This document shows, piece after piece, positions 1 through 64,000 of a stretch of DNA of 64,000 nucleotides (the stretch's first letter is position 1; every line of letters starts with the position of its first letter). The stretch lies in assembly GCF_056746865.1 (NCBI RefSeq), contig NZ_CM163382.1. The stretch is one strand, 5' to 3'. Under the pieces are notes generated by a model. That model was not told the origin of the DNA. It did not search any database and saw nothing but the letters and a program-made list of their open reading frames with translations. The translations under genes were made by a program, and so were the position numbers.

Positions 1-702
1 TTCGCGCAGCGCGCCCGCCATTTCGTACTCGGACTGATCATATTTCAGCGGCGTGGCCCCCATCAGCGTGATGATCGGATCGTTACCGAGCGTGATCGCA
101 ATCGGCAGATCTTCACCGCGCTCTTCCGCTTTATGCAGATGCAGGGCAATATCGTGCATCGGCACCGGTTGCAGGCCGAGCTTACGTTTGCCTTTCACTT
201 CCATACGATAGATACCGACGTTCTGCTTGCCGAAGTTATCCGGGTCGAGCGGATCGCGGGAAACTACGCACGCTTTGTCGAGATAGAAACCGCCATCACC
301 GTCGTTTAAACGAAACAGTGGCAGAATATCGAACAGGTTAATCTCGTCGCCATCGACGGTGTTCTGCGCCCAGGCTGGATTGGCGCGGCGCTCCGGGGCA
401 ATGGGGAAGTTATCCCAGCGGCGGATAAACTCATCAATCTGTTTTTTAACCGGGGTGTTTGGCGGCAGGCCGAGGGAAATCGCGTGGTTCTGCCAGGAAC
501 CGATGGTGTTCATTGCCACGCGGGCATCGATAAAGCCGCGAATATTATCAAACCAAAGCGCGGGCGCGCCGTCGCCGATACGCCCGGTGGCGTTGGCTGC
601 GGCTGCCAGATCCGGTTCCGCGTTCACCTCTTCGCTGATTTTCAGTAACTGGCCGTGGTCATCAAGCGCCTGTAAAAAGCTGCGTAAATCATCAAATGCC
701 AT
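1..702 (-). CDS. UbiD-family decarboxylase (EcdC/YclC-like), 5' part only; gene runs off the window start
   Basis: Minus-strand translation from ATG at 700-702 reads MAFDDLRSFLQALDDHGQLLKISEEV..., typical UbiD-family N-terminus; start overlaps stop of upstream UbiX-like gene (ATGAATAATGG). Confidence 0.7.
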   Translation of the reverse strand, partial: MAFDDLRSFLQALDDHGQLLKISEEVNAEPDLAAAANATGRIGDGAPALWFDNIRGFIDARVAMNTIGSWQNHAISLGLPPNTPVKKQIDEFIRRWDNFPIAPERRANPAWAQNTVDGDEINLFDILPLFRLNDGDGGFYLDKACVVSRDPLDPDNFGKQNVGIYRMEVKGKRKLGLQPVPMHDIALHLHKAEERGEDLPIAITLGNDPIITLMGATPLKYDQSEYEMAGALRE

Positions 703-1295
703 TATTCATTCTCCTGAGAAAAATTCCGGGCCTGCGGCAATCCTTGCCAGCGCCTGGCGTGAGGATGTTCGAGGCCAAATTGATCCAGCACGCGGGCTAC
801 CACATGGTGGACAATGTCATCTACCGTTTCGGGATGGTTATAAAAGGCAGGCATCGGCGGCACCATCGCCACACCCATGCGCGAAAGTGCGAGCATATTT
901 TCGAGATGGATTGTGCTAAGCGGCATTTCACGCGGCACCAGCACCAGTTTGCGGCCTTCTTTGAGCACGACGTCCGCCGCGCGCCCTACGAGACCATCGG
1001 CGTAACCAGCGCGGATACCGGCGAGCGTTTTCATACTGCATGGAATAACGATCATGCCGTCGGTACGAAAGGAGCCGGAAGAGATAGTCGCAGCCTGATC
1101 CGCCGGGTTATGGCTGAAGTCTGCGAGGGCGGCAACATCGCGAGCGCTGTAAGGCGTTTCCAGTTCAATGGTGGTTTTCGCCCACTTCGACATCACCAGA
1201 TGAGTCTCGACATTCGGCATCTCCCGCAGCGCTTGCAGTAATGCCACCCCAAGAGGCGCACCGGTAGCCCCTGTCATCCCGACGATCAGTCTCAT
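702..1295 (-). CDS. UbiX/Pad1-like flavin prenyltransferase
   Basis: 197 aa ORF MRLIVGMTGATGAPLGVALLQAL..., canonical UbiX-family N-terminus and length. Confidence 0.85.
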   Translation of the reverse strand: MRLIVGMTGATGAPLGVALLQALREMPNVETHLVMSKWAKTTIELETPYSARDVAALADFSHNPADQAATISSGSFRTDGMIVIPCSMKTLAGIRAGYADGLVGRAADVVLKEGRKLVLVPREMPLSTIHLENMLALSRMGVAMVPPMPAFYNHPETVDDIVHHVVARVLDQFGLEHPHARRWQGLPQARNFSQENE

Positions 1296-1441
1296 TGTTT
1301 ATTCTCTTAATTGTTCGTATACGAACGTTATTATTAAAATACGCCTCTGTTTTCATCGCGGCAAGCACTGAAAAGTAACAACATCTTCTTCGTCACTGAA
1401 AAACCGCTATGATAGCGGCAGATAGTTTGCCCGGAGTTTAC

Positions 1442-1849
1442 ATGGCGTTACGAAATAAAGCGTTCCATCAGTTACGACAGCTTTTTCAGCAGCACACGGC
1501 TCGCTGGCAGCACGAGTTACCTGACCTCACCAAACCACAGTACGCGGTGATGCGCGCCATTGCTGATAAGCCTGGTATTGAACAGGTGGCACTGATAGAA
1601 GCAGCAGTCAGCACCAAAGCAACGCTGGCAGAAATGTTGGCAAGAATGGAAAATCGTGGCTTAGTCAGACGTGAACATGACGCCGCTGACAAGCGGCGAC
1701 GCTTTGTCTGGCTGACTGCCGAAGGAGAAAAGGTACTTGCTGCGGCGATACCGATTGGTGACAGTGTGGATGCGGAATTTTTGGGGCGTTTGAGTGGAGA
1801 AGAGCAGGAGCTGTTTATGCAGCTGGTGCGCAAGATGATGAGCAAATAG
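1442..1849 (+). CDS. MarR/SlyA-family transcriptional regulator
   Basis: ORF 1409..1849; probable start ATG 1442 after GGAG; winged-helix MarR-like sequence, divergent from the decarboxylase operon. Confidence 0.7.
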   Translation: MALRNKAFHQLRQLFQQHTARWQHELPDLTKPQYAVMRAIADKPGIEQVALIEAAVSTKATLAEMLARMENRGLVRREHDAADKRRRFVWLTAEGEKVLAAAIPIGDSVDAEFLGRLSGEEQELFMQLVRKMMSK

Positions 1850-1921
1850 GATGCTGATTGCCGGGTAGGACGCTGACGAGTCTTATCCAGGCGACAAAAC
1901 ACACCGACTTCCCAAACAAAA

Positions 1922-1956
1922 GAAAAAGGCCAGCCTCGCTTGAGACTGGCCTTTCT
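1922..1956. terminator. Bidirectional rho-independent terminator between the MarR-like gene and rpoS
   Basis: Inverted repeat AAAGGCCAG ... CTGGCCTTT flanked by A-run and T-run, between convergent gene ends. Confidence 0.5.
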
Positions 1957-1969
1957 GACAGATGCTTAC

Positions 1970-2962
1970 TTACTCGCGGAACAGCGCTTCGATATTCAGC
2001 CCCTGCGTTTGCAGGATTTCGCGCAAACGGCGCAGGCCTTCAACCTGAATCTGGCGAACACGTTCACGGGTGAGGCCAATTTCACGACCTACATCTTCCA
2101 GTGTTGCCGCTTCGTACCCCAGCAAACCGAATCGACGTGCCAGCACTTCACGCTGTTTGGCGTTCAGCTCGAACAGCCATTTGACGATGCTCTGCTTCAT
2201 ATCGTCATCTTGCGTGGTATCTTCCGGACCGTTCTCTTTTTCATCGGCCAGGATGTCCAGCAACGCTTTTTCGGAATCACCACCCAGCGGGGTGTCTACC
2301 GAGGTAATGCGCTCGTTAAGACGAAGCATACGGCTGACGTCATCAACTGGCTTATCCAGTTGCTCTGCGATCTCTTCCGCACTTGGTTCGTGGTCCAGTT
2401 TATGGGACAACTCGCGTGCGGTTCGCAGGTAAACGTTCAGCTCCTTTACGATGTGAATCGGCAAACGAATAGTACGGGTTTGGTTCATAATCGCCCGTTC
2501 GATCGTCTGGCGGATCCACCAGGTTGCGTATGTTGAGAAGCGGAAACCACGTTCCGGGTCAAACTTCTCTACCGCGCGGATCAGCCCCAGGTTGCCCTCT
2601 TCGATCAGGTCCAACAGCGCCAGACCACGATTGCCATAACGGCGGGCAATCTTCACGACCAGACGCAGGTTACTTTCAATCATCCGGCGACGTGAAGCGA
2701 CATCTCCACGCAGTGCGCGACGCGCGAAATAAACTTCTTCTTCGGCCGTTAACAGTGGCGAATAACCAATCTCACCAAGGTAAAGCTGAGTCGCGTCCAA
2801 CACACGCTGTGTGGCCCCTTGCGATAACAGCTCCTCTTCAGCCAAATCGTTATCACTGGGTTCCTCTTCAACTAAGGCTTTCTCGTCAAAAACCTCAACT
2901 CCGTTCTCATCAAATTCCGCGTCTTCATTTAAATCATGAACTTTCAGCGTATTCTGACTCAT
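1970..2962 (-). CDS. rpoS: RNA polymerase sigma factor RpoS (sigma-38), full length
   Basis: 330 aa [37 protein letters not shown]..., sigma-70 family regions 2-4 recognisable. Confidence 0.97.
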
Positions 2963-3024
2963 AAGGTGGCTCCTACCCGTGATCCCTTGACGGAACTAGC
3001 AAGCAAAAGCCTGGTTCCGCCGAA

Positions 3025-4164
3025 TTATCGCTGCGGTAAATAACGCAGCGGGTTTACGGATTTCCCCTTGTAACGAATTTCAAAATGCAAGCGTGTTGAA
3101 CTGGTTCCGGTGCTACCCATGGTTGCTATTTTTTGCCCCGCCTTCACTTCTTGTTGTTCCCGGACCAGCATTGTGTCGTTATGGGCGTAGGCACTCAGGT
3201 AATCATCATTATGTTTGATGATAATCAGATTACCGTAGCCGCGCAGCGCGTTACCGGCATAAACAACGCGGCCATCTGCGGTCGCGATAATTGCCTGTCC
3301 TTTGCTGCCTGCGATATCAATCCCCTTGTTGCCCCCCTCAGAAGCGCCAAAGGTTTCGATCACTTTGCCCTCAGTCGGCCAGCGCCAGGTGGAGATAGGC
3401 GTACTGGTTGATGTACTGCTGACAGTCGGCTCGGTTGTGCTTGCTGTTGGTACCGTTACAGGCGCTGTGACCGTGGTCGCAGTTGGCTTGTTGTTCGGCA
3501 ACATTTTGTTAGCACTCTGTTCACCCGAAGACTCAGAATACGTAATTGTCGGTTGCGACGCAACAGCAACGGTGGAATTTTGTGCAGGCTTGATCACAAC
3601 TCCTTGCTCTGCTGCGTCGGCCTGGGTAATGGCATTTCCGCCAGTGATTGGCGTACCGGAAGCATTACCCACCTGTAAGGTCTGACCGACGTTCAGCGCG
3701 TATGGTGCCTGAATATTGTTGCGCTGAGCAAGGTCACGGAAATCGTTGCCAGTAATCCAGGCGATATAGAAAAGTGTGTCGCCTTTTTTCACGGTATAGG
3801 TACTGCCGCTATAACTGCCTTTCGGAATGTTCCCATACTGACGGTTATAGACGATGCGTCCGTTTTCCATCTGTACCGGCTGCTGAGCTACTGGCTGTAC
3901 TGGCTGGATTTGCGGTTGTTGAGTAGCCTGAATTTGTGGCTGCTGTACCGGCTGAATTTGCGGTTGCTGCGCTGTAGACGTCGTTCCCATTTTCGGCGGT
4001 GGCGTAATCAACATACCAGAATTGGTATTTGCAGGCGCATTGCCATTAACGGAGCTTACCGGTGCCGGTGGATTTGAAGTGTCAGAACAGCCTGCCAGCC
4101 ATAGCGAAACCAGTGACAAAGCCGCAATGCGGCGAACGGTGAATTTTGGGCTTCCCGCGCTCAT
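3025..4164 (-). CDS. nlpD: Murein hydrolase activator lipoprotein NlpD (LysM + M23 domain)
   Basis: 379 aa, lipoprotein signal LAGCS, QPQIQ proline/glutamine repeats, C-terminal M23 peptidase-like region. Confidence 0.95.
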
Positions 4165-4303
4165 TTATCCCCCAGGAAAAATTGGTTAATAACCAGTGAC
4201 ATAATTACCGTGCAAGGCACCATACTGAACACTGGAAAAGATGTTCACGATACGCTGACCTGCGGCAAAATAACCAGGAAAAATCCAGGTATTTCCTCAC
4301 GTT

Positions 4304-5665
<1,362 letters not shown>

Positions 5666-5685
<20 letters not shown>

Positions 5686-6715
5686 AATCACCTGTTGTGT
5701 TGATAAGTTCCCTGACAACGCTGGTTGCAAAACTACCCGCCGGAAGCCAGAAACGGATTTCTACGGTGACGTCATCCCACCAGTTCCAGCTTAATTGTTG
5801 CGGATACAGCAGCATCGCTCTGCGCGCGGCTTCAACTTTTTCGCGCACCAGTAAGGCTTGTAATTCAGTTTCTGCGGCGACAGCTGCTTGTTCGAATGCC
5901 AACGCTTCACGCTGAGTTCCCCATTCGCCACTGCCCGGCAATGCGGCGGTTATCATCAGCTCTTTATCGTTGACGCGACGCTGTAATTCCGCCAGTTCTT
6001 CGGTGGTTGCGACAAACCAGCTACCACGTCCGGCTAATTGTAGCGCATCGCCGTCAACAACTTGATTAACGTCTGCTTTTTTGAGGCGCTCAGCAACAAT
6101 CTGATTAAACAACGCACTGCGGGCTGCCGACAACCAAAAACTCCGTTTATTGCGATCGCGCACCGGAGTATTGGTTTGCGCCCAGCGCAGCGCGCCCTGC
6201 AAGTTGCTACCGCCAATCCCGAAACGTTGGGCACCGAAGTAGTTCGGTACACCTTTTACGCAAATATCGATCAGACGTTGTTCAACGTCATCGCGATTGC
6301 TCACTTCGCGCAGAACCAGGGTAAAGGCGTTACCTTTCAGCGCCCCTAAACGCAGCTTGCGCTTGTGCCGCACATACTCCAGCACCTGGCAGCCTTCCAG
6401 TTGAAAGGCGCTCAGATCGGGCATTTCCTTGCCCGGCACGCGAGCACATAACCACTGTTCCGTTACAGCATGTTTGTCTTTTTGCCCAGCGAAGCTGACT
6501 TCACGGGCATGAATTTTCAGGAATTTCGCCAGTGCATCCGCCACAAAACGGGTATTGCAGCCGTTTTTGAGGATTCTAACCAGAATATGCTCACCTTCAC
6601 CATCAGGCTCAAAGCCCAAATCTTCCACCACCACAAAGTCTTCCGGATTGGCTTTCAGCAACCCGGTGCCTTGCGGTTTACCGTGGAGGTAAGTGAGATT
6701 ATCAAACTCAATCAT
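5666..6715 (-). CDS. truD: tRNA pseudouridine(13) synthase TruD
   Basis: 349 aa [32 protein letters not shown]... Confidence 0.93.
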
Positions 6716-7191
6716 TTTGTTGCCTTAATGAGTAGCGCCACCGCTTCACAGGCAATCCCTTCCCCACGTCCGGTAAATCCAAGTTTTTCCGTAGTAGTGG
6801 CTTTCACGTTAACATCATCCATATGGCAGCCGAGATCTTCGGCAATAAACACGCGCATTTGTGGTATGTGCGGCAACATCTTCGGTGCCTGAGCGATGAT
6901 AGTGACATCGACGTTGCCCAGCGTATAACCCTTCGCCTGAATACGACGCCAGGCTTCGCGTAGCAGCTCGCGGCTGTCGGCACCTTTAAATGCCGGATCG
7001 GTATCCGGGAACAGCTTGCCGATATCCCCCAGCGCCGCCGCGCCAAGCAATGCATCGGTCAACGCATGGAGCGCCACGTCGCCATCAGAATGCGCCAGCA
7101 ATCCTTTTTCGTAAGGAATGCGTACGCCACCAATGATAATTGGGCCTTCACCGCCAAAGGCGTGTACGTCAAAACCGTGTCCAATTCGCAT
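6712..7191 (-). CDS. ispF: 2-C-methyl-D-erythritol 2,4-cyclodiphosphate synthase
   Basis: 159 aa [42 protein letters not shown]... Confidence 0.95.
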
Positions 7192-7901
7192 TATGTATTC
7201 TCCTGATGGATGGTTCGGGTGAGGTAAAACTCGGCCAGTGCCAAATCTTCCGGGCGCGTGACTTTAATGTTATCCGCGCGGCCTTCGACCAACTGCGGAT
7301 GAAATCCGCAATATTCCAGCGCCGAGGCTTCGTCGGTAATGGTAGCGCCTTCATTTAGAGCGCGCGTCAGGCAGTCATGTAACAGCTCACGAGGGAAAAA
7401 TTGCGGCGTCAGCGCGTGCCATAAGCCGTTGCGATCAACGGTATGAGCAATAGCATTTTTGCCCGGTTCGGCACGTTTCATCGTATCGCGCACTGGTGCG
7501 GCGAGGATCCCCCCCGTGCGGCTGGTTTCGCTCAACGTCAACAATCGCGCGAGGTCATCCTGATGCAGACAAGGACGAGCGGCGTCATGCACCAATACCC
7601 ACTGCGCGTCGCCAGCGGCTTTCAGACCTGCCAGCACCGAATCGGCACGCTCATCACCGCCATCTACAACGGTGATTTGCGGATGATTCGCCAGAGGAAG
7701 TTGTGCAAAACGGCTATCGCCAGGACTTATGGCAATGACGACACGTTTCACCCGGGGATGCGCCAGCAGCGCATGCACCGAGTGTTCAAGAATGGTTTGA
7801 TTACCGATTGAGAGATATTGCTTAGGACATTCCGTTTGCATTCGACGGCCAAATCCGGCCGCCGGAACCACGGCGCAAACATCCAAATGAGTGGTTGCCA
7901 T
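7191..7901 (-). CDS. ispD: 2-C-methyl-D-erythritol 4-phosphate cytidylyltransferase
   Basis: 236 aa ORF with [20 protein letters not shown] motif; stop overlaps ispF start. Confidence 0.95.
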
Positions 7902-7919
7902 GTTAATTCCCGGGCTGAT

Positions 7920-8231
7920 TTATCGATTGTTTTGCCCCGCAGACTGTGCGCGCTTCGACGCGTCAGGCACCAGACGATAAAAAGTTTCGCCCGGCCTGGT
8001 CATGCTGAGTTCATTACGCGCACGCTCTTCGAGCGCCTCCTGGCCGCCATTGAGATCGTCAATTTCGGCAAAAAGTTGATCGTTTCGCGCTTTAAGTTTC
8101 GCGTTTGTAGCTTGCTGTGCCGCCACATCATCATTGACGCGGGTATAGTCATGTATACCGTTCTTACCGAACCACAGCGAATACTGTAGCCAGACCAGAA
8201 TAGCCAGCAACAGCAGCGTTAGTTTACCCAT
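7920..8231 (-). CDS. ftsB: Cell division protein FtsB
   Basis: 103 aa, N-terminal TM segment plus coiled coil, [25 protein letters not shown]... Confidence 0.93.
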
Positions 8232-8424
8232 CCTGCCCCCTGAAAAACGGCATCATCATCCCATGCATCCGAAGACGACTCTACATCCTCTGTTGGGGAT
8301 ACCGCGACAACGCGGGCAAATGTACCACATTTGTCCATTGTTACGTATACCCAGGGCGTGCAGAACATAATCTCATTATTAGTTACGGTTTGAATTATGA
8401 ACAGAGGAGACAAGAAAGTACAAA

Positions 8425-8748
8425 TTAGCCCAGTAGCCACATAAACAGTGCGCCAAACATAATGCCTACTGTCATCAGGGTGAAAACAATACTGTAGCGT
8501 AGCTTTCCGTCCATCAATGAATGCAGCGCAATCCCCACCACTACTGCGACAGGCATCAGTGCCAGAAAGAAAGGCCAGGTGTAGATAAAGAAGAACAGCG
8601 TGTTAGAGCCATAAATCAACATCGGCATCGCCAGCGCAAATAACCAGGAGATAAAACCGACCACGGCACCAGGCAGTGACCATGTGGTTTCTTCATCCTC
8701 AGTAAGGCTGTCGTTATTTGTTAGTGTAATGTTATGGCTATTACGCAT
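8425..8748 (-). CDS. ygbE: Inner membrane protein YgbE (DUF3561)
   Basis: 107 aa, multiple hydrophobic helices, conserved position between ftsB and cysC. Confidence 0.8.
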   Translation of the reverse strand: MRNSHNITLTNNDSLTEDEETTWSLPGAVVGFISWLFALAMPMLIYGSNTLFFFIYTWPFFLALMPVAVVVGIALHSLMDGKLRYSIVFTLMTVGIMFGALFMWLLG

Positions 8749-8797
8749 ATTTGATCCTGTTACTTTGACGAACCGGGCATGGAAACCCGGTGGTGTC

Positions 8798-9403
8798 TCA
8801 GGATCTGATAATATCGTTCTGTCTCAACAGATCTAATAATTGCTGTACCAAATTTGTTACTAATTGTTCACCATTGAGATGAATTTCTGCCGATTCAGGC
8901 GCTTCGTAAACGGAATCTATTCCCGTAAAGTTGCGCAGTTCACCGGCACGCGCTTTCTTATATAAGCCTTTTGGATCGCGGGCTTCGCAAATCGCCAGCG
9001 GCGTATCGACAAATACTTCGATAAAGCGCCCTTCTCCTACGCGTTCACGAACCATCTGGCGTTCGGCGCGGTGTGGCGAGATGAATGCGGTCAGCACCAC
9101 CAGTCCGGCTTCAACCATCAAATTCGCCACTTCACCGACGCGACGGATATTCTCTTTACGATCGGCATCGCTAAAACCGAGATCGCTGCATAATCCGTGG
9201 CGAACATTGTCGCCATCCAGCAGATACGTACTGACGCCGAGTTTATGTAACGCCTCCTCCAGCGCCCCGGCGACCGTTGATTTACCGGACCCGGAGAGGC
9301 CGGTAAACCACAGCACTACACCACGATGACCGTGGTGTAGCTCGCGTTGTTGTACAGTGACTGGATGGCTATGCCAGACGACGTTTTCGTCATGCAGCGC
9401 CAT
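8798..9403 (-). CDS. cysC: Adenylyl-sulfate kinase
   Basis: 201 aa, P-loop GLSGSGKST. Confidence 0.95.
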
Positions 9404-10830
9404 TATTTATCCCCCAGCAAATCGCGTGCGCCCCAGTGCGGAAAGTGGCGACGAACCAGGGCATTCAATTCCAGTTCAAATGCACTGAATTCAGATGGCG
9501 CAGCAGTTGCCTGGCTAACTGGCTCGTGCACCATACCGGCACCCACGGTCACATTGCTCAGGCGATCGATAAAAATCAGCCCACCGGTAACCGGATTTTG
9601 CTGATAACGATCTAACACCAGTGGCTCGTCAAAAGTGAGATCCACCAGGCCGATGCCGTTCAGCGGCAGGTTTTCAACTTCGCGTTGGGTAAGGTTATTA
9701 ATATCAACCTGATAACGAATACCATCAACACGAGCACGCGTCTTCTTACCGGCAATTTTGATGTCATAACTCTGGCCCGCGGAAAGCGGCTGTTCCGCCA
9801 TCCATACCACATCCACCGACGCGCTCTGCACAGCCGGTAACGCTTCGTCTGCCGCCAGCAGCAGATCGCCACGGCTGATGTCGATCTCATCCGTCAGCAC
9901 TAGGGTGATCGCTTCTCCGGCAAAGGCTTCTTCGCGATCGCCATCAAAAGTCACGATCCGCGCGACGTTTGATTCCACACCAGAGGGCAGCACTTTGACA
10001 CGTTGCCCGACTTCCACTCGACCGGATGCCAGCGTTCCGGCGTAGCCACGAAAATCGAGATTCGGGCGATTAACGTACTGCACCGGGAAGCGCATTGGCT
10101 GGGCATCCACCACTCGCTGGATCTCCACGGTTTCCAGCACTTCGAGCAGTGTCGGACCGCTGTACCACGGCATACTTTCACTTTGCGAAGCCACGTTGTC
10201 GCCTTCCAGTGCAGAGAGCGGCACAAAGCGGATATCCAGATTACCCGGCAGCTGCCCGGCAAACGTCAGATAATCTTCGCGAATACGGGTGAACGTCTCT
10301 TCACTGTAACCCACCAGATCCATTTTGTTGATCGCCACGACCAGATGTTTGATCCCCAACAGTGTGGAGATAAAACTGTGACGACGGGTTTGATCGAGCA
10401 CGCCTTTACGGGCATCGATCAGTAAGATCGCCAGTTCACATGTCGATGCGCCAGTCGCCATATTGCGAGTGTACTGCTCGTGCCCTGGGGTATCGGCGAT
10501 AATAAATTTACGCTTCTCGGTAGAGAAATAACGGTAAGCCACGTCAATGGTGATGCCCTGTTCGCGCTCAGCTTGCAGGCCGTCCACCAGCAGAGCCAGA
10601 TCCAGCTTTTCGCCCTGGGTGCCGTGACGCTTACTGTCGTTATGCAGCGATGAGAGCTGATCTTCGTAGATTTGGCGGGTATCGTGCAGCAGACGACCAA
10701 TCAGGGTACTTTTTCCGTCATCGACGCTACCACAAGTCAGAAAACGCAGCAGGCTTTTATGTTGTTGCGCAATCATCCAGGCTTCGACGCCGCCTTCATT
10801 GGCGATTTGTTGTGCAAGTGCGGTGTTCAT
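9403..10830 (-). CDS. cysN: Sulfate adenylyltransferase subunit 1 (GTPase)
   Basis: 475 aa, GTPase motifs [18 protein letters not shown]. Confidence 0.95.
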
Positions 10831-10831
10831 C

Positions 10832-11740
10832 TTAAAAATACCCCTGACGTTTTTTCAACTCCATGGATCCCGCCTGGTCGCGGTCAATCACGCGACCCTG
10901 ACGTTCACTGGTGGTGGAAACCAGCATCTCTTCGATGATTTCCGGCAGTGTTTGTGCATTTGACTCCACCGCACCGGTCAGCGGCCAGCAGCCCAGCGTA
11001 CGGAAACGCACCATCCGTTTTTTAATCACTTCTCCCGGTTGCAGGTCGATACGGTTGTCATCAATCATCATCAACATACCGTCGCGTTCCAGAACCGGTC
11101 GTTCCGCAGCGAGATACAGTGGAACAATGTCAATATTTTCCAGCCAGATGTATTGCCAGATATCCTGCTCGGTCCAGTTAGAGAGCGGGAAGACGCGGAT
11201 GCTTTCGCCTTTGTTAATTTGCCCGTTGTAGTTGTGCCACAGCTCCGGGCGCTGATTTTTCGGATCCCAGCGATGGAAGCGGTCACGGAAAGAGTAGATT
11301 CGCTCTTTAGCGCGGGATTTCTCTTCGTCGCGGCGCGCACCACCGAAGGCGGCATCAAAACCGTATTTGTTCAGCGCCTGTTTCAGGCCTTCAGTTTTCA
11401 TAATATCGGTATGTTTCGCGCTGCCATGAACGAATGGATTAATCCCCATCGCTACGCCTTCCGGGTTTTTATGCACCAGCAGCTCGCAGCCGTAGGCTTT
11501 AGCCGTACGATCGCGGAACTCATACATCTCGCGGAATTTCCAGCCGGTATCGACATGCAGCAACGGGAAAGGCAGCGTACCTGGATAAAACGCCTTGCGC
11601 GCCAGATGCAGCATGACGCTGGAATCTTTACCGATAGAGTAGAGCATCACCGGATTTGAGAATTCTGCCGCCACCTCGCGAATAATGTGGATGCTTTCCG
11701 CCTCCAGTTGCCGCAGGTGAGTAAGTCGTTTTTGATCCAT
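10832..11740 (-). CDS. cysD: Sulfate adenylyltransferase subunit 2
   Basis: 302 aa, PAPS-reductase-like fold, [23 protein letters not shown]... Confidence 0.95.
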
Positions 11741-11991
11741 AACCGTTCCTTTGCAATACCGCTATTTTCTTGCCATCAGATGTTTCGACTATAGGGAGCG
11801 CAGGAGAACGAATGAAATTACCAATTAGAATGAGTAGTTCCTTAACGGAATAACGATTTGGCAAAGCTAATATCAAAAAGTGCTTAAGGCACCGGATTTC
11901 GGGCGTTTAGGAAGATTTGAAATTGTTTTAGCGCATCGGCAGTTTCATACTATGGCGGTAAAAAAATTTGCATGGTATTTAAGGACTCACT

Positions 11992-13029
11992 ATGTTTTCC
12001 GCATTGCGCCACCGTACCGCTGCCCTGGCGCTCGGCGTATGCTTTATTCTCCCCGTACACGCCTCGTCATCTAAACCTGGCGATTTTGCTAATACTCAGG
12101 CACGACATATTGCTACTTTCTTTCCGGGACGCATGACCGGAACTCCAGCAGAAATGTTATCTGCCGATTATATTCGCCAACAGTTTCAGCAAATGGGTTA
12201 TCGCAGTGATATTCGGACATTTAATAGTCGGTATATTTATACCGCCCGCGATAATCGCAAGAGCTGGCATAACGTGACGGGAAGTACGGTGATTGCCGCT
12301 CATGAAGGCAAAGCGCCGCAGCAGATCATCATTATGGCGCATCTGGATACTTACGCCCCGCTGAGCGATGCTGACGCCGATGCCAATCTCGGCGGGCTGA
12401 CGTTACAAGGAATGGATGATAACGCCGCAGGTTTAGGTGTCATGCTGGAATTGGCAGAACGCCTGAAAAATACGCCTACCGAGTATGGTATTCGATTTGT
12501 GGCGACCAGTGGTGAAGAGGAAGGGAAATTAGGTGCTGAGAATTTACTCAAGCGGATGAGTGACACCGAAAAGAAAAATACGCTGCTGGTGATTAATCTC
12601 GATAACTTAATTGTTGGCGATAAATTGTATTTCAACAGCGGCGTAAAAACCCCTGAAGCAGTAAGGAAATTAACGCGCGACAGGGCGCTGGCAATTGCGC
12701 GTAGTCATGGAATTGCCGCAACGACCAATCCGGGTTTGAATAAAAATTATCCGAAGGGTACTGGCTGTTGTAATGACGCCGAAGTTTTCGACAAAGCCGG
12801 TATTGCCGTACTTTCGGTAGAAGCAACAAATTGGAATCTTGGGAATAAGGATGGTTATCAGCAACGCGCAAAAACAGCTGCATTCCCTGCGGGAAATAGC
12901 TGGCATGACGTAAGACTGGATAATCAACAACATATTGATAAGGCACTTCCAGGAAGAATAGAACGTCGCTGCCGTGATGTTATGCGGATAATGCTACCGC
13001 TGGTGAAGGAGCTGGCGAAGGCGTCTTGA
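11992..13029 (+). CDS. iap: Alkaline phosphatase isozyme conversion aminopeptidase (M28 family)
   Basis: 345 aa with signal peptide; conserved neighbour of the type I-E CRISPR array. Confidence 0.9.
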   Translation: MFSALRHRTAALALGVCFILPVHASSSKPGDFANTQARHIATFFPGRMTGTPAEMLSADYIRQQFQQMGYRSDIRTFNSRYIYTARDNRKSWHNVTGSTVIAAHEGKAPQQIIIMAHLDTYAPLSDADADANLGGLTLQGMDDNAAGLGVMLELAERLKNTPTEYGIRFVATSGEEEGKLGAENLLKRMSDTEKKNTLLVINLDNLIVGDKLYFNSGVKTPEAVRKLTRDRALAIARSHGIAATTNPGLNKNYPKGTGCCNDAEVFDKAGIAVLSVEATNWNLGNKDGYQQRAKTAAFPAGNSWHDVRLDNQQHIDKALPGRIERRCRDVMRIMLPLVKELAKAS

Positions 13030-13110
13030 TGGGTTTGAAAATAGGAGCTGGGAGTTCTACCGCAGGGGCGGGGAACTCCAAGTGATGTCCATCATCGCAT
13101 CCAGTGCGTC

Positions 13111-14176
13111 CGGTTTATCCCCGCTGACGCGGGGAACACACATGAATGTCGGTTCAGACCGTGTTTTTACCCGGTTTATCCCCGCTGGCGCGGGGAACAC
13201 TGCCTCGGCGGCGGCTCTGCGCAACCGCGAAACGGTTTATCCCCGCTGGCGCGGGGAACACGTTAAACCGTGATGATCAGCAAAAGCTATTTCCGGTTTA
13301 TCTCCGCTGACGCGGGGAACACGTCAATAGGCGGCGTCCCGTAGCCGTCCCCTTCGGTTTATCCCCGCTGGCGCGGGGAACACTTGAAATGGTCCAGCAC
13401 TGCGACCGTCGGCCCCGGTTTATCCCCGCTGGCGCGGGGAACACGCTGGTGGCGCGGGCAAACGGAACAATCCCGCCGGTTTATCCCCGCTGGCGCGGGG
13501 AACACGCTAACCTATAACACGGAAAATCACACGCTAACGGTTTATCCCCGCTGGCGCGGGGAACACGGCCATTCCCCCAAGCAGACGCAGGAAGTTAACG
13601 GTTTATCCCCGCTGGCGCGGGGAACACCTGGATTTCACCTCAGCAAATGCTGGATGTGGCGGTTTATCCCCGCTGGCGCGGGGAACACCACCCCTGATAT
13701 TTTTGCCACCGTGGTTACTCCGGTTTATCCCCGCTGGCGCGGGGAACACAGAAATCAAACTCAGCGTGCAAATGGGGTAGCCGGTTTATCCCCGCTGGCG
13801 CGGGGAACACTTGCGTTATTTCTATCTGGTGAGTCGCGGCACCGGTTTATCCCCGCTGGCGCGGGGAACACGTATTTTTTATCGTCGCATGAGTCGCGGT
13901 AACCGGTTTATCCCCGCTGGCGCGGGGAACACTTCTGCCGCGCCAGCAAACGTATCGGCGGTCACGGTTTATCCCCGCTGGCGCGGGGAACACCCCAGGC
14001 CAAGCATTATATCCTGTGCGTCGTTCGGTTTATCCCCGCTGGCGCGGGGAACACACCAAGAAGCTGACGAATCAGCCCGACACGCACGGTTTATCCCCGC
14101 TGGCGCGGGGAACACCCAGTTTCATATGAGCCGCCGCGCTGGATCATCGGTTTATCCCCGCTGGCGCGGGGAACAC
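13111..14176 (-). CRISPR. Type I-E CRISPR array: 18 repeats of 29 bp (CGGTTTATCCCCGCTGGCGCGGGGAACAC on + strand), 17 spacers of 32 bp; leader at high-coordinate end
   Basis: Regular 61-bp periodicity read directly. Repeats at 13111 and 13294 carry variants (GCTGACGCG; 13294 also ATCTCC). A degenerate terminal repeat lies at about 13050-13078. Confidence 0.97.
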
Positions 14177-14272
14177 ACTAAGCATACATAACTGTTTTTA
14201 AACAAATTTATTCCGCATCAACAATCTACCAACTAAATTAAAACATTTCCTTATTTTTAAAGAACAGATAAC
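14177..14272 (-). promoter_or_regulatory. CRISPR leader (AT-rich) between array and cas2
   Basis: AT-rich ~95 bp immediately adjacent to the last perfect repeat and downstream of cas2. Confidence 0.7.
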
Positions 14273-15482
<1,210 letters not shown>

Positions 15483-15486
<4 letters not shown>

Positions 15487-16133
15487 GCCTCTGCTCCGGG
15501 TTTGATCAGCATCAGACCACAGCCGAACGCGCGGCTTTTGCCATACCCCTGGCTCAGACGTTGCAGAAATAACCCGGGATCGGTGACCGTAAGCATCCCC
15601 GTATAATCCACGCTACTGAACTGGATCAGTTGCCGGGAGTTTTCCCGCCACAGTTGCTGTTGTCGGTAGGCATCAACCGAGGTATCCAGCAGTGTAAAAC
15701 CGCTTCTCTCCCCCTGCGCTGCCAGCCAGTCCAGCGCCGCCTGTTGTTGATGCAACCAGACATCACTTCCTTCCGCCTGCCCCCTCACCTGCCGTTTCGC
15801 CTCCATCAGCAGATCGTGGCGCTTGCCCGCTTTACAGATTGTTGGATTCGCCCGCAGGTTGAAACAAAGTTGTTGTCCGGTACGCAGCTCGGGCACAAAT
15901 GACCGGCATTCGATGGTGAACGTTTCACTTTCTGCCGGGCGTTCCTGCGACAGTACAAAAAAGCGAAACGCGCCCTGGAGTTCTTCCCGACGATAAAGAA
16001 ATTGCCTTTCTTTGCCGCCAGGGAAGAGATCCCACAGCCACTGATGCATCACATATTCCCCGCGATCCACCAGATGCAGCAACTGCGCAGGCGAAAGCTG
16101 GCCGGTATGTAAGGTTATTCTTGAGAGGTACAT
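15483..16133 (-). CDS. cas6e: Cas6e/CasE crRNA endoribonuclease (divergent I-E variant)
   Basis: Start at MYLSRITLHTGQ (ATG 16131-16133, GGAGG upstream); C-terminal ...GYGKSRAFGCGLMLIKP glycine-rich motif typical of Cas6e. Confidence 0.88.
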
Positions 16134-16810
16134 GGTTCCTCCTTGCTGAGCCACGGCCCCTGATTGACGGTGCGTTCCCCAAACAACCATTGCTGACGAT
16201 TTAAAGGAACATCCCGGCGGCGCAATATTTTGCTCGCGACCAGGCCGTCGTGCTCCCCTTCCCACCAGCATTCATCCTGAAGTTTCGGGAGTGCGATTTT
16301 CAGGTCGTGGAAATGCTCCTGATACTGGTGATATGCGTTACGTAAAACATCAGACGCGTTGCCTTCAAGCAGTAACGGCGCAAGTGGTAATGCCAGCGGA
16401 TGACTTTTTCGCCCCAGATAAAGCGGAAAAACTGGATGGCGTAAACCGCCCTGCAACTGTTCGAGGCTGTAAGGCGCATCGGCTGTTGTTGCCACCGCCA
16501 CCATCCACCAGGCGTCGGTGTAGTAGTCGCGCCGGGAGATAATCGCGCTCAGAAGATCAGGGTCGCTCAACTCTTCGCGACGGCTGAAATAACGCGCTTT
16601 ACGCACCTCTTTTGGCATCTGGATTGTGTGATAATCCCGTGCCCAGCGCGGGTTACGGCTGGCGCAAACCACCAGTGAATAGTGGCGGTTAAACACGTTT
16701 AATCGTTCGGTATCATCACGCCGAATCCCTACCCCGGCAGCCAGCAGCCCCAGCAATGCTGAGCGCGAAGGCAGTTCATGGGTATGACGCACTTCGCCCG
16801 CTCCAAACAA
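16115..16810 (-). pseudogene. cas5: cas5e/casD remnant lacking about 20-25 N-terminal codons; fused to island att core
   Basis: Cas5e-like body (...LPSRSALLGLLAAGVGIRRDD..., ...LYLGRKSHPLALPL...) but the frame opens with only a TTG 3 codons after a stop, and the first codons overlap the 15-bp att repeat. Confidence 0.8.
16792..16806. repeat. att core direct repeat (left copy), CTTCGCCCGCTCCAA
   Basis: Identical 15-mer recurs at 36704-36718; matches the acceptor-stem/CCA end of a tRNA. Confidence 0.6.
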
Positions 16811-16969
16811 ACATTTCTCAACGTCTACTGAAGTCCATCAAATCCACGAATATCAAGCCTTTCAGCCATTTTCATAGCTTATTAACGTCTACTCACAACT
16901 ACCAGAATCTACACACAGAAGTGTATAGTAATGCGTATAGGACAAAATTTATTTTTTGGAGCTATACAC

Positions 16970-18184
16970 ATGCTGCTTTCAGACCTTGCTATCAGGCGCG
17001 CGAAGCCGAAAGAAAAGGCTTATACACTCAATGACGGTAACGGGCTTTCGTTACTCATTGAGCCGAACGGCTCGAAAGGGTGGCGACTACGTTACAGATT
17101 TGCAGGAAAGCCCAAAATGTTGTCGTTGGGCGTGTACCCTGATGTGTCTCTGTCTGATGCCAGAGCGGCAAGGGATGAGGCTAAAAGGCTTCTTGCTGGT
17201 GGTATAAATCCAAGTGAGGCCAGAAAAGCTCAAAAGCGAGAACAGGCGAGCAAATTTGGCAATACTTTTGAGGGTATCGCTCGCGAATGGTATGAAAAGC
17301 GGATCGACAGGTGGTCATCGTCATACGCCGAGGAAATGATCGAGACGTTTGAAAAAGACGTTTTTCCGTACATTGGCGGCAGGCCGATCGCAGAAATTAA
17401 GCCAATGGAGTTGCTTGCGGTTCTCTCCCGTCTTAATGACCGTGGGGCGACCGAAAAATTGCGTAAGGTTCGCCAGCGATGCGGCGAGGTGTTCCGGTAC
17501 GCAATCATCACCGGACGCGCTGAATATAACCCCGCACCAGATCTGGCAAGCGCATTTGCTCCACACAAAAAAGAGCATTATGCCTATTTGAAGGCCGACG
17601 AACTGCCGGAATTTTTCCGCGTTCTTAATACGTACACCGGAAGCCAGATCGTCAAGCTGGGTATGCGATTATTGATTCTGACAGGGCTCCGGCCAGGGGA
17701 ATTACGACAGGCAGAATGGCAGGAGATCGATTTTGATAATCGTTTGTGGGAAGTGCCTAAAGAACGAATGAAGATGCGCCGTCCTCATTGTGTGCCGCTT
17801 TCAGAACAGGCGATCGCTATTCTGGAACAGTTAAAACACATGACGGGGCAGTATCAGTTTATTTTCCCTGGTCGAATCCAGCACAGTAAGCCGATGAGTG
17901 AAATGGCGATGAACGTGCTTATTCGTCGTATTGGCTATTCTGGGCGCGTTACTGGTCATGGGTTCCGGCACACGATGAGCACGATTTTACATGAGCAGGG
18001 CTATAACACCGCGTGGATAGAAACGCAGCTTGCACACGTTGATAAGAACTCAATTCGTGGCACGTACAATCATGCGCAATATCTGGACGGGCGGCGCGAG
18101 ATGCTCCAGTGGTACGCCGACTATATGGACTCACTGGAACAGGGCGGCAACGTGGTGCATGGCAAGTTCGGAAAATGTGGATGA
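16970..18184 (+). CDS. int: Tyrosine recombinase, P4-type integrase
   Basis: ORF 16931..18184; start taken at MLLSDLAIRRAKPKEKAYTLNDGNGLSLLIEPNGSKGWRLRY... (ATG 16970); C-terminal catalytic region with HGFRHT and Y. Confidence 0.93.
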   Translation: MLLSDLAIRRAKPKEKAYTLNDGNGLSLLIEPNGSKGWRLRYRFAGKPKMLSLGVYPDVSLSDARAARDEAKRLLAGGINPSEARKAQKREQASKFGNTFEGIAREWYEKRIDRWSSSYAEEMIETFEKDVFPYIGGRPIAEIKPMELLAVLSRLNDRGATEKLRKVRQRCGEVFRYAIITGRAEYNPAPDLASAFAPHKKEHYAYLKADELPEFFRVLNTYTGSQIVKLGMRLLILTGLRPGELRQAEWQEIDFDNRLWEVPKERMKMRRPHCVPLSEQAIAILEQLKHMTGQYQFIFPGRIQHSKPMSEMAMNVLIRRIGYSGRVTGHGFRHTMSTILHEQGYNTAWIETQLAHVDKNSIRGTYNHAQYLDGRREMLQWYADYMDSLEQGGNVVHGKFGKCG

Positions 18185-18312
18185 CTGGTTGAGTATACAG
18201 TAGTAGACTTTGAGCGACGAAAGAAAAAGCTGTGTCTAGGGTCGCTCCCGAAAAACCGTATACCTCGACGGGCTGGCACAGCCACTACAGTAGAGGACGC
18301 TGAGGTGTGCGT

Positions 18313-19110
18313 ATGATTGATATTCATGCCGAATTAAACGAATACAAAAAAGATTTTATTTCTTTACGTGAATTTCTTGAGGTCGTGCTTAAGGTCGCTG
18401 GTGATGATTATGATGTTTCAGATCTCATAACTTGGATACTCAGGAGAATAAGCGGAGAACATATCCGCCTGTACACAGTAAATGAATTTAAGCTGTTGGA
18501 ATCTTTTTGTAACCCGTATCGGGATGAATTTGATTATGATGTTCTTTATAGAAATCTGGATGCGGTTCGGAAACATGGTTGTTTACCTGGTGAGAGGGAT
18601 GAAAATGGTTTTCTGGTGTCCGGTTATTGGGAAGATCCCGAATTTGAGAACATTGGATTTATAAGGGGTGAAATTTTCGCAATTTTTCCCGATGTCCTTG
18701 ACGCGTTAACGAAGCTGGAAGGCGCTAACTCTTCTGAAAATGACGAGGTACAAGGACGCGATATTGAAAAGAAAGAGTTGCGTACAGAGGATGATTTATT
18801 ATCCCAAATCGCAATGCTGGAAAGAGAAAACGCAGAGTTAAGGGCAAGGATAGAGCAGTTAGAGCAAGAGCGCCCGATACACTTATATAAATACTGGGAT
18901 AAAGACCCATTAGCTAAGGCTATTGAGATTAGAAACAGAGAGTGGGCCAATTACGATCCAGAAAATGATTTTGCCACCAGGGGAAATCAAGAAGCGATAA
19001 CTAGGGAGCTTAAGCAGTGGGGGGCAAGTAATGCTCTTGCAACGCTCATAGAGAGGACTGCCTGCCCTATTAACCGAGACAACAGCCAAAAGAACGCAAA
19101 GCCGGATTAA
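18313..19110 (+). CDS. Hypothetical protein (265 aa) with acidic coiled-coil segment
   Basis: ORF 18307..19110; ATG 18313; coiled-coil-like stretch LLSQIAMLERENAELRARIEQLEQER; no family recognised by eye. Confidence 0.55.
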   Translation: MIDIHAELNEYKKDFISLREFLEVVLKVAGDDYDVSDLITWILRRISGEHIRLYTVNEFKLLESFCNPYRDEFDYDVLYRNLDAVRKHGCLPGERDENGFLVSGYWEDPEFENIGFIRGEIFAIFPDVLDALTKLEGANSSENDEVQGRDIEKKELRTEDDLLSQIAMLERENAELRARIEQLEQERPIHLYKYWDKDPLAKAIEIRNREWANYDPENDFATRGNQEAITRELKQWGASNALATLIERTACPINRDNSQKNAKPD

Positions 19111-19126
19111 CGCACCATACCGCATA

Positions 19127-19275
19127 CCCTGAGGGTGATTTACTGTTACCCTGAGGGTATTTTTTTATCTTCCCCGTCAATTTTACCATCACCCTTAGGG
19201 TAGATTTCCTCCCGATTACCATCACCCTTAGGGTTAATTTCCTTCCGGTAACCATTAGGCCTGAGGGTATGAAAA
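19127..19275. repeat. Five copies of an 11-bp near-palindromic motif ACCCT(G/T)AGGGT upstream of alpA
   Basis: taccctgagggtg, taccctgagggta, cacccttagggtag, cacccttagggtta, gcctgagggtatg within about 150 bp. Confidence 0.55.
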
Positions 19276-19337
19276 TATTCGTTATTTCTGTGCCATGATT
19301 ACCTCGTCAAATTGAGTAGACGTTATGAGGTAAATAG

Positions 19338-19535
19338 ATGTCAAATACGCTTATTCGTTTAACAGAAGTTCAGCGTAGAACTGGATATAGCAAGGCATGG
19401 ATTTATCGCCTTATGGGGCAAGGTAAATTTCCTGCATCAGTTAAAATTGGCTCGCGAGCGATTGCTTTCGTTGAAAGTGAAATTGACGAATGGATCAATC
19501 AGCGTATTGCCGAATCACGCGGAACGGCTGCCTGA
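19338..19535 (+). CDS. alpA: AlpA-family phage transcriptional regulator/excisionase
   Basis: 65 aa MSNTLIRLTEVQRRTGYSKAWIYRLMGQGKFPASVKIGSRAIAFVESEIDEWI, classic AlpA HTH. Confidence 0.85.
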   Translation: MSNTLIRLTEVQRRTGYSKAWIYRLMGQGKFPASVKIGSRAIAFVESEIDEWINQRIAESRGTAA

Positions 19536-19610
19536 TTAAATAGCTACGGGTTATTGCCCAAGCTATCCACTAGCAAATAAAAAGTAACTTAATTCGATAG
19601 CGGAGTTTTT

Positions 19611-20435
19611 ATGAAACTGCGAAAAACGCCCGTACAGGGGCAGGGCTTTGTTCGGCCTGAAAACCAGAATCTGCAAAATTTCGGCGAAATTATCCCGGTT
19701 ATTTCCGGCGTTATTGGCGGGCGTGAAGCCGCTGTTGTTAGCGCAAAAGCGTTACACAAAGCGTTGGGCGTGGGAAAAGACTTCTCTACATGGATCACTG
19801 ATCGTATCTCTGAATATGACTTCACCATTGGGTACGATTACTCAGTCCATAAAACAATTTCCCCAAATTTGGGGAAAAGCCCGAATGGCGAGGCTTACAG
19901 CAAGATTAAGCACTCTGGCAGACCCGGTAAAGACTATCTGTTAAGTGTCGGAATGGCGAAAGAACTGGCAATGATCGAACGCACCGAACAGGGCCGCGCC
20001 GTTCGTCAGTACTTCATCAAATGCGAGGAGGAGCTACACAAGGTAGCGCCTGTACGTTCCGCAGCGTTACGCCGGGAACTGAAAGCCCGTATCACCGTAG
20101 CCAGCTACTTTAAGCCAATGTGTGCCGCGCTGGAGGCGTACCGGGCTGAACTGGGTAAAAACACGCTCCAGCACCACTACACCACGGAAGCCAATATGCT
20201 GGCGCGTATCGTGCTGGGTGGCATGAATGCAAAACAGTGGGCGCAGGCGAACGGCATCACAGGCGAACCACGCGACCACATGAGCACGCTGCAGCTTGAG
20301 CACCTTTCTTACCTTGAGCAGAGCAATATCACGCTGATTGAGTTAGGCCAGGACTACCACCAGCGGAAAGCTGAATTAATTCGTCTTTCGCAACGCTGGT
20401 TAGCCCGCCGCATGGAGGTGAGCAGCCATGCGTAA
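19611..20435 (+). CDS. Phage antirepressor (AntA/KilAC-type)
   Basis: 274 aa; sequence resembles prophage antirepressor proteins; part of int-alpA-ant module. Confidence 0.65.
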   Translation: MKLRKTPVQGQGFVRPENQNLQNFGEIIPVISGVIGGREAAVVSAKALHKALGVGKDFSTWITDRISEYDFTIGYDYSVHKTISPNLGKSPNGEAYSKIKHSGRPGKDYLLSVGMAKELAMIERTEQGRAVRQYFIKCEEELHKVAPVRSAALRRELKARITVASYFKPMCAALEAYRAELGKNTLQHHYTTEANMLARIVLGGMNAKQWAQANGITGEPRDHMSTLQLEHLSYLEQSNITLIELGQDYHQRKAELIRLSQRWLARRMEVSSHA

Positions 20436-20985
20436 ACCTGTCTTTTATGCCGGTCGCACTGAAATCTCTGTCATTAAATTCGATGACATTCAGGTGCGCA
20501 TAGTGAGTATCAACGGCGAGCCGTGGTTTGTTGGCGCTGATGTGTGTGCCGCGCTGGAAATCAGCAATGTTACTGATGCCGTTTCAGTTCTGGATAACGA
20601 TGAGGTAATGACCCTAGCTTTAACCGAGGGTCATTCCGGTAAGCGTGGTGGTGCCAGAAGCTGGAATGTTGTCTCTGAATCAGGTTTCTACAAACTGATC
20701 GCCCGCAGCCGTAAAGCTTCCACACCAGGCACATTTGCGCACCGTTTCAGTAACTGGGTATTCCGCGAGGTGATTCCTTCAATCCGCAAAACGGGGGGTT
20801 ATGGTGTTCCGTTTGCCATGCTGAATGATTTCAGTAAACGTCAGGCTGCATATCAACAGGAAGCCAGCAAACGCGGTTACAGGTTACAGCAATGCAAAGA
20901 GGCAAAAGATGCACTGGAACGAGAAGAGCGGGCGCTATGGCGTAAATATCAGCCTGATTTTCTGGAGGGTGAAAGCAATGTGTAA
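20428..20985 (+). CDS. Bro-N domain protein (prophage antirepressor-like)
   Basis: 185 aa; N-terminal IRIVSINGEPWFVGADVCAALEISN is the Bro-N signature. Confidence 0.75.
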   Translation: MRKPVFYAGRTEISVIKFDDIQVRIVSINGEPWFVGADVCAALEISNVTDAVSVLDNDEVMTLALTEGHSGKRGGARSWNVVSESGFYKLIARSRKASTPGTFAHRFSNWVFREVIPSIRKTGGYGVPFAMLNDFSKRQAAYQQEASKRGYRLQQCKEAKDALEREERALWRKYQPDFLEGESNV

Positions 20986-21153
20986 CGATCCGAACGTTAC
21001 AGAAAGAAAAAGCGCCCCGTTGCTGGATAACAGGCAAAACAAAGGCGACCGGGATAGGTCGCCAGTGGGAACAAAGGAAATCAAACGCATCGCCAACAAT
21101 GCCAGATTTGCGGCTGGTGGGCAATGTGATCAGTGTGCTGGCTTGCTGGTGGG

Positions 21154-21351
21154 CTATTCCTGCTCTTTAGCATCGCCATACTGCGATGTTTTCCAGGTAT
21201 GCGATTCCATTTTTGTGCGCCTGTACTCTTTTAAGAACTTCTCAAGGACAAACGCACATGGCGCAAATCTTTCCTGTTCTTGTTCGCTTACCGCATTTTT
21301 GCGTTGTTTTTTCCTGGATGAGGATAATTTCTTTAATGATTTGTCAGTCAT
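21154..21351 (-). CDS. Small basic protein (65 aa), paralog-like partner of 21409..21606
   Basis: ORF on strand opposite to neighbours; both small ORFs end ...AKEQE and share a duplicated 3' DNA segment. Confidence 0.35.
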   Translation of the reverse strand: MTDKSLKKLSSSRKKQRKNAVSEQEQERFAPCAFVLEKFLKEYRRTKMESHTWKTSQYGDAKEQE

Positions 21352-21408
21352 CGTAGATACCTGTAACCCTGTGCGCCACAGTTCACCGCACCACGGCGCT
21401 GGTGATGG

Positions 21409-21606
21409 TTACTCCTGCTCTTTGGCCTTCCGGCGCTGTTCATATTTTAATTTGCGTCCACAGGCATCTAAGACCCATGCGGAAAAATTAGCACTAGGAT
21501 TAGTTAATTTTTCTTGTTCAACACTGGCATCAATCCCATCTATAAGCTCGTGCGGGAATCGAATATTTTTCTTTGCTGATTTGTTGTTTGTGTTTCCGCT
21601 AGACAT
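21409..21606 (-). CDS. Small ribbon-helix-helix-like DNA-binding protein (65 aa)
   Basis: NIRFPHELIDGIDASVEQEK...FSAWVLDA resembles Arc/CopG RHH pattern. Confidence 0.4.
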   Translation of the reverse strand: MSSGNTNNKSAKKNIRFPHELIDGIDASVEQEKLTNPSANFSAWVLDACGRKLKYEQRRKAKEQE

Positions 21607-21810
21607 TGGTACACCTCACTTAAATGGATTTGATGGGCGCACACAATACAGCAAAAAAAGTGAGAAGTTAAGTATTGACATGTGCGCACACATGATTTTA
21701 ATCTGTGCGCAAGTTTGGGTTGCATTGCTCAAATTAAGCAACGCCCCGCAGTGCTCGCAACACATGCAGGGCGTCTAACCACCAACGATAGAAAGCGTAT
21801 CGAGGTAGCT

Positions 21811-22014
21811 ATGTTAAATCATACCACACACCCGCAAGGGCGGGACTCGCACAACCTGAATAAATACATCTGGCGTTTTATCGCCCTGAGCACCGCACAA
21901 CCACGCGTAATACACATCGAGGCCGCCAGCGAACAGGAAGCCCGTCAGCAATCCCCGGCTGGCTGCGTGATGGTATTTACTGCCCGCATCCGTCAGGGGG
22001 AATACTATGCGTGA
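21811..22014 (+). CDS. Small hypothetical island protein (67 aa)
   Basis: ATG 21811 after GAGG; MLNHTTHPQGRDSHNLNKYIWRFIALSTAQ... Confidence 0.4.
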   Translation: MLNHTTHPQGRDSHNLNKYIWRFIALSTAQPRVIHIEAASEQEARQQSPAGCVMVFTARIRQGEYYA

Positions 22015-22264
22015 TGAACGATTTATTCTTCTGGAGCAAAAATTCAGTGAAGCGCCAAAAAATGAAATTGATGCTCTTTTGCATATCGCGAATATGCTAA
22101 AAGTAGCAACGTTCCTTATAGTTTCGAATCTGGAGCATGAAACGGCGTTAGATATACTGAACAGTGCTGTCGATTATTCTGAATATATTGCCGAGGATAA
22201 ATACAGGCAATTACCAGATTTGTTAGCCCATAAATATAAAGAAGAACCTCACACCGGGAAATAA
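22007..22264 (+). CDS. Hypothetical protein (85 aa)
   Basis: ORF in operon-like series upstream of primase gene. Confidence 0.45.
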   Translation: MRDERFILLEQKFSEAPKNEIDALLHIANMLKVATFLIVSNLEHETALDILNSAVDYSEYIAEDKYRQLPDLLAHKYKEEPHTGK

Positions 22265-22266
22265 AC

Positions 22267-22569
22267 ATGAAGAAGATTAAATTTACTGGCTTAAATGCCA
22301 GCGGACAGACTCACCCGAAAATCAGGATCGGGGATATTTTCCGGGATAAATATGGTGACAGCGTGGTTATTAATTCCGTGTATGAACGGCACATTACATA
22401 CCGCCGCGCAGGGTACGACTATGACTGTGTGATGCCCGTTCATCAGTTCCGGCGTGATTTTTCACTGGTATGTGCAGCACCACGCAGTAAGCCCACCAGT
22501 AAAGAGAAAGCACGGGCAAATATTCAGGTAATAAAGAACATGATTAACGCATTCAGGGGCAAGAAATGA
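22267..22569 (+). CDS. Hypothetical protein (100 aa)
   Basis: ORF overlapping primase start; tight spacing with neighbours. Confidence 0.45.
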   Translation: MKKIKFTGLNASGQTHPKIRIGDIFRDKYGDSVVINSVYERHITYRRAGYDYDCVMPVHQFRRDFSLVCAAPRSKPTSKEKARANIQVIKNMINAFRGKK

Positions 22570-24692
22570 AACGCGCACCGAATTTAAAGCACCAGCCGAA
22601 AGACAAAATGACGGAGGTGATTATCTTTGCGGGTAGTGATGCCTGGGCACATGCGAAAGAGTGGAGCGAATGGGCCGGAAAGCATATTGCGGCAGATGAT
22701 ACACATCCAGTTATTCTTGGACCGGAACAACTGGCGAGTCTGGCAGACACGCAAATCATCGACAAAGGGCGCTATTACGTGCGCGTTTATCGTGCTGGTG
22801 AAATATCAGAGCAGCACCTTACACAGATAGCGACACTGCTTGCAGTGGCGGGTGTGAAGGAGGCGCGTTGCTACCGCAGCTTTGTTGATCAGCAGCCGGA
22901 GGACTGGACACCGCGCATGGCTGGACTGAAGGATGATGCGGAACGCGGTAACAGTCTGGTGATCAACCTTCCGGCGAAGACAAATTTCACCGGAAATTAT
23001 GATGACGAATTAAAGCCTCGTGTTGAAAGTCGCGTCGATGGTGTTTTCTGGGTAACGCCCAAAGTGGACAAGCAGTCAGGCGAAATTATCCGGCCTGAGA
23101 CGTGGTTATGTTCTCCGCTTGAACTACTGGGAACAGGAACAATCGGCAAAGAGCATTACCGCGTGATGCGCTGGAAAAAACCAGCAAACCATGAGGTCAT
23201 TACAATGGCGGTCCCGTGCGGAGGCATTGGTGACCGTGACGGCTGGCGGTTGCTGAAAGACCACGGCCTTAACGTGACGACCAACGGCAAATACAGGGCT
23301 ATCTTGGCTGACTGGATGCAGTTAAGCGGAAACCATGAGGAATGGCAGTTAAGCACAACAACGGGGTGGCATTTTGGTGCGTACATCATGCCGGATGGTT
23401 CGATCATCGGTGAATCAGAGAAACCCATCCTGTTTACCGGAAAAACTGCCGCTGTTAATGGCTATTCCGTGGCGGGAACAGCGGAGGGCTGGCGCGATAC
23501 CGTGGCACGGCTGGCTGGTGGTAATCCGTCCATGATGCTGGGTGTGGCGGTATCGCTATCTGCACCATTAATCGGGCTGGTGGGTGCTGACGGCTTCGGG
23601 GTTCATCTTTTTGAGCAATCATCAGCAGGTAAAACCACCACACAGAACATTGCATCAAGTTTATGGGGAGAGCCGGACGCGCAACGGCTGACCTGGTACG
23701 GAACGGCGTTAGGTATCGCCAACGAGGCCGAAGCACATAATGACGGGCTGTTACCCCTGGATGAAATAGGCCAGGCCGGAAACGCACGGGAGGTGTCCAC
23801 GTCAGCCTATACGCTGTTTAACGGTTCCGGGAAATTACAGGGGGCGAAGGACGGCGGCAACAGGGAGATAAAACACTGGCGTACGGTGGCAATCAGCACC
23901 GGAGAAATGGACGTTGAAACATTCCTCAAAACGGAAGGGATAAAAATTAAAGCGGGACAGCTTGTCCGTCTGCTTAACGTACCGATGGAAAAGGCCTCGC
24001 AGTTTCACGAATACAGCACCGGAAAGGCGCACGCAGACGCGTTAAAAGATGCCTGGACAGAAAATCACGGGGCGGCAGGTCGTGAGTGGGTTAAATGGCT
24101 GGCAGGCCACCAGCAGGAGGCAAAGGACGCGGTAAGGGCATGTCGCGAGCGGTGGCGCAACCTGATACCGGAGAGCTACGGCGAGCAGGTTCACCGTGTG
24201 GGGGAAAGATTCGCCGTACTGGAGGCCGCGCTTGTGCTTTCCGGTCATGTTACAGGCTGGGATGTTCAGGCGTGCCGTGATGCAGTTCAGCATAACTTTA
24301 ATGCCTGGGTGAAGGAATTCGGCACGGGCAACAGGGAATTTAAACAGATGGTTGAACAGGCTGAGGCGTTTTTGTCGTCGTTCGGGTTCAGTCGATACCT
24401 TCCCTATCCAAACAGCGACGAGCGTGATTTACCGATTAAAGACCTTGCCGGATACAGAAAGGGGAGTATCAGAAACGAAGATGACGAGTTCCGTTTTTAC
24501 ACGTTCCCGCATGTGTTTGAGGGTGAGATAGCACAGGGATTTAATCCGTCTCACTTTGCCCGCGCGTTGAGTGCAGCCGGAATGCTGGAAGCGGGAGGCG
24601 ACCGCCGTTACAAGAAAAAGGCGCTCGGCAGGATTGGCGGGAAGCAACATATTTTTTACGTGCTGATGTTCCAGCCTGAAGCAGAAGATTAA
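22566..24692 (+). CDS. Satellite/prophage replication protein, DUF927-type primase-helicase-like, Walker A present
   Basis: 708 aa; Walker A-like FEQSSAGKTT; immediately followed by iterons. Confidence 0.75.
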   Translation: MKRAPNLKHQPKDKMTEVIIFAGSDAWAHAKEWSEWAGKHIAADDTHPVILGPEQLASLADTQIIDKGRYYVRVYRAGEISEQHLTQIATLLAVAGVKEARCYRSFVDQQPEDWTPRMAGLKDDAERGNSLVINLPAKTNFTGNYDDELKPRVESRVDGVFWVTPKVDKQSGEIIRPETWLCSPLELLGTGTIGKEHYRVMRWKKPANHEVITMAVPCGGIGDRDGWRLLKDHGLNVTTNGKYRAILADWMQLSGNHEEWQLSTTTGWHFGAYIMPDGSIIGESEKPILFTGKTAAVNGYSVAGTAEGWRDTVARLAGGNPSMMLGVAVSLSAPLIGLVGADGFGVHLFEQSSAGKTTTQNIASSLWGEPDAQRLTWYGTALGIANEAEAHNDGLLPLDEIGQAGNAREVSTSAYTLFNGSGKLQGAKDGGNREIKHWRTVAISTGEMDVETFLKTEGIKIKAGQLVRLLNVPMEKASQFHEYSTGKAHADALKDAWTENHGAAGREWVKWLAGHQQEAKDAVRACRERWRNLIPESYGEQVHRVGERFAVLEAALVLSGHVTGWDVQACRDAVQHNFNAWVKEFGTGNREFKQMVEQAEAFLSSFGFSRYLPYPNSDERDLPIKDLAGYRKGSIRNEDDEFRFYTFPHVFEGEIAQGFNPSHFARALSAAGMLEAGGDRRYKKKALGRIGGKQHIFYVLMFQPEAED

Positions 24693-24715
24693 CTTCCCTG
24701 TGTGAGGTAAAAAGT

Positions 24716-24845
24716 TGCGGGTTATGCGGGTTATCCTGTGCATAAGTTAATTAACTGAATGATTAAAAAGGAAATTAATAACCCGCACGTAACCCGCAAA
24801 ACGGCAGTTATAACCCGCAAATGTGCGATTGTAACCCGCAAAATT
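24716..24845. repeat. Iteron cluster 1 (putative replication origin): convergent copies of TTGCGGGTTAT / ATAACCCGCAA
   Basis: gttgcgggttatgcgggttat then aataacccgcacgtaacccgcaaaacggcagttataacccgcaaatgtgcgattgtaacccgcaaa. Confidence 0.7.
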
Positions 24846-24902
24846 TCACTGTAAGAGTGTAAACAAGCGTAACTATCACGTTAAAACCGGAGAACAAACA
24901 GC

Positions 24903-25328
24903 ATGACGGCGCAAATATCAGCTTACGGGCGGCTGGTGGCTGACCCGCAGTTAAAGACCACCAGCAAGGGCACACAAATGGCGATGGCGAGTATGGCGGT
25001 CCCCCTTCCATGCAATCAGACAGATGACGGAACGGCGACGATGTGGTTATCCGTCCTGGCGTTTGGCAGACAGGCTGACGCACTGGCAAAACACCACAAA
25101 GGCGAACTGGTGAGCGTGGCCGGTAACATGCAGGTGAGCTGGTGGACGGGCCAGAACGGCGAAACGAGGCAGGGATGGCAGGTTATCGCAGACAGCGTAA
25201 TCAGTGCGCGAACGGCGCGACCGGGCGGCAAAAAAGGCCAGCAGGGGCAGGCTACTGATGCACTGAACAGGGCAAAGCAACAGACAGGCCAGCACGATGA
25301 TCCGTACGGGGACGGGATACCGTTTTAA
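24903..25328 (+). CDS. Single-stranded DNA-binding protein-like (OB-fold)
   Basis: 141 aa; pattern GRLVADPQLKTT...WLSVLAFGRQADALAKHHKGELVSVAGNMQVSWW...GETRQGWQV resembles SSB OB-fold core; Gly/Gln-rich tail ending DDPYGDGIPF like the SSB acidic tip. Confidence 0.55.
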   Translation: MTAQISAYGRLVADPQLKTTSKGTQMAMASMAVPLPCNQTDDGTATMWLSVLAFGRQADALAKHHKGELVSVAGNMQVSWWTGQNGETRQGWQVIADSVISARTARPGGKKGQQGQATDALNRAKQQTGQHDDPYGDGIPF

Positions 25329-25411
25329 TTCACAACAGCGAACAGAGTAATTACCCAGTGCGCCGTAAAGCCCCGTCCTTCAGGTCGGGGATATAAGGCG
25401 CGGTTTTCCAC

Positions 25412-25828
25412 CTAACTAGGTGTTTGCTGTTGTTCAATGTATTGGCGGATGATGGATATTGGCGCACCTCCGCAGCTACTGGCAAAATAGCTGGGACTCC
25501 ATAAAACGCCTTTGTAGTAATACCTGACTGCAATATCTGGTCGATCTCGTCGCAATAATCTACTCGATACGCCCTTGAGACTGTTCACCAGGGTGGATAT
25601 CGCCAATTTGGGAGGATAGTTAATTAGCAGGTGAACGTGATCTCGTTCTCCATCCATTTCAACCAGTTCAGCTTCAAAATCAGCACATACACTTGAAAAG
25701 TAAGTGCGTAGTTTTTCTATTGCGTCATGGTCAAAAATCTGGCGTCGGTACTTGGTAACAAAGACCAGGTGAACGTGCATCAGGAAGACACAGTGCCTTC
25801 CACGTCGGATATCGGTTTCTTTTTTCAT
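25412..25828 (-). CDS. tnpA: IS200/IS605 Y1 transposase TnpA
   Basis: Start at MKKETDIRRGRHCVFLMHVHLVFVTKYRR; HuH motifs HVHLV and DHVHLL; ends ...GGAPISIIRQYIEQQ. Confidence 0.88.
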   Translation of the reverse strand: MKKETDIRRGRHCVFLMHVHLVFVTKYRRQIFDHDAIEKLRTYFSSVCADFEAELVEMDGERDHVHLLINYPPKLAISTLVNSLKGVSSRLLRRDRPDIAVRYYYKGVLWSPSYFASSCGGAPISIIRQYIEQQQTPS

Positions 25829-25850
25829 AGGCCAAAGTATAATTTGGCAT

Positions 25851-27059
25851 ATGAAACGACTACAAGCTTTCAAATTCCAGTTAAGACCAAATGGAAAACA
25901 GGAGCGTGAAATGAGGCGCTTCGCGGGCGCATGTCGTTTCGTTTTCAATCGTGCTCTGGCGCTTCAGAATGAGAATCATGAGGCCGGGAACAAATATATT
26001 TCTTATGCAAAGATGACTTCCTGGCTGGTTGAATGGAAAAATGCTACTGAAACGCAATGGCTTAAAGATTCTCCCTCACAGCCATTGCAGCAGTCACTGA
26101 AAGACCTTGAGCGAGCCTACAAAAATTTCTTTCAGAAGCGTGCCGCTTTTCCCCGATTCAAAAAGCGGGGACAGCATGATGCATTCCGCTATCCGCAGGG
26201 TGTTAAGCTCGATCAGGAAAACAGCCGTATTTTTCTGCCGAAACTGGGCTGGATGCGCTACCGGAACAGCCGTCAGGTCACGGGTGTTGTGAAAAATGTC
26301 ACTGTCAGCCAGTCCTGCGGTAAGTGGTACATCAGTATTCAGACAGAAAGTGAAGTATCAACTCCGGTTCACCCTTCAGCATTAATGGTCGGGCTGGATG
26401 CTGGCGTGGCTAAACTCGCCACGCTGTCAGATGGCACGGTCTTTGAGCCTGTAAACAGTTTTCATAAAAACCAGAAGAAGCTGGCGAGACTTCAGCGCCA
26501 GTTAAGCCGCAAGGTTAAATTCAGCAACAACTGGCAGAAGCAGAAACGCAAAATACAGCGACTGCATTCCCGTATCGCAAATATCCGCAGGGACTACCTT
26601 CACAAAGTCACAACGACCATCAGCAAAAACCACGCAATGATAGTCATTGAGGATTTGAAGGTCAGCAACATGTCAAAGTCAGCCTCGGGTACGGTCAGCC
26701 AGCCGGGGCGCAATGTCCGGGCAAAATCAGGTTTAAACCGTTCGATACTGGATCAGGGCTGGTATGAAATGCGCCGTCAGCTTGAGTACAAGCAGCTCTG
26801 GTGTGGCGGTCAGGTGCTTGCTGTTCCGCCAGCGTACACAAGCCAGCGTTGCGCGTGCTGTGGTCATACAGCGAAAGAAAATCGCCTGTCACAAAGTCAA
26901 TTCAGATGCCAGGTATGTGGATATACAGCGAACGCCGATGTAAACGGCGCTCGTAACATTTTAGCGGCGGGGCACGCCGTTCTTGCCTGTGGAGGGATGG
27001 TGCAGTCAGGCCGCCCGTTGAAGCAGGAACCCACCGAAATGATTCAGGCGACAGCCTGA
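25851..27059 (+). CDS. tnpB: TnpB (OrfB) RNA-guided nuclease-like protein
   Basis: 402 aa; [17 protein letters not shown]...; C-terminal CxxC...CxxC zinc finger ([37 protein letters not shown]). Confidence 0.9.
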
Positions 27060-27265
27060 ACGTAGCAGGAATCCACGTCCTTCAGGGCGTGGAGGATGTC
27101 AAATATCAATGCGACGACTGGAATGTTCCAGGAAGGCACAGAGGCCACCGAAGCAACCGGATAATTTAGAAGACCTGAAACGGTCGCTTAAACGCACTGA
27201 AAAAGAAATGGGGATAGATGGGATCGGGAAATCAGTATGGCGTAACTACCAGAAGTAAGCACAGA
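27060..27265 (+). ncRNA. Putative omegaRNA (reRNA) scaffold at tnpB 3' end / IS right end
   Basis: By analogy with IS200/IS605 TnpB systems; structured region ending in hairpin GCCGGAGCAATCCGGC plus T-run. Boundaries not determined. Confidence 0.35.
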
Positions 27266-27289
27266 GCCGGAGCAATCCGGCTTTTTTTT
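27266..27289 (+). terminator. Hairpin plus T8 tract at IS right end
   Basis: gccggagcaatccggc followed by tttttttt. Confidence 0.5.
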
Positions 27290-27389
27290 GGCTGAAATCA
27301 ATCAATCTGTTTTTGTGATAGAAATATATTTATCTACCACTTTTTTCGATCAATAATGTGCATAATTTAGTCATTAAGAGGAAATTGCT

Positions 27390-27596
27390 GTGAATTGTAT
27401 TAACGACCTGAACACAGGCGATGTCAGAGGTGGTTCCGTTCATCTGGATGCACAGACCGTGATGCGCCTTAAGCAGTACAGAATCGACCATGTGAACAAT
27501 CACCCTGATCAGCCATTACCAGGCGTGGCGCAGATTGTCAGACATGCCGTAAACGCCTGGCTTAATCAGAATGGTTTTGCATCGGGGGGTGAGTAA
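27390..27596 (+). CDS. Small protein (68 aa), first gene of the novel operon; possible regulator
   Basis: GTG start 27390 preceded by AAGAGG; no recognisable family. Confidence 0.45.
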   Translation: MNCINDLNTGDVRGGSVHLDAQTVMRLKQYRIDHVNNHPDQPLPGVAQIVRHAVNAWLNQNGFASGGE

Positions 27597-27692
27597 TGAA
27601 TCGCTGGTACAGCATCAAAGCAGAGGGACGCCAATGTTATCTAACTCAGGTTTTATGAATTCTGACTCCCGATTCAAAATAGGAGGTTACTA

Positions 27693-30224
27693 ATGCCAGT
27701 CGTACCAACAGTATCCGGACGTCAGGTTGAGAGCCGTGGAGTTCAGTCAGCAGGCTTGCAGACGTTTTCTCAGCCAGGTATTGGTGATGCTTTTGTTCGG
27801 GCAGGGGCAGAGGCAATTGATGTTTTTGGTCAGGCAAAACAGCGTGCCAATATTGCCTTGATTCAGGAGGCATCCCTTAAACTCAGTCAGATAGGCAGTG
27901 ATCTGCTGAATAATCCTGAAACAGGATTGCTTAACCTGAAAGGGAAAAATGCTATTGGAAAAGGCCATGAGTATACACAGCAGTTTGATGCTCAGATCGA
28001 ACAACTGGCTATGTCGCTGCCGGATGAACAGGCTCGTAATGCTTTCATGCAGCAGGCGCAGCAGCAGCGTATTCAGTTCGCTACGCAGGCCGGGAGGTAC
28101 GAGATAGGGCAAATAAATGCCTACGAAGAAGGCCAGTTTCAGGCGACACTGCTGAATAATGGTAAAAATGCCTCAGCATTATATGGCGACAACGCAGCAT
28201 ACATATTGGCTAATACGCAAACTTTCCAGCAAATTGAGGATTACGGTATTGCGCATGGCTGGAGCGACGAGCAAATCCAGGCCAAGAAAATCGAGTTTAA
28301 AGAAGCAACAGCAAAAGCAACTGCTCAAAATGCTATTGGAGCAAACTATCTTCAGGTAAGACAGCAAAATGGCGAGTTAAGCGATACTGCTGCTGGATCT
28401 CGCCGTGCTGTAGCAGATAGTGGCTCTTCCGATCGTACCCGCGGTATACGCAACAATAACCCCGGCAATCTTGAATACAGCAAAACTAATCCGTGGATTG
28501 GGCAGACTGGTGATGATGGTCGCTTTGCCAAATTCGAAACCCCTGAACACGGTATTCGCGCGCTTGGTCGCAATTTGCTGTCGTATCAGCGTCAGGGTTA
28601 TGACACCATCAGCGAAATAATTAATCGCTGGGCACCGGCCAGTGATGATAATAAAACTGATGCTTATATACGGGCAGTATGTGCTCAGCTCGGTGTAACT
28701 CCTGACCAGCCGCTTGACGCATCAAATCCTGACACACTGAAATCTCTGTGCAAAGCAATTATTCATCATGAGCAAGGCAGTCAGCCGTACAGTGATCAGC
28801 AATTGGCCGCTGGCGTTAGTGCCGCACTGGGGCTTTCTCAGCTACCGACAAAAAATAAACGTTATACCGGTGTAGCCTGGTTCGATGCTTTAAGTGAATC
28901 AGATCAGGCCAGCGTGTTGCGACAGACGGATGCATTAGCCAGACAGCAGCAGGCTGAATATAGAACGATGCTCGAAAGCCGGGTTCGCGATGCAACGGCT
29001 GCGTATATGCGTGGCGTTGAATTTCCTAACCCGCCTGGTGAGGGTGAGTTCATTGCTGCTTATGGTGTCAGAGAAGGAAACCTGCGATATACCGAGTTCA
29101 GAAATTTGCAGATCGCCGGACAGTATATAGGCTCTTTCCGCAACATGCCGACAAGCAGCATTACCGCATATGTTGAGCAATTACGCCCGGATACTGGTGA
29201 GACAGGGGAGGGGTATGCGTCTCGTGCGGAGTTATTCGACCGGGTATCGGCGGCAGCCACGAAGGTAATAACCCAGAGGCAGAATAATCCGTTTAGTGCA
29301 GCGGTGGAAATCGGAGCCTATAAGCCGATCACCAGCAACAACCCTGACGACATCACTGCCGAGGTGGCTAACCGTTTCTCGTCGCAGGAAAGCTTACGCG
29401 CGTTGGGAATTAATGCCCCACTCCTCAACAGTGAAGAGGCGGCTGCGCTGGCACAGCAGGTGCGCGGCACTCAGAACGTTGACCAGACAATTAAACTGTT
29501 GCAGAGCATGGGGGAGAAGCTGCCTGCGCCAGCAATACGGCAGGTGGCATCTGTAATTGCTCCGAACAGTGCGGCAACAGCCTATTCTGCGCTGCTGCTG
29601 GGCACGCCGGATAACCAGTACGACAACACCAGGCCGACGATCCCATATAGTCAGTTCATCGGGTATAAGCCGACGATGAACAAGTACGACGTTGCAAAGG
29701 TTATTCTTTCCGGCGACCAACTACTGAATCCGACGAAGGCCATGAAGAATGCGGGCATAACTCCGGTACAGTTGCCGAGCGAAGATAAGATGAAAGACGC
29801 TTTCGACGAACAGGTAGGTAATGCATTTGCCCGTAACCCGCAGTTACGCCAGATCAGTTATAGCCTTTTCAAAGCCGCTTACGCAGGAATAGCTTATCAA
29901 TCTGGTGATGCCTCTACGGTAAGAACCAGTATGCCTGATACAGACATTGTAGCTGATGCCGTGAAGTATGCTACTGGCGGTATATACAATGGTTTTAATG
30001 GCGGCGACGTTGTAATGCCTTTTGGCATGGATAAATCTACTTTCAAAGATCGCTATACCACATCTGCGAAACAAGCACTGAAAGATGCCGGACTTAACGT
30101 AAATGCAGTGTCAAATTTCACGCCAGTTAATATCGGCAATAACCGGTATCGGCTTGTAAATGGTAGCGGACGCTGGGCAACAGATCCCAGAACCAATAAA
30201 GCTATTGTCGTGAGGGTTGAATAA
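27693..30224 (+). CDS. Large hypothetical protein P1 (843 aa), Q/A-rich, conserved-looking block RNNNPGNLEY...
   Basis: Strong RBS AGGAGG before ATG 27693; stop overlaps next start (TAATG). Confidence 0.8.
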   Translation: MPVVPTVSGRQVESRGVQSAGLQTFSQPGIGDAFVRAGAEAIDVFGQAKQRANIALIQEASLKLSQIGSDLLNNPETGLLNLKGKNAIGKGHEYTQQFDAQIEQLAMSLPDEQARNAFMQQAQQQRIQFATQAGRYEIGQINAYEEGQFQATLLNNGKNASALYGDNAAYILANTQTFQQIEDYGIAHGWSDEQIQAKKIEFKEATAKATAQNAIGANYLQVRQQNGELSDTAAGSRRAVADSGSSDRTRGIRNNNPGNLEYSKTNPWIGQTGDDGRFAKFETPEHGIRALGRNLLSYQRQGYDTISEIINRWAPASDDNKTDAYIRAVCAQLGVTPDQPLDASNPDTLKSLCKAIIHHEQGSQPYSDQQLAAGVSAALGLSQLPTKNKRYTGVAWFDALSESDQASVLRQTDALARQQQAEYRTMLESRVRDATAAYMRGVEFPNPPGEGEFIAAYGVREGNLRYTEFRNLQIAGQYIGSFRNMPTSSITAYVEQLRPDTGETGEGYASRAELFDRVSAAATKVITQRQNNPFSAAVEIGAYKPITSNNPDDITAEVANRFSSQESLRALGINAPLLNSEEAAALAQQVRGTQNVDQTIKLLQSMGEKLPAPAIRQVASVIAPNSAATAYSALLLGTPDNQYDNTRPTIPYSQFIGYKPTMNKYDVAKVILSGDQLLNPTKAMKNAGITPVQLPSEDKMKDAFDEQVGNAFARNPQLRQISYSLFKAAYAGIAYQSGDASTVRTSMPDTDIVADAVKYATGGIYNGFNGGDVVMPFGMDKSTFKDRYTTSAKQALKDAGLNVNAVSNFTPVNIGNNRYRLVNGSGRWATDPRTNKAIVVRVE

Positions 30225-32284
30225 TGTCTGATGTTTTTTCTTTGGCTCCAGAAGGTCAGGCATGGATTGACGACAAAACAGTTGCCAACCCAGCAAGGCC
30301 AGAAGACTACGATCCGACTCCCTTCCAGGGTTCAGGTACTGCACTTTTGAGCGGCGTGGCGGAGGGGGCTCTCGGTCTCGCGCAGTCTGCCGTCGGATTC
30401 AGCAAGCGTCTGATTAGCGATCCGGCATTTACCGCAGACGTGGCACCGACAGTTAATATTTTTCGGGAGATGTTCCCTGATGCTGACAAAACACTGAATG
30501 ATACATACGACACGATCGGAAAACAGTTACAGGATGCCCGCAGCTATGTGAAGCCTGATGCAGGCAGCCAGGGAATGGCGGCTGAGGTATTAAATGAGCT
30601 TGGTAAATTTGTTCCTGCAATCGGAACAACTATGTTTGGTGGTCCGCTCATCGGCGCTGCTACAGCCTTCAGTTCTACGTATGAGCAGTCCTATCAGGAT
30701 TTTAAAGGGAAGGGAGTAGACGAGGCTACAGCGCGTAACCTGGCAACGCAGCAGAGCCTTTTCAATGCTGTGGGTATGGCCTTACCCGCTGCCGTCGGCA
30801 CCACACTGGCAACGCGCATTGCCTCAGGTGTGGCAATCAACACCGGATTCGGTGGACTGAACCGTTACTCAGTAGGCGCAACACTGGAGGAAAAAGGCTA
30901 CACGGAGATGGCAAAACAGTATCGGGTATTTGACGGTCAGGCGATGTTAGTCGATGCCGTTTTAGGCGGGGTCTTTGGTGGCGTTCATCACCTGACTACC
31001 CATAATAACCATGATGGTACAGAGTCGAACATTTCTGCAGAAGAAATAAAATCAACTTTTGGTGAACATTATCAGCAATCTCCTGATGGTAACATTGAGT
31101 CAATGGTTCGTGATTTATCTGATTCAGGAGTAATAGAACTTATTAATGAACCAGCAATAAAAAATAGTGATGGAGAAATACTTCTGAATAAAGGTCATGT
31201 GACAGTAGCTTCCGGAAAAGAACCAATAATAAGAATAAATATTAATGGATTAAAAGACCATGAAGAACTGTTAGAAACCCTTCATCACGAGGCGCTTCAT
31301 CTTGAGCAGCGCCATTACCCTGACTGGAAGGCCAGAAAGCTAGCTAATGCTGTACTTAAATCTGCAAACAAGCATTCTGACTATCCTGAATTTGCATATG
31401 GGATGTCACAATATTATGAATATAAGAAAAGGGGTGAGTACCCTGAAACATATCCTGAGTGGTTGTACGCTGAAGAAGTTGCCGCACATGCAGTAAATCC
31501 ATCTCTAAAGACAAGCGTTTCATCATGGGAAAAAATTATTTCAGGTTTTAAAGCCTATATATTCAGATACAGTGGTATTCAGGTTGGAACCGTTACACCT
31601 GAGCAGTTACGGTTACTCGTAAGTATGCGTCTTCGCAATATGAAACTGGAAGCCGCAGTAGAAAAAGTTTTTGGTATCCGGGCGAGGGAAAGAATAAAAC
31701 CAAGCGATATTGATGCAGCCCACATTTTGAATGAGGGGCTTCATTACGATATTGAATCGTCACCAGTGCTTCATACCAGCAATGAGAGCATCAACAGCCA
31801 TGTTGACGCCATGGATGAAGCATACAGGCAACTTAATGATGGTCAGCCTGTAAATGTTGGGGGGATGGCGCGAGGGCTTGATGGTCCATTGCGATCAGAT
31901 ATATCTGATACTTACCAAGAGCAATACCATGAAATACAAAAGGTTTTTGAAGAAAATGGTGTCAGATACGAAACATCATCAGAGCCAATTAGTGAATCGC
32001 CTGTCCCTCGTGCTGAAAGTGCTTTCTCATCGGCTGGTGAACACAGAGGGGACATCAGCGTTGATCCAGATACAGGGCAGGTTCTCTCATCCAACAGCTA
32101 TGACCTTATGGCTGCCAGGGACATGGCTGTTGCCAATCCTGAGCTGACTATAGCTCACCCGGAAACCGGAAACCCGACAAAACTTTCTGATCTCCTGGCT
32201 GAGTTGGATGAACAGATTAAGACAGTCCAGAACGAATCGAAGGTTTATTCTGTAGCAGCAGCGTGCTTCTTGAGGAACCCATAA
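30224..32284 (+). CDS. Large hypothetical protein P2 (686 aa) with glycine-rich hydrophobic segments and an HExxH motif
   Basis: HEALH at nt 31286-31300; N-terminal third has repeated Gly/Ala-rich hydrophobic stretches; TAATG coupling at both ends. Confidence 0.8.
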   Translation: MSDVFSLAPEGQAWIDDKTVANPARPEDYDPTPFQGSGTALLSGVAEGALGLAQSAVGFSKRLISDPAFTADVAPTVNIFREMFPDADKTLNDTYDTIGKQLQDARSYVKPDAGSQGMAAEVLNELGKFVPAIGTTMFGGPLIGAATAFSSTYEQSYQDFKGKGVDEATARNLATQQSLFNAVGMALPAAVGTTLATRIASGVAINTGFGGLNRYSVGATLEEKGYTEMAKQYRVFDGQAMLVDAVLGGVFGGVHHLTTHNNHDGTESNISAEEIKSTFGEHYQQSPDGNIESMVRDLSDSGVIELINEPAIKNSDGEILLNKGHVTVASGKEPIIRININGLKDHEELLETLHHEALHLEQRHYPDWKARKLANAVLKSANKHSDYPEFAYGMSQYYEYKKRGEYPETYPEWLYAEEVAAHAVNPSLKTSVSSWEKIISGFKAYIFRYSGIQVGTVTPEQLRLLVSMRLRNMKLEAAVEKVFGIRARERIKPSDIDAAHILNEGLHYDIESSPVLHTSNESINSHVDAMDEAYRQLNDGQPVNVGGMARGLDGPLRSDISDTYQEQYHEIQKVFEENGVRYETSSEPISESPVPRAESAFSSAGEHRGDISVDPDTGQVLSSNSYDLMAARDMAVANPELTIAHPETGNPTKLSDLLAELDEQIKTVQNESKVYSVAAACFLRNP

Positions 32285-35040
32285 TGAAACAGGCATGTGT
32301 GGAAGCTATTGCGCAGACACTTGGTCGCCAGCCAAAGGCTGATGAGCTGAAAAATATTGAAGATCGTATCAAAGAAGCTGTGCAGCATGTGCACAGAAAG
32401 AATGCCAAAGAAGGCAAAAGTGGTATTCCTGATGCTCAAACATACATGGATGCAGCAGAACTGGTACGCCAGCGTGTGGTTCATGATGTGTACAAGAAAA
32501 GACAGCGTGTTGCCCAGAATGCGATCGCCATCAGTAAAATTACTGACACTCTCGATGCTAACATCCCGCCTGATCAGCAGACACCTGTTAATTTGCAGCA
32601 GTTTATTTTTGCTGGCCGACGATCGAGAGACAAAGCTGATATCTCCGTTACTTCTGCTGAAGAACTTGCAATTGGGGCATATCAGGACTGGTCCCGTCAG
32701 CTCAGTGCTGAACTTCTAAAAGCAGGTGATGACGTCCGCAAATTCTTCGAGCAGAGCAGGGCGCTTGGAGAGCAGCGGTTTCGGAGTGTATTCGACAGGC
32801 AGGCGGCAAAGTCTGCACAACTCCAGATCCTGAAAGAAATATATGGCGAAGATACCGGGAATCCCCTGGCGAAGAAAATTGCACAGATTTGGAAGGATGT
32901 AACAGGCCGTGTTCGTCATGAGATGAACGACAATGGCTTTGACATAGGCCTGCGAGAAGACTGGCATACGCCATATGTGGATGATGCTGACCTTATTCGC
33001 AATGCCGGGCGCGAAGAATGGCTGGCATCGTTACCAGTGGCAGAGCAAGCTACAGCACGTCTTTCAGGTCGCCAGCCACCGATTGAGTTTGCCCGCCAGA
33101 AATGGGTTGATGACGCTTACAACACGCAGGATCGCAGCAATTACGTTAATCCTGACGGCAGCATTATGAATGACGTCGAGTACCGTCAGGCACTGGAAGC
33201 GATCTTTGAAACGAAGGCCACTGATGGGGCAAACAAAATTGAGCCTGGTACATTTATGGGAGCCGGAGGAATAAAGAGCCGTGGTTCTCAGCACAGGGTG
33301 ATGGCGTTCAAGGATGCGCAGTCACACTTCGCCTATATGGAACGATACACTCAGCAGCCGCTGGTGGGGGTGATGATGTCGCACCTGCAATCATCATCCA
33401 GGGATTTGGGCGTCGTTAAAGCCTTTGGTCCGGACGCCGAAAGAAACTTTTCCCTGGTACTGGATCGCATCTATAAGCGCGCAGTAACAGGCGGGAAACG
33501 CAAAAAAGAAATGGAGGATGAGGCCAAATTAGTTGCCCGTATGTTCAACTCAATGGCTGGCCTAAATGGTGTCGCTTCATCGAGTGTGTTCTCTTCAGCA
33601 GTTGGTGGTCTGCGTAACCTGATGACCAGCGCCATGCTTGGCACCAGCGTACTGACAGCAACCAGCGACCAGGCAATTATGCGGGCAAATGCGCAGGCGC
33701 TGGGCTTTACCCGTGGTGGAATGCGGCTTTCCGTTAACACTATCAAAAACCTGTTTAGTGGAGATGCCAAAAAGGCGAATGCTGAACTCGGTCTGCTGGT
33801 GGATTCACATGCTGCTGTGGTTTCGAAAATGGGCGGGTTTGACTTGTCTCGCGGCATAACTGGCTGGTTCGCAGAGAAGACACTGAAGTGGTCCGGGCTG
33901 ATCGCTATGGACCGCGCAAACAAAGCGTCGTTTGGTCTCCTGATGTACAAAAACATTGGCGAGCTGACCAGAAAATTTAAGACGCTGGACGATATGAAAG
34001 GAACCGATAAAACCATTCTGGCTAACAAGGGATGGAGCAATGAGGACTGGGCCATCATGGCAGCGGCAGAACTCAGGCCGATGACTACTGCCGGGCATAT
34101 GGGGATGACGCCAGACGCGATTTACGCTGTGCCCGATAACGTAATAGCCGACATTATGGCAGACCGTATTACCCGGATTCGTGCCGGGAGTGAAAAGGCA
34201 CTGGCAGCCCTTGGAGATCTCCCTCCAGAACGCCTGAAACGGATGAAAGAAGCATTCGACGCTGAGGCTGAGCAGACCATCACGCGCATGATTCGTAATG
34301 CACGCGCTGAAGCAGCCCAGAAATTGCTGGGAATTACGCACGGTGAGATGACCAATGCTGTGACCACCGCTACGGGTATTGATACATATGCCCGTGATGA
34401 TGCTGGCGAGTTAATGAAGAGCTTCATGCTCTTCAAAACAACCCCATTTGCTGGATTTCGGCAACTTGTTAACAGAACACGGGATTTGGACACCGTTCCG
34501 GCCATTAAATTTCTGGCCTCATATATCGGGGGAACAACTCTTGCTGGTATGTTTGCGATCCAGATGAACAGTTTGTTAAATGGTAATGATCCGCTGGATA
34601 TGACAAAACCAACCACATGGGTTCAGGCTTTACTGAAAGGTGGTTCGTTCGGTATCTACGGTGATTTTATTTTCCAGGACCATACGCAATATGGCTCCAG
34701 CATCGGTGCCACTATGGGTGGCCCTGTGTTGAGCTTTGCAGAGCAGTTAACAAAATTACTGATTACTAACCCACAGAAGGCTCTACAGGGTGAAGAAACA
34801 TCATTCGGTGCCGATGCACTGAAAACAGCCCGCATGATCACCCCATTCGCAAACCTGTGGTATGCGAAAGCGATAACCAATCACCTGATATTGCAACAAC
34901 TTCAGGAGATGGCAAACCCTGGTTACAATGATCGAGTAAGGGACCGCGCGCAACGGGAGTTCGACATAACGAGTTGGTGGGAACCGGGTGCTATTGCGCC
35001 ACGTAGAGCACCGGATTTTGGAAAGGCGGTGGGGAACTGA
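32284..35040 (+). CDS. Large hypothetical protein P3 (918 aa)
   Basis: ORF 32263..35040; start taken at MKQACVEAIAQ (ATG 32284 overlapping P2 stop); Gly-rich hydrophobic segments toward C-terminus. Confidence 0.8.
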   Translation: MKQACVEAIAQTLGRQPKADELKNIEDRIKEAVQHVHRKNAKEGKSGIPDAQTYMDAAELVRQRVVHDVYKKRQRVAQNAIAISKITDTLDANIPPDQQTPVNLQQFIFAGRRSRDKADISVTSAEELAIGAYQDWSRQLSAELLKAGDDVRKFFEQSRALGEQRFRSVFDRQAAKSAQLQILKEIYGEDTGNPLAKKIAQIWKDVTGRVRHEMNDNGFDIGLREDWHTPYVDDADLIRNAGREEWLASLPVAEQATARLSGRQPPIEFARQKWVDDAYNTQDRSNYVNPDGSIMNDVEYRQALEAIFETKATDGANKIEPGTFMGAGGIKSRGSQHRVMAFKDAQSHFAYMERYTQQPLVGVMMSHLQSSSRDLGVVKAFGPDAERNFSLVLDRIYKRAVTGGKRKKEMEDEAKLVARMFNSMAGLNGVASSSVFSSAVGGLRNLMTSAMLGTSVLTATSDQAIMRANAQALGFTRGGMRLSVNTIKNLFSGDAKKANAELGLLVDSHAAVVSKMGGFDLSRGITGWFAEKTLKWSGLIAMDRANKASFGLLMYKNIGELTRKFKTLDDMKGTDKTILANKGWSNEDWAIMAAAELRPMTTAGHMGMTPDAIYAVPDNVIADIMADRITRIRAGSEKALAALGDLPPERLKRMKEAFDAEAEQTITRMIRNARAEAAQKLLGITHGEMTNAVTTATGIDTYARDDAGELMKSFMLFKTTPFAGFRQLVNRTRDLDTVPAIKFLASYIGGTTLAGMFAIQMNSLLNGNDPLDMTKPTTWVQALLKGGSFGIYGDFIFQDHTQYGSSIGATMGGPVLSFAEQLTKLLITNPQKALQGEETSFGADALKTARMITPFANLWYAKAITNHLILQQLQEMANPGYNDRVRDRAQREFDITSWWEPGAIAPRRAPDFGKAVGN

Positions 35041-35354
35041 TGACGAGAGATAAAATTGAATATATTGCTTCTCTTAAATATGAAGCTGAGAAATGGAGAA
35101 GGATTGGCGGGTGGGGAACATTAATATCACTCTCTGCTTTACTTATAGACTCCTGGTTCAGACATATTGATGCAGCATCATTACTTTTTGAATCAGCAGT
35201 ACTTGGTGGATTCATTTGCTGTTGGGGTGGTAATTATGATCGGGCGTCCAAACATAAGAGAGAACTTGACGCGATATGTTTTGCTTTATTCGGTAAGGAT
35301 TACGAAAGTTCTGACCTTGATATAATTGAATTCAACAAAACGGAACTATCGTGA
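35040..35354 (+). CDS. Small predicted membrane protein P4 (104 aa)
   Basis: ATGA overlap with P3 stop; two hydrophobic segments (GTLISLSALLIDSWF, AVLGGFICCWGG). Confidence 0.6.
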   Translation: MTRDKIEYIASLKYEAEKWRRIGGWGTLISLSALLIDSWFRHIDAASLLFESAVLGGFICCWGGNYDRASKHKRELDAICFALFGKDYESSDLDIIEFNKTELS

Positions 35355-35362
35355 CATGTCAC

Positions 35363-35388
35363 AGGCCGCTTTCGCGGCCTTGTTTTTA
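35363..35388 (+). terminator. Rho-independent terminator closing the P1-P4 operon
   Basis: aggccgctttcgcggcct followed by tgttttt, 9 bp after the P4 stop. Confidence 0.6.
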
Positions 35389-36054
35389 ACGAATGCCACC
35401 GCCGCCCGGGCGGGAATTCGCAGATAAAAAAGCACGCTGCACGGTTTTATTAATACTTATACCATTAGGATTGATCCTTCAATGGACAATCCTTCCATCG
35501 TGTGGCCAGCCATTCATATTCTTTGTCTTTTCTTCAGTATCGGCTTTGCATCTTCTACACCCTGAAAGATGTCGTTTTATGGTGTATCTGATGATTTATT
35601 CCCTAACAATAGATATTCGAAAAATTAATCAGTTAAAACAATTATTTGGATAATTTCAGGTAAAACTATCTTAATCTTCTGGTGGATCTCAATGCGTAGT
35701 GACGGTATCGGGATTAAGGGCGTGGATATTCGCGATATATGCCGCTACACCCCTCAACAGTAATAGATATGAGCTTTTCACGCTCTCCTTTCACTGCTGA
35801 GAACGGCAACAACGTGCCACAGGAACGCGCTGTAATCGATTCTGACGCACTTAATTGCGTTGGGTAATGGTTTTTGCCAGCCTGTGGGGGTAACTCTGTT
35901 TTATGAGGCTTTGGCTATAGTGCAAAAATACACTTTGTCTTGCCTCTCAATTTGATGAGACTGGAACGACAACAGGACAGACCACCAGCAACAGTTACCG
36001 TATTCAGCCGTTCTGTGGCACCAGTGGAACTATCAACCCCTGCTTTCAGCAATG

Positions 36055-36212
36055 TGTTTGCGGGTTATTTTGGGGCGTTTGCGGGTTATTTGGGATGTTT
36101 TGCGGGTTATGTGATGCTTGAATAATGAACAGTGTATTTTGCAACATATTGATACTAAAGAACAAAAAATAGTTAGCATACTAAGATAACCCGGTAACCC
36201 GCATAACCCGCA
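36055..36212. repeat. Iteron cluster 2: three direct TTGCGGGTTAT copies then three inverted ATAACCCGC copies
   Basis: Same 11-mer family as cluster 1 at 24716-24845, about 11.3 kb away. Confidence 0.65.
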
Positions 36213-36699
36213 CTGTTTTGTATATATATACGAAAAATTGCATTCAGGAGGGGGGGAGCGAAATCCCTACAATCCATTGCTTATGGGACCGCCCGCCTCG
36301 TCAAATTTTTACACCCGCGAAATAAAAAAATACTTCACGCTGGTGGGCATGATGCTGATATGGGAGGCTTCCATAACGCCACCATTCGGAACTATGCAAA
36401 TCTGCATAGAAAAGGGGATGCCTGATACAATACCCTCGCCCGATAAAATCACACCGATAAACTCATCTGCCACGAGTAGAAAGAGCGAACGAACCCGATA
36501 CGCAGTAATGCTTGTCGGGTACAGCTTTTTAAGGCGGCTGTAGATATCAGGCCATCCGTGATCATCCACCAGCGAGATAGCCGATAACGATGACGCATAA
36601 CCCTCAAGCGAGGGATAAATGTGTATAGAAATGTGTATAGAATTGATTTTAGAACTCGCAGGATTCGCGCTATTACTGGCCTTGTGTGATGTTGTATTG

Positions 36700-36717
36700 T
36701 TCCCTTCGCCCGCTCCA
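36700..36717. repeat. tRNA 3'-end remnant / right att repeat (TTCCCTTCGCCCGCTCCA)
   Basis: 18 nt consistent with T-arm/acceptor stem/CCA of tRNA-Gly (glyU-like) as I recall it; contains the 15-bp repeat shared with 16792-16806. No complete tRNA in the window. Confidence 0.55.
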
Positions 36718-36949
36718 ATTTATCTTCACCTCATCAACCTGCCATTTTTGTTGTATCTGATTTTCTATATTATCTTAATTCAATCGCTTCAGACTTTTCG
36801 CAATCGCCGTAATACTTCCCCATTTTTTTGTAAATAAAAGCGTTTACGCAATGCAATCCATTTGTAACAACCCAGGTAAAATACCTTATTTTCAAGTTGT
36901 TAAATAAGTGGTTATCTACGCTTTTAACAAACGATTGATGGAATCTTTT

Positions 36950-38221
36950 ATGAAAGGGAAATCTACATTAACTCTTCTGCTCGCTGGTATATTTTCATGC
37001 TGCACATGCCAGGCGACAGGGGCAGAAGTGACGAGTGAATCTGTATTTAACATTCTTAATTCCACGGGGGCAGCAACTGATAAAAGTTATTTATCGTTAA
37101 ATCCAGATAAGTATCCTAATTATCGTCTTCTGATTCACTCAGCCAAATTAAAAAATGAAATAAAGAGCCACTATACCAAAGACGAAATTCAAGGATTGTT
37201 AACATTAACAGAAAATACACGAAAGTTAACGTTGACGGAGAAACCATGGGGAACATTTATTCTTGCTTCTACTTTCGAAGATGACAAAACAGCGGCAGAA
37301 ACCCACTATGATGCTGTCTGGCTGAGGGATAGTTTATGGGGCTATATGGCATTAGTATCAGATCAGGAAAATAGTGTAGCCGCAAAAAAGGTTCTGCTCA
37401 CTCTGTGGGATTATATGTCTACGCCAGACCAGATTAAACGGATGCAGGACGTCATTAGCAACCCAAAACGACTGGATGGTATTCCTGGGCAAATGAATGC
37501 TGTGCATATCCGATTTGACAGCAACTCCCCCGTGATGGCAGATGTGCAGGAAGAAGGCAAGCCGCAGCTGTGGAACCATAAACAAAATGATGCGTTAGGT
37601 CTTTATCTTGATCTCCTTATACAAGCAATCGACACTGGTACTATTAACGCTGAAGATTGGCAAAAAGGTGACCGATTAAAATCGGTTGCGCTGCTGATTG
37701 CTTATCTGGATAAAGCCAATTTCTATGTTATGGAAGATTCCGGAGCGTGGGAAGAAGATGCCAGATTAAACACATCTTCCGTTGCACTGGTGACCTCTGG
37801 ACTGGAACGTTTGTCGAACTTACTCTCGAAGAAAGACTCTGTTTTTGTCTCTGATTTACTACGCGAAGCTAAAGCTAATGAACTGGATGAACCACTTTCA
37901 ACAACGAGGTTGAACCACCTCATAGATAAAGGTTATGAAAGAATAACGTTACAGCTTGATTTAGGGGGAGAATCCCCAGGTTATCTGGAAAAAGATAAAC
38001 ATTACAGAGAAGCCGATGCGGCTTTACTTAATGTTATTTATCCTGCAAATCTTTCAAAGATAAATACCAGAAGAAAAGAGCAAGTTCTAAAAATAGTTAA
38101 AAAACTAGCAGGTCCGTATGGTATAAAAAGATACGAGAAGGATAATTATCAGTCGGCAAATTTTGGTTCAATGATATTAAAACCGATACCGATCAAAATT
38201 CACATGCAAAAAGAGAAATGA
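36950..38221 (+). CDS. Putative secreted protein/lipoprotein (423 aa) at the ETT2 island edge
   Basis: ORF 36908..38221; start taken at MKGKSTLTLLLAGIFSCCTCQA (signal peptide, possible lipobox). Confidence 0.55.
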   Translation: MKGKSTLTLLLAGIFSCCTCQATGAEVTSESVFNILNSTGAATDKSYLSLNPDKYPNYRLLIHSAKLKNEIKSHYTKDEIQGLLTLTENTRKLTLTEKPWGTFILASTFEDDKTAAETHYDAVWLRDSLWGYMALVSDQENSVAAKKVLLTLWDYMSTPDQIKRMQDVISNPKRLDGIPGQMNAVHIRFDSNSPVMADVQEEGKPQLWNHKQNDALGLYLDLLIQAIDTGTINAEDWQKGDRLKSVALLIAYLDKANFYVMEDSGAWEEDARLNTSSVALVTSGLERLSNLLSKKDSVFVSDLLREAKANELDEPLSTTRLNHLIDKGYERITLQLDLGGESPGYLEKDKHYREADAALLNVIYPANLSKINTRRKEQVLKIVKKLAGPYGIKRYEKDNYQSANFGSMILKPIPIKIHMQKEK

Positions 38222-38559
38222 GCTTCATTCCATCAACAGAAGCAGAATGGTTTTTTGACTCATGGTATGCAAAATCAGCAGCAATTGTTTATAAAGAATC
38301 AAGAAAAGAAGAGTATTTGAATGACTCAGTGCAATTTATGAATAGATCATTGGCCCAAATAACAGGCGAGAATATGATTGGTGCAAATGGCAGGAGCGTA
38401 CCTGAAATGGCACTTCCCGAAAGCTATAACTATATCCACAAGTCAGGAACTTTGCATGAAGCGCCAAGCCCTATCATTCCGCTAAACTGGTCGAAAGCCT
38501 CAATGACTCTTATGTTGAAAGAAATGTCCAATCTTATCAATGATGAGGGAATTAAATAG
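38218..38559 (+). CDS. Hypothetical protein (113 aa); could be a frameshifted continuation of the upstream gene
   Basis: ATG overlaps upstream stop at an A-rich tract. Confidence 0.35.
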   Translation: MSFIPSTEAEWFFDSWYAKSAAIVYKESRKEEYLNDSVQFMNRSLAQITGENMIGANGRSVPEMALPESYNYIHKSGTLHEAPSPIIPLNWSKASMTLMLKEMSNLINDEGIK

Positions 38560-38567
38560 TTTTCATA

Positions 38568-38804
38568 ATGAAGCGGTCCTGGATTAAAAGGACCGCTCAA
38601 AGAGAAATCGTAAGGGAGGTAAAAGTGATCAATAAATTACTGTTAGCTTACCTGATAGGTCTGGTTGTGACATCGACCTTAATATTTATCTTCTCGGAAG
38701 AAAAAGTAACATATCGGTTGTTTGCTGCAGTAATTACAGGGTTGACATGGCCGCTTAGCCTCATTCCATCCATCATAAGTCTCATGATTCGTAAATCCGA
38801 CTAA
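38568..38804 (+). CDS. Small membrane protein (78 aa)
   Basis: Two hydrophobic helices. Confidence 0.35.
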   Translation: MKRSWIKRTAQREIVREVKVINKLLLAYLIGLVVTSTLIFIFSEEKVTYRLFAAVITGLTWPLSLIPSIISLMIRKSD

Positions 38805-39149
38805 CAAGAAAATTATATGAACGATTAAGAAAAATAGAATCGGAAAAGAGAATAAAATATATGCAGGGAGTAACAAAACACTCGCAGTGCGTTAATGTGT
38901 AACTAACAAATATGATTTTTATTGAAAATAGTCACCAAACAAGTGTTATAAGAAATACGGGGTATGTTTAAGTAAAACATATCAACAGTTGCAATTCTGT
39001 ATATGGACAGGATGACGTACAAGTGTAAGTGGCTGATAGCTATTCGCTCATAACAAAATCATTATTTTATAAATAGGAATCATCACTTTTTAATCATGTT
39101 TTTATTGCAAGTTTATGGAGAATGAGAATATGGAATAAGGAGATGAAAC

Positions 39150-39899
39150 ATGATTGAAGAAGGGCTGTTACTTCCAATGAATGTTTTGCTTCAAGGACAG
39201 AAGTTAACCCTACTGGACCCTGAAATGTGGTTCTTACGGGGAAATGAAAACAAGGATGTAACCCTTGTTATTACGATTGGTAATAACCATCAAAAATTAA
39301 TGGTAGTGGAAGACATATTACTGCTCATTGACCGAAGCCAAATTGAGGTAACTGCAGGGAAAGTAATTTATCATCCACTTCGCATTGATATCCTGAGTAA
39401 ATTATTAGCTTTTATTGATGAATCAACGGGGAGTGTGGAAAGGGAACACCATGAGTTGTTTGCTGATGCCTTGCCCTTTGCATCAGAAGTTGTGCTATTC
39501 AGTAAAGTTGCAAGTGAAGCCTGGTTTTTAGCCACTTATCTGAGCAGCGATAATATTAATGAAATTCTGTTTCAGCATCTAAGAAAAACAGAATGCTATA
39601 AACTGGTTCGCTATTTATTATCGCAATCGCTCATACAGACTTCACTCTATGATCTTGGTGAGCTTTACGGCGTATCGTATTCACATTTTCGCCGTTTATG
39701 TAGTTATGCATTGGGTGGTAAAGTTAAAACGGAATTATGTGGCTGGAGAGTTGCCAGAGCCGTGTTGGAAATCATTGAAGGAAACAGTGATATGACAACT
39801 ATTGCGCATAAATATGGCTACTCATCCTCATCACACTTTTCAGCTGAAGTAAAAAGTCGGTTAGGAAAAACACCGAGAGAACTATGTAAAAAGTTATGA
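39150..39899 (+). CDS. eivF: AraC-family T3SS transcriptional activator (InvF homolog)
   Basis: 249 aa with C-terminal AraC HTH; directly upstream of secretin gene as in inv loci. Confidence 0.82.
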   Translation: MIEEGLLLPMNVLLQGQKLTLLDPEMWFLRGNENKDVTLVITIGNNHQKLMVVEDILLLIDRSQIEVTAGKVIYHPLRIDILSKLLAFIDESTGSVEREHHELFADALPFASEVVLFSKVASEAWFLATYLSSDNINEILFQHLRKTECYKLVRYLLSQSLIQTSLYDLGELYGVSYSHFRRLCSYALGGKVKTELCGWRVARAVLEIIEGNSDMTTIAHKYGYSSSSHFSAEVKSRLGKTPRELCKKL

Positions 39900-41599
39900 A
39901 AATAAAATTACGTATTACTATTATATTAATTTCAGCCTTATGCATTTTTAATGGATTATTGACTCCTGGTGCATATGCCGCAACAGCGAATGGATACGTA
40001 GCAAATAAAGAAAATCTACGTAGTTTTTTTGAAACGGTTTCATCATATGCGGGTAAGCCTACAATAGTAAGTAAGCTTGCCATGAAGAAACAGATCAGCG
40101 GAAATTTTGATTTAACCGAACCCTATGCCTTGATTGAACGCCTGTCGGCGCAGATGGGACTTATTTGGTACGATGATGGCAAAGCTATTTATATCTATGA
40201 CTCATCAGAGATGCGTAATGCTCTGATTAATCTGAGAAAGGTATCGACTAATGAGTTTAATAATTTCTTAAAAAAATCGGGTCTGTATAACTCTCGTTAT
40301 GAAATTAAAGGGGGCGGCAATGGTACTTTCTATGTATCGGGGCCACCGGTTTATGTTGACCTGGTCGTTAATGCTGCAAAATTAATGGAGCAAAACAGTG
40401 ATGGCATCGAGATCGGACGCAATAAAGTAGGGATTATTCACCTGGTCAACACATTCGTTAATGATCGGACTTATGAATTACGTGGCGAAAAGATAGTTAT
40501 TCCTGGCATGGCAAAAGTACTATCGACGTTGTTAAATAATAACATTAAGCAAAGCACTGGGGTTAACGTACTTTCTGAAATTTCAAGTCGTCAACAACTA
40601 AAAAACGTATCACGTATGCCTCCTTTTCCTGGTGCTGAAGAAGATGATGATCTACAAGTAGAGAAAATAATATCGACAGCTGGAGCGCCAGAGACTGACG
40701 ATATACAAATTATTGCATATCCTGATACCAACAGTTTACTTGTTAAAGGAACAGTATCTCAGGTTGATTTTATCGAGAAGTTAGTAGCTACACTCGATAT
40801 TCCAAAGCGACACATTGAATTATCTTTATGGATAATAGATATTGATAAGACTGATCTAGAACAGTTAGGAGCTGACTGGTCGGGCACGATAAAAATTGGA
40901 TCCAGCCTAAGTGCATCATTTAATAATTCAGGTTCAATTAGTACCCTGGATGGGACACAGTTTATTGCAACAATACAGGCACTTGCGCAAAAAAGAAGAG
41001 CCGCCGTTGTTGCTCGTCCTGTCGTTTTAACACAGGAGAATATTCCTGCTATATTTGATAATAACCGTACTTTCTATACTAAATTAGTCGGCGAGCGTAC
41101 TGCGGAGTTGGATGAAGTAACCTATGGTACGATGATTAGCGTGCTACCACGATTTGCTTCGCGAAATCAAATTGAATTACTCTTGAATATTGAAGATGGC
41201 AATGAAATCAATTCTGACAAGACCAATGTTGATGATCTGCCTCAGGTTGGTAGAACGCTTATAAGTACTATTGCGCGCGTGCCTCAAGGGAAAAGTCTTT
41301 TGATTGGTGGATATACACGAGATACGAATACCTATGAAAGTCGCAAGATCCCAATATTAGGCAGTATTCCATTTATTGGTAAATTATTTGGATATGAAGG
41401 AACAAATGCGAATAACATCGTTCGTGTCTTTCTTATTGAGCCAAGAGAGATCGATGAGCGCATGATGAATAATGCGAATGAGGCTGCGGTTGACGCCAGA
41501 GCAATAACACAGCAAATGGCAAAAAATAAAGAAATCAACGATGAATTACTGCAGAAATGGATAAAAACTTACCTGAATCGTGAAGTCGTCGGAGGATAG
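39896..41599 (+). CDS. eivG: T3SS outer-membrane secretin (InvG homolog)
   Basis: 567 aa; strong similarity to InvG as I recall it (e.g. ...GLIWYDDGKAIYIYDSSEMRNALINLRKVSTNEFNNFLKKSGLYN...TFYVSGPPVYVDLVVNAA...). Confidence 0.93.
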   Translation: MKIKLRITIILISALCIFNGLLTPGAYAATANGYVANKENLRSFFETVSSYAGKPTIVSKLAMKKQISGNFDLTEPYALIERLSAQMGLIWYDDGKAIYIYDSSEMRNALINLRKVSTNEFNNFLKKSGLYNSRYEIKGGGNGTFYVSGPPVYVDLVVNAAKLMEQNSDGIEIGRNKVGIIHLVNTFVNDRTYELRGEKIVIPGMAKVLSTLLNNNIKQSTGVNVLSEISSRQQLKNVSRMPPFPGAEEDDDLQVEKIISTAGAPETDDIQIIAYPDTNSLLVKGTVSQVDFIEKLVATLDIPKRHIELSLWIIDIDKTDLEQLGADWSGTIKIGSSLSASFNNSGSISTLDGTQFIATIQALAQKRRAAVVARPVVLTQENIPAIFDNNRTFYTKLVGERTAELDEVTYGTMISVLPRFASRNQIELLLNIEDGNEINSDKTNVDDLPQVGRTLISTIARVPQGKSLLIGGYTRDTNTYESRKIPILGSIPFIGKLFGYEGTNANNIVRVFLIEPREIDERMMNNANEAAVDARAITQQMAKNKEINDELLQKWIKTYLNREVVGG

Positions 41600-41603
41600 T
41601 GAA

Positions 41604-42749
41604 ATGGCGATTCATGTAGAGCATGTCGGTGTATTAGAAAGAGCCAGAGAAGTTTCTCGCTTAGAGGACATTATCACAGAAGATAATGAAGATATTGAAG
41701 CTGAAATGCCTAAAATGGGGGATGATCCCGCCGGTAAAGAAGCTCGATTCTTACAAGCTACTGACGAGATGTCAGCAGCGTTAACGCAGTTTATGAAGAA
41801 AAAAATCTACGAAGAACAACTGGCCAACTTTCTGGACGGAGAAGAATATGTCCTGGAAGATCAGCCAATAGAAAAAACCGATAAAGTCATGGAGGCGCTT
41901 AAGGCTGCAACTACCCATGACTATGAAGTGTATAGCTTTGCTAAAAAATTATTTCCAGATGAAAGCGATCTGGTGGTTGTATTACGTGCAATTTTACGTA
42001 AAAAACAAATATCTGAAAATGTGCGGCTAAACGCTGAAGCATTACTTAGAAAAGTTAATCAAGAGACTACTAAAAAATTCATTAATAGTGGCATTAACTC
42101 GGCATTAAAAGCAAAGTTATTTGGCCAGGCATTGTCATTAAATCCAAAATTACTAAGGGCAAGTTATCGACAATTTTTAATGGCAGAAGACGATGCTGTA
42201 GATACTTATGTAGAATGGATTGGTAGTTATGGCTATCAAAATAGAATGCTAGTGACAAAATTTATCAAAGAGACGCTTTTCTCAGATATAAATGCACTTG
42301 ATGCGAGTTGTTCATCATTGGAATTTGGTATGTTTCTCAATAAGTTGTCACAACTATTGTCTCTTCAGTCGGCAGAGGCTTTATTTCTGAAAACTTTAAT
42401 GAATAACCCAATAATTAAAAAATTTATTAGCGCAGAAGATTACTGGATATTTTTTCTGATATCGTTAATAAAGTTTCCTGAGACTGCAGAGGAACTCCTG
42501 AAAAATGCACTGGTAACCCTACCCGCAGATGCTAATTATAAAGACAAAACGTTACTCCTGAAGGCGATTTACAGCGGATGTACAAATCTTCCATTTTCAC
42601 TTTTTATTAATAATGAACAATTATTAGAGATTAGGGAGTGTTGTAAACAGGCAATAAAAGTAACATTTGCAGCAGAGCTCTTTGATACACAAAACAGTAA
42701 TAAAAAACAAAATAAAAAACCATGGAAGAAGGTAATGTTCAATGTTTAA
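41604..42749 (+). CDS. eivE: T3SS gatekeeper (InvE/SepL/YopN family)
   Basis: Position between secretin and InvA genes; ATG 41604 after GGAGGA. Confidence 0.8.
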   Translation: MAIHVEHVGVLERAREVSRLEDIITEDNEDIEAEMPKMGDDPAGKEARFLQATDEMSAALTQFMKKKIYEEQLANFLDGEEYVLEDQPIEKTDKVMEALKAATTHDYEVYSFAKKLFPDESDLVVVLRAILRKKQISENVRLNAEALLRKVNQETTKKFINSGINSALKAKLFGQALSLNPKLLRASYRQFLMAEDDAVDTYVEWIGSYGYQNRMLVTKFIKETLFSDINALDASCSSLEFGMFLNKLSQLLSLQSAEALFLKTLMNNPIIKKFISAEDYWIFFLISLIKFPETAEELLKNALVTLPADANYKDKTLLLKAIYSGCTNLPFSLFINNEQLLEIRECCKQAIKVTFAAELFDTQNSNKKQNKKPWKKVMFNV

Positions 42750-44802
42750 CAAAGTTTTGATAGGGTTAAGGAGTCATCCAGAATTAATAATTCTTGGATT
42801 AATGGTGATGATTATCGCCATGCTCATAATTCCATTGCCCACCTACTTAATCGATTTTTTGATTGGGCTGAACTTAACATTGGCAATACTTGTGTTTTTA
42901 GGATCATTCTATGTTGATAGGATTTTAAGTTTTTCTTCATTCCCATCAATTCTTCTCATCACAACGTTATTTCGTTTGGCGCTGGCGATCAGTACCAGCC
43001 GACTTATACTTCTTGAGGCGGACGCCGGAGAAATTATAACGAGTTTTGGTGAATTCGTTATTGGAGATAGCCTGGTAGTTGGTTTTGTTATTTTCTCCAT
43101 TGTTACTATTGTTCAGTTTATCGTGATTACTAAAGGTTCGGAACGTGTGGCTGAAGTTGCTGCCCGCTTTTCGCTTGACGGTATGCCAGGTAAACAAATG
43201 AGTATTGACGCCGATCTACGCGCCGGGATCATTGATGCAGATTTAGCAAAAGAACGTCGTAGCGTATTAGAACGAGAGAGTCAGCTGTATGGTTCCTTTG
43301 ATGGTGCGATGAAATTTATCAAAGGTGATGCTATTGCAAACATTATTATTATCTTTGTTAATATTATCGGTGGGCTATCAGTAGGAGTAGGCCAAAATGG
43401 AATGGATTTCTCGACAGCGTTGACCGTCTACACAATTCTTACCGTCGGTGATGGTCTTGTTTCACAAATTCCAGCTTTATTAATTGCTATTAGTGCAGGG
43501 TTTATCGTAACGCGCGTGAATGGCGATAGTGATAATATGGGGCAAAATATAATGTCCCAGTTATTAAGTAATTCTTTTGTCATTATTGTGACATGTGTCC
43601 TCGCGCTAAGTATTGGGTTGCTTCCAGGTTTTCCCCTTCTTGTGTTTTTATGTTTGGCAGTAATCTTAGGAATTTATTTTTACTTTAAATTCAAAAAGAA
43701 AGGGGTTGAAGAAACGGTTGTTGAGGGAGATATCACCGTTGGGTTGGAACCCTATAATCAGGATGATGATATTTCATTAGGTATTATTAATAAACTTGAT
43801 CAGGTTATTACCGAAACGGTACCCTTGGTTTTGATTATGAATAGTGTACAGGCTAAAAAATACACTGAAATCAATCTTGCTGATAGGATTCGTAGTCAGT
43901 TTTTTATTGAGTATGGTATCCGTATTCCCGGTATTGTCATTCGCGAGGGGGAAGGCCTTAATGATGAAGATGTCATATTAATGCTAAATGAAGTCAGAGC
44001 CTCGCAATTTAAAATTTATCATGATCTTGTCTTGTTGGTTGAATATTCAGATGAAGTGGTTTCGACTTTGATCAAGAAACCTGTCATCGTAAATAATAAT
44101 GGTGAACAATATTATTGGGTTACAAAAAGTGATGCCCAAAAATTAACAAAAATTGGCTGTTATACTCGCACGGCCATGGATGAAATGTACAATCATTTAT
44201 CTGTATGTCTGGCTCATAATATTAATGAGTATTTTGGTATACAAGAAACCAAATATATTCTTGATCAATTAGAGATGAAGTATCCTGATCTATTAAAAGA
44301 AATATTAAGATATATAACCGTGCAGCGCATTTCAGAGGTAATTCAGCGTCTGATCCAGGAGCGAATTTCAGTGCGCAATATGCGTTTAGTTATGGAGGCT
44401 TTAGCATTATGGAGCCCACGAGAGAAAGATATAATTACACTCGTCGAGCATGTACGAGGTGCATTAGGTCGCTACATTTGCCATAAGTTTTCATATTCTG
44501 GAGAAATTAAAGCAATTGTGATTTCGCCTGAAATAGAGGACAGAATCAGAGATGGTGTCAGGCCTACCGCTGGCGGTACTTTTCTTAATCTCGATGCATC
44601 CGAAGCTGAGATGATTCTGGATAATTTTAAACTGGCTCTTTCTGGAATCAATATTCCTATTAAAGACATTATTTTACTGGGATCTGTGGATATTCGTCGT
44701 TTTATCAAAAAACTTATTGAATCTAGTTATCGAGACCTCGAAGTACTTTCGTACGGGGAACTAACGGAAAATGTTCCCGTTAATATTCTGAAAACTATTT
44801 AG
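42742..44802 (+). CDS. eivA: T3SS export gate protein (InvA/FlhA family)
   Basis: 686 aa; near-identical blocks to InvA ([55 protein letters not shown]). Confidence 0.95.
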
Positions 44803-44833
44803 GATAATGTCTTGCGATATGGAGCATGCTGGT

Positions 44834-46126
44834 ATGAAAAAATTAAAACTATTAAATAAATACAGCTACTTACATAGCATAAACGGCTCGCTGATTGAAG
44901 CAGAGCTTGACGACGTTTCAGTGGGCGAAGTATGCGAAATTTATGCGAGCTGGCAAGCAAATGAACGTATAGCCAGGGCTCAGGTCGTTGGCTTTCGCAA
45001 TGGAAAGACATTATTAAACCTTATAGGCAGCTCTGTGGGGCTTACACGTACTGCAGTTTTGAAACCAACGGGAGAGCAGTTAACCATACAGATCAGTGAT
45101 GCCTTTCTTGGTTCAGTTTTGAATGCTTCTGGTCAAATTATGGAAAGGTTTGTCCCGGACACTCCAGGCGAAAGGGGAAATTTACGCCTGATTGATGAAC
45201 TGCCACCGTCGTATCAGGAACGTCGAGTTATTAATACACCACTAGAGACACGGATAAGAGTCATTGATGGCGTACTGACATGTGGCATTGGTCAACGTGT
45301 TGGGATTTTCGCATCGGCTGGCTGTGGCAAAACGGTTTTAATGCATATGCTTGTAAACAACACTGAAGCTGATGTGTTTGTTATTGGCTTGATTGGCGAA
45401 CGTGGAAGGGAAGTTACGGAATGCGCGGAATCGCTGAAAAAATCAGTAAATGCAGCAAAATGTGTTTTGGTTTATGCCACCTCTGATTTTTCGTCAGTAG
45501 ATCGGTGTAATGCCGCCCTGATGGCGACAACCGTGGCAGAGTATTTTAGAGATCGTGGAAAGAGAGTTGTACTTTTTATCGACTCAATGACGCGGTATGC
45601 ACGAGCACTACGCGATATGAAGCTGGCAGCGGGTGAACCACCTGCCAGGCGTGGTTATCCTGCTTCTGTTTTTGACAGTTTACCTCGCTTACTGGAGAGG
45701 CCGGGACCAACATTAAAAGGAAGTATTACTGCGTTTTATACCGTATTACTGGAGGGGGAGGATGAATCAGACCCACTGGGTGATGAAATTCGCTCAATCC
45801 TTGATGGCCATATCTATCTAAGTCGCAAACTCGCTGGGCAAGGTCATTATCCGGCAATAGATGTACTAAAAAGTGTGAGTCGAGTATTTGGTCAGGTCAC
45901 TGATGAAAAACACAGAGATAATGCAGCACGGGTAAGGAAGATCCTCACAACTTTGGAAGATCTACAGGTGTTTATTGATTTAGGGGAATATCGCGCTGGG
46001 CAAAATGCTGAAAATGATTTTGCTATGAATGCCCGGCCTAAACTCACAAATTGGTTAAAACAGTCAGTTAATGAAAAAATGCCAATGAGTGAAACGCTAA
46101 AAGAGCTTGAACGAATTGTTAAGTAA
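44834..46126 (+). CDS. eivC: T3SS ATPase (InvC/SctN)
   Basis: Start at [10 protein letters not shown]; Walker [12 protein letters not shown]; extensive InvC-like sequence. Confidence 0.95.
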
Positions 46127-46574
46127 AGTTAATCGACTTATCAGAAGAACAGCGCAGAGCCTGGCTGCATGTGAAGCATCATTACAAAAGTTAAATGCAG
46201 AAAAAGAAAAGTTAGTCGAAAAGGAACGCCTGTATGATATGCAACTTAAAAACCTACAGTCACTGTTAGATATGAAGGAATTACTCGGCGAAGTTGTATT
46301 TCGCCAGGATATATTTTACTCGTTACGTAAAGTTGCAGTCATTCAGCAGCAGATCGCTGAGATAAATCTTGAAAAGCAAAAAATAGCAGAGCGGCGAAAA
46401 ATACTTAACAAGGAAATAGTTCAACAGCAAGCACAAAGAAAACACTGGTGGCTAAAAGGAGAAAAGTACGATCGACTAAAGAAGCGCATCAAAAAACAAC
46501 TTTTAAATCAGATGCTTTATCAAGACGAGCTTGAACAGGAGGAGAAATATAATGGACGAAGTCAAGAAAATTGA
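46107..46574 (+). CDS. eivI: T3SS stalk protein (InvI/SpaM/SctO-like), coiled coil
   Basis: 155 aa coiled-coil protein right after ATPase gene. Confidence 0.65.
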
Positions 46575-47427
46575 ACATTATAAAAATTTAAACACAGACA
46601 CATCCGAGAATTCTGCTGCGGATTTAGACAGTTTCTTAAAGAAAAACAAAAAAAATAAAGAAATGAGTGAGATTGTTGCTGGATCCATTCTCCAGTTATT
46701 ACGTCAGGCTCAGGATAGCCAATTCCTTACGTTTGGGAAAAAGAATGGGCAAATGAAGTCTATTGATAACAAATCGTCTCTCCAGGTTGACAGGAATTCT
46801 TCTTTTTCTTTGCAAACAAATGGAATAGAGCAACTTTCTACAAAGAAAGTCCTCAATATGACTTCACGAGATCAGGGTGTTAATTCTGAACTATCTGATA
46901 AAGCGATACAATTTAAGGGGGAAATCCATAATGGTATCCATACAGAAAACATCACGGTTCAAAACCACAGTAATAATAAAGAGCGTGAAAAAAAATATCG
47001 CGATGGAGACAAAAAAAATGGAGAGCAGGCCCATTTATTAGATATTACTAACGAAAGAAGGTTTGCTGATAACAAAACCATGTTTACTCAACATATCGAA
47101 AAGCAAAGGAATATTCATACGCTCAATCAGAATGATATAAATAATTCTGTTAATAGTGCCAATGTACCCGAAAATGAATTGACATATCAGTTTCAGCGTT
47201 GGGGACAGAATCATACAGTTCGGATTCTGGAAAGTAGTGAAGGGATACGACTAAAACCATCAGACACGATTGTCTCCGACAGACTCCATGAAGCCCAACA
47301 CAATGATGTTACAGCACAACGTTGGGTATTGACTGAGCAAGATGAACGACAAGGGCAACGACATCAGCCTCATGATGAGCAAGAAAATGAAGGTAAATTC
47401 GAAAACGATCAGAAGGACGAAAGTTAA
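46552..47427 (+). CDS. eivJ: T3SS needle-length regulator-like protein (InvJ/SpaN position)
   Basis: ORF 46531..47427; ATG 46552 after GGAGGAGA; low-complexity N/Q/S-rich; call by position. Confidence 0.6.
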   Translation: MDEVKKIEHYKNLNTDTSENSAADLDSFLKKNKKNKEMSEIVAGSILQLLRQAQDSQFLTFGKKNGQMKSIDNKSSLQVDRNSSFSLQTNGIEQLSTKKVLNMTSRDQGVNSELSDKAIQFKGEIHNGIHTENITVQNHSNNKEREKKYRDGDKKNGEQAHLLDITNERRFADNKTMFTQHIEKQRNIHTLNQNDINNSVNSANVPENELTYQFQRWGQNHTVRILESSEGIRLKPSDTIVSDRLHEAQHNDVTAQRWVLTEQDERQGQRHQPHDEQENEGKFENDQKDES

Positions 47428-48374
47428 TGTTCGGTCTGAGAAAAGTAAATGGAAACACTCATTCCTTTGAAACCACTTTTCAAAATTGGAAAGAAAAGGG
47501 TGAAGATGTTGCGTTATTAATGCCCGAATTTAGCGCCAAATGGCTACCGATAGCAGAAGAGAGCGGCAGCTGGTCTGGATGGGTGTTACTTCGAGAGTTA
47601 TTTCCCTTAATTTCTGCCGAGCTCGCTGGGATGGCTTTAATGCCAGAAACGGAAAGGTTAATAGGGGAATGGCTCAGTTTATCTAGTACCCCGTTAAATC
47701 TAAAGTATCCTGAACTAAAATATAATCGTTTGTGTGTCGGTAAAGTATTTGATGGAGTATTGAGTCCAGCTCAACCACTGATAAGAATATGGACAGGGGA
47801 ATTAAATATTTGGTTAGATAAAGTCACAGTCTGCCAATACGAAAACGCTCCAACGCTAGACAAAAAATCATTATATTGGCCCATTCATTTTGTAATTGGA
47901 TTTAGTAAAACATGTTATAGAACCATTGTTGATATTGAAGTTGGTGATGTTTTATTAATTTCAAATAATTTTGCTTATGCGGTTATTTATAATACAAAGA
48001 TTTGTGATTTAATTTATCCAGAGGAGTTAAAAATGGTTGATCATTTTGAGTACGAGGAAGATTTTGAAACAGATGACTTTGATATCAAAAAAAGCGAAAT
48101 CGAGATTAATGATGAAAATGACTATCAGCAGATTAATAGTTTTGAAGACTTGCCTGTAAAAATTGAGTTTGTTCTTGGAAAGAAAATTATGAATCTATAT
48201 GAAATAGATGATCTCTGTGCAAAAAGAATTATATCTTTGCTTCCTGAAGCGGAGAAAAATATAGAGATACGTGTAAATGGCGCGCTAACTGGCTATGGCG
48301 AACTTGTTGAAGTGGATGATAAATTGGGCGTAGAAATTCATTCTTGGTTATCAGGGAATAATAATGTCAAATAG
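47427..48374 (+). CDS. epaO: T3SS sorting platform/C-ring protein (SpaO/SctQ)
   Basis: 315 aa; position before SpaP/Q/R/S homologs. Confidence 0.8.
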   Translation: MFGLRKVNGNTHSFETTFQNWKEKGEDVALLMPEFSAKWLPIAEESGSWSGWVLLRELFPLISAELAGMALMPETERLIGEWLSLSSTPLNLKYPELKYNRLCVGKVFDGVLSPAQPLIRIWTGELNIWLDKVTVCQYENAPTLDKKSLYWPIHFVIGFSKTCYRTIVDIEVGDVLLISNNFAYAVIYNTKICDLIYPEELKMVDHFEYEEDFETDDFDIKKSEIEINDENDYQQINSFEDLPVKIEFVLGKKIMNLYEIDDLCAKRIISLLPEAEKNIEIRVNGALTGYGELVEVDDKLGVEIHSWLSGNNNVK

Positions 48375-49029
48375 CATTTCGCTGATAGCGATATTATCAT
48401 TATTTACACTATTACCGTTTATAATAGCATCCGGGACATGTTTTATTAAATTCTCGATTGTTTTTGTTATTGTACGAAACGCTTTGGGACTTCAGCAAGT
48501 GCCATCAAATATGACACTTAATGGGGTAGCTTTGCTATTGTCAATGTTCGTAATGATGCCGGTTGGGAAGGAAATATATAATAACAGTCAGAATGAGAAT
48601 CTTTCATTCAATAATGTTGCGTCGGTTGTTAATTTTGTTGAGACAGGCATGAGTGGTTATAAATCATATTTGATAAAATATTCTGAACCGGAGTTGGTTA
48701 GCTTTTTTGAAAAGATTCAGAAGGTGAATAGTTCTGAAGACAATGAAGAGATAATCGATGATGATAATATTTCAATTTTCTCGTTACTCCCGGCATATGC
48801 GTTGAGTGAGATAAAAAGTGCATTTATTATAGGTTTTTATATTTATTTACCCTTTGTTGTAGTTGATCTGGTTATATCCAGCGTTCTGTTAACGTTAGGT
48901 ATGATGATGATGAGTCCGGTAACCATATCTACACCGATAAAATTAATTCTGTTTGTCGCGATGGACGGTTGGACAATGTTATCGAAAGGACTCATTTTAC
49001 AATATTTTGACCTATCCATTAATCCCTGA
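48364..49029 (+). CDS. epaP: T3SS export apparatus protein SctR (SpaP)
   Basis: 221 aa polytopic membrane protein, FliP/SpaP-like. Confidence 0.9.
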
Positions 49030-49039
49030 GGAAAAAAAT

Positions 49040-49300
49040 ATGGACGACATTGTTTTTGCGGGGAATAGGGCGCTGTATCTGATTTTAGTTATGTCTGCAG
49101 GACCTATTGCAGTTGCGACATTCGTTGGTTTATTGGTAGGGCTTTTTCAAACGGTAACACAGTTGCAAGAACAGACGTTGCCATTTGGCGTCAAATTATT
49201 GTGCGTAAGTATTTGCTTTTTTTTAATGAGCGGATGGTATGGTGAAAAATTATATTCGTTTGGTATCGAAATGCTGAATTTAGCATTCGCGAGAGGATAG
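49040..49300 (+). CDS. epaQ: T3SS export apparatus protein SctS (SpaQ)
   Basis: Start at [47 protein letters not shown], FliQ/SpaQ signature. Confidence 0.9.
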
Positions 49301-49301
49301 C

Positions 49302-50069
49302 ATGGGGGAGGCGATGCTCTATCAGTTGCATAGTCTGCTGGCTGCTACAGCGCTCGGTTTTTGCCGATTGGCACCAACTTTCTATTTGTTACCATTTTTC
49401 GCCAGTGGGAATATACCAACAGTAGTCCGTCATCCAATAATAATAGTGGTATCATGTGCATTAGTTCAGCATTACCACTATGAATTATCTACCCTAAATG
49501 AAATAGATGTCGCTTTGTTTGCTGCCAGAGAAATTATCATAGGGTTGTTTATTGCTTGCTTATTAGCATCCCCATTTTGGATTTTCCTTGCTATAGGTAG
49601 CTTTATCGATAACCAACGTGGTGCAACGTTAAGTAGTACTTTGGATCCGGCTACAGGTGTCGATACATCGGAATTAGCAAGATTATTTAACCTTTTCTCT
49701 GCAGCAGTTTATCTTACTAACGGTGGATTGAACTTTATTCTGGAGACTCTATGGCAAAGTTATAACTTATGGCCTTCAGGAAATTTTAATTTTCCTAAAT
49801 TAGAGCCTTTATTCTCATATATTAATAATATAATGACTCATACTATCGTTTACGCAAGCCCCGTGATTGCGGTTATGCTGGGCGGTGAAGCTGTCCTGGG
49901 ATTGCTGGCACGTTATGCTTCACAACTAAATGCTTTTGCCATCTCACTGACTGTCAAAAGTGCGCTGGCATTTTTAATATTAATTATTTATTTTGGCCCA
50001 ATACTGGCTGAACGAGTTATGCCGTTATCCTTTTTCCAAGAACAATTGCAATTATACATTGATAAATAG
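49302..50069 (+). CDS. epaR: T3SS export apparatus protein SctT (SpaR), uninterrupted
   Basis: 255 aa multi-TM protein in one ORF. Confidence 0.88.
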   Translation: MGEAMLYQLHSLLAATALGFCRLAPTFYLLPFFASGNIPTVVRHPIIIVVSCALVQHYHYELSTLNEIDVALFAAREIIIGLFIACLLASPFWIFLAIGSFIDNQRGATLSSTLDPATGVDTSELARLFNLFSAAVYLTNGGLNFILETLWQSYNLWPSGNFNFPKLEPLFSYINNIMTHTIVYASPVIAVMLGGEAVLGLLARYASQLNAFAISLTVKSALAFLILIIYFGPILAERVMPLSFFQEQLQLYIDK

Positions 50070-50077
50070 AGTGTTTC

Positions 50078-51190
50078 ATGGCAAATAAAACTGAAAAGCC
50101 AACACAAAAGAAACTCCAGGATGCTTCTAAAAAAGGTCAAATTCTAAAAAGTAGAGACTTAACAGTCTCTGTAATAATGCTTGTGGGTACTTTATATCTC
50201 GGATATGTATTTGATGTGCATCACATTATGTCGATTCTTGAATACATCCTTGATCATAACGCTAAACCGGATATTTGGGACTATTTTAAAGCTATGGGGA
50301 TAGGTTGGTTGAAAACGATCATTCCTTTTTTGCTGGTTTGTATGTTTACAACAATACTTGTTTCATGGTTTCAAAGTAAAATGCAATTAGCAACTGAAGC
50401 TATTAAGTTTAAGTTTGATTCATTAAATCCAGTAAATGGCTTAAAACGTATATTTGGCTTAAAAACCGTAAAAGAATTTGTTAAAGCAATACTTTATATT
50501 ATTTTTTTTGCATTGGCGATCAAATTATTTTGGAGTAACCATAAATCACTGCTTTTTAAAACTCTTGATGGAGATATCATTTCTTTATTATCAGATTGGG
50601 GAGAGATGCTATTCCTTCTCATACTGTATTGTCTCGGCAGTATGATAATTGTCTTAATTTTTGATTTTATCGCTGAATATTTTTTATTTATGAAAGATAT
50701 GAAAATGGATAAACAAGAAGTTAAAAGAGAATACAAGGAACAAGAAGGAAGTCCAGAAATTAAGTCTAAACGCAGAGAGCGCCATCAAGAAATTCTTTCT
50801 GAGCAATTGAAATCTGATGTCAGTAATAGCCGTTTGATGATTGCCAACCCTACTCACATTGCCATAGGGATATACTTTAAGCCACATCTGTCACCTATCC
50901 CATTGATTTCTGTAAGAGAAACTAATGAGGTAGCATTAGCCGTAAGGAAATATGCAAAGGAAATCGGGATACCAATTATTACAGATAAAAAATTAGCACG
51001 AAAAATTTATGCTACCCATCGTCGCTACGATTATGTGAGCTTCGAAAATATAGATGAAATATTACGTCTTCTGCTGTGGCTTGAAGATGTGGAGAATGCC
51101 GGACAACCTGTTCCAGATGAACAGTTCTCTTCAGAAGATAAATTCATTGAGGGTGAAGACACAGAAATCGAGAATAAAGATAATAATTGA
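50078..51190 (+). CDS. epaS: T3SS export apparatus switch protein SctU (SpaS)
   Basis: 370 aa; autocleavage motif NPTH at ...MIANPTHIAIG... Confidence 0.93.
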   Translation: MANKTEKPTQKKLQDASKKGQILKSRDLTVSVIMLVGTLYLGYVFDVHHIMSILEYILDHNAKPDIWDYFKAMGIGWLKTIIPFLLVCMFTTILVSWFQSKMQLATEAIKFKFDSLNPVNGLKRIFGLKTVKEFVKAILYIIFFALAIKLFWSNHKSLLFKTLDGDIISLLSDWGEMLFLLILYCLGSMIIVLIFDFIAEYFLFMKDMKMDKQEVKREYKEQEGSPEIKSKRRERHQEILSEQLKSDVSNSRLMIANPTHIAIGIYFKPHLSPIPLISVRETNEVALAVRKYAKEIGIPIITDKKLARKIYATHRRYDYVSFENIDEILRLLLWLEDVENAGQPVPDEQFSSEDKFIEGEDTEIENKDNN

Positions 51191-51260
51191 ATAAATTAAT
51201 TTCTATCGTAGTCAGATATTTAAAAATAATCTACACGCAAAAAGCGTGTAGATTCATTAT

Positions 51261-51554
51261 TTAATGAGTTAAACGATCTTGCGAAATGAGAAGCAATTGA
51301 TACATACTCATCTCTTTATAAGCTGGAACTGTAGTAACCTGTGCAAATTCGCGATATAGCTTTTGCTCCAGTTCTGCTGAAGATATATATTCCGGGTGTT
51401 CGCTAAAGAACTGTCTTGCATCTACTATCGCTTGGGATTCGCCACTTCTTTTATTTTGATTCTCCTTTAATGAATTTTCTCTGGTGCATGCAGAGAGCAA
51501 CGATATCAGCGCGACAGTTATTATGATTTTACTATTATATCTTACTAATGACAT
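51261..51554 (-). CDS. Putative lipoprotein (97 aa)
   Basis: Signal peptide with lipobox LLSAC. Confidence 0.45.
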   Translation of the reverse strand: MSLVRYNSKIIITVALISLLSACTRENSLKENQNKRSGESQAIVDARQFFSEHPEYISSAELEQKLYREFAQVTTVPAYKEMSMYQLLLISQDRLTH

Positions 51555-51555
51555 A

Positions 51556-52056
51556 TCAACTTTCTCTTATGCAAGATTGGAGTTTAAAATAATGTTTATC
51601 CCATTCACAGAGTGCTATAAACAACTCAACAGTACCTTTTATGTTAAGTTTATTTAGGGCTCTTATTTTGTGATATGATACTGTTTTATAATCAATTCCT
51701 TTGATAATGGCTATTTGTTTTAACGAATAAGAAACACATAACCGCAGGATATCTATCTCATCATGGGTAAGTGGTTCTTGAGTGGAATACACATTTTGTG
51801 TATGAAGATTCGAAACCAGAAAATGCGTTAAATCAGATAATGTAATATTCTTATTGATCCTGATGAAATTGTTGCTCAAAAGGGTGTTTACAGGTTCTGT
51901 ATTTGGTTTGAGATTTCGATGTTGGTGCTCATCAATTACAACGAACGAATGTCCAAGATCAACCAACGCAACCAAATCGCTGTAATATTCCTTTTGGGAT
52001 GCTAATAATGCATTAGTGCCTACAGTGAAGTAGACATCACTGGAAAAGACTTGCAT
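51556..52056 (-). CDS. etrA: LuxR/NarL-family HTH regulator within T3SS island
   Basis: 166 aa; C-terminal LuxR-type HTH; located between epa and epr clusters. Symbol from memory of ETT2 literature. Confidence 0.6.
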   Translation of the reverse strand: MQVFSSDVYFTVGTNALLASQKEYYSDLVALVDLGHSFVVIDEHQHRNLKPNTEPVNTLLSNNFIRINKNITLSDLTHFLVSNLHTQNVYSTQEPLTHDEIDILRLCVSYSLKQIAIIKGIDYKTVSYHKIRALNKLNIKGTVELFIALCEWDKHYFKLQSCIRES

Positions 52057-52305
52057 ATGCCAACCTGCACTCTAAAATCATTTAGGGTAAATATTACGTG
52101 TAAAATTTAAAATAATGGTAATTGTTATATTTGCATATCAATGAGGGAATAGGGTGTATACCTTAAATTGCAAATAAAGTTATGTATGTAGGAATTTAAA
52201 ATGGTTCTCGAAAATTATAATCTTTTTATTGTGTGTCATCATAATTTGGTCATGAAATTTCCGTCTTGTTACACTACTCTAAACTAGAGCTTATGGAATT
52301 AGCGG

Positions 52306-53496
52306 GTGGTATTCATGGAAAATAATGATAAATTCTTATCACAAGACTTATTGGAATCTTATGCCATTCGTTTATTGAGCGGACCATTGAATGGATGCGA
52401 GTATGAAATACTTAATGGGCGTGTACTCGTTATCGTTGGTAATGATGTTTCGTTAGGAAGAAGTGATTCTTTTTCTGAGTTACCAGAGAATACGATAGTC
52501 ATTCCTTATGGAGAGCTTACAGGCAGTTTTGAGGTAATAATCACTACAGACCCTGATCTGGTTGTAACAATCAGAGAATTAACAGCACAAGAATCTGAAG
52601 ATAGAACGTTAACATTGAATCAGCAAATAGAAGTTTTAGGCCTCAAATTTGCTGTAAAAGTAAAAAATGAAGTTTGGCAGTATTCAATACCAGGTATTGT
52701 TGAAAATAACATTACTTCAACAAGACAACATTTCTTTAGAAGTACGCTGTTTAAATATGTAACGCTATTTTTTCTTTTTGCTATCATTTTTATAGCTTTT
52801 TATATTGTTAATGCCAGTAATGATCCGCAGCTGAGACATATCGATAAAATTCTTGTAAACAAAAATAGAAATTATGAAATTTTATATGGTAGGGATCATG
52901 TCATCTATATCAATACCAATAGTTTGGATGAAGCTGTCTGGGTCAAACAAGCACTGGAAAAAAATCAACCAGGAAAGCCAGTACGGGTGATAAATCCTGA
53001 TGATGAATCGATACGAATTTTTTCATGGCTTGCTGATAATTTCCCAGATCTACAATATTTTAAACTACAGCTATTAGATGCCAGTAATCCAAGACTGACA
53101 GTGAGTAAGCAACGGAATGCTATCACACAGCAACTAATCGATAATCTTATTAAAGGATTACTGCAAACTATGCCATATGCCAGCAATATAAGTATTGCGG
53201 TATTAGATGATAATGTATTGGAAAGTCAGGCAATTGAAACATTGTCGGCAATAGGTCTTTCTTATGAAAAATATAAAACAGCTAACAATGTATATTTCAA
53301 TATCATTGGTACGTTAAGCGACAGTGAATTAAATAAAATTAATAACTATGTCGACGAATATTATAAACAATGGGGTAAACAATATGTAAGATTTAATGTG
53401 AATTTGAAAAATCAGGATAAAAATAATAGTTCATTTAGCTACGGAGATAACCGATTCGAGAAGTCTCAAGGTAGCAAGTGGACATTTCAGGAATAA
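52306..53496 (+). CDS. eprH: T3SS inner-membrane ring protein (PrgH/SctD-like)
   Basis: 396 aa, single TM segment, position before needle gene. Confidence 0.7.
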   Translation: MVFMENNDKFLSQDLLESYAIRLLSGPLNGCEYEILNGRVLVIVGNDVSLGRSDSFSELPENTIVIPYGELTGSFEVIITTDPDLVVTIRELTAQESEDRTLTLNQQIEVLGLKFAVKVKNEVWQYSIPGIVENNITSTRQHFFRSTLFKYVTLFFLFAIIFIAFYIVNASNDPQLRHIDKILVNKNRNYEILYGRDHVIYINTNSLDEAVWVKQALEKNQPGKPVRVINPDDESIRIFSWLADNFPDLQYFKLQLLDASNPRLTVSKQRNAITQQLIDNLIKGLLQTMPYASNISIAVLDDNVLESQAIETLSAIGLSYEKYKTANNVYFNIIGTLSDSELNKINNYVDEYYKQWGKQYVRFNVNLKNQDKNNSSFSYGDNRFEKSQGSKWTFQE

Positions 53497-53509
53497 TTGA
53501 GGAGGACTT

Positions 53510-53749
53510 ATGGCAGATTGGAATGGTTATATTATGGATATCAGCAAACAATTTGATCAGGGCGTTGATGATCTGAACCAACAAGTTGAAAAGGCGTTGG
53601 AGGATTTAGCAACCAATCCTTCCGACCCGAAATTCCTTGCCGAATATCAGAGTGCATTAGCTGAGTATACATTATATCGAAATGCGCAATCTAACGTTGT
53701 AAAAGCGTATAAAGATCTTGATTCGGCAATCATACAAAACTTCCGCTAA
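53510..53749 (+). CDS. eprI: T3SS needle filament protein (PrgI/MxiH/SctF)
   Basis: 79 aa MADWNGYIMDISKQFDQGVDDLNQQVEKALEDL..., needle-subunit hallmark. Confidence 0.9.
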   Translation: MADWNGYIMDISKQFDQGVDDLNQQVEKALEDLATNPSDPKFLAEYQSALAEYTLYRNAQSNVVKAYKDLDSAIIQNFR

Positions 53750-53768
53750 ACTGGATAAGGATTTTATT

Positions 53769-64000: not shown

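Follow-up and report, generated by a model that had tools for sequence, protein, structure and literature searches.

The locus and its features

The window analyzed here is a 64,000-nt stretch of contig NZ_CM163382.1 (RefSeq assembly GCF_056746865.1), and the locus of interest occupies positions 36950-38559 on its plus strand, where two ORFs meet and overlap. The first, ORF1, opens with an ATG at 36950 and closes with a TGA at 38219-38221, giving 423 aa from that ATG. A GTG farther upstream, at 36908, lengthens it to 437 aa, and the start assigned by PGAP to the intact ortholog is the equivalent of 36950. The second, ORF2, runs from an ATG at 38218 to 38559 (113 aa) and lies in the -1 frame relative to ORF1. 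The two share four bases, ATGA, and their boundary falls within the A-rich sequence gcaaaaagagaaATGA. An earlier note on this DNA had placed the end of the first ORF at 38221 and the start of the next at 38218 in another frame, and both the ORF list and the raw sequence agree with that description. The features on which the rest of this account depends are listed below.

36700-36717, plus strand: remnant of tRNA-Gly glyU, consisting of its 3'-terminal 18 nt and identical to the glyU 3' end in 118UI; attR of the island to the left and the chromosomal edge beside the gene
36950-38559, plus strand: whole GH15-family gene, ortholog of WP_000676946.1 (536 aa) and member of the family to which K-12 ygeQ belongs, as judged from the 118UI/SCU-105 CDS, PF00723 and the AF2 fold
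36950-37015, plus strand: probable Sec signal peptide MKGKSTLTLLLAGIFSCCTCQA, read from the sequence
36950-38221, plus strand: ORF1, 423 aa, made up of native residues 1-405, 18 out-of-frame residues GSMILKPIPIKIHMQKEK and a TGA (three-frame translation of the junction)
38146-38218, plus strand: stretch open in both frames, the sole interval where a frame change could rejoin the two parts (three-frame translation)
38158-38164, plus strand: formal X XXY YYZ heptamer, A AAT TTT as read in the frame of ORF1; slippage by -1 here would give back the native protein exactly (sequence and frames)
38161-38164, plus strand: the lesion, a run of four Ts (T4) that is five Ts (T5) in every intact allele; a 1-bp deletion after codon F405 (allele alignment and base-by-base comparison)
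38218-38559, plus strand: ORF2 (113 aa), which corresponds to native residues 424-536; conservation across the family is highest here, and the EAEWFFDSW motif is included (ORF list and invariant alignment columns)
38219, plus strand: lineage SNP, A to T, which changes native AAG (Lys424) to ATG (Met424); A in four other alleles (allele alignment)

To the left of the glyU remnant lies an integrase island of ~19.9 kb (16792-36699), and a complete tRNA gene was not found within the window. The same island adjoins an intact glyU in SCU-105. In the window, its att core, CTTCGCCCGCTCCA (16792-16805), is joined to sequence from inside cas5e. When compared with 118UI, this junction implies an inversion of ~136 kb, the breakpoints of which have the 7 nt CTTCGCC in common, and the cas5e/att junction was absent from every complete genome in the collection. 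A PADLOC search with three large ORFs of the island returned no matches.

Orthologs at the edge of ETT2

When positions 36700-38800 were compared by megablast with 5,426 complete E. coli genomes, 5,265 of these gave a match, which was nearly full-length in 3,256. Genes at the locus usually follow the order xdhA, actS, tRNA-Gly (glyU), a gene annotated as "glycoside hydrolase family 15 protein", a toxin gene of the GhoT/OrtT family, eivF, sctC and the remainder of ETT2, the GH15 gene being the first after glyU on the way to the type III secretion genes of ETT2. This edge of ETT2, proximal to glyU, has been described (PMC11068852, PMC7058095); the GH15 gene at this edge is not discussed in the ETT2 papers, and a literature search for ygeQ gave nothing informative about function.

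In ECA64, 98233, 118UI and SCU-105, PGAP annotates the equivalent of 36950-38559 as a single CDS of 1611 nt (536 aa), under the GH15 product name quoted above in all four. The respective proteins, WP_000676946.1 in 118UI and SCU-105 and WP_000676948.1 in ECA64, are encoded at the same locus, between glyU and a GhoT/OrtT-like gene plus eivF. Alignment to orthologs in other strains, the check proposed in the earlier note, therefore gave one continuous CDS spanning both ORFs. The orthologs were also looked at for a pair of genes with the same 4-bp overlap, and one gene was found; none of the relatives inspected carries the ORFs as separate genes. More distant homologs, from E. albertii, Yersinia enterocolitica, Commensalibacter, Elusimicrobiota, Planctomycetota and Bifidobacterium, are likewise single proteins of ~500-560 aa, with 40-77% identity over 88-99% of the 536-aa query. 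Judged by these alignments, ORF1 and ORF2 are shown to be two pieces of one 536-aa GH15-family gene.

A single-base lesion upstream of the boundary

The gene measures 1610 nt in the window instead of the 1611 nt of intact orthologs and is out of frame as a result. A five-allele alignment around the ORF boundary has a single gap, T4 in the window against T5 in the others, and it lies ~55 nt (55-60) upstream of the boundary. Base-by-base comparison gave the same picture on a larger scale: positions 36700-50000 of the window (13,301 nt) are equal to their counterpart in 118UI (13,302 nt) apart from one T, and positions 50001-64000 differ from 118UI by one substitution and zero gaps, for a total of one indel and one substitution across the 27.3 kb from 36700 to 64000. 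Within the gene, neither 118UI nor SCU-105 differs from the window by anything but the missing T. The allele of those two strains is thus the window's own allele with one more T, but it encodes an unbroken protein where T4 leaves ORFs of 423 aa and 113 aa.

These comparisons bear out the earlier suggestion of a single gene broken by a homopolymer indel, as the orthologs have one 1611-nt CDS and the nearest of them differs by one base. The accompanying implication, that the boundary and the indel both belong to an A-rich tract, held only in its first half. The boundary does lie in A-rich sequence; the lesion does not, and the A runs there are equal in length in all alleles aligned. An indel within the tract itself (38208-38218) was considered and rejected, as the alleles align across it gap-free, with substitutions only.

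Past Phe405, the ORF1 frame reads through the 18 foreign residues to its stop, while the native frame reads on as WFNDIKTDTDQNSHAKREMSFIPS... into ORF2; in the three-frame translation the native frame continues as ...ANFWFNDIKTDTDQNSHAKREMSFIPS. The ORF2 frame is open from a TAA at 38143-38145, and its position at -1 relative to ORF1 is the one predicted from a 1-nt deletion. Mechanistically, the loss of one T from the T5 run would cause a ribosome that has passed Phe405 to add 18 wrong residues and then to stop at the TGA.

The point where the two ORFs meet has a different origin. The AAG to ATG substitution at 38219 yields the start codon of ORF2 and, in the shifted frame, the TGA of ORF1, and both signals exist because of it. 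An 81-mer of the window around this SNP has an exact match in 122 of 3,267 complete genomes, among them 118UI, SCU-105 and GN05505, in which the SNP is combined with T5. The T run proved to be T5 in the four of these 122 genomes that were inspected, and PGAP calls an intact CDS in two of the four (118UI and SCU-105). As the alleles are read here, the ATGA overlap is a coincidence between a lineage SNP and an unrelated private deletion. Because the substitution would also supply an ATG in the native frame, an ORF finder would call a second ORF at that point. The practical lesson is that the place where two ORFs meet need not mark the frameshift; here, the lesion lies 55 nt upstream.

Rarity of the T4 allele and other lesions of the gene

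An 81-mer centered on the T run, used as a probe, matched 3,291 of 3,292 genomes at 95-99% identity. The match spanned 82 nt at 98.8% identity in 40 of the 40 matches listed, which is consistent with one extra T. The k-mer of the T4 allele is GGCAAATTTTGGTTCAATG. A T4-specific 46-mer, which is unable to seed on T5 genomes, resolved the one ambiguous 81-mer record and matched a single genome of the 5,426, that of SCU-482. This is the only other occurrence of T4 among the ~3,290 complete genomes with the region. The SCU-482 gene is already interrupted by an IS1 insertion, and the ~1.1 kb past the IS holds 12 gapped positions, nearly all of them changes in homopolymer length, which makes the stretch clearly error-dense. 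GN05505 was considered as another carrier of the lesion and rejected: it has T5, the 100.0% identity reported for it is a matter of rounding, and its gene carries an IS1 insertion instead.

At the protein level, the exact truncated product, from starts giving 423, 427 or 437 aa, was not found in a collection of 15 billion proteins; the evidence from this is weak, since pseudogenes are often left without a protein record. The intact 536-aa protein occurs on at least 1,000 contigs and belongs to a cluster of 13,903 members. Since T4 is absent elsewhere save in the error-dense stretch of SCU-482, the allele is private to the source of the window.

Other lesions of the same gene are plentiful. In EDL933 (O157:H7), a 5-bp deletion lies at the equivalent of window positions 37508-37512, and PGAP labels the gene (QI555_RS17960) "frameshifted". 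IS1 has inserted into the gene in both GN05505 and SCU-482, and several genomes, including that of an O16:H48 strain, have shortened matches annotated as ygeQ, from which part of the gene is missing. Further 1-bp homopolymer deletions (G5 to G4, C4 to C3 and T3 to T2) were seen in ST69-like lineages, and some of the independent lesions are common to 11-13 contigs. The frameshifted ortholog of EDL933 and the ygeQ-annotated copies thus belong to the same family at the same edge of ETT2 and were already known in truncated or frameshifted form, but their lesions differ from the one in the window: five base pairs are deleted in EDL933 and part of the gene is gone from the ygeQ-annotated copies, whereas the window has lost one base pair at 38161-38164. 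Mutational attrition has been described for ETT2 (PMC7058095, PMC11068852), and the recurrent, independent lesions of the GH15 gene fit that description. A gene split by a frameshift at this locus is an ordinary finding.

Protein family, fold and predicted export

The intact protein and ORF1 both match PF00723 (GH15), at 25.7 and 27.0 bits, respectively; with a cut-off of 22, these scores are marginal but above the threshold. ORF2 had no family match of its own in Pfam or NCBIfam. NCBIfam offered a usable family for neither fragment, the match to TIGR01577 being far under its cut-off. Structure prediction was more informative. Modeled with AF2 (pLDDT 86.6, pTM 0.89), the intact protein has an (alpha/alpha)6-barrel glycosidase fold, and Foldseek matched the model with a probability of 1.0 to GH15 glucoamylases, an isomaltose glucohydrolase and a GH15 dextran dextrinase. 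Other (alpha/alpha)6 glycosidases were matched too. The fold is shared with the GH15 structures 1ayx, 5z3c and 9ju0 and with the glucoamylase-like domain of phosphorylase kinase alpha/beta (8jfk), but the solved structures have only 12-15% identity to the E. coli protein and TM values of ~0.45-0.7. A starch-binding or N-terminal beta-sandwich domain was not noted in the E. coli protein, which has a predicted export signal. Among solved structures, its sequence comes closest to the glucoamylase-like domains of phosphorylase kinase alpha and beta, with a weak match to the beta subunit across a G-x-Y-G-x-K-R-Y/F-x-x-D-x-Y motif just ahead of the lesion. The predicted fold and the PF00723 score place the protein in the GH15 family, as a putative glycoside hydrolase.

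The N-terminus, MKGKSTLTLLLAGIFSCCTCQA|TG, is a probable Sec signal peptide by its sequence, and it also contains a weak lipobox-like IFSC. Residues 1-24 have low pLDDT and form a single helix in the AF2 model.

In the family alignment, E268/E269 and E491 are invariant, as is the whole of P490-E491-S492; E491 is encoded at 38419-38421. From resemblance to GH15 motifs, E268/E269 and E491 are presumed to be the candidate catalytic pair, with E491 as the candidate base. If this pair is correctly assigned, the candidate base would lie in the part of the protein now encoded by ORF2. Between one intact E. coli allele and another, dN/dS ranges from 0.09 to 0.21 (about 0.1), which indicates that the gene is under purifying selection.

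What the truncation would remove

The break falls in a well-conserved part of the protein. In an alignment of 15 sequences, N404 and W406 are invariant and F405 nearly so, right at the break, and the part encoded by ORF2 contains ~30 invariant columns, including E431, A432, W434-W439, N465, Q470, T472, G473, P490-E491-S492 and P511 to W514. The helices of the AF2 model past the break span residues 416-424, 435-451, 454-469 and 513-529. The 423-aa product is without the last 131 native residues (406-536), and with them go the last helices of the barrel. Because these helices and the ~30 family-invariant positions would be lost, the truncated product is expected to be inactive, provided that the base is truly missing in the organism. 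The lesion would also be recent, as the window allele has no further damage in a gene that is otherwise under purifying selection.

Weighing the explanations

The reading that best accounts for these observations is that one GH15 gene has been split by a real T5 to T4 mutation and is now a frameshift pseudogene, and this is considered probable. Its most serious competitor is an error of sequencing or assembly, in which the organism would retain the T5 run, with its 536-aa gene unbroken, and the T would have been lost through a homopolymer miscall. Several observations point that way. T4 is unique among ~3,290 genomes besides SCU-482, and SCU-482 itself demonstrates that a T5 to T4 miscall does arise in long-read assemblies, its T4 lying in a stretch that is clearly error-prone. 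The exact truncated protein is missing from the large protein collection, purifying selection otherwise acts on the gene, and the junction at 16792-16805, found in no other complete genome, could hint at assembly problems. Against this, the 27.3 kb compared with 118UI contain this indel and one substitution only, and 18 homopolymer runs (A/T of at least 5, G/C of at least 4) fall within the gene itself, where several indels would be expected if the assembly were error-prone. Moreover, independent real lesions of the gene are common, as the lesions found in 11-13 contigs and the "frameshifted" gene of EDL933 attest. An artifact is accordingly judged unlikely, if by no means negligible, and the balance leans about two to one toward a real and recent mutation.

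A more elaborate form of the mutational reading can also be imagined. Here, slippage by -1 on A AAU UUU, at a low level, would partly rescue a real T4 allele and leave the strain with a small amount of full-length enzyme, and the homopolymer deletions of the gene would reflect selection to switch off a predicted exported GH15-like protein at the edge of ETT2, not neutral decay. This is regarded as very improbable.

Still less credible is the view that the T4 allele is decoded through -1 ribosomal slippage on A AAU UUU (38158-38164) or through transcriptional slippage, with the 423-aa and full-length products made in a regulated or phase-variable manner. A programmed frameshift had to be considered since A AAT TTT is formally slippery: it fits X XXY YYZ, a -1 slip on it would restore the native ...ANFWFND..., both frames are open from 38146 to 38218, and 1-bp homopolymer changes of the gene recur in different lineages. 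However, the ancestral state is simply in frame, with T5 in 3,291 of 3,292 genomes and single ORFs in all the distant homologs. A pseudo-slippery site arises automatically after any homopolymer deletion, and the heptamer here exists because one base was deleted from the run; it is a by-product and not a conserved signal. Conservation of the two-frame arrangement among orthologs was not found either, as T4 occurs in 1 of 5,426 genomes and there in an error-dense stretch.

Efficient -1 sites in E. coli, such as those of dnaX and IS elements, are of the A AAA AAG type and work with stimulators. The site in the window resembles those of dnaX and IS1 insAB' in having a formal slippery heptamer and overlapping frames that would fuse to a longer product, but it differs from them in that no conservation, stimulatory hairpin or pseudoknot, or upstream SD-like enhancer was identified. 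When the 96 nt downstream of the heptamer (38165-38260) were folded and compared with 200 shuffles, no stimulatory structure was found: the MFE was -9.4 kcal/mol (z = +1.11), and 179 of the 200 shuffles folded at least as well. Nor does the locus have the look of a phase-variable contingency locus, the tract being 5 nt long and invariant in length in 3,291 of 3,292 genomes. A T run of 4-5 nt is far under the tract lengths at which transcriptional slippage or phase variation occurs (typically at least 7-9 nt). The programmed slip that the earlier note had offered as its second option was thus not borne out and was rejected, there being one other genome of ~3,290 with the arrangement, no downstream structure and an ancestral state in frame. 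A trace of -1 read-through to the full-length protein may still occur on the heptamer.

Finally, the idea that these are two genuine, separately evolved genes, translationally coupled through ATGA, has practically no probability left: ATGA overlaps are frequent in bacterial operons and on 290 public contigs the identical 113-aa sequence has a gene call of its own, as a "hypothetical protein", but in the three of these calls for which the context was shown, other lesions interrupt the upstream part and ORF2 begins at the first ATG past the break, its ATG is AAG (Lys) in four other aligned alleles and the window 81-mer has exact matches in just 122 of 3,267 genomes, neither Pfam nor NCBIfam gives ORF2 a separate family and it aligns to the C-terminal helices of a single-chain family, and the continuous-CDS orthologs already refute the two-gene reading.

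Significance

If the base is truly missing, the window holds a very recent and private frameshift pseudogene, and the T5 to T4 deletion would add one more private lesion to the well-documented attrition around ETT2. The locus is best annotated as one frameshifted GH15 gene (pseudogene), with ORF2 not entered as a "hypothetical protein" in its own right. The intact gene, which is conserved (dN/dS of ~0.1) and whose product is predicted to be exported, may deserve study for its own sake.

The Integrase Island and Its Junction with the CRISPR-cas Region

To the left of the glycoside hydrolase family 15 (GH15) gene lies an integrative island of about 19.9 kb (16792-36699), which in E. coli SCU-105 and a few other genomes is located at the tRNA-Gly gene glyU. 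The genes identified on it are as follows:

16931-18184, tyrosine integrase
22566-24692, DUF927 protein
25851-27059, IS605-family TnpB/OrfB
27693-35040, three large ORFs in succession (843, 686 and 925 aa)

Neither Pfam nor PADLOC returned a match for the three large ORFs, which could be uncharacterised cargo and are perhaps a defence system.

At the island's left end, the glyU att core, CTTCGCCCGCTCCA, is joined to the interior of the type I-E cas5e gene and not to glyU. ARAGORN found no tRNA genes in the whole window. The features around this joint are:

13477-13934, type I-E CRISPR array adjoining iap, with the 29-nt repeat CGGTTTATCCCCGCTGGCGCGGGGAACAC and a few spacers
13935-16798, cas2, cas1, cas6e and a cut-off cas5e, in that order
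16792-16805, junction of att core and cas5e (context 13900-16798 and 36700-36717, the latter an 18-nt remnant of the glyU 3′ end)

Since the junction truncates cas5e, the cas operon is incomplete in the window's arrangement. Moreover, compared with 118UI, the nearest relative, the cas region and the ETT2 type III secretion cluster are oppositely oriented. This points to a roughly 136-kb inversion, the breakpoints of which have 7 nt (CTTCGCC) in common. Among 5,426 complete genomes, no record covered at least 80% of window 12000-30000, which spans the junction. Integrase-mediated recombination at a pseudo-att site could have produced this joint, as could misassembly.

Gene Disruption in and around ETT2

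Directly 3′ of the GH15 gene, and ahead of eivF, is a small ORF for a GhoT/OrtT-family membrane toxin (38568-38804; PGAP-equivalent CDS 38625-38804; Pfam PF10753, E = 2.9e-11). In E. coli SCU-482 (NZ_CP053247.1, 3288000-3289200), PGAP labels this gene "frameshifted" because of gapped positions in a stretch of roughly 1.1 kb on the right-hand side of an IS1 insertion. There are 12 of these relative to 118UI, almost all of them homopolymer-length changes, and the stretch looks like a local cluster of long-read assembly errors in a RefSeq "complete" genome.

Within ETT2 the window is identical to 118UI, where PGAP marks two genes as broken:

46552-46782 and 46858-47427 (window equivalents), SpaN/EivJ needle-length gene, split
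47387-48374 (window equivalent), YscQ/HrcQ (SpaO-like) gene, frameshifted

Further genes are therefore disrupted in this ST69-type ETT2 (about 46552-48374).

Independent lesions were also found in GH15 orthologues of other genomes (loci L008, L009, L010, L002 and L004), listed here at their window equivalents:

37508-37512, 5-bp deletion, O157:H7 EDL933
~37960, T3 to T2, in a context common to 11 contigs
~37964, G5 to G4, in a context common to 13 contigs
~37974, C4 to C3
~38539, 1-bp deletion in strain C1, changing and lengthening the C-terminus

The GH15 gene is subject to recurrent inactivation, in contrast to the dN/dS of about 0.1 among its intact alleles.
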